The translations under genes and the position numbers were made by a program. A stretch of DNA of 58,312 nt, filler included, from Catajapyx aquilonaris (taxonomy: Eukaryota), in the NCBI GenBank assembly GCA_000934665.2. It is 3 parts of 3 records of this genome, joined end to end, with 100 filler letters (N's around TTAATTAATTAA, not from the genome) between each part and the next. Parts side by side here need not be neighbours in the genome. Positions count along the whole stretch, not along the records: positions 19,477 to 38,847 come from JYFJ02006473.1; 2 more parts are not named here. One strand, 5' to 3'. The notes under the pieces are model-generated. The model was not told where the DNA came from, searched no databases, and saw only the letters and a list, made by a program, of their open reading frames with translations. Shown in pieces: positions 1 through 58,312 of this stretch (position 1 is the first letter of the stretch; each line of letters opens with the position of its first letter).

Positions 1-745
1 GCGATTAAACGCTTACAAGAAATCCCAGTACAAGGCCACAAAGAAGGAGAAGATGTTGCAAGTCTTGAAGAAAGGCTTCATAAGCAGCGAGGAAAGCGAG
101 GAGAGCGGCGGCGACGACGACGACACATCGAGGGTGTTTGGAGTGCTGGGGCTTCCTTGGCGAAGCCCCAAAGTGAATAAGTGGTTCAAAAAATTAGACG
201 CGGCTCACTCACGTGGGACGACAAAGAGGGGATTGATCTATTATTGATCATCAGGCACGACACACTTACATGTGATTAATTAATAAGTCGGTTAGTTCAC
301 AGAGGGATATTTATAAAGAAAACTTATTTATTTTCAGAAGCTCACCCGGCGATTAAACGCCTATAAGAAATGCCAGTACACGGCCAAAAAGAAGGAGATG
401 ATGTTGAAAGTCCTGAAGAAAGGCTAGATAAGCAGCGAGGAGAGCGAGGAGAGCGGCGGGGACACATCTGTAAGGGTGTTTGGGGTGAAGCGGCTTCCTT
501 GGCGAAGTCCCAAAGTTAATAAGTGGTTTAAACAATTAGACGCAGCCCACTTACGTGGGACGACAAAGAGGGGGGGAGATCTGATGGTGAAGGGCCGCCC
601 GTCGGAGGTGCGCTCNTCTCAGAGGCAACCTCCGATGGATGCACCGGCTTGGGCCGTCATGTCTCCATCAGGAATTTCAATCATTAAAAGATGGAATGAA
701 ATCATTAGAAGAGGGAATGAAATATCAAAAGAGGAAATACAATAA
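1..745 (+). mobile_element. Two tandem diverged copies (~1-230 and ~349-570) of a short ORF fragment with an SSEES...LPWRS.KV..WF..LD motif; probable transposon-associated protein remnant
   Basis: Near-identical nucleotide blocks starting gcgattaaacgc at 1 and ~349. ORFs 53-247 and 476-745 share LPWRSPKVNKWFK.LDAAH.RGTTKRG. The transposon origin is an inference. Confidence 0.4.
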
Positions 746-3145
746 TAAGAAAAGAAATTGAGGTAAGTGAGCAACCCCGTGTCATCCCAACTGCTTTCAT
801 TGCCACCAATACTCAAGGGTAAAATAATCGTGATGCTCATGCTTTCCACGCATGTCAGATTATTGTTATAAGCCCATAGAGATTTGGGCAACTTACATCC
901 CAGGAGAGCACTCCTGGAAGTCTGATGGCTATATGTGAGCTTCAATTAGGTAAATTCATGACCAGAGGCATAATCAAGGAGGAAAGAATTATTGAGTTTG
1001 TTAGTAGGTCGTGCGCATGTGCATCTGGAGCATATGAAACGTCACTCTGAGTACAATCAGCTGCAAATAGTGTTCTGGTTTGCCAGACAATATTTTACTT
1101 GGTGCGTCATTACAAGGCACTCTGTTCCATCTCAAGAAAGTGCGCATGTTACTACAGGTACTGTATATAATGTTTTATTTTTATTTTTATTGTCATTATT
1201 TTTATTGTTATAATTATAGGGCATCTATGGTCAAAGATTCACAACTTTCCATCGCCAGCAGATAATGATCATCATGGTGCTTATCATGATACAGTCATCG
1301 GTAATAGGTCTTTTCTATGATATGAAGATGTGAATGAGCTTATAACCAATCAAAGTACATTCATCAAAATTATATCGTTTGAGATCAGCTCGATGGAAGC
1401 GAAGTTCGAAATCTATTCAATGAAAATCCCCGCCTGGGATATATCATTCGATATAGCTACGCTCTGAATGACGTGTGGGATGAAGATGACGATGAATTTA
1501 TCGATGAATGGGACTACTGTTTAGATGATGTGATTTTTGAATTTGATGGTACTGAATTTGCCAATTTATATGACGAAGGAATTGACAGAGAAGCACAGCG
1601 AGGGGGCAGTTTTGGCCGCAGAGGACGAGTTTGGGAAAACCTGTATCCACAAAGCCGCGGCCTCCGAGGGTCACTAAATGGTTCCACAAATTGGATGTTA
1701 AAATCCCACACGAGCCCTAACTCCTTCTGGTGGCGGGTGGCGGCCGTCATCAGGCCCGGGTGTCGGGTCCCAGGAAGGTTGAAGAAAATGAGTGAGAGAC
1801 TGAGGAACTTGTATAAACACAAGGACGGAGTGTTCAAGAATAGGATTCACGGAATTCACGCCCCCGCCCCGAACGTGGCTGTGCTGGTGCAGGCGCAAGC
1901 GGCCGTCATCGACGTTTCGTCGGACGAGGAGAAGGAGGTGGTTGCCATTCACAGATGGCATGTAAAGTCAGGGTAATTACAATTTCATGCAACATTATGA
2001 AATGGTGCATAGTTAACACTTACGTACAATATCACCAGCTGATCATAACCTTTCAATGGCACAGCACTCGGTAGGATTGACAAATCAAGGTGAGATCGAT
2101 TCGAATGCATTATTTAAGCAGGTGACAAAAGATAAAGTGACTATCTCAGTACAAGGAAATGCAGGCGCTAATCCAGTCTGGAGAACACCGTTACACCTTG
2201 AATGACCGAGTTAGAGCCGACCAAGGATTTGGGAATCTCCCCGCAGTGCCTAAGATGGAAGATGGACCGAGTGGCCGGCGGGTTAAACAACCCAGCAATA
2301 ATCCAGCTCAGAATGGCTCCAGCTGTCTCTAATTGGAGTCTCCTGTGGAGTGCTGGGCCCCTTCTGGGGGCAGCTTTCTTTGTTTCTTTCTCCGGACATA
2401 TTTGCATTCATTTAATGTCAGGGACCATGCGGTGGTTACCGTCCGCTCCTCAAGCGGGTTGAATTAGAATACTCTTTTTGCCATTGGGCTGAGTTTGGAG
2501 TGTCCAAGTCTGACGGTTTAGCATTCTGATCGAATTGGAGGATGAAATGCTATGGGCCGTCCTCCATAATATTAACTTAACTGTGGAGTGATGGGGTCGA
2601 TCACCACCACCTTCCTGATGCAGGAGAGGGTGACCAAGGTATCCAAGTATTTATTTATGTATTTGACACCGAGCTGTATGTGGTCCTGCAGGCGATCGAG
2701 CTGGCAGTGGAACATCTGGCACTCCCGATGATCCCTGTCCGCCCGAGAGGGTGTAACGATCCACTCTCCACACCAGGGTGGCCGTCCTACGGCATACCTG
2801 GTGGGGGTCAGAACGGGGCTGACGCCAGATGTGCTCGTTGCCGCCCTTGCGGAAGGCAACGGGGACCTCTTTACTCCGCTGGCGGACCACCTTCGGGTGG
2901 GGACGCGTGGCACAAGGGGTCGAGAGACAATTGGCGCCTCACGTATAGTTCCTCAAAATATGCGCACTTATTTCATTTACACCGTGTATACCATAGCTCA
3001 AAATATATTTATACAATTCAACGCATGTTAAATGTGTATAAATTGATGTTAGGGCTATTGTTTCATATGCTGCATTTTTGGTGTATTTAACAAATACAAG
3101 TATGCATGTAATCTTGTTCCCTAGAAATCAGGAGGAAAATCATCC

Positions 3146-3800
3146 ATGGCGCCGATTCGTCCCTCAGCGTCAGTGACAGTGAGAAGGAAGTGGAATGCAC
3201 TCTGGAATCACTGCACGGAGGCATCTCCTGGATATGCAACGTGCGACGTTTGCAAGAAGAAGGTTGCATGCAGGACATCCACGAGCAACCTAAAAATGCA
3301 CATGCAGAGGATGCATCCCACAGTCAAAATACAAGATGAGAGGGTGCCGCAGAGGGTTGACATTGACAGTGAGGCAGATGAAGGTGTGGAAATTGCTGCA
3401 GCCTCCAGCCAGGTTACAACACCAAGGTCATCCGTGGCCAATCCTGTTCAGGCTCCATTATCTGCCTACTTACAAAGGCAGCCGAGAGCAAATGTCAACA
3501 GGCAGAGAAAAAAAAAGACGTGAACTTGCTCAAGATGTTTTACTGGGATTACCAGCCGTTTTCGATTGTGGAAGACAGGGGGTTCAGGAGGTTCGTACAC
3601 GGCCTGGATCCAACCTACGTACTTCCCAATAGAAAAACTGTGTCGCAGAGCATGATACCTGCCGAATACAGTAAGTGCGTCGTGGAAGTCCAGGAGAAGC
3701 TGACAGGTGTCCCGAGCGTCTGTCTCACGACGGATTGCTGGACGTCCCTCACAAACGAGAACTACATTAGTGTCACCTGCCACTTCGTGAATGAAGGTGA
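3146..3800 (+). mobile_element. hAT (ZBED1-like) transposase remnant: BED zinc finger plus start of catalytic region, frameshifted and truncated
   Basis: WNHC...ATCDVCKKKV...STSNLKMHMQRMHP (BED finger). After a frameshift in the A-run at ~3508-3517: QPFSIVEDRGFRRFV..LDPTY.LP.RKTVS...CLTTDCWTS...YISVTCHF, typical of hAT transposases. Confidence 0.85.
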
Positions 3801-4129
3801 GAGTTATGTCTCAAATTTTATTTCTTACACTTATTCCACACGCATAGCCTCAATTTTGCAGAAACGAAGTTTCAGAAGTTGCCTATTGACGTCAGGGATC
3901 GCATTAAAACCAGGTTAGCAGATAAAGGTGAAGTAGAAGCACTGCAATTGAATTGAGAGCAGGGCAAAGGTTGGACATTTGGCGACTTGGGATCCAAACC
4001 ATCACTTTCTACCACAGCACTTTCTTTGAAGGCGGCAACTAAAGCAAATTAAAAGCAAGATTGAATGGAATACTAAGCACAGTCATACAGAAGACCACAT
4101 TTCCCTTAAAACTTCGGTGGAAATGTTAT

Positions 4130-5040
4130 GCCAGAATTCAAGCAATTCTCCTATTTTGGTGTTCAAACTGCAGCAGGAAAAAGTACGTATACGTGGCCTT
4201 CTGAAATTGATGTATTACATGACGCAGAAAATTTGTTCCTTTTAGCATTTCAGTCTCGGTCACAGGGATGAATGTTAAAAAACCATGCAGGTGTAACATT
4301 GTGCATAGTGCCACATGGTACTACATGCTATGATTTCTATCTAGTCAATATGATAGTCCGAGACGAGTTTGATCATGGTTATCCGGTGGGACATATTATA
4401 ACAAACCACCAGGAATTAATATTGTAAATATGAAGGCGGACCATGTGAAGAAATTAATCGAAGAGGTGGCCGAATGTAAAAGCATGATTATAATGGGCAT
4501 TGACTACTGGACATTCATTGTAGGTGAAGGAGCATCACAAGCAGCATGCGAGTCATCAAGCATGCCTACTGCCGTGGAGGGATGTGCAGGGGAAGCTGCC
4601 GACGGTGAGTTGAATGAGATTCGCACTTACACCTGTCTTTGGGGAGACTGACTGCAGTACACCATATATATATAGAATGCAAGTGGTATCAAAGTCTCCG
4701 TCGCATCATAAAAGGAGATGTGGACTTTCGACACGCAATCTACCGAGAGCTGACAGTGATAATACAGGAACATTCGGTACAAAAATGTCATCAGCTGTGC
4801 ATGGGCTTCTGCAACAGATATGAATCAGACCAGCCAGAGTTTGTTGAGTACTTTCGGAAGCATTACCTAGACAGGCCGAAATGTGGGCTGTGTGTTTCAG
4901 AAAATTTGAGCATGGTCGTACAGATACCAACATGTACTGTAAGTCCTTCCATACCAAAATCAAGACAATTTATTTGGAGAGAAAACCTACGAAATGGTTG
5001 GACACTTTAGTAAATTTGTTGAAGATTGAGGAGGTCATTC
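4130..5040 (+). mobile_element. Degenerate MULE (Mutator-like) transposase
   Basis: Fragments in several frames: HGTTCYDFYLVNMIVRDEFDHGYPVGHII, FVEYFRKHYLDRP, MWAVCFRKFEHGRTDTNMYCKSFHTKIKTIYL. Multiple stops and frameshifts. Confidence 0.7.
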
Positions 5041-5211
5041 GAATGCAGCATACCCACAATACTTTGCTAATAAAGCCCCACGTAAAGAGTAAAAGCATTA
5101 AAATCCCTCCGCTGTGCTCTCAAAGATCTTCAAAGCTTCCATTCATAACATTACTGTGTATAGTAAAGACACTAGACAAACCAGTCTGAGTGGCCACAGC
5201 AGTAACATTAT

Positions 5212-6671
5212 GGGTGCAGTACTGCAGTTACACTAGGCAAACGCGCTCGAAGCGAGCTTCTCCCAAGCGCAATCAAAACGTGCTTTCAGACGTGCCCAGT
5301 TGTCAGGGCAGTTACACTGAGACGCGATCACAATCGGTGCTGCCACGTCGAGGGAAAGATGGCTGACATTGGGTGTAGTTACACTAGGGCTCGGAGCGCG
5401 CTTCTGATGACGTATGAAGCGCGCCTCGGCCAGTTACACTGGAAGCACGATCGGAGCGCGCCCCGTCAGGCATGCTTTCTCCCAGACGCAGCCCGGACTG
5501 AGTCTGAGGTCGGGAAGCGTGCTTCTGAAAGATGGCGACGCAGTGGCCGGAGAAGGCGACAAAAGGCCCTTCTTACGATTTGGGCTCGCGAGGACGTCCA
5601 GCTGCAGCTGGACGGCGCAGGAATGAAGACGAGGGCCATCTGGACGCGGGTGGCTTCCGAGTTGCAGAAAATGGGCTTCCCGGAGAGAGAATGGAAGGAG
5701 TGCAACGAAAAAATTCGCCGGCTCAAAAACGCCTACAAGGCAGTCAAGAAATTGAACGGCACCAGTGGCAATAGTCGGCGTAGCTGCGCCTTTTTTCAGG
5801 AGCTGGATGCGGTCCTGGGGAAGAAGCCATCTATTGCACCCCTCCTCCTGCTGGAAAGCTCGCAGGTGCAGAAGAGGCACCTTGCCTCTTCTGCACCTGC
5901 CGCACACGAAACCTCCTGAGTCGGGCAAGGTGATCTTTGTGGATCGCATTGCGCCGGTTCGCAGATGCAATGGAGGGGCTACTTTCTTCCGTTCGTCTGC
6001 GGATTATTGAGCTAAGAAAATACACAACCGCAGGATCGGCCATCTTGGCTGTCACCTGCCAACACTTTTATCTGATGCTGCTAATAGATGGCGGGACCAG
6101 CACGGGGCGCGTCGTAATGTAACTGGGCTTTGGGTCGAGCACGTCTGAAAGCGCGCTTGGGAGGAGCACGCTTCGAGCGCGTTTGGCTAGTGTAACTACA
6201 CCCATTGTTGACCCTCCTGGTATGGACCCTGCTCTTTTGTATTTTGGTCATCTCCTGTCGAAAATGAGGCGGGCCCAAGAAGAGAGTGCCACTGCAGTTT
6301 CGAGGAGGCGGGTGAGGGCCATCATAAGGCGTCACCGCTACCATCTGAGGTAGTTTCACGAGAGGCAGGCGAGAGGGAGAGCCACCTCTCTGATGTTGCT
6401 GGCATCAGTTGTCATTTCCTACAACAATTGGAGGCTGATAAAGTCATTTCCTGATAATGGTAATTTAACACAGTGTCAAAAAAAAAAAAAAAAAATGAAA
6501 AGAAGATTGAGCAGCACAAGGATTCCCATCGAGCAGAGTTTTGGAAGCGTTTGGAAGCGTTGCGATGTGGGGACCACCTTTACACCAACTGTAATAGCTG
6601 CATGTGTAACTCTGGGTTAAAGCGCGCTTCGTCAGGCGCGCTCAGACCGTGCTCCTAGTGTAACTGCACCC
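5212..6671. mobile_element. PIF/Harbinger element (outer) carrying a transposase C-terminal remnant
   Basis: Ends GGGTGCAG(TACTGCAG)TTACACTAG / CTAGTGTAACTGCACCC with a 3-bp TAT duplication (5209-5211, 6672-6674). Region ~6440-6620 encodes LTQCQ...RRLSSTRIPIEQSFG..WKR...VIAACVTL, resembling the end of a Harbinger DDE transposase. Confidence 0.8.
5371..6203 (+). mobile_element. PIF/Harbinger element (inner, nested) encoding a Myb/SANT trihelix DNA-binding protein
   Basis: Perfect 17-bp TIR GGGTGTAGTTACACTAG with ATT duplication (5368-5370, 6204-6206). Reading MATQWPEKATK/ALLTIW...IWTRVASEL...REWKECNEKIRRLKNAYK...CAFFQELDAVLG from ATG 5532 needs one frameshift; stop at 5919. Confidence 0.85.
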
Positions 6672-8777
6672 TATGATGACCATGCCCCAACCTTGCAGCC
6701 GGATAGACAGACACACACACACATTGGCTGTCAGGATCATGGGCCAATTTGGATGGAAATCGCCCATGTGGTAGTCCTAGTGACTTCCACCTCCGAGGTT
6801 GGAACAAGGGTGGAAGCCATGCTGCTGGTGGCTGTCGGAAGTTATGGGGCAGGCGCCACGGTCATTGTTGTGTTTGCATCAGTCGTTTGGTACGTAGACG
6901 CGCTTGTGTGTGTGTACATTTTAACCTGACCGTATTCCTCCTTCCCTACAGGTGGCAGGGACGGGAGCGCCAACAGAAGACAAAGATGAAGCTGCAGAAG
7001 CCGAGTTGATACCACCCAGCGCTCTGCTGATTAGCTCAGTTTGACATTTGGCTCATTCCGTACCCAGACACTGCATTTGGCATATTTGTTTCACATTTCT
7101 CGAGTTTGCGGATTATGATCCCTTGATTATCATGGGAGTGCAAGGAGATGATCAGGTTTCCATGTGTGATGCCGTTTGCGTGAACAATAAGGCTGGTGTT
7201 TTCAAAATCAGATCACGGTCCAACCAAATACTGATTATAATGTAAAAATTAATACCGGCATCTCCATGTGCAATGCAGAGCATTGTCATGAATTTTTTTT
7301 ATGAATCAGGGTGCTCGAATTTTTTCAGTCATTTGTACCATTGTGATGCCCAGATGAAAGACCCCTTTTGCAAGCACATTCATAAACTTCACTCTCTTCT
7401 ACTAACTGGTTGCATGATTGGTAGTAGACCAACACTCTATTCAGCATGACCTAATTGTTACATAGATCCTATCAGGGCAAACACAAGGCCCAATGATGGA
7501 GAAATTAAGGCGGACTCCCTATGTAAGTTTTTTTTTGGTTCGGTTAATCCACTGAAGGTAATTCAACCCAAACACGTACTACAAAACAACCGGAGATATT
7601 GCAGTGTGTTTGTGTCTACTTTGCTGATCAGCTCTCTATAAAAAAATTAAAGTCTCGTAAGATACTGAAACGACCTAGAACCTCCGAGCGGCGGACAGGA
7701 ATTGACACTTGAATTACTGCCTTAATACACCTCAATTGGAGTCACTTTCCAGCGAAAGGACAGTGAACTGTCACATGTACACCATAGAATGGCAGAAGAG
7801 TGACATTTCTCAGTGCAATATCTTCCTAATGGCGGAGAGTAACGAGCATATCAGAAGGGAAACATTGAGATTGCTCCATACTTCACTGACCATACACAGA
7901 AATTGGTTCCTTCCTTGCCTCTCCCACTGCTGTGTCTGGTACAGATATACCTACTGGTTAATGACATAACTGGTGGTGCAAGATCAACACAAGTGGTGGC
8001 AGATGGACAGTTATCTCGAGAAGAGACAACATATTTCCTGCCTTTGTCAAGAGGCTAAAAATTTCTAGAACATCATCTGGCCGTCTCAAATGATGGCTGC
8101 AACCAAGTGAAACCAGGACCTAGAAGAAGTGTACCCCCAAAGATGACGGTTCAGAGCTCTTCATCCCCTTACAGGACAGTGGGATTATCTGGGACAAAAT
8201 TGAAGCACCCAATTGTGTTAATGTGAGCTGCCCAGCAGCCTTCATGGGTCTGTCATGAAGACGCTGCACCGGTTGGACGTGCCAAATAACACTTTGCCGG
8301 CCTGGTCACACCTGCGATTGTGGGGCCCGGTTGAGTCTGGAGGGCCTTCTTCGCCGTAAAAAATAGGGAGGGGGTGAAGAGGGGGAACGCCGAGAGGCCC
8401 CAGCCCTTTGCTACATCCAGCTCACAGGGAGAAGCCTCTGCAATTGGTCGAGACTCGTAACGTTTCGTTTCGCTTGTTACACTCTATTGTAATTTTATAG
8501 TCGCTACTGTAATAAATCCTCAAGTAAAATGATAATTAATTAATTAATTATCTCTTTTTAAAACCGTTTGTTCATTTAACGTTGGGGTTGGGGTGGTATT
8601 GCCTGCCCTGCCCTACGTCAGAGGTGCTTGGCGCAGTATAGCCAGTGCTGCTGTTGCGCCAATAAACCATTACTCAATCAATCAATCCCGCCAAGTTCCC
8701 CCTCCCTGCGACCCCACTTCACCCTGCCTGTTCCACTTCCTGCTGGTTCCTTGATCCAAAAAAAAAAAAGACAAAAA

Positions 8778-8921
8778 GATTGCAGCAATAGCATCATACG
8801 AGGTGTTTGTAGCATACATCGAGAAACCCATTATTTGGGACGTGCGGACTTGGCAGTACCGGAACACGGATTCCAAGGGGAGAGCATGGGAAGAGGTTAC
8901 TCAGAACGGCAGGGTGACTGG
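8778..8921 (+). pseudogene. MADF-domain fragment (probably transposon-derived)
   Basis: VAYIEKPIIWDVRTWQYRNTDSKGRAWEEV matches the MADF pattern (P.LWD....Y.N...K..AW.EV) and is followed by a GTGAAT donor-like site. Confidence 0.55.
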
Positions 8922-10895
8922 TGAATTTTCACGGCAGTGTTCCTTGCCGTTCCATTCCTGTGTTCTCTTTATTATTCCCTACCACCCCCTCTTGTGGCCA
9001 AGATGGAGACATTAATTGATACAGATGCAGAGGAAACATGACCAACCAGCATGTGAATTTCCCACATGTGACTTGTTCTTCGAGCAATTTGTTCCCATAG
9101 TTCAGGCAGGAACAAGGACGTCTAGTCATCACAGATGATGGCGGCAACCAGGCCCATGGGTCTTCTTCCCAACAGCTACCCTCAGGTCGTCCCCGCCAGT
9201 ACCCCGCAAGGGATCTCTTGATGGTTGGGGGACTGATGCCCTTCCCTTCCCTCCTTCCCATAGGCCTCCTCCTCATGCCGTCCATCAGGTCCTTCCATAC
9301 GAGTCAAGAGCAGGAGCATTGGCTTTGTACATCAATCACATGTGATACTATAGGCAAGGTTGGTGATGTAACTACATCATCATCCCTCACGGCTTTTCCC
9401 AAAAGACTGGGGTTGCCAGTGGATAACTAGGTGCTCGTCACTCCCCTCACATAACCATTATTTACAAATTCTCGAGCCTGGTCAGGGACTCGCAAAAAAT
9501 GGGGGGGAGAAATGCAACAGAGTGCCAAATGGTGAGGCTATGCTGGGTTGTTCACTTCTGTGGTGTCCCTGGAGACGTCCAACCCTAAAGGATGGGCGAG
9601 CCAGGAGTGCCATCTCACTGCTGAGTTGTTGGCACCCCCACACCGCAACGCCATCACGGTGCATGGAACAAAGGAGGGTAGCAAAGCCTCCAGGGTTTCG
9701 TTTGGAATGCCTTCTACTTGCCGAATCATTTCCAACAGGTAAAGCATATGATAGAAAACCCAGATGTGATGCTGCGTGGATGTGCCCTTTCCAATCTGCA
9801 AAAAAAGAAAGTCTGTATTAATTTCCAATTTATATCACACATTCAGGACATTATAAAAATGGCAATCACAACACCTAGCATCCGAATATCATGAAATATT
9901 TTATCAACACCCCATTTCTCCTTTTAAAAAATATGTCCAAGCCATGTTACTTTTGTGGCAAAATCAATGCAAAAATCTGTTACTGGCTAACACTGGAAAC
10001 TTGTTGAATTTCTGGCTAACACATGCTACAGAACAAGAACACATCCATGCAATGGCTGGTGTGTCTGAAAATAAGTACGTATTACCCTACACCCATTTCT
10101 TGAAGAAGATTCCCATTTACGTTGATGAATCTAATGAACCAGCAATTCAAGTGAGAGGGATGTAGTGAAGTACAGTATCACCTAAGGGGCAGCTGGGATG
10201 TACACAATTTAAATTTAGGTCAGATAATGAAAACTGTATGTCAAAAAAAGCTCGGCTCATATGTACGAACCAAAAACCAGATCCATAAAACCTGTTGTGG
10301 CATTCATCGTACATATACAACCTGAGCGATTCCAGGACAAATCACTCAAAGGACTCCCACCCCACCCCCTCTTTTTTTATCCCAATGAAACTTGGTACGA
10401 TAATTCCCCATGAGGAATCGAGCATGAATAAAGTTTTTCAAACAATTCTGGGTCATTAGGTCACATGAAGTGAAGTGGGCAAAATCCCGTAAAAGGCCCC
10501 ACACACTTGGACGAACAACCCAATGTCTCGTTGACTACACTGCACAACAATATTTCTGATGTATGAATGTGCTGTCAGGATTGAGAGATTGTAATGATTG
10601 AATGTTCAAATGTTTGAAGTCTGAATAAAGGTGTCACATGTAGAATTCATTGTTAAAAGATATTAAGGTCAACTAACTACCTCCTTCGTCCTTGAAATTT
10701 ATATCCCGTATTCGGTACTTCATCCAGCATTTTTTACATATTTTCCCAGGGTGGTCCCTCAGTGAGTTTCAGAGTAATAAAATAAAACAGATAAAACAGG
10801 CAGGCTGCAAACATGTGGCATGTTCCCAACCTCCTTCACCACAGATGGACCATAATGCTGACCCTGCCAGATTTGTGACAAATTTCGTGGCGTTA

Positions 10896-11551
10896 AGGTG
10901 CGTTCACATACGCGAATAAACACTTCGAGCAATTTTCAGGTTTTGCTGTTTCCCATCTTTTACGTCATAAATAGAGCGAATATTTGGAAAATTTTCCAGG
11001 CATTCACGTGTCCACTATGCGATGAAACTTTCTCGTTAATTATGGAGCATGCACTGTGCAGCAGGGCAGGTAGGAGGGAGGACGGGGTCAGGGTCGTGTG
11101 GGCAGGGGGAGGTCTTGGCCTGAGAAAGATGGCGGAGGCAGCGGGCATGGCAGTGAAAATGCTGCTGAACCGACCTCGGAAGTGCATCCAGGTCACAGTG
11201 GACCAAGTGGGGCAATAGCTGGACATGGTGCGGAGGCTAGCCGGGTCGGGAGTTTGCAACAAAAAAATAGGTAACTTCTGAGCTCGGGCATCCGCATTCC
11301 TAACATGGCAGAGGAAGGCCGACAAGTCAGCGTGGCTTGAACCAGGTCCAAAATTTGCTTGCATCAAAAAAACCCTTCTATCTGGCTCTGTCAGAGGAGC
11401 GCGATTTTCAGTTTAGTCGCACGAGTGACCAAAATTTGCTCGTGTCTAGGAGAAAATCGCCTGTACGTGAATGACTTCGGCCAGACGCGAATTCGCTGAA
11501 AGCTGAAATTCACTGGCTTTTGATCAAAATCGTGTATATGTGAACACACCT
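10896..11551. mobile_element. Harbinger-type non-autonomous element
   Basis: TIR AGGTGCGTTCACATAC / ATATGTGAACACACCT with TTA on both sides (10893-10895, 11552-11554). Confidence 0.7.
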
Positions 11552-11669
11552 TTATACAACCGAAATACAGAGTCGACTGACATGTTTTATTTTATTACGT
11601 CGAAACTTACTGAGAGACCACTGGAAAAATCAGTAAAAAAATGGTTGTTGCAGTACAGAACACGGTATA

Positions 11670-12217
11670 CAGGGTGTTTATTGTAACTCCGCAAAGACTT
11701 TCAGGGGTAATAGAGGGGACCAAGACAAGTATTTTTGACATACGAACCCGTGACCGGAAACGCCATCTAGGGGGGGTTCATAGACAAGGAACGGGTGCGC
11801 TCAGACGCTTCACGCAGGAGGCGCTAGGCGAACCGACAGTTTTGTTGATAGAAGGCACGCAGGTGTTGCCAGGTTGTGGCGTATTGTGTCGTTGTAAGTA
11901 AACAACAACACGATACGCCATAACCTGGCAACAACAGAACCGCTGTTGACTATCCGCGCGTCTCCTAGGAGGCAGACTTTAGTTGCTAGATGACTCTGTT
12001 GTTGCCACGTTATGGCACATCGCATCGTTGGTTACTATCCGAGCGCCATCTATCAACAAAACAATCTGCTCGCGTGACGCATCTGAGCGCACCCGTTCCT
12101 TGTCTATGAACCCCCTCTAGATGGCGTTTCCGGACATGGTTTCCTATGTCAAAAATGATTGTCTTGGTCCCCTCTATTACCCCTATAAGTTTGTCGATTG
12201 AATTCATTAACACCCTG
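11670..12217. mobile_element. Tc1/mariner-type MITE, almost fully palindromic
   Basis: TA-CAGGGTG...CACCCTG-TA ends. Long inverted arms (ggggtaatagaggggaccaagacaa; ggggttcatagacaaggaacgggtgcgctcaga). Confidence 0.85.
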
Positions 12218-15200
12218 TATAATTTTAAAGCCGAAGGAAGTAGTTAGTTGACCTTAATAACTTTGTCAGCAATGAACTCTCAACATAACACCTTTAGTGC
12301 GATCAAAAAAATGTGAACATTCAATCATGGCAATCTCTCAATCCTGGACAGCACATTCGTATATCAGAAATATTGTTGTGCATTGTAGTTCACGAGACAT
12401 AGCGTCGTTTGTCCACTGGTGTGGGTTCCCCATTTAATTAATTGTGACATAATGACCCTAAACTGTTTAAAAAATTTGATTTGAGCTCTATTCCTTATGG
12501 AGAATTATATTGTACCTAATTTCATTGCGATCAAAAAATAGGAGGTGTAGTCCTTTGCATGATTTGTCATGGAATCGCCTTCCTATCAAATATCAAATCA
12601 ATATCCCCCCCCCCATTTTTTGAGCCTTGCCAGGAGAAGGTCTACTATCTTGCCTTTTGAAGTTACTTTCATCGAAGATTGAAGGCAATGAGAAATTTCA
12701 AGATGTTGCAAACGTATTTTACAAGTGTCCCAGACACAATAAAATATATATGCATATCACTGTGCAGACCACAACATAAAGAGATGTGACAATGCAGTTT
12801 AGACTACTCAAGCAGCCTTAAAAATTTGAGATGGCTTTAGTCCAGTTGTGACAAATAATGGTGTTGCCATAATTACAGTTAATTTCACCTAAAAGAAACA
12901 TTAGTACAGTGTGACAATTACCTCCCCATTAGCCAGGTGAGGCTGATCACCATTGTCATCCCAAACTGAGCTGATGTTTCACTCCACAGCTATTGGCCGC
13001 CATTCCATCCACCGCTAACCAACTGCCCCCTTGAAGCCTCCTTTGAGGGAATTGTCATGTTCCCAAGACTCATCCCTTGTTGAATTGTTGCCAAGTGTTT
13101 CAAGAAGTTCTTCACGGTTGCCAGTCATTTGATGGCCACCTTTCTGAAAATAAAATTAACATCAGTCACACTGTCAATTAAACACCAGCAGTTCTGATCA
13201 CACAAGACGACCCAATGCATTGGTCAATGCCAATTCGTTAAGGATCCCCTCACTGTAATAATTTGAATGAGCTTGTTTCGTACCATACATGGTGGGAATG
13301 TAGGTTGTTTGATGGAGGAAGAGGGAGAGTGAGACAGGAGTATGTGGAATTTAGCCGAGAAAACATGTGGAGGGCTCTGCTGAGCCCCTCAGAAACACAA
13401 ATGCGGGCCCTATTCTATTATTTTGGCTACATTGCAGACTGGATATACAACTGTTATACTCGGTGAATCATCCTGGTACACTCTAAAACATCATTTCCAC
13501 ATGAGACAGTTCCATATTTTCTGTAATTTGTAATATTCCTCACTACCTAATAGTCTGATGTGTCCCTCCCTGCGGAATGAAGCAGGGAGGTTAATAAACG
13601 ATTGATTAATTGATTGATCGATATTAAATACTACTATCGAAACTGGGCATCGACCATTTTCATAGCAATTAAAATTATGATACGTTCATATCACAATTTG
13701 TGGCTTCAAATGCAAAAAAGTGATGACACTCAAGCATAGGTTTTCACTGCTCAGAGATTTAAAAACTCAGTTTCACTTTTTCTTCTAAAATTGAGGAACT
13801 TCCAATAAAAAAAATATGGTGATACAACACGAAATCAATATCAAAAGAAAATATTTTTCCAGCCTAAATTCATGCCACATTTTGTAAAATCCAGAGCTCA
13901 TAATTACAGTCCAGATTTTTTTGGCACGGAAAACCCCCCACAAATAGGCAGTTAAATAGGCACGAAAAAAAACCCTCCAATAGGCACAAAAAGTTTCCTT
14001 TTTCAGGCATATGAAGGATCATGTTACAGAAAATTCAAAAGCCCAGAAAATTTTTATAAGTCTAAAGCATAAATATAAGGTCGCAAACCAGAGCAAAAAT
14101 CGAATAACAATGATCAACTGACAGAAAATCACAAAATTTGGGCAAAAGACACAAGGTGCAGGCAAGTATCACTTTTTCTGGACTCAACCACTAATAGCTA
14201 GTTTCCACTTGCACCAGACTTGCCGAATATGTTGACAAATATTTTTCCAATCTGAAGAAAATGTAGAAAATTATTTGGCATAAGTACGCGTCACGGAAAC
14301 ATGATTCGTATTACTCCTGAACGACTTTGGGCCATTTCAGGACCTCAAAAAAATACTCCTCAAAAAACCCAACATGCCTCGGAAGGAATAGGACCGGAAT
14401 TCGCAAGCACGGGTGAAGTGGGTCGCACCTAGCGCCAATTGCTGGAGTTACAGTCATGTCAGACGAAAGTGGTTTATGAAGGAGGCGGAGTATGGATACA
14501 AAGCGAAGCTGCAACTTTGGCCTCTTTGGGTGCATGTCGCGTTCTGGTCATGCCAAAAAATACGGCTGCACTTATTCCCGAAGTATTTACTTGCCTGATG
14601 GGAAGCATGGGAGGTCGAACTGCATGGGAAAATGTGCCAACACCTACTTGCCCATGACTGAAAGTACACTAGACATGCCGAAAATGACCTTTGTCAAAAA
14701 ATTTGCAGTAAATCCTTATCTGCATACGTAGTCACAACCCATATGCTCTTATCTCTGCTGCAAAATAGTGAAAATGGAAAACAATATTGGACCTACTCCA
14801 GGAAAGACTTTTAAAAACATTAATTTACATGTTGCTTTTGCATGTTGGAATTTACCTATTTCCGACACCAATGATATTTAATACCTGTATTTGAACTTCA
14901 CGTTGGTTGCATTATTTGAGAGATTTCTGGCAAACTGACTGCTGATAATGTTGCCCCAGAAAATACGTTCCGGTACTTTACAATTTTAATATAGCCAATA
15001 TAATGATCAGACTTCACTAAATTTGGCTAAAAATTGCTATAGAATTTCCAAAATGCATCATTCGTTCAGGTGGTGCATTTACCGCATCTGCAGTAAATAA
15101 AACTCTAACTGACCACCTCCCTATGATATTGCATTCCCCTATGGGGTAATTCCAACACTTGTTAGTGATGCGTTTCGATTCTATATTGTGCGATATTGTA

Positions 15201-16186
15201 CTTTAGATACAGTATGAAATAAGTTACCATTCGATGCTGCAAATAGGCCTCCCAAGTCTTACCCTAGATATTTTTAAATTATAAATCATGCGCTTGATTC
15301 TCCTCTTTTACAAAACATTAATATTCCGTATTTTAGAGATACACAGTAACATTCAAATACCACCATCGACATCGCAGAATAGGTGGGCGACAGTAGAGGA
15401 CCGCCAGCTCTGATCGGAACTAATGTACTCTGGAGTTTGGACCATGCGCATTTATATTTGAGGGGTTTGGAAATGTCAGAATTGAATTTATCGACCCTGA
15501 TAACGTAAGAAATGACACTAGAACGGCCATCACAGCTCAACAGATATGCCGAAAACACCCAATTTTTAAAAGCCCTGTTAAAATCTTTGCGCGACTGTAC
15601 AAAAATTAATCGAAACTTTCGTTGGCACCTACAAGCGTGAAAACACTACATAAGGTGCCAGGAACGCGGGAAAGAATTATCGCTTTTGTCTCGAAATACA
15701 TAATACTTTCAATATGCCATCGTACTAAGAAACCGTGCAATACTGGTTGTTATACAGAAAATTCCTGGACGACTTGAACCCCGCACAGATTCATATTTGA
15801 TCACATATGACTTCAGTGCAAGTCATTAACTCCCCATTTTCTCGGAAACAAAATTTTGCGACTTGAACCACTCTTGTTGGGAGCCCCTCAATTAGTCATG
15901 CTACAAACTGCCCAAATATTTTCATTGCCACAAAAATTATGCATTACATATGCTCATCCACACCACAGTGCACCAAAAAACTCTCATTTTGCCCACTTCA
16001 ATTGAACGGTTCTTTAACACTCATTGTGGCAATCACCCAACACTACGTCCATTACATTCAAGTTACATGCCATAGAAATGGCGCTTGTTAAATAAATTAT
16101 CGGGATTAAATGCGACATTCGAGAAAATACATTAAAAGTGGGCCAGTGATTTGCTCACTATCACAAATATCTACCACAAATCTTAA

Positions 16187-16654
16187 CCCTTAACTGCGTA
16201 GGTGGGTGAAACACCTTTAACTACGTAGGTGGAGCCTGAGAGGCTCCAACGGTATATTTAAGTTTCTGCTTTTCAGCTAAATTGTTATTTTGGACTTTTC
16301 ACATACAGAAAGTGCTGTTCAGATCATTCTTCCGAAAACGTAAAAATCACACGCTGAGTCAGCATATTCTGACAGGGAAAAATTTTTAATTAAAAGGTTA
16401 CATCATGTGTTTGAGCCGCTCAGGATTCACCTGAGATATAGAGCCTGAGCGGTTCCAGGAGGGACCTGTTCCTCGTTACGAATTTTTTTAAACCAAAGAA
16501 CAGGGACTAAAAATTTGTTTCTTTCCTTTTCATGCTTAGGAAGATTTTTCTGACACAGTCACGGAAGAACAGGGGAAAATAAAATTCAATGAAAAAGTTA
16601 TATGCGTTTAAATAGTGCTTGGAGCCTCTCAGGCTCCACCTACGTAGTTAAGGG
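16187..16654. mobile_element. piggyBac-like MITE
   Basis: TTAA-CCCTTAACTGCGTAGGTGG ... CCACCTACGTAGTTAAGGG-TTAA, with subterminal GGAGCCTGAG repeats. Confidence 0.85.
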
Positions 16655-19376
16655 TTAAGCTAAGGCATTATGATTGACTCAATATCTTATCATCACATGA
16701 CAGTGACTCATATCAGTCCATGATATGCAATTATCATCATCCACTCAATATCCCTGCTGACCCAAAAGTCAACAAGTGACAGAAAATTCAAATTGCGACT
16801 GCCAAGTTAAATCTCATGTACAATTTCGTACAACTTACACGAAAAAATTCTCCACTGTTCATAGTTCAGAAGTTCATAATACTGGGGGAAAAACTGATTA
16901 TTCATCTGGATTATTCACCTGCACACAAAAGCTGTTGGGTTGTAACAATCATCCTCCCCTGCCGCAGATCAGGTTGCGGACGCTTCCGGAAGAACTGCTT
17001 TTGGCCCAAGCACCTTGTCAAACGTGGAACTAGTTGCAGTAACCTGTAAACAATTCCAGCATTAGATTTCAACTGTCACTCCCAGGACATGTTTTTCTGC
17101 ATCACAAAATTTAAGCAGTAATTCCCCAGATTAGTAAAAATTTGCATGTAGGGATCTGGCTCTGAAACTCTCCCTGACTGCAAAAATTGGCCATCATCCA
17201 CCATTGTCGAATATGTTAAAACAAAAATTCTGGGGAAGTTTCTTGTGTATGCTGCGGCCAAATGGCAATTTCAAATGCAATTTTTTGTGTGCAAATTATC
17301 CACTTTCTAACCCAGGAACTTCCAATAAAGATTATTGCGAGCCACTGCAAATTTGATCCCAGAAGACATTTTCTTTGACATGCATCAAAAATCCCCAAAA
17401 TTTACACCTGGTAAAGGAAGGTCTGGTCCCTGGTAACTCCGGAAAAAAAACATTATCGGCAAGCAGAGGCCATTTAACATAGCAGGGATAGGAAAGTCCC
17501 GCCTCTGCACAGCTAACGCCGCCATTTTGATGGCAGGCCAAATTTGGGCGCGAGAGGCGCGCAACTGGAAATTGGTCAATTTCAGAATACTTGACTCACA
17601 CATTATCTTATGGAACAATCCACTTAAGTTGGGGGCTGGCTGTATTCGTTATATGACCAAAAAGCATCGTATGCACAGTCACAATCATAGTGGGGTATAG
17701 AGCCTAAGTCGCAATCATAAAGATGTGGACGGTAGTCAATTTTCTGCTATATATAAATTTTTTACACATGCAACCACGTGGGCACCGTTCGCAAAACACA
17801 TGCGATGGGCATTAGCAATGTGTTGTCAAGTCCAGTTGGTGTACTGCGCTGCTCTTATTTCCAACCCTGCACTCCGGGGTCACACAAAATGGGTGACGTT
17901 AATGTCGCAAAAGCACCCGAATTACCTCCGAGGCTCTGGTCTACTATCCACGTCCTTACGCGCACGACTGCATTTATTACGTCGTCCCCACCAGAGAGGG
18001 CAAGATTATCAGGCTCGCTGTTTGAAATGTGTGCCAGTGTGACCGCATTACTTTCTGCCTCCTGGCCCTGCTAAGCATGCTCTGTCGCATTGCCCGTTGA
18101 CGACCATAGTAAGCTGGTCACTGTGCCGTTAACGTGCTTACTCGCTGTTATTGCGGCCACTACTGGGCACCCAGCCTACTACCACAGTGTGTGCCCAGTG
18201 TTGCTGCACCATTGCGGCAGCATAATTCCAAACAAAAAACCCAATGGAATCTGCCCGAATTTACCAGAAAACCGCACATTCCAGGGGCCAAAAGTGGGCA
18301 GCCGCTTATCCCTCCCCCCTTGACGAATGGTCGTGAATAAATGGCCTGCACGGGCCGCCCCCCAACTGCCGAAGCCCTCGCTCACCGGAGTTGGCCCCGG
18401 GGCGGCCCCTGGTCCTCTCCCCAGCAGCCCCCATCCGCCCCACCCAACTTCGGCGTCACCAGTGAGGCTGTAGAGAGGGAAGCAGCGCCCGACGCCTCTC
18501 ATGCGGCCAGAACCTGAACCTCCTAGTTGGGACTCCCCGTGAGCAGAGGGCGGGGCAGTCGCCTTTGAAATATGCGCGTCACTTTTGGGCATGGTGGAAA
18601 GAGAAGCTTTTGGGGAAATGGAAAAGGAAGCCGGACATTTTTGGGGGAGACCAGTGGGTGGGAAGGAGGCCCGCATTCCACCCTGATTCCACCCACCCAC
18701 CCTGCCCAATCCCACCCTAAAAGGACCTTCAAACTCCCCTAGCCACGAACCGGGAATTCCATCCCCGCCTGGAGCGAAAAAGAGGGGCGCCAACAGTCTC
18801 GTGACGTGTCGCTAGCCTCAAAATCATGTCAAATGAACAAGAATATCGAGCCTAAATGACCTCCGGAAGGACGAACCGGCTTCAGAATACAAAAGGAACG
18901 TGGTAGTCAACCGTCCACATCTTTATGCTCGCCACTGTACGCACACAGCCCAAATTTGGGCTAAAATTAATTTCCCCTCAAGTCATTATTGTTTTAAAAA
19001 AATAGTCCACGCTATACTCCCAGTATGTGCGAATAATTATGAGCGATTGAAGAAGAAAGGTGAGCATATAGGATGGCAGAAAACTCACCACATTTCAGCA
19101 GTTGCATGTCGTATGCGAAGTAGTAGCCTGGACTAGTAGCGTGCTGGTCTGGTCTGTCTGGTATCAACCGTCAACTCGGAATCGGAATTAGGGATGGGAC
19201 AAAAATCGCTTAGCAGTTTAAAAAAGCTGCTATTTTCAAATCGCTCTGAGCATATTGCTATTCACTTGATCGCAATAGACGATTTTCATATTAAGTGCTA
19301 TTTATGTTTCAGTTAATGCAATTGAAGCCTTTTTTGTAAAAACAACACATCAAAAAATTGAACTTTTCAGGAGACA

Positions 19377-19476
19377 NNNNNNNNNNNNNNNNNNNNNNNN
19401 NNNNNNNNNNNNNNNNNNNNTTAATTAATTAANNNNNNNNNNNNNNNNNNNNNNNNNNNNNNNNNNNNNNNNNNNN
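19377..19476. other. Scaffold gap with artificial TTAATTAATTAA spacer
   Basis: 100-nt N run with a central six-frame stop linker. Confidence 0.95.
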
Positions 19477-19807
19477 CTACAACTGTTTCAATGTTTTACG
19501 AGCAATGGGCAAGTTACAGCAAGAAAAATTCCATTAAAATTTTTTGATGATTAGACTTAAGGTCGACCTGGAAAAACAAAGTTAGTGGTATAGGTTGAAG
19601 AAATTGATAATGCCAGTAATTGACAACGACGTTGAACTTGGCCGTATTTCAGATCTCACCACTTTTGACGGCCAAGTAATCAGCAGGAGAACTTGGCCTT
19701 TTTTTACAGGAAGGTTTTTGGTGGGATACTGTATTCTCACACCAACTATAGCATGATGTCTCTGTTTACAGGCAAACTATTTCTAATCTAGTGCAGTTCT
19801 GAGTCAT

Positions 19808-22800
19808 TTATCGCTTCCTGTCGAGAATTTTGTTAAGAAAGGCTGTGCAGAGGCCCCGCATGTTCGGATTTTCCATGTTGGAAATATCCTGCATGATCGA
19901 GTTCTTGGAATTGTCTTCGAACTTCCTGTACATCTCTGGAAGACTGAGGTTCCTGTAGAGGTTCTTAATTCGGGACACGTGCTTGGGGTCCTCGGATCCG
20001 TAGTTCTTCTGAAATGGGAGGGACATGCGATGGAGGGAGGGACACTCACAAAACGCTGAGAAATTCCTTCAGGTATCATGATGCATGCACGAGAAACAAA
20101 GAGCATGCTGACGCCCTTGATGTAGTACAGTACCTCCAGGACCATCCTCTGATGGTGATCCACGTGCTTGAGGGCAGTGACCACCAGCCAGGAGCACTTT
20201 CCCTCCTCGATGTCCGTCCCCATCTTACCCATGACCTCTGGGTCACCGAAGCAGTCCAAGTAGTCGTCCTGGACTTGGAAGAGGTGGCCAACCTTCAAGA
20301 GGACGGCCTCCACCTCCGAGTGACTTCTCTCGTCAAACATTCCTGCCTAATACAGTAATTGTGAATTAATAATGTTCATGGCAACGAATACGTACCACGT
20401 ACAGTTCATCATGATTCATCAGATGTACCGAAAGAATGCATTTTAAAAATAGTTCATTAGTTATGAGGTGCATCATAGATTTCCAATGGGGGCCAGTTTC
20501 ATAAAAACTCGTTAACGTTGCTTCGACGTACCGTGCAGCTTTTTTTCTCAATTGGCATTTTTATTTCCCCCTATACTGAATTACATACTGTATTATAATA
20601 ATATTATCGTAAATTATTATTTCCGCTATCTCACCATGATCATTGCTAGTCCCACTGGGAGGTAAAAGGAGTAATATGAGGTCTTGTACATGACTATTGT
20701 TGCGTATCTCTCTTCTGTGAACAGGTCGAGCTGTGGCTTGCTACCAGATGAGGTCAGGAGGTCCAGGCACTGACCCTTCTCCGTTTTGAAAATAGTCTTT
20801 GAAGGAAAATAAAGCATGTCCACATCATATGCGTCTCATTCCTGATTGCATGGTTGAAATTTAGCATTCACACTGTACGAACGATTTTTTCTCTTACCAT
20901 CAATCAAACCATCAATCAAACCACCAATCAATCAATCAATCAATCAATCGATATTTACCAATAATTTCTATTTCATAATAGTTTCTAATGATCATTAATA
21001 ACAACGGTTAACTTTGCTGCCTGAGATAGCAGTTATAATCCAGGCACGAAATGTTATGTAATATAATTATTTTGTTTTTTTTGTGGGTTAGTCCATGTCA
21101 ATTCGATCACTCTGGCATAAGATTTTACCTCCCCTCTTCAGATTTTGGCGAAATTTGGCAGAGTTGTAGGGTTCACAGATATACGGAATCGGGCCAAATT
21201 TCGCGTTCATTGGTTCGACCTGTTCGGCAAGGTACGTCACGGAAATTGTTACCATCGGGCATCATGCGGCTCGGTTTTTCTAACATTTTCTTGAAAACCT
21301 TATTTTATATTGGATGAATTTTGACAGTGAGCATATCAACGGTTAGATCACAGTTATAATATTTATCATACCAAGCCACTTTAATAAAAATATCACTTAA
21401 TTTCTGCTCGTACCATGTATTTTCGTAATTTGATATTTGGCCAAGTTTTTTAGGAATTAATGCATCTTCTATTTTGAGAGGTGTAATGTCGTATGAGAGG
21501 AGTCATGTTCTAGGCGACTGCCAAAAATCAGGCTGGGCCAACCAGAGACTGTTGAGAAAATAAATAAAACGTCTTCTAACCAGCCTATAATGAAGTAATC
21601 GGGCTTCACACTGAGACCCCCTATGATTATGGAATGTTATGATGTGATGTGGAAAAATGTTAAAATTACTTGTATAGTCTCCCGTTTTCTGGAAGTGAAT
21701 ATTACACGGATTGATGGGGCCTTTATTTATTCACTTTTAAGCCAGCCTACTCTCACAATCTTCCCTGTCTCCTCAGCAGTGGAGTACATGCCGACAGTCA
21801 CTATTACAACAGCCTGGCCCTGGTTAAAATGCATGTTACTTGAGTCCCACTGACATTAGCTCTTGCATTAGTGCTTCTTCTTTTTAAATATATTATTTCG
21901 CTACATATTGGAACACGGCATCGTTGAAGGCACCTTCTGCCCAATGAAGTATTATTTGCTGGGTCTTCGCAAGCTGGTCTTCACTGGGTCTTCACCCCAA
22001 GTCTATGCCTCCCAGGCCGTCGCATTGCCCTTTACCGTGGCTTGTAGTCAGCCAAAACGTATCAATCTGCCAAAATCCCGAAACCATCATAATTATAATG
22101 ATGTGCTAAGTTGACGTTGCGATTCTTGTACTGCGAAAAGTAGGAAATATTCTTGACTGGGATTCCTATTTTCAAGTCTGAAATCAATTTAAAAAATAAA
22201 GGGATGGATTGCTACCTTGATTGCAACAGTCAATTTTCAAAATCGAAGATGCATCAATTCCTTAAAAAAGAGGTCAAATGTCACATAAAAAATCCATGGC
22301 ACGAGCAGAAAGTGGCTTTTCATGATTCATCTATCTGTGATCTCCCCGCAATATGCTCACTGTCCAAATGCGACCGATAGAAAATAAGTTATTCATGAAA
22401 ATGTCCGAAAAAAGGCGCCGCATGCCGCCAGTGGTAACAATAATTTTCGTGACCTCCCACGCCGAACAGGTCGTAATACGTAATTAACGCATAATTTGGC
22501 CCGATACTATAACTCTATGAACCCTACAACTCTGCCAAAATAACGTTGTCAAAATCGGAGGATGGGAGGTTTCTTCGGGCCGATTTTGAGCGAGTTTATT
22601 ATGACAACCACCTGATGACTCCCATAGTAAATGTTTCCCTCTATTAAAAACCAGTTTCTGGAGCATTACCTCGTTTAATAAGTCGACGCACTTGGTGTAG
22701 TAGGTCTGGTCTCGGTGGTACTTCCACAGGATATGGAAGGCGGCCCTTTCCATGAGCAAGGCGTCGTTGAAGGCCTTTGGTCATAGTCCGTTGGTCAAGT

Positions 22801-22835
22801 ACCAGCAGGGCTGACCTCTTCTGGTCTTGGAATTG
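19808..22835 (-). pseudogene. FPPS-like trans-isoprenyl diphosphate synthase pseudogene (copy 1): partial exon 22835-22670, then 20796-20635, 20346-20134, 20008-19808
   Basis: Near-identical to the intact copy at 32337-35664 ([37 protein letters not shown]). It has an in-frame TGA at 22783-22781 (GGG in the intact copy), and exons 1-2 plus the first DDXXD motif are deleted. Confidence 0.9.
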
Positions 22836-23709
22836 ACGTGCACACATGCAGCCTGACATACTCTTTTTGGGTTACGAAAGAGCAGAATCACGATGAGAGT
22901 AGTTATGCAATTTTGAAACCTTTTCTCTAAAAACGCTCTACCCTAGAGAGAATTAATTAATATTTACATAATAATCCCTTCATCATGAAGATGCTAGTAT
23001 ATTATTCATGGTTAAGTGCTTTATTCGGTATTCGTTCCTCGCAAATGCACGATACACCACTGTGAATGTCTTGTACAGCCTCTGCTGCGAGAAACTACAC
23101 GAAGTTTCTCTCCTTGAGAATACAAAATTGCCTGAGCAAAGCATCACCTCTGCGCTAGACATGAAACTGAGATATTATGCATAAGATGTTATTAATTTAT
23201 TCAATCAATGTCCTTCTGCATAAGACAGAGTTGATCTGGAAAATACATTAGTCTACAAGTTGCATCAAAAACTAAGGAATCCCCAACATTATTCCAGATA
23301 TATCTATGTTTATCATTACATTAACTTAATTGCTACAGGATTAATAACTATGAACTGAAGAAAATAGCATTCTTCTGATATTTTTCTGTATTCTTTTCGT
23401 CCCTATTCTTGCATACGTATAATACATTTTTAGTTTCCATTGGATGCTGCGGTTTTTATCCCATTATTAATATGTTGCCAGTTTTGCAATAGTACAGAAG
23501 CATGGTTTTCATAATAGTGTGTTTTAATGAACGCATTGGGGTCAGCTAGAGTGTAAGTCTGAATGGGTGATTCTCCAAAAACTTACCATTTTCAAAGCAA
23601 GAATTAATGAATTTCAAAACTTGTTTTAAAAATATGGAAAAATTCTCACTTATATATATGAGGTCACAAATCAGGGAAAAATATGGAGAACTAATTCTGA
23701 TATTCTAAT

Positions 23710-24125
23710 GCCAGGAGAGTGAATATTTCCAGGAGTTCGGGAGCCAGAAGAATGACCTATGCATGCAATAGGATCAATATCACGGTCCAGAACAAACGTT
23801 GTCTATGGAGATTTCGGTGGGTTCAAGAAGACCCTTCATGCCATGGAATCAGAGTTATTTCAAAACATTTAAACTATTTTGTGACATAGAAAAATGAGCC
23901 AGGAGTGTGAACTTTTTATTTCCGGGAGTTTGGGAGCCAGAAGAATTGACCTTTGGATGCATTAGGATCGATTAGGATTAATATCACGGTCCAGAACAAA
24001 CGTTGACTCTGGAAATTTCTGTGGGTTCAAGAAGACCCTTCATGCCATGGAATCACAGTTATTTCAAAATATTTATGATATTTTGTGACATAGAAAAATG
24101 AGCCAGGAGTGTGGACTTTTTATTT
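23710..24125. repeat. Tandem repeat, ~190-200-bp unit, ~2.1 copies
   Basis: gccaggag.gtg starts at ~23710, ~23898 and ~24102. The block atatcacggtccagaacaaacgttg...caagaagacccttcatgccatggaatca occurs twice. Confidence 0.85.
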
Positions 24126-24799
24126 TCGAGAAAACTCGGGACACATTTTGGAGTGATGCAGCAAGGTCGTGTCAAATGAAACTCAATTAATAATACTAAT
24201 ATACTAATAATTAATAATAATAATAATTAATAATAATTAATATACTAAGGTGCGAGGTAAAGAAAGACCCACACTTTATGCCGAATTTGGATTGGAGTTC
24301 GATTGGAATGGTTCAGTATGTTCCTCCCAGTCTCTTCTTCGCGGATCGTCAAAGTACAGTTGACTCCGGATATAACAGCCTCGGTTATAACAGACTCGAA
24401 AGGGAAAATACGTTGCTTTTGATTATTCAACTTGCTTTCCCACGCGCAAGATGACAGAGAACATACTGATTGTGAGCATCCTGCCGTTCTGAAACTTTAT
24501 TGTTGCTACACTTCCTGGCAAATTTCATAGCGGAAAGGAGGGATACATACTGTATATAAATAATTGTCATAATGGGCCATCAGAAACGACGAAAATAATT
24601 TATTGCGCAAAAAAAGTGAAAATAGGTCAATAACATTGCTGCCTTACCAAGATTTAGGTTATTATTTTATAGCATTATTCAGGTTTACGTAAACTTACAA
24701 TCCTGTGGATGTGGATTGCGTGATTGTTGTGAGTCATCACTCATGTTTTATCCCGCTCCCCCCNCCCCCCCCCCCCCATCAGCAGAGAGGCAATAAGCA

Positions 24800-26717
24800 T
24801 CACTCTCGCTGTTGCTGTAAAGAACTGATGTGCTCGGTGTGTTTGTGGTCCAAATACTTCAAGAAGTTGGCAATTCGAGTTCTCTTATCGGAGTCGAATT
24901 TTTCCAGTTCACTCTTCCTTTCCGATTTCATCCGATAAGGCTGAAAAAATTCGATTATTGTAATCACTATACGAAGAAGGGTGAATTACACATGATTATG
25001 CTGACTTTTTCATGCTGCAAGAGGGAATAAGAGCTCAAAGACTTAAAGCCATAGGAAGTTATTTAAAAGCATTAAAATGTCACAGACTCATTAGTGCATT
25101 GTTCATCTTCCAGGACTACTTCCTGTTTACAATTAATCCAAGGGAAGTAATTGTTTATAATTAAGGGGGAACTGTCCCAGTCTGTATTTAAGTGATGTAC
25201 TGTACTGTATAGTACCTTGTACGTGCCTCACTGCATGATTTTGAAACCATGCAGTTGAAACAACCTTGACAAACATGCAACTTTTTTTACGATCTTGCAT
25301 TGATTATACAATAGTAGTAAGAAGGGATCACATGCCTTCAAATAATCGGCGTGAAGTTGATACTTCAACATAGCGCCCATTACGTTCCAAAATCCGTAAT
25401 TAGGCCACAAAACCTTGTCAAACGCGATGAAGCTGTACGCACTCTGCAATCAGAAACGAAGCACAGGATAATATTACAGTACAGGGGTGTTGGTATTTTT
25501 TGACGCCCGGTCCTACATGGCCAGTGCTCTGTTTATGTTCATATTAATTACCTGCCACATCATGAAGTTGGAGAACCTCATTTCTCCGGATGTTCTGACG
25601 ATCATGTCCAGAGGAGGCAGGTCCCCCGTCTGAAGGCACTGCTCCAACAATGCTTCGGACACGTCGTCCGGTTGAATCAGGCCGTTCCTCACTCCTTCCT
25701 TCAGCTGGTTTATGGCGCACGTCATGTCGTCTCGACCTATGCAAGAAACGGATGGAACAAATTTGCGCGTCGTTTGCGGCTATTTTTCCACAGGCCATGA
25801 GACGGTGAACATCTGATTCCATCCAACAATACCACATGTGTTTTGTCTGTCAGGCAGTCGTCGAAAAGATATTTTCATTTTGCAGGTATGTACTGTACAT
25901 GAAGCCAACTTACCAGCATATGGCATGGCCACACAGTAAACACGATCTTTGCAATGCCGTGTCCTTTCCATTAGCTCTCCGGCCAGAACTCGAAGTCTTT
26001 CGGGAAATAACTCCATTCGACCAATGACTCGAAACTGGATCCCACCTTTTATCATCAAGTCACTAGAATATTGAAAGCATAACACATTAAAAGGGATCTT
26101 AATTGTAAATGCGGGGGAAAAGAAGTAGTAATGTATAGAATATATACTACTTACACCTCATCCAAGTATTTAGTCATGGCATCTTCAAACACCTGAAGCA
26201 GCCCATCAATTTCTTCTTGGGGTCGAGCAAAATTGTCCAAGCTGAACGCAAATGTGGTCACCGCGTAGACTCCAACCAATCCACACCATCCTAACACGTT
26301 TATCATTTTTTCACCGCTAAGTGTGAATAAATAATTTACATTAAAATATGCGATTAGAAAAATGTGTCATGAATATAGCTGCTACGAAACTCACCCTTCT
26401 TCATGACCGCTCATGATCGGAATCCCCTTGGATCTGGCGTATCGTCTGTTTCCGTCCATGATGAATCCAACATGTCGAGGGACACTTCCTTGCTTTATAA
26501 TCTCAACAACAAAATCTTGCAGATGTGAAATTCTATATTTTTCTGCATAATGCGCTGGTATGGTTCCATCATCGACATGAGTCTGAACTTCATCCTGTTT
26601 AGAATAAGTGCCATTCAATTTATCTACCACGTGATGAAACACGAGGTGAAACAGTGTTTCCCAACCGTATGAAATTATATTTCTTCCAAATTTATCACCA
26701 AGTGTACTTACCAGCAT
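24800..26717 (-). CDS. DHDDS: cis-prenyltransferase, DHDDS-like (~316 aa). Exons 26717-26712, 26594-26395, 26316-26155, 26062-25914, 25736-25552, 25443-25336, 24940-24800
   Basis: All five cis-PT regions are present: [57 protein letters not shown], followed by VLWPNY.FWN and a DHDDS-like C-terminal helix ([12 protein letters not shown]). Splice phases give an open frame; the last intron needs a GC donor. Orthologue versus paralogue is unresolved. Confidence 0.9.
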
Positions 26718-29700
26718 GGTGAATGCAGAATCACTTCGTCACACTCTCGTTGTGAATTGGCAGGTGTCCGTCTTATACACACTGCTAAATAGATAATAAA
26801 GAGCCGACTAAAAATCACATAGAGTATATCACACGATCCAGTCGCGCCCTCATGCATCCTTTTAATGGCAGGCACGTACTACATCACAAATAAGCAATAA
26901 ACACTGCACAGTGTGGAACACTATACTGACGAAATGTGGCCTGATAGAGTCTAAGCTCACTTATTTGTATATACGACCTATAAATTTTGCAGATTTTTAC
27001 TGGTCGGTAGAGTGGCATGCGAATGTTGTACGCGGCATAATAACAGCTATTGTCCATTCAAACAGAGAGCACGGCATCCTTTGAGAATCCTGTCAAGGAT
27101 TTACATCAAAATTATAGCTTGCGAGGATGTCAGGCACCTTCTTGAAAATTTCCCCCGCTCAAACACGGGATTTGATCAAGCATCCTCCTCGATGACGTCC
27201 ATCCTTGCAACTGTGGATACCACTGAACAAGCCTGTATCGCTGGTTGCCGGAGTCAGGCGGTTTAGCAATGGTCTACTATCGGATTTTTAAATACTTGCC
27301 CATGTGTTTGACTTTAAATAGGAAAATGATCCAAAAAATAACGTTATACATCGTTAGAAAATTTGTTTAAATCTACGTAACATATATGCGAGTTGTTTAC
27401 CTACCTGTATTGTGTAATTTTTTATCGCAAGAAGAACACGGAAAGGTGTCCTTCTTTGACTAGTTGCCGACGTTACGCCGCAAAATGAATTTTTAAATGA
27501 CACTTCTCGGAGGCCAAAAAATTCTCCCTGTGTGAACCCAGGATAGTGCAAATCTTTGTCTATCTAATTATATATTTTGAAACTTAGAAGTTCCCATTTC
27601 TGTAATCATAATTAAGTTAATTTCACACCTCAGTTATCTCGGCCGTTTATAATCCGAATTATTTCACAAATGTATCGACGGCAAGCCATAAATGTGCGTC
27701 ATAAAACTACATCGTCCTCTATTACACTAAAATGTTAAAAATATTGTTTTAGTAAGTTTAATAAACAATTGCCCAGCCCCGCTTTTTGGCGGGAATAGAC
27801 GGCGATACTTTTAAATACGTTTAAAACGGTTTAATACGGTGGAATATTAACACGCACATTTCTGTCTGTCACCAATTCGCAATGAAACGGAGCCTCACTG
27901 CAATTATTTTTGTCATAAGAATCCCTCAATCAGAGCAGCCAGATCCGTCCTTGATCCTGACCTTCCAAAAGTTTCATCGTCTGAGAAACTTTTTAACGGA
28001 TTGCACCACAGCAGTGATTGGGGGATGCAAATGACAAGTGCCAGGACCAACCATGAGATCTCTCTAGACGTTGTGGGTACCGTACCGTCACGAAGATTTG
28101 GAATGTCCGCAGCGAAAACAGCAACGGGCCAAACTAACCACACCGGCGAGCGATAGACTGGCCGCTACAGGAACTCATTCCTTATATTATATCAAGTTTT
28201 ATATTTATATATGTCCAAGTTAGTAACCTTCTTCAAGGTTATTACTGATGATACGCAGCACGACATAAACCTCACCGGTTCACGAGTGACGTACCCATCG
28301 AGAAGGCTAATTAATTTTATGGGAATTTTGTCCCCTTCATGTTCAATATACAGTGCAGTATATACAAGGTGTTTCATCACCGTGGTGTTTGAGAAATATA
28401 GGCTACCGACTCACCTTTAGAATGGCCCCCTTGCGAGCCAGGGGCGTCATATGCGATTACCATAGCTTAGTTACCCAAATAATGACATTTTCACAGGCCA
28501 GTAGAGAATATCCAGAAAGGTTTGTATCCTATACACTGGTCTCCCTTGGAGTGAATTACTTAGTTGATTAATTTACAACTCTATCCAAGGATCTCACCAC
28601 TCGACTCATGTGAGCCGGAGGATGAAAAGCTTTCACAATCAGTAGGCAGATTAGTTGTAGTGAATGGTCATGGTTTAATACAATACATTTCAGTAGGGAT
28701 GTAATGATGATTAGTGTACCTCATACCGCAAGGATTTTTTTGGAATATAAATGATATCCATCTGGTAGATTAATTAAATATAAGCAAGAAACTTACCTTT
28801 TTCTTACATCATTAGGATATGATTGTATTGCAACACTTTTTTTACATGTACTGTACGTAATATGTTGCATGAATAATTACAGTAATTATTTTACAAGCTT
28901 GAATGTGAGTATAGTAATATTCGTTAGCAACAAGGTAACACCCTGATAACACGTAGAGTGAACGCGAAATAATTACACTCCCACCCCTAAACCATGTTAG
29001 ATCCTATAATTATGTGCACAAGACTTGAGTAAGTCGTGCCTGAAAGTGACGTTAACCGTGTCGTGGGGTCCTTTAGGACCCCATGCCATATTTTAATTTT
29101 TCTTAATTTTTTTATATAATAGTTTTCAATGTAATGACTATAGGCAATCATTCTTTGAACAATGCCTAAAATGACCGCTAATTGAAAATATATACTTTTT
29201 AAAATAATTCATTGCGAGAGTTCATTTTTGTAGTGGAGATCAATAAGAACTGACACAAACGAGTATGCTTGGAACCGTGACGTGGGATCCTTTTGGTCTC
29301 CGGAGAGCATTGGTCCAAAACAAATACTTATCTACATTTTGGTAGGTGTGAAAATTATGAGACCGGATTTGATCCATGAAATGAAGTTTTTTTGAGGAAT
29401 ACAGGGAGTTTCAGGTCATTATTGCTTCAAGGTCACTAATTGCGATGCATTTTAATGCCCAAGTAGCATCCGGTATGCGGTACCTCTCTTTTACAATAAT
29501 GTTAGTAAACACATTTCATCACTATTTTGTAGTATGCGCCCATGGAATTATTTTATTAATAACGTTGTTTCGCACGTGTTTTGTGATCACGAGGAAACCT
29601 CTACTCATCTAGCTTTTCAATGCCAGTTTTAATGCGGCTAATATTCTAGTAAGCAACAACTACAAGACTGACAATGAGAAAAAAAATTTCAAAGTGTAGT

Positions 29701-30123
29701 ACTTACTCAGTCAACAGGTATACCGGTAGCCTACTGCTTATTATAAAATATGTCGTGATTTTTCGACGAATCGCGCAACGTAGGAAATTTTTGGAATGGA
29801 AATGAGGAGGCATATGGGACTAGACAATTATTTTGTGACTTTAACAGCCCAACATTAACAGCCCAAGATATAATAGGACATTTCCTCACGGAGAGCTACT
29901 GTATTATATTCTTAGGGTCATCACGCCATTTCCACCTTCGCAGCGCACTTGGATACAAATTAATCTCAGAGAAATTCCCCTGCATTCAACCTTGTCATAT
30001 AAGGCTATTATTAGAAGTTCTACTTACCCTCCATCCAAGGTGACCCACAATGCTTTCGCTTTTCCTCAACGATAATTTTATATTTTGTCTATAGAAATGT
30101 CGTCTCATGCAAAACGCAGACAT

Positions 30124-30124
<1 letters not shown>

Positions 30125-30199
<75 letters not shown>
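30125..30199. repeat. (GAT)25 microsatellite
   Basis: Read directly from the sequence. Confidence 0.95.
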
Positions 30200-32336
30200 C
30201 CGGGTAGTGCACGATCTCCTTCGAGATAATTATATGGCAGGCATTCATTACTAATATATTATATATAGGCCTATACCATTAGCAGCACCCACCCGTTTCA
30301 TTTGAAACTGAAAACAGTTACAGATATGAACTTTACTGGGTTTTGATGCTCTGTAGATGTCACTTTGTGTGTCATACAGACGGACAGACGGACCGATCAC
30401 GTGAGGGGGCGGGGATAAAAGAGAAACGACACCACATGATTCACATTTAAAATGACGGCATGAAGGCTTTACAAATTTGAAATAATTTCTCATCAAGTCA
30501 TTGTCCGTTTTAATGAAGAATGTGTCACTCGAAAAATTGGGAATAAACTACCCCAACGCCTTTACTGTTAAATATTTATGTTCATATAGGGACATTTGAA
30601 AGTTTCAAAAATTGCATACGGTCGTGATTTAGTCGAATGAAAACGGTTCTTTAGCAGATGGGCAAAAACATATTTTTGTGGGGGTCTTAATATGTGCAGT
30701 TTAATTTCCTCACCTTGCTTGTATGATTTTGGGAATTACAGTGGACCTTGCATGTTGCATGTGTGACTAGGTAAATCCCTGACCAAGGGGTTAACCACTC
30801 GACTATAAAGTGTACACTGGAGTACCAAATTCAAGGAGCAAGGAGTAATAAAGAGTGAGGTACCTGAGGAGTACCAGGGAGTACCACTCTCAGGTGTACA
30901 CCGGAGTACCGAAGTGGTTACCCCCTTGTCCCTGACTTTGATTGTGCCCACTACAGGACGTTAACATTGAGTAACGTGTGATGTGAGTTTCGCGAGAAGC
31001 AAAAAAAAAATCGGTTGCAAGGTCGACCGGTTTTTTCGAAAACATTTTTATGAAGCTCTTACTACTTGTAGATGACGATATGTACTGTTGTACGAAGATA
31101 TAGCCACCTGTATTGATAATAATTATACCTGGAAATAACTCACTTGTCATACAGGCAATCTTACATCAATAGTCCTTGGAATTGGCGACATATCAAGCAT
31201 CAAACCATTGCAGGAAGGTTGTACACTCGAATTTAATGCACAAATGCTCACTTCTGGTGAATGACAGCAATTAGATACTGTACTGTACTGTACTGCTATA
31301 CAGTATACAGTATATACTGGCGTATTATCTCATATGAAGTACCATTAGTGTGCAAGGGGGTGATTATACAAAGAAGTGCACCTCAAAGCATCCACTTCAA
31401 GAGGAAACAAGTATTGATGAATATTTACGATCACTCTGAAAACTATTAACCTGGCAATTCTTGATGTCTTATTGTACAAAAAAATAATATGAATCTCCTT
31501 CGGTTGGTAGTGAGTCGTAAGAATATAATACAGTAACATTTTATTTGCTGATCTGTACAGACTTTTCTCCCCATAAAAGCGCTATTACGTAGGCCTAATA
31601 CAGCGATTAATTAATTGTCAGTGAGATTACCGAACTACGAGAGGAAGGACTGCAAGTTTTTGTCCCCATTACAAACAGCAGCATTTGTTTCACCACATTA
31701 TGAACGTACTGTACGATAAAAAAGTCGATATACTAATAAGTTCTGTTGGAAGATGATCATACAATTATTTCAACCTTGATTCCGAATGCGATACTCACAG
31801 GTTTTAGACTACATACATTTCTTTGCACCTTGTACAGTATGAATTCTGCAATTTCGACTCACAGAGAAATCATCGATTGTAGATTTTATGTTATCGTATG
31901 AAAGGTCATCTCGAACTGTGGATTATGTAATGGCCTATCCTGTTTAGGAGAGATTATTTTGTTAGTTGAATCGATACTATCGGGTTCAAATACTTTTGGC
32001 CACTTTATCCTGGTCTTGAAGCAACCCTTCACACAAACACACACATGTTGCCAGATGGTGGCTTCGATGTCGTTTGGGTTGCGGGCTATTCAGGATCACA
32101 CTGGTAAGATCATTTCACCGGTAACCGGTCAAGGAAGCCGGTCAGGCAAGCATGCGTGTCACCGCCGCATTTTCCTCTTGAATCTGACGTCAGAAAAACC
32201 AAGTTTTTTCATCCCTTTATTTTTATCATACAATCATAAAACACTGTAAAATACTGTATTCTCACACCAACAAACTATAGCATGATGTCTCTGTTTACAT
32301 GCAAACTATTTCTAATCTAGTGCAGTTCTGAGTCAT

Positions 32337-35300
32337 TTATCGCTTCCTGTCGAGGATTTTGTTAAGAAAGGCTGTGCAGAGGCCCCGCATGTTCGGATTT
32401 TCCATGTTGGAAATATCCTGCAGGATCGAGTTCTTGGAATTGTCTTCGAACTTCCTGTACATCTCTGGAAGACTGAGGTCCCTGTAGAGGTTCTTAACTC
32501 GGGACACGTGCTTGGGGTCCTCGGATCCGTAGTTCTTCTGAAATGGGAGGGACATGCGATGGAGGGAGGGACACTCACAAAACGCTGAGAAATTCCTTCA
32601 AGTATCATGAAGCATGCACGAGAAACAAAGAGCATGCTGACGCCCTTGATGTAGTACAGTAGGTACCTCTAGGACCATCCTCTGATGGTGATCCACGTGC
32701 TTGAGGATAGTGACCACCAGCCAGGAGCACTTTCCCTCCTCGATGTCCGTCCCCACCTTACCCATGACCTCTGGGTCACCGAAGCAGTCCAAGTAGTCGT
32801 CCTGGACTTGGAAGAGGTGGCCAACCTTCAAGAGGACGGCCTCCACCTCCGAGTGACTTCTCTCGTCAAACATTCCAGCCTAATACAGTATTATGAATTA
32901 ATAATGTTCATGACAATGAACACGTACCACGTACAGTTCATCATGATTCATAAGATGTACCGAAAGAATGTATTTAAAAATAGTTTATGAGTTATGAGGT
33001 GGATCATAGATTTCCAATGGGGGCCAGTTTCATAAAAACTCGTTAACGTTGCTTCGACTTACCGTGCTGCTTTTATTTCTAAATTTGCCTTTTTATGGCC
33101 CCCTATACTGTATTATATATTATTATAATAATATCGTAAATTAATTCAGATATCTCACCATGATCATTGCTAGTCCCACCGGGAGGTAAAAGGAGTAATA
33201 TGAGGTCTTGTACTTGACTATTGTTGCGTATCTCTCTTCCGTGAACAGGTCGAGCTGCGGCTTGCTACCTGATGAGGTCAGGAGGTCCAGGCACTGACCC
33301 TTCTCCGTTTTGAAAATAATCTTTGAAGGAAAATAAAGCATGTCCACATCATATGCGTCTCATTCCTGATTGCATGGTTGAAAGTTAACATTCATACTGT
33401 TCGAACGGTTCTTCTCTTTACCAATAATTTCTATTTCATAATAGTTTCTAATGATTATTAATAACAACGGTTAACTTTTCTGCCTAAGATAGCAGTTATA
33501 ATCCAGGCACGAAAGGTTATGTAGTATAATTATTTTGTTTTATTTGTGGGTTAGTCCATCTCAATTCGATCTCTCTGGCATAAGAATTTACCTCCCCTCC
33601 TTCGATTTTGGCGAAATTTGGCAGAGTTGTAGGGTTCATAGAGATATGGTATCGGGCCAAATTTCGCGTTAATTGGTTCGACCTGTTCGGCAAGGTATCA
33701 TCAAGCATCATGCGGACATTTTTTGGAATAACTTTTTTTCTCTTGGTCGTATTTGGACAGTGAGCATATCTACGGTTAGACCACAGTTATATTTATCATA
33801 CCAAGCTACTTTAATAAAAATATTAAGCAATATCTGCTCGTACCATGTATTTTCGTAATGTGATATTTGACCTAGTTTTTTAGGAATTGATGCATCTTCG
33901 ATTTTGAAAAGTGATATGTCGTATGACAGGCGTCATGCTCTAGGCGACTGCCAAAAATCAGGCTGGGCCAACCAGAGACTGTTGAGAAAATAAATAAAAC
34001 GTCTTCTAACCAGCCAATAATGAAGTAATTGGGCTTCACACTGAGACACCCTATGATTATTATGGAATGATATGATGTGATGTTGAAAACGTCAAAATAT
34101 TACTCTGTATAGTCTCCCGTGTTCTGGAAGTGAATATTCCACTGATTGATGGTGCCTTTATTTATTCATTTTTAAGCCAACCTACTCTCACGGTCTTCCC
34201 GCTCTCCCCAGTGGAGTACTACATACCGACACTATTGCAACAGCCAGGCCCTGATTAAAATGCATGTTACTTGAGTCCCACTGACAGGTGTGGCTACTTC
34301 CATTAGCTCTTGCATCAGTGCATCTTCTTTTTAAATGTATTCTTTTGCTACATATTGGAACACGGCATCCTTCAAGGCACCTTCTGCCCAATGAAGCATT
34401 ATATTGCTGGGTCTTTGCAAGCTGGTCTTGACTGCTGGGTCTTCACTCCAAGTCTGTGCCTCCCAAGCAGTCGCATTGCCCTTCACCGTGCCAAAATCCC
34501 GAAACCATCATAAGGATGTGCTAAGTTGATGTTGCGATTCTTGTACTGCGAGGTAACCCCTTCGGAAAAGTAGGAAATATTCTTGACTGGGATTCCTATT
34601 TTTTCAAGTCTGAAACCACTGTAAAAAATAAAGAGATGGATTGCTACCTTGATTGCAACAGTATCACCATTACTTCATTATAGTCATGCAGTTGGAAATG
34701 ATGACGATCCTAGTGACAGGGGAAACTGTTTGCAAAATTTCTATCATAGTAAACCACATGCAACAATGTGCAATGTAATACTCACTCACCAAAGGATCAT
34801 GTTAGCTAGAAGCTTAGGACTGACCCCTTCGAACTCTTTGTAACCACGAGCAGACTACCCCAATGATCAACAGAAAAACCCGTTCACGGGGTGCCAACAA
34901 TCATGTCATCAGAATACAGACAAAACATTATAATCATCACAAGATGTGAGTCATTTCTCCATCACAGGGGGTTATGACAACCACCTGATGACTCCCAGAG
35001 TAAATGTTTCCCTCTATTAAAAACAAGTTTCTGGAGCATTACCTCGTTTAATAAGTCGACGCACTTGGTGTAGTAGGTCTGGTCTCGGTGGTACTTCCAC
35101 AGGATATGGAAGGCCGCCCTTTCCATGAGCAAGGCGTCGTTGAAGGCCTTTGGCCCCAGTCCGTTGGTCAAGTACCAGTAGGGCTGACCTCTTCTGGTCT
35201 TGGAATTGTCCATTATGTCGTCCGCCACCAAAAATGCTGCCTGCAGCTGTGGAAACAACATTACGTATAGCCGTATAATATGGTTTGAGAAAGTTCTACT

Positions 35301-35664
35301 TTATTCTGCTTAATGGTTCAGGCAAGCGCACTGTACTAAAACTCACCAGCTCGATGCACCAGCCCAATACGTGTGCCAACTTGATGTTCTCCTCTGTGAC
35401 ATGTTTCTTCTCAGCCAGGACGGAAAATGAATTGGCCACCATCGTGCCTCGGTTCAGTTTCCCTCCGAGAAGGTTGTAGCTCAACATCTGCAATGACAAA
35501 TATGTGAAGAGATCTGCGCACAATCTAGCTAGAGTCCTGACCTTTTCGAACCAACAGTCAAAGTCTCTCAGAACATGGTCGTGCTTTTCGGAGATGGTCA
35601 GGCTCTTAATGACCTCAGAAGTCAGCGCCAAGAAAGAGTCACTGTCTCGGTTCTTAGATCCCAT
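32337..35664 (-). CDS. FDPS: FPPS-like trans-isoprenyl diphosphate synthase (copy 2, intact, 347 aa). Exons 35664-35542, 35487-35347, 35246-35043, 33320-33159, 32879-32667, 32537-32337
   Basis: Motifs [35 protein letters not shown] (FARM), [35 protein letters not shown] (SARM), [14 protein letters not shown], and basic C-terminus RKR. All five introns are GT-AG and phase 0, with no stops. Confidence 0.93.
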
Positions 35665-35772
35665 CTCTTTAACACTCTCTGAAGGCGAATAGTAATGCTA
35701 GACTCTCGGGAGGAGGTTTCTGTTGGTGCTCCGCAGTCGATGTGTTATTCAAGTTGCTGCACACGTAAGGTA

Positions 35773-35780
35773 TATTTATA
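35773..35780 (-). promoter_or_regulatory. Candidate TATA box of the intact FPPS-like gene
   Basis: TATAAATA on the minus strand ~110 nt upstream of the ATG at 35664. Confidence 0.5.
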
Positions 35781-37526
35781 ACCTATAACCTAACAGCTAG
35801 CCTGGAAATTCTGACGTGCACTTTCCCACCCTGACTCAATCTCATTGGGTTACGAAAGAGCCGAATCACGATGATTGTACTTGTAGTTGTGCAATTTTGA
35901 AAACTTTTCTCTAAATACTCTCCACCACAGAGAGAATTAATTAATATTTACATGGTAATCCCCTCACTATGAAGATCTGGTATTTTTTCCTCTCCAAGAC
36001 GCTTCTAACAGCTATCACGCACGCGGGGAAAAAAACTTGACATTTTGCATTTCCTGCAATACTGCACAAGGGGTCTGATGAGGATAACCTGACCGCTAGT
36101 CTCTGACGTGCACACATGCAGCCCGCCTGACACAATCTTTTTGGGTTACGAAAGAGCAGAATCACGATGAGAGTAGTTATGCAATTTTGAAACCTTTTCT
36201 ATAAAAACGCTCCAGCATAGAGAGAATTAATTAATATTTACATAATAATCCCTTCACCATGAAGATGCTAGTATTTTCATGGTTAAGCGCTTTATTCGGT
36301 ATTCGTTCCTCTGCAAGACGCAAATGCACCACTGTGAATGTCTTGTGCAGCATCTGCTGCGAGAAACTACACGTAGTTTCTCTCCTTGAGAATAATTATA
36401 ATGTGAATTGCCTGAGGAAAGCATCACCTCTGCACTAGACATGAAACTGAGATATTATGCATAAGATGGTATTAATTCAATCAATGTCCTTCTGCATAAG
36501 AATAAGACAGAGTTGATCTGGAAAATAAAGTAGACTACAAGTTGCATCAAGAACTAAGGAATCCCCCAACATATTACAGATATAGACATGTTTATCATTA
36601 CATTAACTTAATTGCTACAGGATTAATAACTATGAACTGAAGCAAATAACATTCTTCTAATATTTTCTGTATTCTTTTCGTCCCTATTTACACATGATGA
36701 TACTTGCCTAACATTATCATTGTATACTTGATGTACAGACGACTGCATGCAACACATCAATAAAATAATGCATTTTTTATGCGTCATCACTGCCCTTGCA
36801 TGCATGAGAGAGTGGGTGTGCATTAATAATAGAGCAATTATTATCACACCTATGGGGTACAAAATGAATGGTGTTTTATTGCCTAAGCCCTAAGTTGCAT
36901 GTTTCTCACTATTGCAACAAAAAACCCGATGGTCACGAACATGCATATTACGCTACCGCACCTTAGTCTTGATTGTCTCAAGTAAGAGACCCAGTCATGT
37001 ACTACAGAGCGCTCCTCTGCCCAAGTAGACGATCCATAGAGGGGAGGCGGAGAAGAGTTTGACACTCCTGGCACTGTACGCAAAGTAGGGGAAGGCAAAA
37101 AGGGAAAGAAAGACCCACACTTTTGTTTCGAATTTGGATTGGAGTTCGATTGGAATGGCTTCAGTATCCCAGCCTCTTCTTCGCGGATCGTCAAAGTACA
37201 GTTGACTCCGGATATAACAGCCTCGGTTATAACAGACTCGAAAGGGACAATACGTTGCTTTTAATTATTCAACTTGCTTTCCCACGCGCAAGAAGACAGA
37301 GAATATACTGAGGACAGTGAGGAGTGTGATTTTCGTATCTGTCACTGATCCTAAAGCTATTACTCAAAATCGTCCTTTTTGTGGTACATTTGACAAAAAT
37401 GAGACGACAGAGGAAAGGTACGGATTTTGTTTTGGTCCCGCGTAATTTACGGGTGAGCTAATTTTTGCAATTTTGTGGATAGTTTCATATAATTATGTAT
37501 GCAGGAGTGGGCATTATAAGCATAAT

Positions 37527-38095
37527 ACTAGCAGGATACCCGGCGTTGCTCGGGTTATGAAATACTTTTCATATTAACTTGGTATGTAAGGTCGTCTCTG
37601 ATATGCTGGGGTAATATTATTACTCCAGCGAATCAGTGTCTCCAGCAAATCTGTGTCTGAAAAGCTCTACGAGCTTCAACTTGTAATAACATGTTTTGAC
37701 ACTCATGGAACATCGTAACTCTCAGCTATCATCACTACTCTTCTTAGCAACAGGACTTTCAAAGATTAAATAAAATAAAAGATTCTTTTCAAATAAATTA
37801 TTAAGGGTATATACAGTATACATGTTAGGTTCAGAGTACAATATTTTCACTACTGAAAACATTGAAAATATTTAATGTGTTGACAACTTTTATGCAATCA
37901 ATAATACGTTTGATGGTGTCTAGAGGCTTCGCCTACAACATTCGGGCTCTATATTGTAGACCTTTGAGGCCAATTGTTGCACAATTAATATTTCATATCA
38001 TTTTAGCTCCCCCATTTACAAAGATTGCGTGGAGGGCTAGTCTGTCATCGTTATATGCATTGAAGTGTACAAAAAGTACAGTCTAATATTATAAG
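37527..38095. mobile_element. Possible Helitron-like insertion (absent from the copy-1 duplicate)
   Basis: Begins TACTAGCAGGATACCCGGCGTTGCTCGGG (CTAG next to a short GC hairpin), the typical terminus of arthropod Helitrons. The far boundary is approximate. Confidence 0.45.
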
Positions 38096-38847
38096 TGACG
38101 CGAGAGATTGGTACACGTGCTACGTGCGTTGTTATTACAAAAAAATTTATCGCAACATTTTTAGTTTCCATTGGATGCTGCGGTTTTTATCCCATTATTA
38201 ATATGATGCCAGTTTTGCAATCGTACAGAAGCATGGTTTTCACAATAGTGTATTTTAATGAACGCGTTGGGTCAGCTAGAGTATAATATCTGAAAACAAA
38301 CTCAAATAATAAATTTCCTGACCTGGTTGGCATGTCACTTACGTAACGTTTTCTACCTACAATCCACATATGACGCATGTAATGGGAAAAAATCAATTCG
38401 TTCCAATTGAACATTTCCAACCGAAAACTCATTTAAACTGACACAATGGATTGACGATTAAATGGCCCTAACATGTGACCATTGTTATCCATCTGTTTGG
38501 GTAACAAAATATAATCCTGCCGTTCGGAAACTTTATTGTTGCTACACTTCTTGGTAAATTTCATAGGGGAAAGGAAGGAGACATACTGTATTAATTGTCA
38601 TAATGGGCCATCAGAAGCAATGAAAATAATTTATTGCGCAAAAAAAGTGAAAATATGTCAATAACATTGCTGCCTTACCAAGATTTAGATTATTATTTTA
38701 GAGTATTATTCTGGTTTACGTAAACTTACAATCCTGTGGATGTGGAATGGGTGATTGTTGTGAGTCATCACTCACGTTTTATCGCTCTCCAATAATATAT
38801 TATAGTTGGAAAGATCCAGGCGGGTAATTCACCACCTGTATGCGCCA

Positions 38848-38947
38848 NNNNNNNNNNNNNNNNNNNNNNNNNNNNNNNNNNNNNNNNNNNNTTAATTAAT
38901 TAANNNNNNNNNNNNNNNNNNNNNNNNNNNNNNNNNNNNNNNNNNNN
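38848..38947. other. Scaffold gap with artificial TTAATTAATTAA spacer
   Basis: 100-nt N run with a central six-frame stop linker. Confidence 0.95.
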
Positions 38948-39082
38948 ATATTAATGCATTTGAAATGAATAAAGTGAAATTATTCACCTGTCCCAGTTTC
39001 AAGTTGGTAAGTGAATAAAATTATGCACTCCAGGTTTTCAGTGTATGAATAAATCATAATTTACAAAAATTGTGATTCTCAC

Positions 39083-41120
39083 CTCGGAAGAGACTCATGA
39101 ATCGGATTAACCAGAAACCCGACGAGCTTTGCGGTGTATCCACAAGTGATGACCACTGAGAATATCCACCAGAGAGAGAGGAACATCCTGGCAGAGTGTG
39201 ACCTAGGGACAAGGTTTGGGTTCTCCTCGATCAGGGTCAGGAGGACATAGGTCAGGGAGTAAGGGAAGAGGGGAGGGGAGGGCTTGGGGAAGGGGGAGGT
39301 GACCTTCTTGGTGGTGACCAGGAGGAGAAGCCAGAGGAAGAGGCATCCGATGAGGCAGGAAATGGCGATCAGGAGCCACATTCCGTAGGTGTAGGGTCGG
39401 ATGATCACATCCCAAGAGTACAGAATTCGAGGTTTACGAGTGACATAGGTCACATACGAGGTGTAAAAGGGGTATCCAAACTCGACCACTTCAAAGGGTG
39501 CCACGAACATCACTGTTCCCAGACAAAAGGCTGTTCTTCCATAGAAAATTTCTCCAGTCAGTCCAATCCATGTTCCGTCATCCAATTTCTCTTCGGGAGA
39601 TACTGCGTTTGCCATGCGATCCATATGGGCTCTAAAGTTCATTTTACTTGTAAATTCCAAGAGCAGCAGTTCCACTAAGTAAAGGAACGTACGATCTCGA
39701 AATTTATCTTTTATAATCCTATTATCTGTGATAAGGTCGTCAAACGGATACAGACCCGATATATTCTGCCCCCGCAGGTCTGAAGTGAAATCCGGGAACA
39801 GATCCTGAAGCTTAACACTGCCTGAGTCAATCTGGACCATTTGTTCGTGGTGGCAGAAGAAGCAGACTGACAAACATGACGAGGTCTCCATGTCCAGTAC
39901 AATCTTTTTGCTGTAATTAAATAGTTAAATATGACAATATAGTTAATTCATGTTTGTTATAATCACTTCATCTTTTGCACTTTTTTCAATTTACTTAGCA
40001 TAATAAACCAATAACAAGAGGTAGCAATAAAAATAGTTCTCCTTACAACTGCATCTTGGTCAAATAAAAGTGGGGGTTGCTCCAGTGCACGACCAAACTT
40101 TTTTGCAGATAATTGAATTTACCTGTAATGCAAGCAATGTAATAGGATGTGTACCGCATTATTTTAATGATCAGTTTAAGTCAGAAATTTTTGGGATCTA
40201 ATATGCTAATTTTAAGCAGTTACAATTAGGATTGTAAGTTTATAATGCGCAGAGCGGCAGAAGCAGAGCAGGACTCATAATAAAATAATTTGCTAATATT
40301 TGACAGAGGTGAACCCTTTCAAGTTAGGTATGCCCTGCCAAGTTTTGGTTATCTGTCATTAAAATTCGAACGAACGGTTGCAATGGGTGATGACCGATTG
40401 AATATTATTCCAATCTTGGGTATACCTAATAATGCCAATGTCATATTGGTCGTAGTCTTACCAATTTATAAAATTTGTCAGTCACTTACAATGACTGCTT
40501 ATCAGTGAGCTGTTTATCGACACCCTGCCTAGAGAGTTTCTATCACTGTACTTGTGTCGGAAAATACCGGATTCATGTTTACCCAAGAATCCTCGAGTGT
40601 GGATGCCGAAGTATCTCCTCCACCCCTCCATCCCTGGAGAAGAAGACGAAGTGGTGCAGACGGGTGTTGAGGAGGACACTGGCTGCAGTGGTCTGGATCA
40701 GTGACTCCAAGTTCTGGTGACGGAGGAAGAAGACGAACAAGGCGCAGTTGGAGTGATGGGTGGCACTGGGAAGATGCAGCCAGTCGAACCAGTACGTCAC
40801 TGGTGAGGTGTGGTTGACATTTCCCGGGTCCCCTTCTGCCATGCTTTGGGTCATCACTTCGGATTCGGGCTGAACCAGTGTAATAAGCAGAACCATACGT
40901 TGTGTTTTGAAGAAGAGGCCCATCACTTGCGCTATCTCAAGGGGCAGATGATCGTAGTCATGAGAAAGGACGATCAGGCAGGACTCGTCCAACTCGATCC
41001 GATATTTTCCAACAGGCTCATTTGTTCAATAATTGACGTGTTATCACGTGAGAATATGAATGATGCCACTACCATTAGTGGCAGAAGAATGAAAATAATT
41101 GCTTCCATCGTTATTCCCAT
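39083..41120 (-). pseudogene. Divergent ionotropic receptor A. Exons 41120-40583 and 39910-39083; last exon not seen (probably in the gap); 1-nt frameshift near 40994
   Basis: Signal-like N-terminus, S1 motif DGTWIGLTGEIFYGR, M1 IIRPYTYGMWLLIAIS, M2 SARMFLSLWWIFSVVITCGYTAKLVGFL. The sequence reads aactcgatcc where paralogue B reads aactgcgatcc. Confidence 0.8.
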
Positions 41121-42677
41121 ATTTTAGACGAAAGAAGCACACTGAAAGCTGCCTCTCAGCACTTCCGACTAGCTGCGAATAATCCTCTGTATACACTTTC
41201 TATGAATACCTTGAAGTTACCTTCAGAATAATTGCAATATTACGAATTTGCTTCTGATTGTGTATCGAACCTATCTGACCACTTTGATTATGCAAGGAGA
41301 AACCTTTGCCTGTAATTTTGGCGGCCAGAATGAATCAGAACAAGCACTTAAATTCTAGAGCAATCATCTGTTCTAAAATATATTCCGTAAAGATGACATG
41401 AACAAAAGTGGCTCATTTACCGAATATATTTTAGAACAAATGGATGACATTATGGATATTTTGCTCTCAAAATCTGAGTTTGATGAGTAGCTGTAACAGA
41501 CTTCCATAAGAGGCATATTGCCTTCATATTCTCTCAGTTTGTAGATTCCATAGGTGCAAAGGTATACATTATTTTGTAACTCACCACATGCATTAACTTT
41601 GGCACTTTTGTTATTGTTATTAATGCCTCTAGAAACTTGACTAAGACTGAAATAATACTGCAGTATTTCATGCTTATACGTAAATGAAGGAGAATCATTG
41701 TTGATACTAACGAAGCATCGATGTATTATTTGGTTAAATGTTCAATGACAATAATATCTCTCGAATTATATTACAAACATCCTAAATAAGGTCGCGTTTC
41801 ATAAAATATCGACTGGCCGGCTGAATACTACAGTGAGATTCATTTTTCCAAATTATTGTGACTATCGTCAAAAGAACAAGCAAACCAAAGTTGTTGTCAT
41901 TTTATAGTGGCTTTAAATAATATAATAATATTGATTATTGATTGATATTATGTAATTATTATTTACACGTAGTACATTAAGAGATTAAGATTAAGAAGGC
42001 ACTATCACTGGTTCTGTCATTATTGCAACAATGGGTTATTAGCCTATCATTGTGCCATTACCGACATTCGTTTGTCATGACTCATGACATGTTTTCAGAT
42101 TGACAAAAGATATTACTTTGAGTTACCACAAGAGCGTACCACTAAATTGATTAGAAAATGAGAACTGATACTAATGTTACATCATTTTGACCTTCGTAGT
42201 GTATAAAATAACACTAAGCAATGATAATAATTTAAAGTAAATTTTCCAATAAGCACAATTAAGACATGCAAATGTGTAAATTTTTGAAGGTGGCGAAATT
42301 ATTGTATTTGTCCTGGGAAGTACGCCTATAATATTTGCATTTAAAAACTAATGTTTCAACAACTGAGTGATTATATTGATAGCACATTTGACGTAACACC
42401 TAAGTTCAAAAAATATTATTACATCGGAATGATGAAATGTGGCATGTTATACACTAGTGGATTAAAATGTGTAGAACAAAAAGCGGAAAATTCATTTTTT
42501 ATGCCTGGAAAATAACTTATTGCCATATTAATTTGCTTCCTTTAGCTACTTTATCAAATATGGACCCAAGTGAAATATGGTACAATTATGAGGATCAGTT
42601 AATGTGTTACTGATATGTGCCAATCTCTTCAGTCCAATACCATGGTCCAATCTATGGACAAGCAACCCTCTCAGCAG

Positions 42678-45600
42678 TCAGCCCCTTTTCTTACACCTGG
42701 CGACAAGTTTCTCCGCAAAAAAAGCAGGAAGAGCAAAAATTCCATAACTCAGTACTAAACCATAAAACAGGCCTTGCATTTGATTGCTATTCAAGGCCAG
42801 GGAAGGTATCTCATGCAAATAATGTTGCTCTCTGGCTTTTTTGATATTCTCCTGGTATTGAATATAATATGAATATCGGAGATAATAATAATCTATCATG
42901 CCAGATGATTCAAGACGAAGGAGGATGGAATCAAAGCGTGGCAAAGTAACGGCATGTTTTGGAAATAACATGCTGCATAGAAATTTGGTGGAAGTGTCGT
43001 CCACTCTAGAAAATGGAAAGTTTCCTTCCATGTCCAGGAATTTGTTTGCATGCTCTATTATAAACGAGGTATCCGTCATGCAGGCGTAATCTTCATTCAG
43101 GGCTGACAGAAGACATTCCTCGAAACTGTCTCTGGATTCGATCATGTCGGCCATCCTTTGAAGACTTTCCACTTCGGCCTCCCAAAAGAGTATCTTGCCA
43201 AAAATGACATGGAGGGCCAGGGAACCCCATCGCCATCCTGGTCGGGATGTCAATTCCGCAACACTGCTAAGTGGTTCGAAAAAGGATTTTAAGAACTTAA
43301 AACGTAATTTAGAGATATTGTGACTCTCACCTCGGAAGAGACTCATGAATCGGATTAACCAGAAACCCGATGAGCTTTGCGGTGTATCCACAAGTGATGA
43401 CCACTGCGAATATCCACCAGAGAGAGAGGAACATCCTGGCAGAGTGTGACCTCGGGACAAGGTTTGGGTTCTCCTCGATCAGGGTCAGGAGGACGTAGGT
43501 CAGGGAGTAAGGGAAGAGGGGAGGGGAGGGCTTGGGGAAGGGGGAGGTGACCTTCTTGGTGGTGACCAGGAGGAGAAGCCAGAGGAAGAGGCTTCCGATG
43601 ATGCAGGAGATGGCGATCAGGAGCCACATTCCGTAGGTGTAAGGTCGGATTATCACGTCCCAGGAGTACAGAATTCGAGGTTTACGAGTGACATATGTCA
43701 GATAGGAAGTGTAAAAGGGATATCCGTACTCAACTACTTCAAGGGGTGAAATCCACCATTAGAAGACAAAAGTCTGTTTTCCCATTGAGAATAGCTCCAG
43801 TCAGTCCAATCCATGTTCCGTCATCCATTTTCTCTTCCACGGAAATTGCATTTTCCATGAGATCAATCTCCGCTTTAAAGTTCATTTTACTAGTCAATGC
43901 GAAAAGCACCAGTTCCATTATGTAAAGGAACTTGCGATCTCGAATCATTTCTTTTATGAGTCTGTTATCTGTGCAAACATTGTACATCGGAAACACTCCC
44001 AGAAGAGTTTTTCCGTGTAGGTCTGAAGTAAAATCCGGGAACAGATCCTGTAGCATTCCGCTGTTTGTCTCGATCTCTACTATTTGTTCTTGACCGTTGT
44101 CGCAGAAGAAGCAGACTGACCAACCTGACGAGTTCCCCATATCCAGAACAATTTTATTACTGCAATGTAAAACAATACAGTCGAGGAGGTTCAGACTTGT
44201 TATCATCAACATAATTCCTATCAACCGATCTCCTATAACACTTTCCTTTCCTTACAGTTTACTTTACATAATAACATAATAAGCAAAGAAGCGGTTGCAA
44301 TGAATACTCTTTTTGGCTGCATGGAATTCCGGCTGGTAAAATGAAGTTGGATGATGGTGAGGAAAATAGCACCAGCGTCATTTGCATATCCGGAATATTT
44401 AATGCGGATATCTATATAATTATATTTACCCATCCTCAGTGTTGTTCACCCATCCCAAAAAATGGAGTGCTGTGGTAATTAACAAAATGTGATTTTTAAT
44501 AATCACCGTTAAGATTATCTGCACTTTAGAGTTGATAATTTTTACCTGTGCCAATGGAGTTAGGCACACACCAAATTTGAAGTTGAATTGACCGTTCACA
44601 ACTGAAATAAATATGATTACAACCTTGGACAGTGAATTTCTGTGGGGACTGGTAAAAATTGCTGCCACTAGGTTTATATATTACTAAGCAGGAAATTAAT
44701 TTTAATAATGAACCTGAGGGGCCAAGTAAACCCGAAGATAGTATTAAAATAAATTTTAAAAAATCTACCACGGAATTTTAAAATGTTATGGCTCGCGGAC
44801 TTTTTCTGAAATTGCTACACTTTGGTGTACAACATTTAGCGGTATTATTTATAAATAAAAATGTGACGACATGGTCTATTTAGACCTCAATCCAATGTGC
44901 TATTATAAAAAAATTTCAATTCAATTAATGCGAAATGGTTTTAAAAATCCCTGCATTAAAAATGCACTGAAAATTCGAAGCCGTGATAAAGATTTTTTAA
45001 ATTCCGTGGGAGATTTTTTGTAATTAATTTTGATGCTGTTTTAATATTTGTGTTGCCGCTCAGGTTCATTATTAAAATTAATATCCTGCTAAGTAGTATT
45101 GGATGCAATTTTTACCAGACCCTACTGAAATCCACTGTCCAAGGTGTAATCAGATTTTTGCACAGTTGTCCAGCTGAAATGCGATTTTTGGGATCTCATA
45201 TGCTTGCTTTTAGTACCGTAAGATTTTGGGGCGCAACAACAGATTAGGACGCATTATTAGCCACGGTTAGATAGTGATGACTGATCCCTTGAATATCTCT
45301 CAAGTTGGGTTTGCCCTGCCAAAATGGACTCTGTCATTAATATTCGATGAAGATGGTTGCACCGATTTATACCCAGTTGAATTAATATCAGACGTTCGGT
45401 AATAGCAGTACGATAATATATTGGCCATAGTTTTACCAGTAATACCGGTAATATTGGAAGTATTTACAAGGTAGTATAACTAGAAACAGCTTAGCCACTT
45501 AGTAAGAACGTGCCTCGAAAGTTTCCACTACTTCTATAGGAAGACACCGGAATCATGTTTACCTCAGTATTCTGGTGTGTGGGTGCAGAAGTATCTCCTC

Positions 45601-46098
45601 CACCCCTCTATCCCTGGTGAAGAAGACGAAGTGGTGCTGACGGGTGTTGAGGAGGACACTGGCTGCAGTGGTCTGGATCAGTGACTCCAAGTTTTGGTGA
45701 CGGAGGAAGAAGACGAACAAGGCGCAGTTGGAGTGATGGGTGGCACTGGGAAGATGCAACCAGTCGAACCAGTATGTCACTGGTGAGGTGTGGTTGACAT
45801 TTCCCGGGTCCTCTTCTGCCATGCTTTGGGTCATCACTTCGGATTCGGGCTGAACCAGTCGAATAGGCAGGACCATACGTTGTGTTTTGAATAAGTGATC
45901 CATCACTTGCACTATCTCAAGTGGCAGATCATCGTAGTCATGAGAAAGGACGATCAAGCAGGACTCGTCCAACTGCGATCCGATCTCTTCCAACAGGCTC
46001 ATTTGTTCAGGAATTGACATGTTATCACGTGAGAATATGAATGACGATACTGACATTTGCGGGAGAAAGATGAAAATAATTGGTATTATTCTACCCAT
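42678..46098 (-). pseudogene. Divergent ionotropic receptor B. Exons 46098-45563, 44159-43331 and ~43266-42678; frameshift near 43742
   Basis: Full IR topology: S1 DGTWIGLTG, M1, M2 GYTAKL, S2 RLESSGMIDYY, M3 LNSNQMQGLFYGLVLSYGIFALPAFFAEKL. The segment between FC and EVVE is 25 nt versus 30 nt in paralogue A, giving TGA at 43741-43739. Confidence 0.82.
44598..45168. mobile_element. MITE with long diverged inverted arms in intron 1 of IR-B
   Basis: ccttggacagtgaatttc...aattttaataatgaacctgag...ccacggaattt is mirrored by aaattccgtgg...ctcaggttcattattaaaatt...gaaatccactgtccaagg. Confidence 0.75.
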
Positions 46099-47048
46099 CC
46101 TTTTTATGGTAAGAAGGCCACTACAAAATGACTTTCTGAATTTCCGACTAACTGCGAATAATCCTCTGTATACACTGACTATGAATACTTTGAAGTTACC
46201 TTCAGAATTGCAATATTCCGAATTTGCTTCTGAATGTGTATTGAACCAATCTGGCTACTTTGATCATTCGAGGAAAAACTCTTGCCTGTAATTTTGGTGA
46301 TCAGGATGAATTAATAAAAACACTTTTATATTCGGTAGCAATTTGTGAGTTCCAAAAATACATTTGGGAAATCAGTCACGTTTGCTCTTGCCATTTTTAC
46401 GGTAAACGACAAAGTTTCCAATTTATATGGTGTGATGACATTATTGATAATTTTGCCCTCGAAAACTGAGGATGTGCAGCATTAATTTATTACAAACTTC
46501 CATGAAAAGCATATTGGCTTTATATTCTCTCAGTTTGTAGATTAATACATTATTACATTCCATTGGTGCATTGTATTGGCTGTCTGAATACTATAGTGAG
46601 ATGAATTTTTTTACAAATAATTGTGACTATCACGAAAATAGTAAGCAAGGCGAAGTAGTTGTGTTTTTCCAGTGGCTTCAAATATAAGATATATCATCGA
46701 TATATTAGATCGGCATAACAGTTACACAAACGTAGATTTTCCAGTTCAGTTATTTTATGAATCTCTCCAATGAAACTATTCAGTATTGTCCGAATACGAC
46801 TATAAAATGTAAAATTGTGATATGCAAACTTGTTTTAATTATTGATCAACTGGTATGACAGAGCTGCAGTCATTCAATATACCATACAGTGAATATTTTA
46901 CCGAAGCAGTGGTGGCGGAGGGGATATGGTGTCCCACTGCTAATCGGGAGGTCCTGGGTTCGATACCCGGGGCCGGCAACTCTAATCGTGGTTTTCTGTG
47001 GTTTCACACGGTCCCTCCAGGAGAATTCCGGAATTGCTTCCTAATTAA

Positions 47049-48330
47049 CCCTTTGATGGCGACGGACATCATATGATGTCCTGAGATTTGCCCTGCCAAC
47101 TTGGGTCATTTTTCAACTCCCAAAATTTCAACCTCACCGATTTTCTTGAAATTCGGTGCATTGGTAGCCCATACCAAGGTTTGAAAAACGAACCTATAGT
47201 TACCTGATCAAAATGACCCTGTGACCCAATTTTGAGGGGGGCAGAGGTCAAATCATAAAATTTCGACCTCACCGATTTTCTTGAAATTCGGTCCATTGGT
47301 AGCCCACACCAAGGGATGACAAACGCACCTATAGTTCCCTGCTCGAAATGACCCTGTGACCCATATTGGAGGGGGGCAGAGGTCAAATTTCGACCTCACC
47401 GATTTTCATGAAATTCGGTGCATTGGTAGCCCACACCAAGGGTTGAAAAACGCACCTATAGTTACCTGATCAAAATGACCTTGTGACCCAATTTTGAGGG
47501 GGGCAGAGGTCAAATCGTAAAATTCCGACCTCACCGATTTTCTTCAAATTCGGTGCATTGGTAGCCCACACCAAGAGATGACAAACCCACCTATAGTTCC
47601 CTGCTCGACATGACCCTGTGACCCATATTGGAGGGGGACATATGTCAATGCACCGTATTTCAAGAAAATCGGTGAGTAGGGCTGTGCGATATCCGAAATT
47701 GCATATCGAATTTCGATACTCAAAAAATATCGAATCGAAGTCGATATATCGAATATCAAAAAAACGACATCGAAAAAAATCGAAAAATATCGCAAACCGA
47801 CAGCACAAAATATCGCGATGTCGGTTTGCGATATTTTGCGATGGGCGATATTTTGCGACGTCGCGTCGGTTCGATGTCGGTTTGCGATATTTTGCGATGT
47901 GCGATAGTTTGCGACGTCGCGTCGGTTCGATGTCGGTTTGCGATATTTTGCGATGTGCGATATTTTGCGACGTCGCGTCGGTTCGATGTCGGTTTGCGAT
48001 ATTTTGCGATGTCGGTTTTTCGATTTTCAATATATCGACCTCGATGCGATATTTTTTGAGTATCGAAAGTCGATATGCAATTTCGGATATCGCACAGCCC
48101 TACCTATCGGTGAGGTCGAAATTTTATGATTTGACCTCTGTCCCCCCTCAAAATTGGGTCACGAGGTCATTTTGATCAGGTAACTATAGGTGCGTTTTTC
48201 ATCCCTTGGTGTGGGCTACCACTGCACCGAATTTCAAGAATATCGTGAGGTCATAAAATTTCCGGAAATGGGGGGAAAAAACTCAGGCCCTGGGGTAATG
48301 CAATCCCTCAAAAACTCCGCCATCAAAGGG
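47049..48330. mobile_element. piggyBac-like non-autonomous element with internal ~120-130-bp tandem repeats in inverted arms
   Basis: TTAA-CCCTTTGATGGCG ... CGCCATCAAAGGG-TTAA. The unit cctcaccgattttcttgaaattcggtgcattggtagccc occurs four times on + and again inverted. Confidence 0.9.
47677..48102. mobile_element. hAT-type MITE nested in the piggyBac-like element
   Basis: Long TIR TAGGGCTGTGCGATATCCGAAATTGCATATCGA. The 8-bp TCGGTGAG flanks both sides (47669-47676, and 48107-48114 after an extra CCTA). Internal CG-rich minisatellite. Confidence 0.85.
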
Positions 48331-48522
48331 TTAATAGGCCACAGCCGCCTTCTTCCTTTCCTATCCTCTCCCAAAAATGCGCAGTAAAAATTACAAGAGT
48401 TCCAGTCAAAACAAAAAAATCGCCCCTTAAGAGCCGCCGGCTGATAACGGGGTATGAATTAGTATTATAATAATTATTATTACAGAGAATATTTTTAAAA
48501 TCCTGCATTGAGGTTGAATATT

Positions 48523-48642
48523 GGTTTCACCGAGCTCAGTATATGATAAAACCAGGGTTCTTTCGCAAAATCCCTATCTATTTGTATGGATTTTCCTAAA
48601 GAAACCTGGTTTTATCATATACCAAGCTCGGTGAAACCGGCC
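48523..48642. mobile_element. Small hairpin MITE
   Basis: ggtttcaccgagct...tatgataaaaccagg is mirrored by cctggttttatcata...agctcggtgaaacc. Confidence 0.7.
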
Positions 48643-49225
48643 CTTAGAGAAGTACCTAATATTAAATGTACCATGTACTGACGTTGGCTGCTATAAAATG
48701 TGATTGTGACCTGTGCCAAATTCTAGTCCCCTCTATTTAATGTGACACTGTACTAACCTTGCAAAATAATACATGAAGAACATTTCAAAGTCAGGCAGAA
48801 TTACCGGTAATGGATTTTTGCATATATGAATACAGAAACTCCAGGTAATATCCCAATTTTCTGAAATAGCAGGAGAAGCACGAGCCACTGATTCCTCTTT
48901 GATAATACCAAACTTCTAGCGGCAACCTATTCATTTCAGTGAGAGGGAAATAGCTGAACAACCGAGCCAATGTGCGTCATAAGTCACAATGCTAAATAAG
49001 TAAGAAGCGAGTAATCTCCACCATGTTGAACAGCAGAGAGGCGCAATTCTTCACGCAAATCACTCCAACAGACCGCAAATGTCAAATTTAATATTTCCCC
49101 AATACAGGCCTACTATAATAACTGAACAGCTGTGGCGAAAAGACTTGGCTTACAGTATCTGAACAAATGGGATTTATTGCCAGTGTGATTCAGGGCATGC
49201 GAGACTCTCGCCCAGATTCGCAAAC

Positions 49226-51253
49226 ATGGGTGCATTCCCACTGTCCATCTTCATCGTTGCATCTCTCTTGAGCACCATCAGCACCATCAATGTGCCCATC
49301 AATTCCTTGCAAACTGACACCGACGAGCACTTCTTCGCCCACTTTCTGGACATCCTCATAAGTCAGCACTCTCCAGAATGCGCCGTGATATTGGTCCACG
49401 CTCATTCCCACCTGCATCCGGCCTACTCCAAGATCATCAGAGACAAGAACGAGCAGTACCAGTTCGGAGCTTCCTTTCGGATGAAGCAGTTCAGCTACCG
49501 GTACGAAGATTACGTCGGCCTCAGCTCCCAAGACCAGCTGTTCACATTCAGGAGGATGCCTCCGGACTTCAGGTCCAAACATCGGATCGGAGTCTGCAGG
49601 ATGGTGGTCTACATGGCCAAGGATCACCAGGAGTTTACTGAACTGGTCTCGCACTCTGTGGCCTCCACATTCGTGGACAACATTTACGATCTGTTTCTGA
49701 TCAGAGTGGACCACAAGCCGAGGAAATCGATGAAGCAGTTCATCCCTGGTCGAGGGATGCGGAGGAAGCTTGGAGTCAACCCCATCAGACGCAGGTCAGA
49801 CGATGGGTCATCCAGTCGTGCCTATGAGTTGCTGAACATATGTTATGGTTGCGAGGTCAACTACACTGATGTAGTTCAACATGCAGGACTTTTTGATGGT
49901 CACAACATCTGGCAGGTAGGAGACAGACTGTTCAGCGATTTAGGCACCGATTGCAATGGAGAGTACATCACCATAGCATTCATTCGGGAGACAGACAAGG
50001 AAGAGGTTGCGGAGCAGATCAGAAGAGAAGGACCCATGAGCGTCAGTTTGATACCCCGAGTGGTGTACGAGGTGTCGGTGAAGGCCAACCTCACATGGAA
50101 GATGTTCCTGCCCAGTATTGAAAACACGGATGATCTGGAAACGCAGATGGAGAACGGGACATGGGTGGGTTCAACCGCCTTCGTTCTCTACAAGAGGACC
50201 AGGATTTCAGTAGTCGGAATCATGACCGATCAGAGTATTCAGCACATCAGGCAGACATATCCGGCATCTGTGGCAAAAATAACGTTTGCGACTCGTACTC
50301 CCAGGCATTTCTTCAGATGGGAGGCCGTATTAATGTCCTTCGAGTGGTCTTTGTGGTTAGCCACTTTCATATGCATTGGTGTCTGCACTTTTGGTCTGTC
50401 CTTTATCATTAAGAGAGAGCAGGTGGTGACTGGAAAGCAGTTCGTGACTAGTTCCCACCTCGTCAGGAAAGCTTTAACGTACATTTTGCGAATGCTGTGC
50501 GAGCAACCCAAACACATGCCTGAGTTGGATGCCACCAGAGTAACCATCGCATTCCTGTGGGTCATGGCGATAGTGCTCTCCTGCAGCTATAGATCCAAGT
50601 TGCTCTACCTGGTGTCGACTCCAGCAGAGGAATACATACCACCTCGCATTACCGAGATACACAGATCCAGAAAATTCACCCACGGCATTGAATTGATTAG
50701 TTACATGATAATGAAAGGATTTCGCAAGTTTATCAACAACGATTCCCCGGAAGCTGCCGTGATGGACTCAATCAATGTGGTTGGTTCGTTTCAAGAGTGC
50801 ATAGAAAAATGCTTCGAGACTGATTGGGCATGCTGTGGCGAGCAGGAAGAGTTGCTTGGAGCCATCGGGGAAAACCTGGGCCACGACGGAAAAGAGAGAC
50901 TGCAAATGGGCAAGGATGACAACCTCTGGGTGTATCTTGGTCCCATACTGGCCCGGGACAACATCCACTTCGCATGGACAAATCGCTGGTTAATGTTGAT
51001 ATCTTACGACTCTGGGATTCTTCAGAAGATGCGAGATGACTACAGGTTCTACTTGAGCATCAAGGGAATCCACAAGCGCAGGGGATTTGCACAAGACCCG
51101 GACCAACCACTGTCCTTTCTCAATCTGAGGGTGATGTTTTATTTCCTTTTTCTGGGAAGCATTGGTGCAACTATCACATTTGTGATGGAGCTGTGTCGTG
51201 GAAGAAAAAGGAAACCGAAAGTTTCTACTTGCAAAGGAAAATTCTTGAGGTAG
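49226..51253 (+). CDS. Intact intronless divergent ionotropic receptor (675 aa)
   Basis: Signal peptide MGAFPLSIFIVASLLST, S1 motif ENGTWVGSTAFV, M1 SFEWSLWLATFICIGV, M2 TRVTIAFLWVMAIVLSCSYRSKL, S2 YDSGILQKM, M3 PLSFLNLRVMFYFLFLGSIGATITFVMEL. AATAAA at ~51347. Confidence 0.9.
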   Translation: MGAFPLSIFIVASLLSTISTINVPINSLQTDTDEHFFAHFLDILISQHSPECAVILVHAHSHLHPAYSKIIRDKNEQYQFGASFRMKQFSYRYEDYVGLSSQDQLFTFRRMPPDFRSKHRIGVCRMVVYMAKDHQEFTELVSHSVASTFVDNIYDLFLIRVDHKPRKSMKQFIPGRGMRRKLGVNPIRRRSDDGSSSRAYELLNICYGCEVNYTDVVQHAGLFDGHNIWQVGDRLFSDLGTDCNGEYITIAFIRETDKEEVAEQIRREGPMSVSLIPRVVYEVSVKANLTWKMFLPSIENTDDLETQMENGTWVGSTAFVLYKRTRISVVGIMTDQSIQHIRQTYPASVAKITFATRTPRHFFRWEAVLMSFEWSLWLATFICIGVCTFGLSFIIKREQVVTGKQFVTSSHLVRKALTYILRMLCEQPKHMPELDATRVTIAFLWVMAIVLSCSYRSKLLYLVSTPAEEYIPPRITEIHRSRKFTHGIELISYMIMKGFRKFINNDSPEAAVMDSINVVGSFQECIEKCFETDWACCGEQEELLGAIGENLGHDGKERLQMGKDDNLWVYLGPILARDNIHFAWTNRWLMLISYDSGILQKMRDDYRFYLSIKGIHKRRGFAQDPDQPLSFLNLRVMFYFLFLGSIGATITFVMELCRGRKRKPKVSTCKGKFLR

Positions 51254-52794
51254 GGACCTTACTATGCCTATTTGCCCCATGATTGCAGGTGTTTTAAGAT
51301 TCTCATTGTCAGTTTTCATATCACACATCACCTTGTAGGGCTGCATAATAAATCACTTGTGGATACGTCATGTAAAAAATATTGTTGATTAGTCTGAAAT
51401 AGAGTTAGTCTGCCTGTAAATCTATCCCTGTTGCACAAAAAGTCACAATATATCCACATTCACGCTTTATTGACAAAATGTGTGACATATAAGTTACATC
51501 AGCAACAACCCAAACATAAGTTACAAAAAAGCCGTCAATATAAAAATACCACCGCAATACGCAGCACACAAAAGACCTCCCTAAACCAATAACATTGCAC
51601 TTAAAACCTGCACTTATTGTGACATTTAAGCAAGTTTAATATTTTAAAGGCAGCCTATGTCCGTCAGCACCTATTGATTTGGGGATGGCCTTCACGTAGA
51701 GCAAATATGATAATGGCCGCATTTTCCGACCCAGCTATTGTTCATAGATAATCTTTTATTATCATTTAGTGTTTGTTCACCTATTAACTACTACTTTTAC
51801 TAATAGCTCTAATGAAACATTGTTGTCACACCCGTTAAAAACTGACCACCATTTTATGGGAAACAGTAATATTTTAATAGCTGATGTTATGACCTCTTAA
51901 GTTAAATTGTTCACAGAACCAAAATAATAGTGTCGTAGCGTAATGTTTTGTTACCTGTTGTAGGTAAGTCGTTTATTCTGGATAGGCGAGCGTATAGTCC
52001 TCGCAAGAAAATGAAACTGTAAATAGCTCGGTAACCTAATAGTACTCGTATATAGCGGTACGATATGGCGTCTTAGGAGTAGCAATAGTTTCTCTTAGTG
52101 AGTGTCGTTATTTTGTTGAAATAATCAAGTGTCTCTGACAGTGAGAATAAGTAAAAGAAAAGCACTTTTTTTTGTCACCGACGCCAAAATATCGTGGAGT
52201 GGAATATTTTTGTCCCACTGCTAGTTACTGCTAACTTCGCAGTAGCAATGCCAACATTGGTACTGCTAACTTAGCAGTAACTAACAGTGGGGCGAAAATT
52301 CCACCCAGTGTATTGTAGTGTTATTATAAACAGTTGTACTCTATTAATAATAATTTCACTCCGCCTACTATTACGTGTCGCTTTTGCTCATTCTGTATTA
52401 ATGATAGTTAATATAATAATTTATTTCTCTATGACTGCAAGCGATAAAATTTTTCAACATGCACGAAGTGTTAGGGAGGAGCCAGTCTCTTCATTATTTT
52501 TGTGATTGGCAACTTATGTTTGCTTTGTGGAACCTGTCATCAGAATCACTGCATTCTAAATATTTATCACCCGTTTCAGAGACTATTGCATTATGTAATG
52601 TATTGTGAAGCAAATAAAATATAAAACCTAAAATGAGTCATAATATTTTCAAATATATTCCTAAATAATATTCCAAATAACCTTATTACAAATTTTCATA
52701 TAATTATTCTAATATTTATGGAGCATTAAACCCAAGTCCCTCTCCAAAGGTGACGTGGATTATATTGTATTCTCGCCTTGTCACGGTCAGGCTC

Positions 52795-54912
52795 TTACTC
52801 TCCTGGCTTATAGAAGGCGTTCATCGTCAAGTTAAATTGATGGAACCGACTGGATATGAAGTCGTGTATTGTCCTGTTGCTCGTGTTATATATTCTGCAA
52901 CCAATCAACCATTAAACTGAATGCACCCATGAAGCATAATGTGACTTACTTCATGATGTCATCAGCCTTGAGAGTGTCATCTCCGCCATTGACGAATGCC
53001 ACTTCCACCACAGTTGAATACCCGACGCGTTGGTGCACACTCGATATGGCGCAGACGTACTGGTACGGCGAAAACGCTTCCGAGAGTATGTCTGTAATCT
53101 GCATAAGTGTCGTGTATTATTAAATTTGACGAAAAAAATTGTTTACGTGTATAGCTTAATGACAAGAGGAATACATACGGCGTCGGAAAGTTCTAGTACA
53201 AAGTTTTGACCTTCTTGAAAGGTGACATCTATGACATGATCCGGGGGCGTAATGTACACTTTAACTGTTGCCAAATCGCTGCTGTGACTGGCTGAAAAAA
53301 ATATGTAGGCCTACTGATCAGATGCATTGCTCCAGCTTCACACATGAGCTGTTGATGATGTCTTTGGGTCCATGTCCAAAGAGGGCAAATTCGAGAGTTC
53401 AAAATGCCCTAATGACAACGACTCCCCTCTGAACCAATCAGCTTACCTGCGTCAGTGGCCACCAATCTGAACGTGAAGTGTCCTTTTGCTGTGCTCGGAA
53501 TTTTGACATATCCATGTGTTAGTTCCGCCACGTTATTACTCGTCGACACTGTGATTGGTATTCCTTCGACGATGTCGTCCATACCAGATCCATGAGGTAT
53601 GAACTCACTTTCGTATACGGAGTAGGACAGACGATCATTTAAGTCGTCGTCATAAGCCTGAATAAATTGTACAAAATAGTACGAAGTGTCCGTTTGAATT
53701 AGAAATTTATAAGCTGCTTATTTTTAGCAATAAAATTTAACCAGCGCAGGTTATTTAAAAATAAGTGGCTGATATTAGGTTTCCAACATACCCATACTTA
53801 ATTTGCTTGAATTGTCCTCAAATATTAAACATTAATTACTCGAAAAATAGAAACTAAATTAGGTACTCGAATAGTCATCATGGAGTAAGTCCTTTCTATT
53901 GCGGGCCTATCAATGATGGCTGCACCCAGATAAGTTCGGACGCCGAAGTAAGGGATTTCATCGTTCTCATCAGTTACCTGAAATGTACTGGTGTAAGTTT
54001 ACAATACGATGAATATTGACAAAAAAAATGTAAGTTTTCCTCACTTTCACGTTGACCACCAGAAAACTGGAGTTCCCTGGTATGTATGGAGTAGGAACTG
54101 CACACAGGCCAGCTTCGACGTAGTTAGGACAAGTGCGACTTGCTAACACCATCACTTGATAATTATCCCTCGTTTCCCTGTCGAATCGGATTATGTTGCT
54201 AAGGGATTGCTTGTAAATGACAAACATGTCTACATCTCCGTCTGAAATTACGTACCGGTAGTGCTGTAGGTATATTTTATTTTTAAACGTGACATAAGAG
54301 AAAAAAATTTATCTTCATATACATGTATGTAGTTGGAATACGTGTATGTTGCTTGCAATCTGATGTGCTCATAATATACCCACTCTGGTGGCTTATGATC
54401 ATTATTCGGACACAAAATAGACGAGTATAGCAATTGCTTAATTTGATAGGCCTATCATATACGTCAGTTTCTGATAATTACCTGCCAGGCAGTAACACAC
54501 CGGATTGTCCGATATATCTGTGGGCACAGCAGCAGGTATCGTTGTTTTGTCGTAGTGGTTTTCTGTGATAAAACGACAAAGGTTACAGTTTACTGGAACT
54601 GCACACTGGAACATGTCACACACAATTCCTAAAATGAACTTGGGCCATATTCGTAAAATATGAACATTATGCACTTAATATGAACGCATGATGCTGACCT
54701 CGTAGATTCATGGACCACGTGTTGAATTGCGGATTGTCATATCCTGACATCGAATTGGAATCGCCTGAAATTATTATCGAGTTTAGCATAACTACAGAAT
54801 GTGATGAAATTATATGTACATTACTGATGAGTTTGTACTTACTCTGAGATGTGGGGAGTAACAATTCGATTAGTAGAGCAACTAGGATAACCTGAACAGA
54901 AAAGCTGGCCAT
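52795..54912 (-). CDS. Short cadherin-repeat protein with signal peptide and no transmembrane segment (~365 aa). Exons 54912-54843, 54764-54699, 54562-54482, 54241-54045, 53977-53867, 53657-53447, 53291-53179, 53098-52950, 52894-52795
   Basis: Perfect Kozak GCCACCATGG and signal MASFSVQVILVALLIELLLPTSQS. Cadherin Ca-binding motifs FDRETRDNY, VTDENDEIPYF, AYDDD, ATDA. All introns GT-AG with consistent phases. Ends FYKPGE-TAA. Confidence 0.85.
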
Positions 54913-55549
54913 GGTGGCAGATCCAGATATTACACTTCGCACTTGTAAAATGGTAGTTGAGAATAAGACAAGTAATCGGTCGAGAAACTACGTGTATTTT
55001 TGACAAAGAGACGTAGTGCTTATCATACAAAGATTACAACTGTTTTTCTAGCTAAGTGATCCAGCTGAATCCGGAGGAAACTTTGATTTCATAGGCAACG
55101 ATATGTGATATGATTACGCAAAGCATCATGAAGTCGTATCCTGCTATAGTGAGTAATCACCACAATAATTATTACAAAATCGCCTGCATTGTTTAAGCCT
55201 TACTCTTGTTTTACTGTTGTGTCAAGAGTTATAAAGCCAGGAATGCTACAGAAGTACCGAGAAATAAAGGACTTTAAAATAACCAGAACGACAAAACTTT
55301 GCTACAATGTAAATACACAATAAAGAAGTCCAAATATTAAAATAGCATCTTCACTTTCAAATTTTGGAGAAATGAAATCCTACCATGTTGGTTGCATAGA
55401 TGTCTTTATCACGTTTAATATCAGTTGATGCGAGGTTATTTTCAATCAAAATATGACTGAAATATAAAAATTCCATAAGATCTGTATTGTGTTTATTCAA
55501 TAATTTCACTAGTTTTCTCACATTGCAATACACAATGTAAACCGGAACA

Positions 55550-56530
55550 TCAGTAATCCGCCGTCTTGAAATTGACCAGATGAAGCTGCAAATTAGTCAG
55601 CTGATTGTTGATGCCGTTGGATATCGTCTTGTTTGCATATTTGCTGAGATACAAAATTTTGGAGATTTAGTTGATAAAAGTTGAAATTGCCATTACGGCA
55701 GAAAGTGTTTATTATAAGGATGACCTACTCCAGTATGAAATCAGCAGCGAGCGTGTCGTCGCCAGCCGTGTCCACGCATGAGACAAATAGTTTCAAGAAT
55801 GGTTGATTGGAGTAGTCCTCGATTAAATCAACTGCAACGCACACGCACGAAAATGCCTTCGACAAAATGTCTTCAATCTCAAATGAAAATAATTTGTTTA
55901 TGAGTTTCATAGTTACGATCATAGACCATAGAGCTCTAAGGTCTATGGTTACGATATCCAAGTAATGACAGGTATATACAAACCTTCCTTAAGTTTTCCA
56001 TAACACCATCTCTATATTTGAAATCCAATTCCAGGAGATGTCCATGAGCTGCAAGAAACACTTTCACATTGGCCAAGTTGCTATAGTGGCCCACTGAAAA
56101 AAAAAAAATATGCAACTGGATAAATTGAGCAACAATGATAAAATCTGCGATTTATAATGTACAGGACATGTCAACAGTCTTACAACATATAAGTTACTAT
56201 AACTAGCCAGATAACCACAGTTGTTTTGGATTCTTCCTAATCAAACAATATATAATGTACTGTAATACATGTGTTACCTTTGTCGACAGCTCGAATCTGG
56301 AATTTGATGTATCCATTCGATTCGTCATTATAATTCCTATCATTCCGAAATATAATACAAGTATTATTTTTGGAAACCACCTTAAACGGAACTTCGTAGT
56401 TCAGGTTTGTTCCAAAGGGAATGAATTTATTTTTATATATTTCGTACGTCAAGTTGTCATTCAAGTCGCCGTCGGATGCCTGCAAAAAGGACGACAATAG
56501 CCAATACAGAATCATCATCATCATTTGTTA

Positions 56531-56610
<80 letters not shown>

Positions 56611-58312
56611 AGTTGAAGTGTTTACTTGAACGGTGAGAACTCCCGTCAATTCTGACTGCGAATCTGAAGAATACATTATCACACCGTAATATATAGATTG
56701 GTTGAAATGAGGTGATTCATCGTTCTCGTCCAGGATCTAAAATTAATAACAAATAAGTTTTTTTTAGATATATATAATGCTCGTAAATATTGATATTAGC
56801 AAGTATGTACAGTACAAAAAGGTTTACTTTACCGTCACTTGGACATTCAAGAAATTAGATGATCCAGCCTCATATGGCGCTTGACTGGTGCATACGCCGT
56901 AACTGTCAGATGTTGGGCAATTATCAGTGCTGGATAAAACTATGACATGATAGTTGCTCTTAGTTTCCCTGTCGAAGAGTACGCTGTTGCTCAGAGTTCG
57001 ATCCAACATAATGAATTTTTCTACATCACCATCTGGTCATGAACACAACATATCATGTAGTTTTAAAACAGTTCCCTTAAAATCTTTTTGCTAACTGTCA
57101 TAAATACTGTCATAATTCATTTGCCAACTTTGCCAACATTTTGCCAATTCATTTAAGTCATAAATCATTTGCCAACTGTAATAAATAATCAGGTCTCTAG
57201 GCACTAATATGTTAAAAGTTAAAAGTTAAATCAATAAGGAGAGTCATACCTGCTAAGCAGTAACACACAGTTTTATTATCCTGTTGCCATATATCCACAG
57301 CGGCTGGCAAGACTGTCGTGATGTAATCGTTCTCTGCATTGATATAATTTAATGTGTATGGTAGAATCATGGAAAGAGGCATTTACTTACCCTTGATATT
57401 TATGTGCCAAATGTTGTATATTGGATTGTGAGATATGACTGAGCCAACAAGTGATATACCCAGTTGCGTGTTGTTACTATATTGAATTTCAGTTCCATCA
57501 TCCTTAACGATAATATTTAGCTGCAAAATTCAAAATACATAACTTAAAAGAAAATGTTATTACCAATCAAATTTTATAGACTAACATTGGTGAGTAATCT
57601 GACGATTCCACAAACACTTACGGCAAATTTGGTAGGGCCTATTTCTTCCAGCGACTTTGTTACAGTAATGGTTCCGGTGTTCTTGTCGATATTAAAGTAA
57701 CTCCACGGGTTGAATCCCTCTTCTGAAATGACAATTGAAACCGGAGTCGTTGTACTTTTAATCATCGATTGACAAGTCTTGTCAAGTGTGTGGCAAAAGA
57801 AGTCAATCCTTCATCCACCATTGACGATAGCAATACTGACCTATAATGTTTCTGTAATAGTTGACTGTTCCTCCATCCTCGCAGTCTGCGTCTGTTGCAC
57901 GTATGGGAGGAACTATTTGTCCATGCTGATCTGTCAGTGGTGTATTGACCGCGTGTTCCTATGATCAAGAAGGCAATGTTACCGGTATTAAATTTTGCTT
58001 GAAGTTTTATTGTTCCATATTTATAAGAGCACCAAATTACCCTTAGAACTGCAACTTCTTGATCAGGCGTCGATGGGAACACAATCTGAGGATAATTGTT
58101 GTTGACGTCCTTCACTTTCACATGCTTTATGCAAGTTGTACTTTGCGGCGGAGTACCTTCGTCTTGCAGCTGGAATCCACTCAAAAATATTAAGTAAAAG
58201 TATATGCGCAGAATATATTACTGATTGATGTTTGCTAGTAATGCAACTCACTTCAAGATAGATGTCGTAATTTCCGAAGCAGTTGAACACCTTCCCGGTG
58301 AACCAGATTTGT
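55550..58312 (-). CDS. 3' part of a longer multi-exon cadherin-repeat gene (5' end outside the window), ending without a transmembrane segment
   Basis: Exons encode LQDEGTPPQS...VKDVNNNYPQI, IRATDAD, FNIDKNTGTITVTKSL, VKDDG, FDRETKSNY, ILDENDESPHF, ASDGD, RAVDK. The last exon ends NFKTADY-TGA at 55552-55550. Confidence 0.85.
56532..56609. repeat. (TTA)26 intronic microsatellite
   Basis: Read directly from the sequence. Confidence 0.95.

Follow-up and report, generated by a model that had tools for sequence, protein, structure and literature searches.

A recently duplicated FPPS-like locus enclosing a DHDDS-type cis-prenyltransferase gene in Catajapyx aquilonaris

The FPPS-like gene and its cis-prenyltransferase neighbour

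The window analysed here is a 58,312-nucleotide stretch of the Catajapyx aquilonaris genome assembly (GCA_000934665.2), comprising three pieces of ~19.37 kb with 100-base linkers between them (19377-19476 and 38848-38947); pieces 1 and 3 need not be genomic neighbours. Piece 2 (19477-38847; JYFJ02006473.1) carries an intact FPPS-like gene (FPPS-B), a cis-prenyltransferase gene (cis-PT) and an FPPS-like pseudogene (FPPS-A), all on the minus strand, with cis-PT lying between the two FPPS sequences. This trio, and with it the physical adjacency of non-homologous pathway genes within ~16 kb, had been described in an initial annotation and was recovered in full. The accompanying claim that no further recognisable gene lies in between was also borne out, as a scan of 66 ORFs of at least 70 aa in piece 2 returned only the Pfam families PF00348 and PF01255. 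The same annotation had called the contig gap-free; the trio does occupy a single piece, but this contains one N, at 24764, and the window as a whole is three pieces joined by linkers. In a solved-structure search the best matches were FPPS (E 2e-15) and DHDDS (E 2e-07). Spliced contigs confirm four FPPS-family introns and two cis-PT exon ends; these are assembled contigs of one run (X5), in which contig depth cannot rank genes.

FPPS-B (32337-35664, minus strand) is an intact FPPS-like trans-isoprenyl diphosphate synthase gene with an open frame of 347 aa. Reading frames and GT/AG sites define six exons, at 35542-35664, 35347-35487, 35043-35246, 33159-33320, 32667-32879 and 32337-32537. Run X5 contigs contain joints at 35246/35347, 35487/35542 and 32878/33158, and a loose contig end of the same run at 32539 reads an exon 4 end. 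Four exon ORFs match PF00348 and together cover profile positions 6-231 of 251; three of them score 74.4, 60.1 and 39.4 bits, while exon 1, at 24.5 bits, falls under the 27-bit cut-off. The protein model has Asp-rich motifs at residues 97-101 (DDIMD) and 237-241 (DDYLD), the IPP Lys/Arg motif GGKLNRG with Lys51 and Arg54, and an RRG after the first Asp-rich motif. Inspection of the IPP-binding basic residues found both the expected segment of 12 protein letters and the basic C-terminus (RKR). FPPS-B departs at only two of the columns whose conservation across 88 homologues reaches 85%, with Tyr111 in place of Cys and Val in place of Ile.

Canonical animal FPPS (avian 1FPS, human FDPS) are the best solved-structure matches of FPPS-B and have in common with it the PF00348 fold, both DDxxD motifs, the IPP Lys/Arg residues, the basic C-terminus and a length of ~350 aa; fish and lizard FPPS are 47% identical to it. 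FPPS-B is unlike these enzymes in having Ala for the first Phe and Tyr for Cys, in being multi-copy, and in its long branch. A quick tree of 49 rows placed it within a 22-row arthropod FPPS set (SH-aLRT 97), with P0034 as its sister (93) and an end branch of 1.03 against a median of 0.46. Its identity to every FPPS compared was 43-50%, similar to that of mite and pseudoscorpion FPPS. No closer relative was present in the protein collections searched, which indicates that the lineage is poorly sampled.

The substituted Cys is present in 82 of 86 homologues, and Cys to Lys at the matching site is described as inactivating a bug FPPS (PMC6140472). All contigs of three runs read a Cys codon at 35179, so the FPPS-B copy may be impaired, or the letter giving Tyr111 may be an assembly error.

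The cis-PT gene (24800-26717, minus strand) was modelled from frames and splice sites as six exons (26395-26717, 26155-26316, 25914-26062, 25552-25736, 25336-25443 and 24800-24940) encoding 355 aa from a putative start codon, with a GC donor in the intron after exon 5. An exactly matching contig of run X5 stops at 25443 and at 25336, and the run also covers 24906. Five exon ORFs cover PF01255 positions 1-213 of 219, the best scoring 58 and 41.6 bits. The protein keeps 44 of 49 conserved columns, its five changes being mostly conservative; the six further animal DHDDS examined depart at one to seven of these columns. It shares with human DHDDS/NgBR (6Z1N) the PF01255 domain with a ten-residue motif and RTSGE..R.S, together with a C-terminal tail that follows the catalytic domain and has no RxG of its own (PMC7573591). 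In cis-PT this tail is encoded by exon 6, where RIANFLKYL aligns, in an alignment-only comparison, with the DHDDS tails of scallop, scorpion, millipede, beetle and fluke. No C-terminal RxG was found in cis-PT, whose sole R.G lies at residue 228 in the catalytic domain and whose sequence ends QQQRE; the RxG motif is reported to be supplied by the NgBR/NUS1 partner, and the C-terminal domain to be absent from short- and medium-chain cis-PTs (PMC7573591).

Hallmarks of short-chain or irregular cis-PTs are thus missing from cis-PT: the catalytic motifs and the DHDDS tail are kept, only five of 49 conserved columns are changed, a number in line with other arthropod DHDDS, and the protein lacks its own RxG. 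Neryl, Z,Z-farnesyl and lavandulyl diphosphate synthases were considered as models and rejected on the presence of the DHDDS C-terminal tail. Plant short-chain and irregular enzymes match cis-PT exon 1 at E 3e-05 to 3e-04, compared with 2e-07 for DHDDS.

Relative to human DHDDS, cis-PT has a shorter C-terminal linker, as do two beetle rows, and ~55 extra N-terminal residues that lack a counterpart in nine aligned relatives. Its identity to vertebrate DHDDS is 37-38%, the lowest among the named arthropod rows (others 40-48%). The tree places it with the metazoan DHDDS on the longest end branch (2.32), and a clade of cis-PT with five named arthropod DHDDS is weakly tolerated (p-AU 0.078). On sequence grounds, cis-PT appears to be an ordinary arthropod DHDDS that is evolving fast; the long branch, low identity, N-terminal extension and p-AU value leave room for a specialised cis-PT paralogue.

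Duplication, decay and the repeat-rich spacer

Ungapped exon alignments identify FPPS-A (19808-22835, minus strand) as a pseudogene copy of FPPS-B that runs from codon 14 of exon 2 to exon 5, with homologues of exon 2 (in part) to exon 5 at 22670-22835, 20635-20796, 20134-20346 and 19808-20008. It is 5'-truncated, having no counterpart of FPPS-B 35209-35844, a stretch that takes in both exon 1 parts and the opening 38 bases of exon 2, and with them the first Asp-rich motif. In its place are 31 filler bases (22836-22866), and a DNA contig of run X1 also reads this junction filler. An in-frame TGA is present at 22781-22783, and a tblastn search found no exon 1 copy for FPPS-A. Over 741 coding bases, 20 substitutions separate FPPS-A from FPPS-B (97% identity), giving a dS of 0.061, a dN of 0.016 and a dN/dS of about 0.25. 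A further FPPS paralogue, located elsewhere and 95-97% identical, was found in spliced contigs; contigs of this third copy retain the Ala, and their codon changes comprise eight synonymous and eight replacement changes. Judged from these substitutions, the amplification of the FPPS-like gene is recent and constrained.

The duplication extends beyond the coding regions. By blastn, segment A (19726-24759), made up of FPPS-A and its upstream region, ends ~40 bases past the cis-PT stop codon, and segment B (32251-38790), made up of FPPS-B and its upstream region, stops 57 bases short of the end of the piece; the two are 84-97% identical in blocks. Beyond 38790 the sequence is unlike the cis-PT 3' end. 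This arrangement reflects the copying of an FPPS-bearing segment of ~6.5 kb within the locus, with one copy later dying.

The spacer from cis-PT to FPPS-B (27062-32339) yielded no Pfam families. It contains a (TGA)25 tandem run at 30124-30199 and four blocks marked by contig depth as high-copy repeats, at 27062-27815, 28947-29323, 30455-31208 and 31963-32339. Summed contig depth in these blocks was 556 to 40654, against 35-50 in adjacent bins of DNA run X1, and many loose contig ends fall at 30928 and 31975. The adjacency could in principle be an assembly artefact in which unlinked loci were joined through these repeats. In favour of this are the depth of the blocks and the many loose ends at their borders; in addition, the DNA-run contigs are short and none among those listed bridges both genes, and the duplicated segments come to within 60-250 bases of the ends of the piece. 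Against this, FPPS-A is found on the opposite flank of cis-PT, where segment A stops only ~40 bases from the cis-PT stop codon and no high-copy block intervenes, so at least one FPPS copy is linked to cis-PT without crossing a repeat. As run X1 independently yields a contig with the same odd FPPS-A junction, we regard an artefact as highly improbable.

The chain-length position of FPPS-B

Ahead of DDIMD, FPPS-B has Ala92-Phe93, and the ungapped alignment to 1ubv_A (query 19-87 against chain 109-177) places the Ala at avian F112. A C15 product is signalled by an aromatic pair at -5 and -4 relative to the first Asp-rich motif, and FPPS-B instead has Ala-Phe. Across 88 homologues the pair was Phe-Phe in 46, His-Phe in 14, Tyr-Phe in eight and Ala-Phe in eight, all eight Ala-Phe rows stemming from a search seeded with the same motif; Ala-Phe occurred in none of the 73 rows obtained solely through the exon 4 search. 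The F112A mutant of avian FPPS, which carries the same change at the same aligned position, is reported to make mainly GGPP (PMC7003354), and a bug FPPS is described as becoming a GGPPS when both aromatic residues were replaced (PMC6140472). The avian mutation was engineered into a canonical enzyme, whereas the Ala of FPPS-B is natural and is common to at least two gene copies. With Ala replacing the first aromatic floor residue, FPPS-B probably continues beyond C15, and its product is probably GGPP or a mixture of FPP and GGPP.

The retention of all catalytic and IPP-binding motifs indicates that FPPS-B is a chain-elongating synthase and not a terpene synthase. It would condense IPP onto DMAPP, GPP or FPP in head-to-tail fashion, as a trans-isoprenyl diphosphate synthase whose two Asp-rich motifs bind Mg. 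The harlequin bug enzyme MhTPS and its relatives resemble FPPS-B in deriving from arthropod FPPS duplicates and in having a non-aromatic residue upstream of the first Asp-rich motif. Terpene synthases of this type are distinguished by having no aromatic residue at either -4 or -5 and by loss of the KKxR-type IPP-binding motif (PMC6140472); FPPS-B, in contrast, keeps Phe at -4 and the Lys/Arg motif, so elongation should persist. An insect IDS-derived terpene synthase was rejected as a model for FPPS-B on the same residues (Phe at -4, Lys51 and Arg54).

Two enzymes, one locus

The initial annotation had spoken of divergent, non-housekeeping enzymes. For the FPPS side this description finds agreement in the recent copies, the further paralogue and the Ala, but it does not extend to cis-PT, which has ordinary DHDDS traits. 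The duplication, the further expressed paralogue and the residue at the chain-length position make the FPPS side look specialised and not plainly housekeeping. Both genes could nevertheless be plain housekeeping ones, an FPPS and a DHDDS from an arthropod lineage that evolves fast, with the Ala neutral and FPP still the product. The 43-50% identity of FPPS-B to all FPPS compared, the retention of nearly all conserved residues in both proteins and the poor sampling of the lineage are compatible with this reading; the several recent FPPS copies, one of them dead, the absence of Ala at the F112 position from the 73 rows of the exon 4 search and the length of the FPPS-B branch argue against it, and we consider it somewhat unlikely.

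To our knowledge, physical clusters of non-homologous metabolic genes are rare in animals. In plants, terpene clusters such as that on tomato chromosome 8 group cis-PTs physically with other terpenoid genes; the tomato cis-PTs are short-chain enzymes of the plastid, and the genes they cluster with encode terpene synthases and P450s. Piece 2 differs from such clusters in that its cis-PT is of the DHDDS type and a terpene synthase or tailoring gene is absent.

The pairing could represent a dedicated two-enzyme module in which the amplified FPPS-like enzyme feeds cis-PT with a special allylic primer such as GGPP. By extending or coupling this primer, cis-PT would yield a lineage-specific polyprenyl, defensive or pheromonal isoprenoid. 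Two sequential enzymes side by side on one strand are uncommon a priori, and here they are confined to 16 kb, with no further ORF between them that Pfam recognises. The FPPS side shows amplification and an unusual residue at the chain-length position, and its duplicated segment abuts the cis-PT 3' end; cis-PT evolves faster than any other row of its tree and carries an N-terminal extension unique to it. A further arthropod, the mealybug Planococcus citri, has expanded trans-IDS and several DHDDS-like cis-IDS, some very distant and of unclear role; the product sought there was an irregular monoterpenoid, and cis/trans linkage is not among the findings in the parts of that report drawn on here (PMC10960109). 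Against a module, cis-PT is organised like a complete DHDDS, down to the C-terminal domain missing from short- and medium-chain enzymes, and a single adjacency in a scan of very many windows could be due to chance. The case for a dedicated module comes down to the adjacency, and we judge such a module unlikely. Less probable again is the more specific proposal that a natural F112A-type synthase making GGPP or longer products was amplified and coupled to a fast-evolving cis-PT with a new N-terminus for a lineage-specific product. Such a product might be a (tri-trans) polyprenol primed by GGPP, or a lipid derived from it with a cuticular or defensive role.

We favour, with moderate confidence, a model where a recently amplified, lineage-specific FPPS locus encloses a DHDDS-type cis-PT by chance, each enzyme most likely having the ordinary chemistry of its family. 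Under this model cis-PT would be the catalytic subunit of a heteromeric dehydrodolichyl-diphosphate synthase, requiring a NUS1/NgBR-type partner encoded elsewhere and adding many cis units to an all-trans primer, and its adjacency to the FPPS copies need not imply a common pathway product.

The locus bears on how arthropods make their terpenoids. At present it presents a well-resolved case of recent FPPS amplification and decay beside an ordinary-looking dolichol-pathway gene, with value for annotation and as a concrete candidate for enzyme assay. If the FPPS duplicates make GGPP, they would give an animal a second way to C20 primers, one derived from FPPS. If they also feed the neighbouring cis-PT, the locus would be a testable animal isoprenoid gene cluster, and a GGPP-type synthase coupled to this cis-PT would constitute a rare isoprenoid gene cluster of two folds in an animal.

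Layout of the FPPS/cis-PT locus

The window contains two identical 100-base linkers (19377-19476 and 38848-38947), each made up of 44 N, TTAATTAATTAA and a further 44 N, and is therefore three separate pieces of ~19.37 kb each. Because the pieces are joined by these linkers, pieces 1 and 3 are not shown as neighbours of the FPPS/cis-PT locus. The whole locus is held in piece 2 (19477-38847), in which the single N is at 24764. The initial annotation had described an FPPS-like gene, a cis-prenyltransferase and an FPPS pseudogene lying together on one strand, and this was confirmed by gene models and Pfam. The intact FPPS-like gene (FPPS-B, 32337-35664), the DHDDS-type cis-prenyltransferase gene (cis-PT, 24800-26717) and the pseudogene copy (FPPS-A, 19808-22835) are all on the minus strand. 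Across the 66 ORFs of at least 70 aa in piece 2, Pfam returned only PF00348 (both FPPS copies) and PF01255 (cis-PT), with the exception of one sub-threshold chance match, and tblastn found no further FPPS or cis-PT fragments in the window.

High-copy repeat blocks lie between cis-PT and FPPS-B (27062-27815, 28947-29323, 30455-31208 and 31963-32339), with a summed contig depth of 556 to 40654, against 35-50 nearby, in the DNA sequencing run X1. Loose contig ends are numerous in this region, at 30928 and 31975, and the blocks are possible points of misassembly. Joints in X1 and X2, a second DNA run, that have short sides in the blocks (26 bases for the joint from 30928 to 35978, for example) were rejected as repeat artefacts. 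The same spacer carries (TGA)25 at 30124-30199. Contigs of X5, a further run that holds spliced sequence, are absent from most of the spacer, a blank that carries no evidential weight.

The other pieces hold features of different kinds. In piece 3, tandem ionotropic-receptor-like genes (39079-46254 and 49163-51253) comprise a pair of similar multi-exon copies, both minus-strand, and a plus-strand single-exon ORF of 696 aa, the closest Atlas clusters to the latter being arthropod Lig_chan families. Together with the tree placement of the FPPS-like protein, the ionotropic receptor marks the organism as an arthropod. ORFs resembling cadherin repeats by eye follow on the minus strand (53409-58217), and there are tandem repeats at 47122-47648 (periods of 135 and 262 bases) and 47816-48012 (56 bases), as well as (TTA)26 at 56532-56609. 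Piece 1 has ORFs at 3125-5919 that by eye resemble a BED-zinc-finger/hAT-type transposase and a MADF-like protein.

FPPS gene copies

We modelled FPPS-B as six minus-strand coding segments (35542-35664, 35347-35487, 35043-35246, 33159-33320, 32667-32879 and 32337-32537) encoding 347 aa, with GT-AG introns throughout. Contigs from X5, a run of unrecorded kind, are spliced, with FPPS-family joints at 35246/35347, 35487/35542 and 32878/33158, the second of these being a 54-base intron inside exon 1. A loose end in X5 falls at 32539, where the sequence is the end of an exon 4. None of these X5 features was present as a joint in the DNA runs X1 and X2.

Over the FPPS exons, the high-depth X5 contigs match B at 95-97% only and are unlike A too, for example in having a different exon 4 end at the loose end; further FPPS copies exist beyond A and B. 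Relative to B, these contigs carry 20 listed differences in 16 codons, 8 synonymous and 8 residue-replacing. In the paralogue contigs Ala92 is retained and residue 111 is Cys again; one of them has a 1-base gap against B at 35190, which may be a true frameshift. Evidence specific to B is limited: at the 3' end a 135-base contig matches it exactly, and intron 2 has exact contigs of low depth, of which the longest also reaches into part of exon 3. Position 35179, in codon 111 of FPPS-B, gives a Tyr codon in the window and a Cys codon in copy A and in every X1, X2 and X5 contig; the Tyr codon may be peculiar to this copy or may reflect an error of assembly.

Judged from its sequence, FPPS-A is evidently a dead gene copy. 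The stretch of B at 35209-35844, which takes in the two parts of exon 1 together with the opening 38 bases of exon 2, and thereby the first Asp-rich motif, has no equivalent in FPPS-A, which also has an in-frame TGA at 22781-22783. The missing 5' part is replaced by a 31-base filler (22836-22866). Because an X1 contig carries the same filler, the junction cannot be put down to a fault in this assembly. From codon 14 in exon 2 to exon 5 the copies align ungapped, with 20 of 741 bases different (dS 0.061, dN 0.016). The duplicated segments span 19726-24759 (A) and 32251-38790 (B), the former ending ~40 bases past the cis-PT stop codon. A second cis-PT remnant beside FPPS-B was sought and not found; the sequence past segment B is unlike the cis-PT 3' end, and thus gives no sign of a second cis-PT.

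Predicted product of FPPS-B

A solved-structure search with exon 2 of FPPS-B returned avian and human FPPS as the best matches (E 2e-15), and a quick tree of 49 rows placed the protein within the arthropod FPPS set (SH-aLRT 97). Its neighbour there is an unnamed transcript-derived protein of 50% identity, and its end branch is 1.03 against a median of 0.46. FPPS-B is 43-50% identical to all FPPS compared. Homologue searches returned no protein more than 68% identical to FPPS-B or cis-PT in any exon, and with a best exon identity of at most 68% there is no close orthologue for anchoring orthology.

To survey its residues we used 88 homologues of 320-480 aa. FPPS-B differs at just two of the columns conserved at 85% or more, having Tyr111 (Cys in 82 of 86) and a Val for Ile. 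It retains the Lys/Arg IPP motif, both Asp-rich motifs, RRG after the first of these and the basic C-terminus; given that these catalytic and IPP motifs are kept, FPPS-B should still elongate chains. Tyr111 is a caveat, as replacing the conserved Cys with Lys is described as abolishing activity in a bug FPPS (PMC6140472). The FPPS-derived terpene synthases of bugs are characterised in the same source by non-aromatic residues at both of the chain-length positions -4 and -5 before the first Asp-rich motif and by loss of the KKxR-type IPP motif. FPPS-B differs from them on both counts.

Position -5 of FPPS-B is Ala, which falls on F112 of avian FPPS when matched without gaps to the avian chain of 367 residues. 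Of the 73 rows supplied by the exon 4 search alone, not one has the pair Ala-Phe at -5/-4. The pair does occur in eight rows, all of them from a search seeded with the Ala-Phe motif itself; two are named, both protists, and the others are unnamed. GGPP is reported as the predominant product of avian FPPS F112A (PMC7003354), and a bug FPPS is reported to become a GGPPS after double replacement at the -5/-4 positions (PMC6140472). From these precedents it is reasonable to infer that the product of FPPS-B would be longer than FPP. Among the other proteins, P0002, an FPPS-like protein of the louse Polyplax serrata, carries Lys-Met at these chain-length positions and appears to be a further atypical FPPS paralogue in arthropods.

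The cis-PT gene and its position beside FPPS

The cis-PT gene was modelled as six minus-strand exons (26395-26717, 26155-26316, 25914-26062, 25552-25736, 25336-25443 and 24800-24940) encoding 355 aa. Support from X5 contigs falls in exons 5 and 6, with an exact contig that covers exon 5 and ends at 25443 and 25336, and cover at 24906 in exon 6; exons 1-3, over which X5 is blank, and the start codon are predicted. Intron 5 (25335/24941) has a GC donor, the exon end at 25336 being fixed by an exact spliced X5 contig. This splice, from 25336 to 24940, ruled out both an end in the frame continuing from exon 5 (to 25228) and a short terminal exon at 25072-25122.

Evaluated on its sequence, the cis-PT resembles an ordinary DHDDS subunit that is evolving fast. 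Human DHDDS was the best match to exon 1 in the solved-structure search (E 2e-07), and the 2287 matches from an exhaustive exon 4 search include no close one. Identity to named DHDDS over the full length is 29-40%. The model with the earlier C-terminus, before exon 6 was corrected, keeps 44 of 49 conserved columns; departures number 1-7 in the six other animal DHDDS tested (of 49-51 columns) and 0 in a DHDDS-like row from a scallop. The exon 6 tail has a motif common to scallop, scorpion, millipede, beetle and fluke DHDDS, and the DHDDS C-terminal domain is described as absent in short- and medium-chain cis-PTs, with RxG on the NgBR partner (PMC7573591). No C-terminal RxG was found in the cis-PT protein. 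Some 55 N-terminal residues are without counterpart in nine aligned relatives. In its tree the cis-PT groups with metazoan DHDDS (SH-aLRT 86), and its end branch (2.32) is the longest. The tree search did not recover a clade of the cis-PT with the five named arthropod DHDDS, and the AU test did not clearly reject that single clade (p-AU 0.078); the tested group excluded the unnamed row P0286, the partner of the firefly row. Mealybugs are reported to have several DHDDS-like genes that diverge strongly and whose role is unknown (PMC10960109), and so, by analogy, the cis-PT here could possibly be a specialised enzyme. In the millipede Chamberlinius hualienensis, two DHDDS-like proteins (P0258 and P0300) are 92% identical and lie on one 13-Mb contig, indicating that recent DHDDS duplication does occur in arthropods.

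The initial annotation read the adjacency as suggesting a dedicated, specialised two-enzyme module, and this proposal held up in part. There are real signs, in the sequence, that the FPPS side has changed in a lineage-specific way, but the cis-PT reads as an ordinary DHDDS subunit. In all measured data the link between FPPS and cis-PT is one of position only. X5 contig depth (3.7 for the cis-PT contig, 148-348 for FPPS-family contigs) is unfit for ranking genes or for co-expression. Assuming a set of some 15000 genes with a few FPPS-like members and one or two cis-PTs, we roughly estimate the probability of chance adjacency to be on the order of one in a thousand per genome, which is not negligible across a scan of many windows. 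The locus combines an expansion of the FPPS family in an arthropod with a DHDDS gene, both of known kinds, and its one testable oddity is the natural F112A-like residue of FPPS-B.
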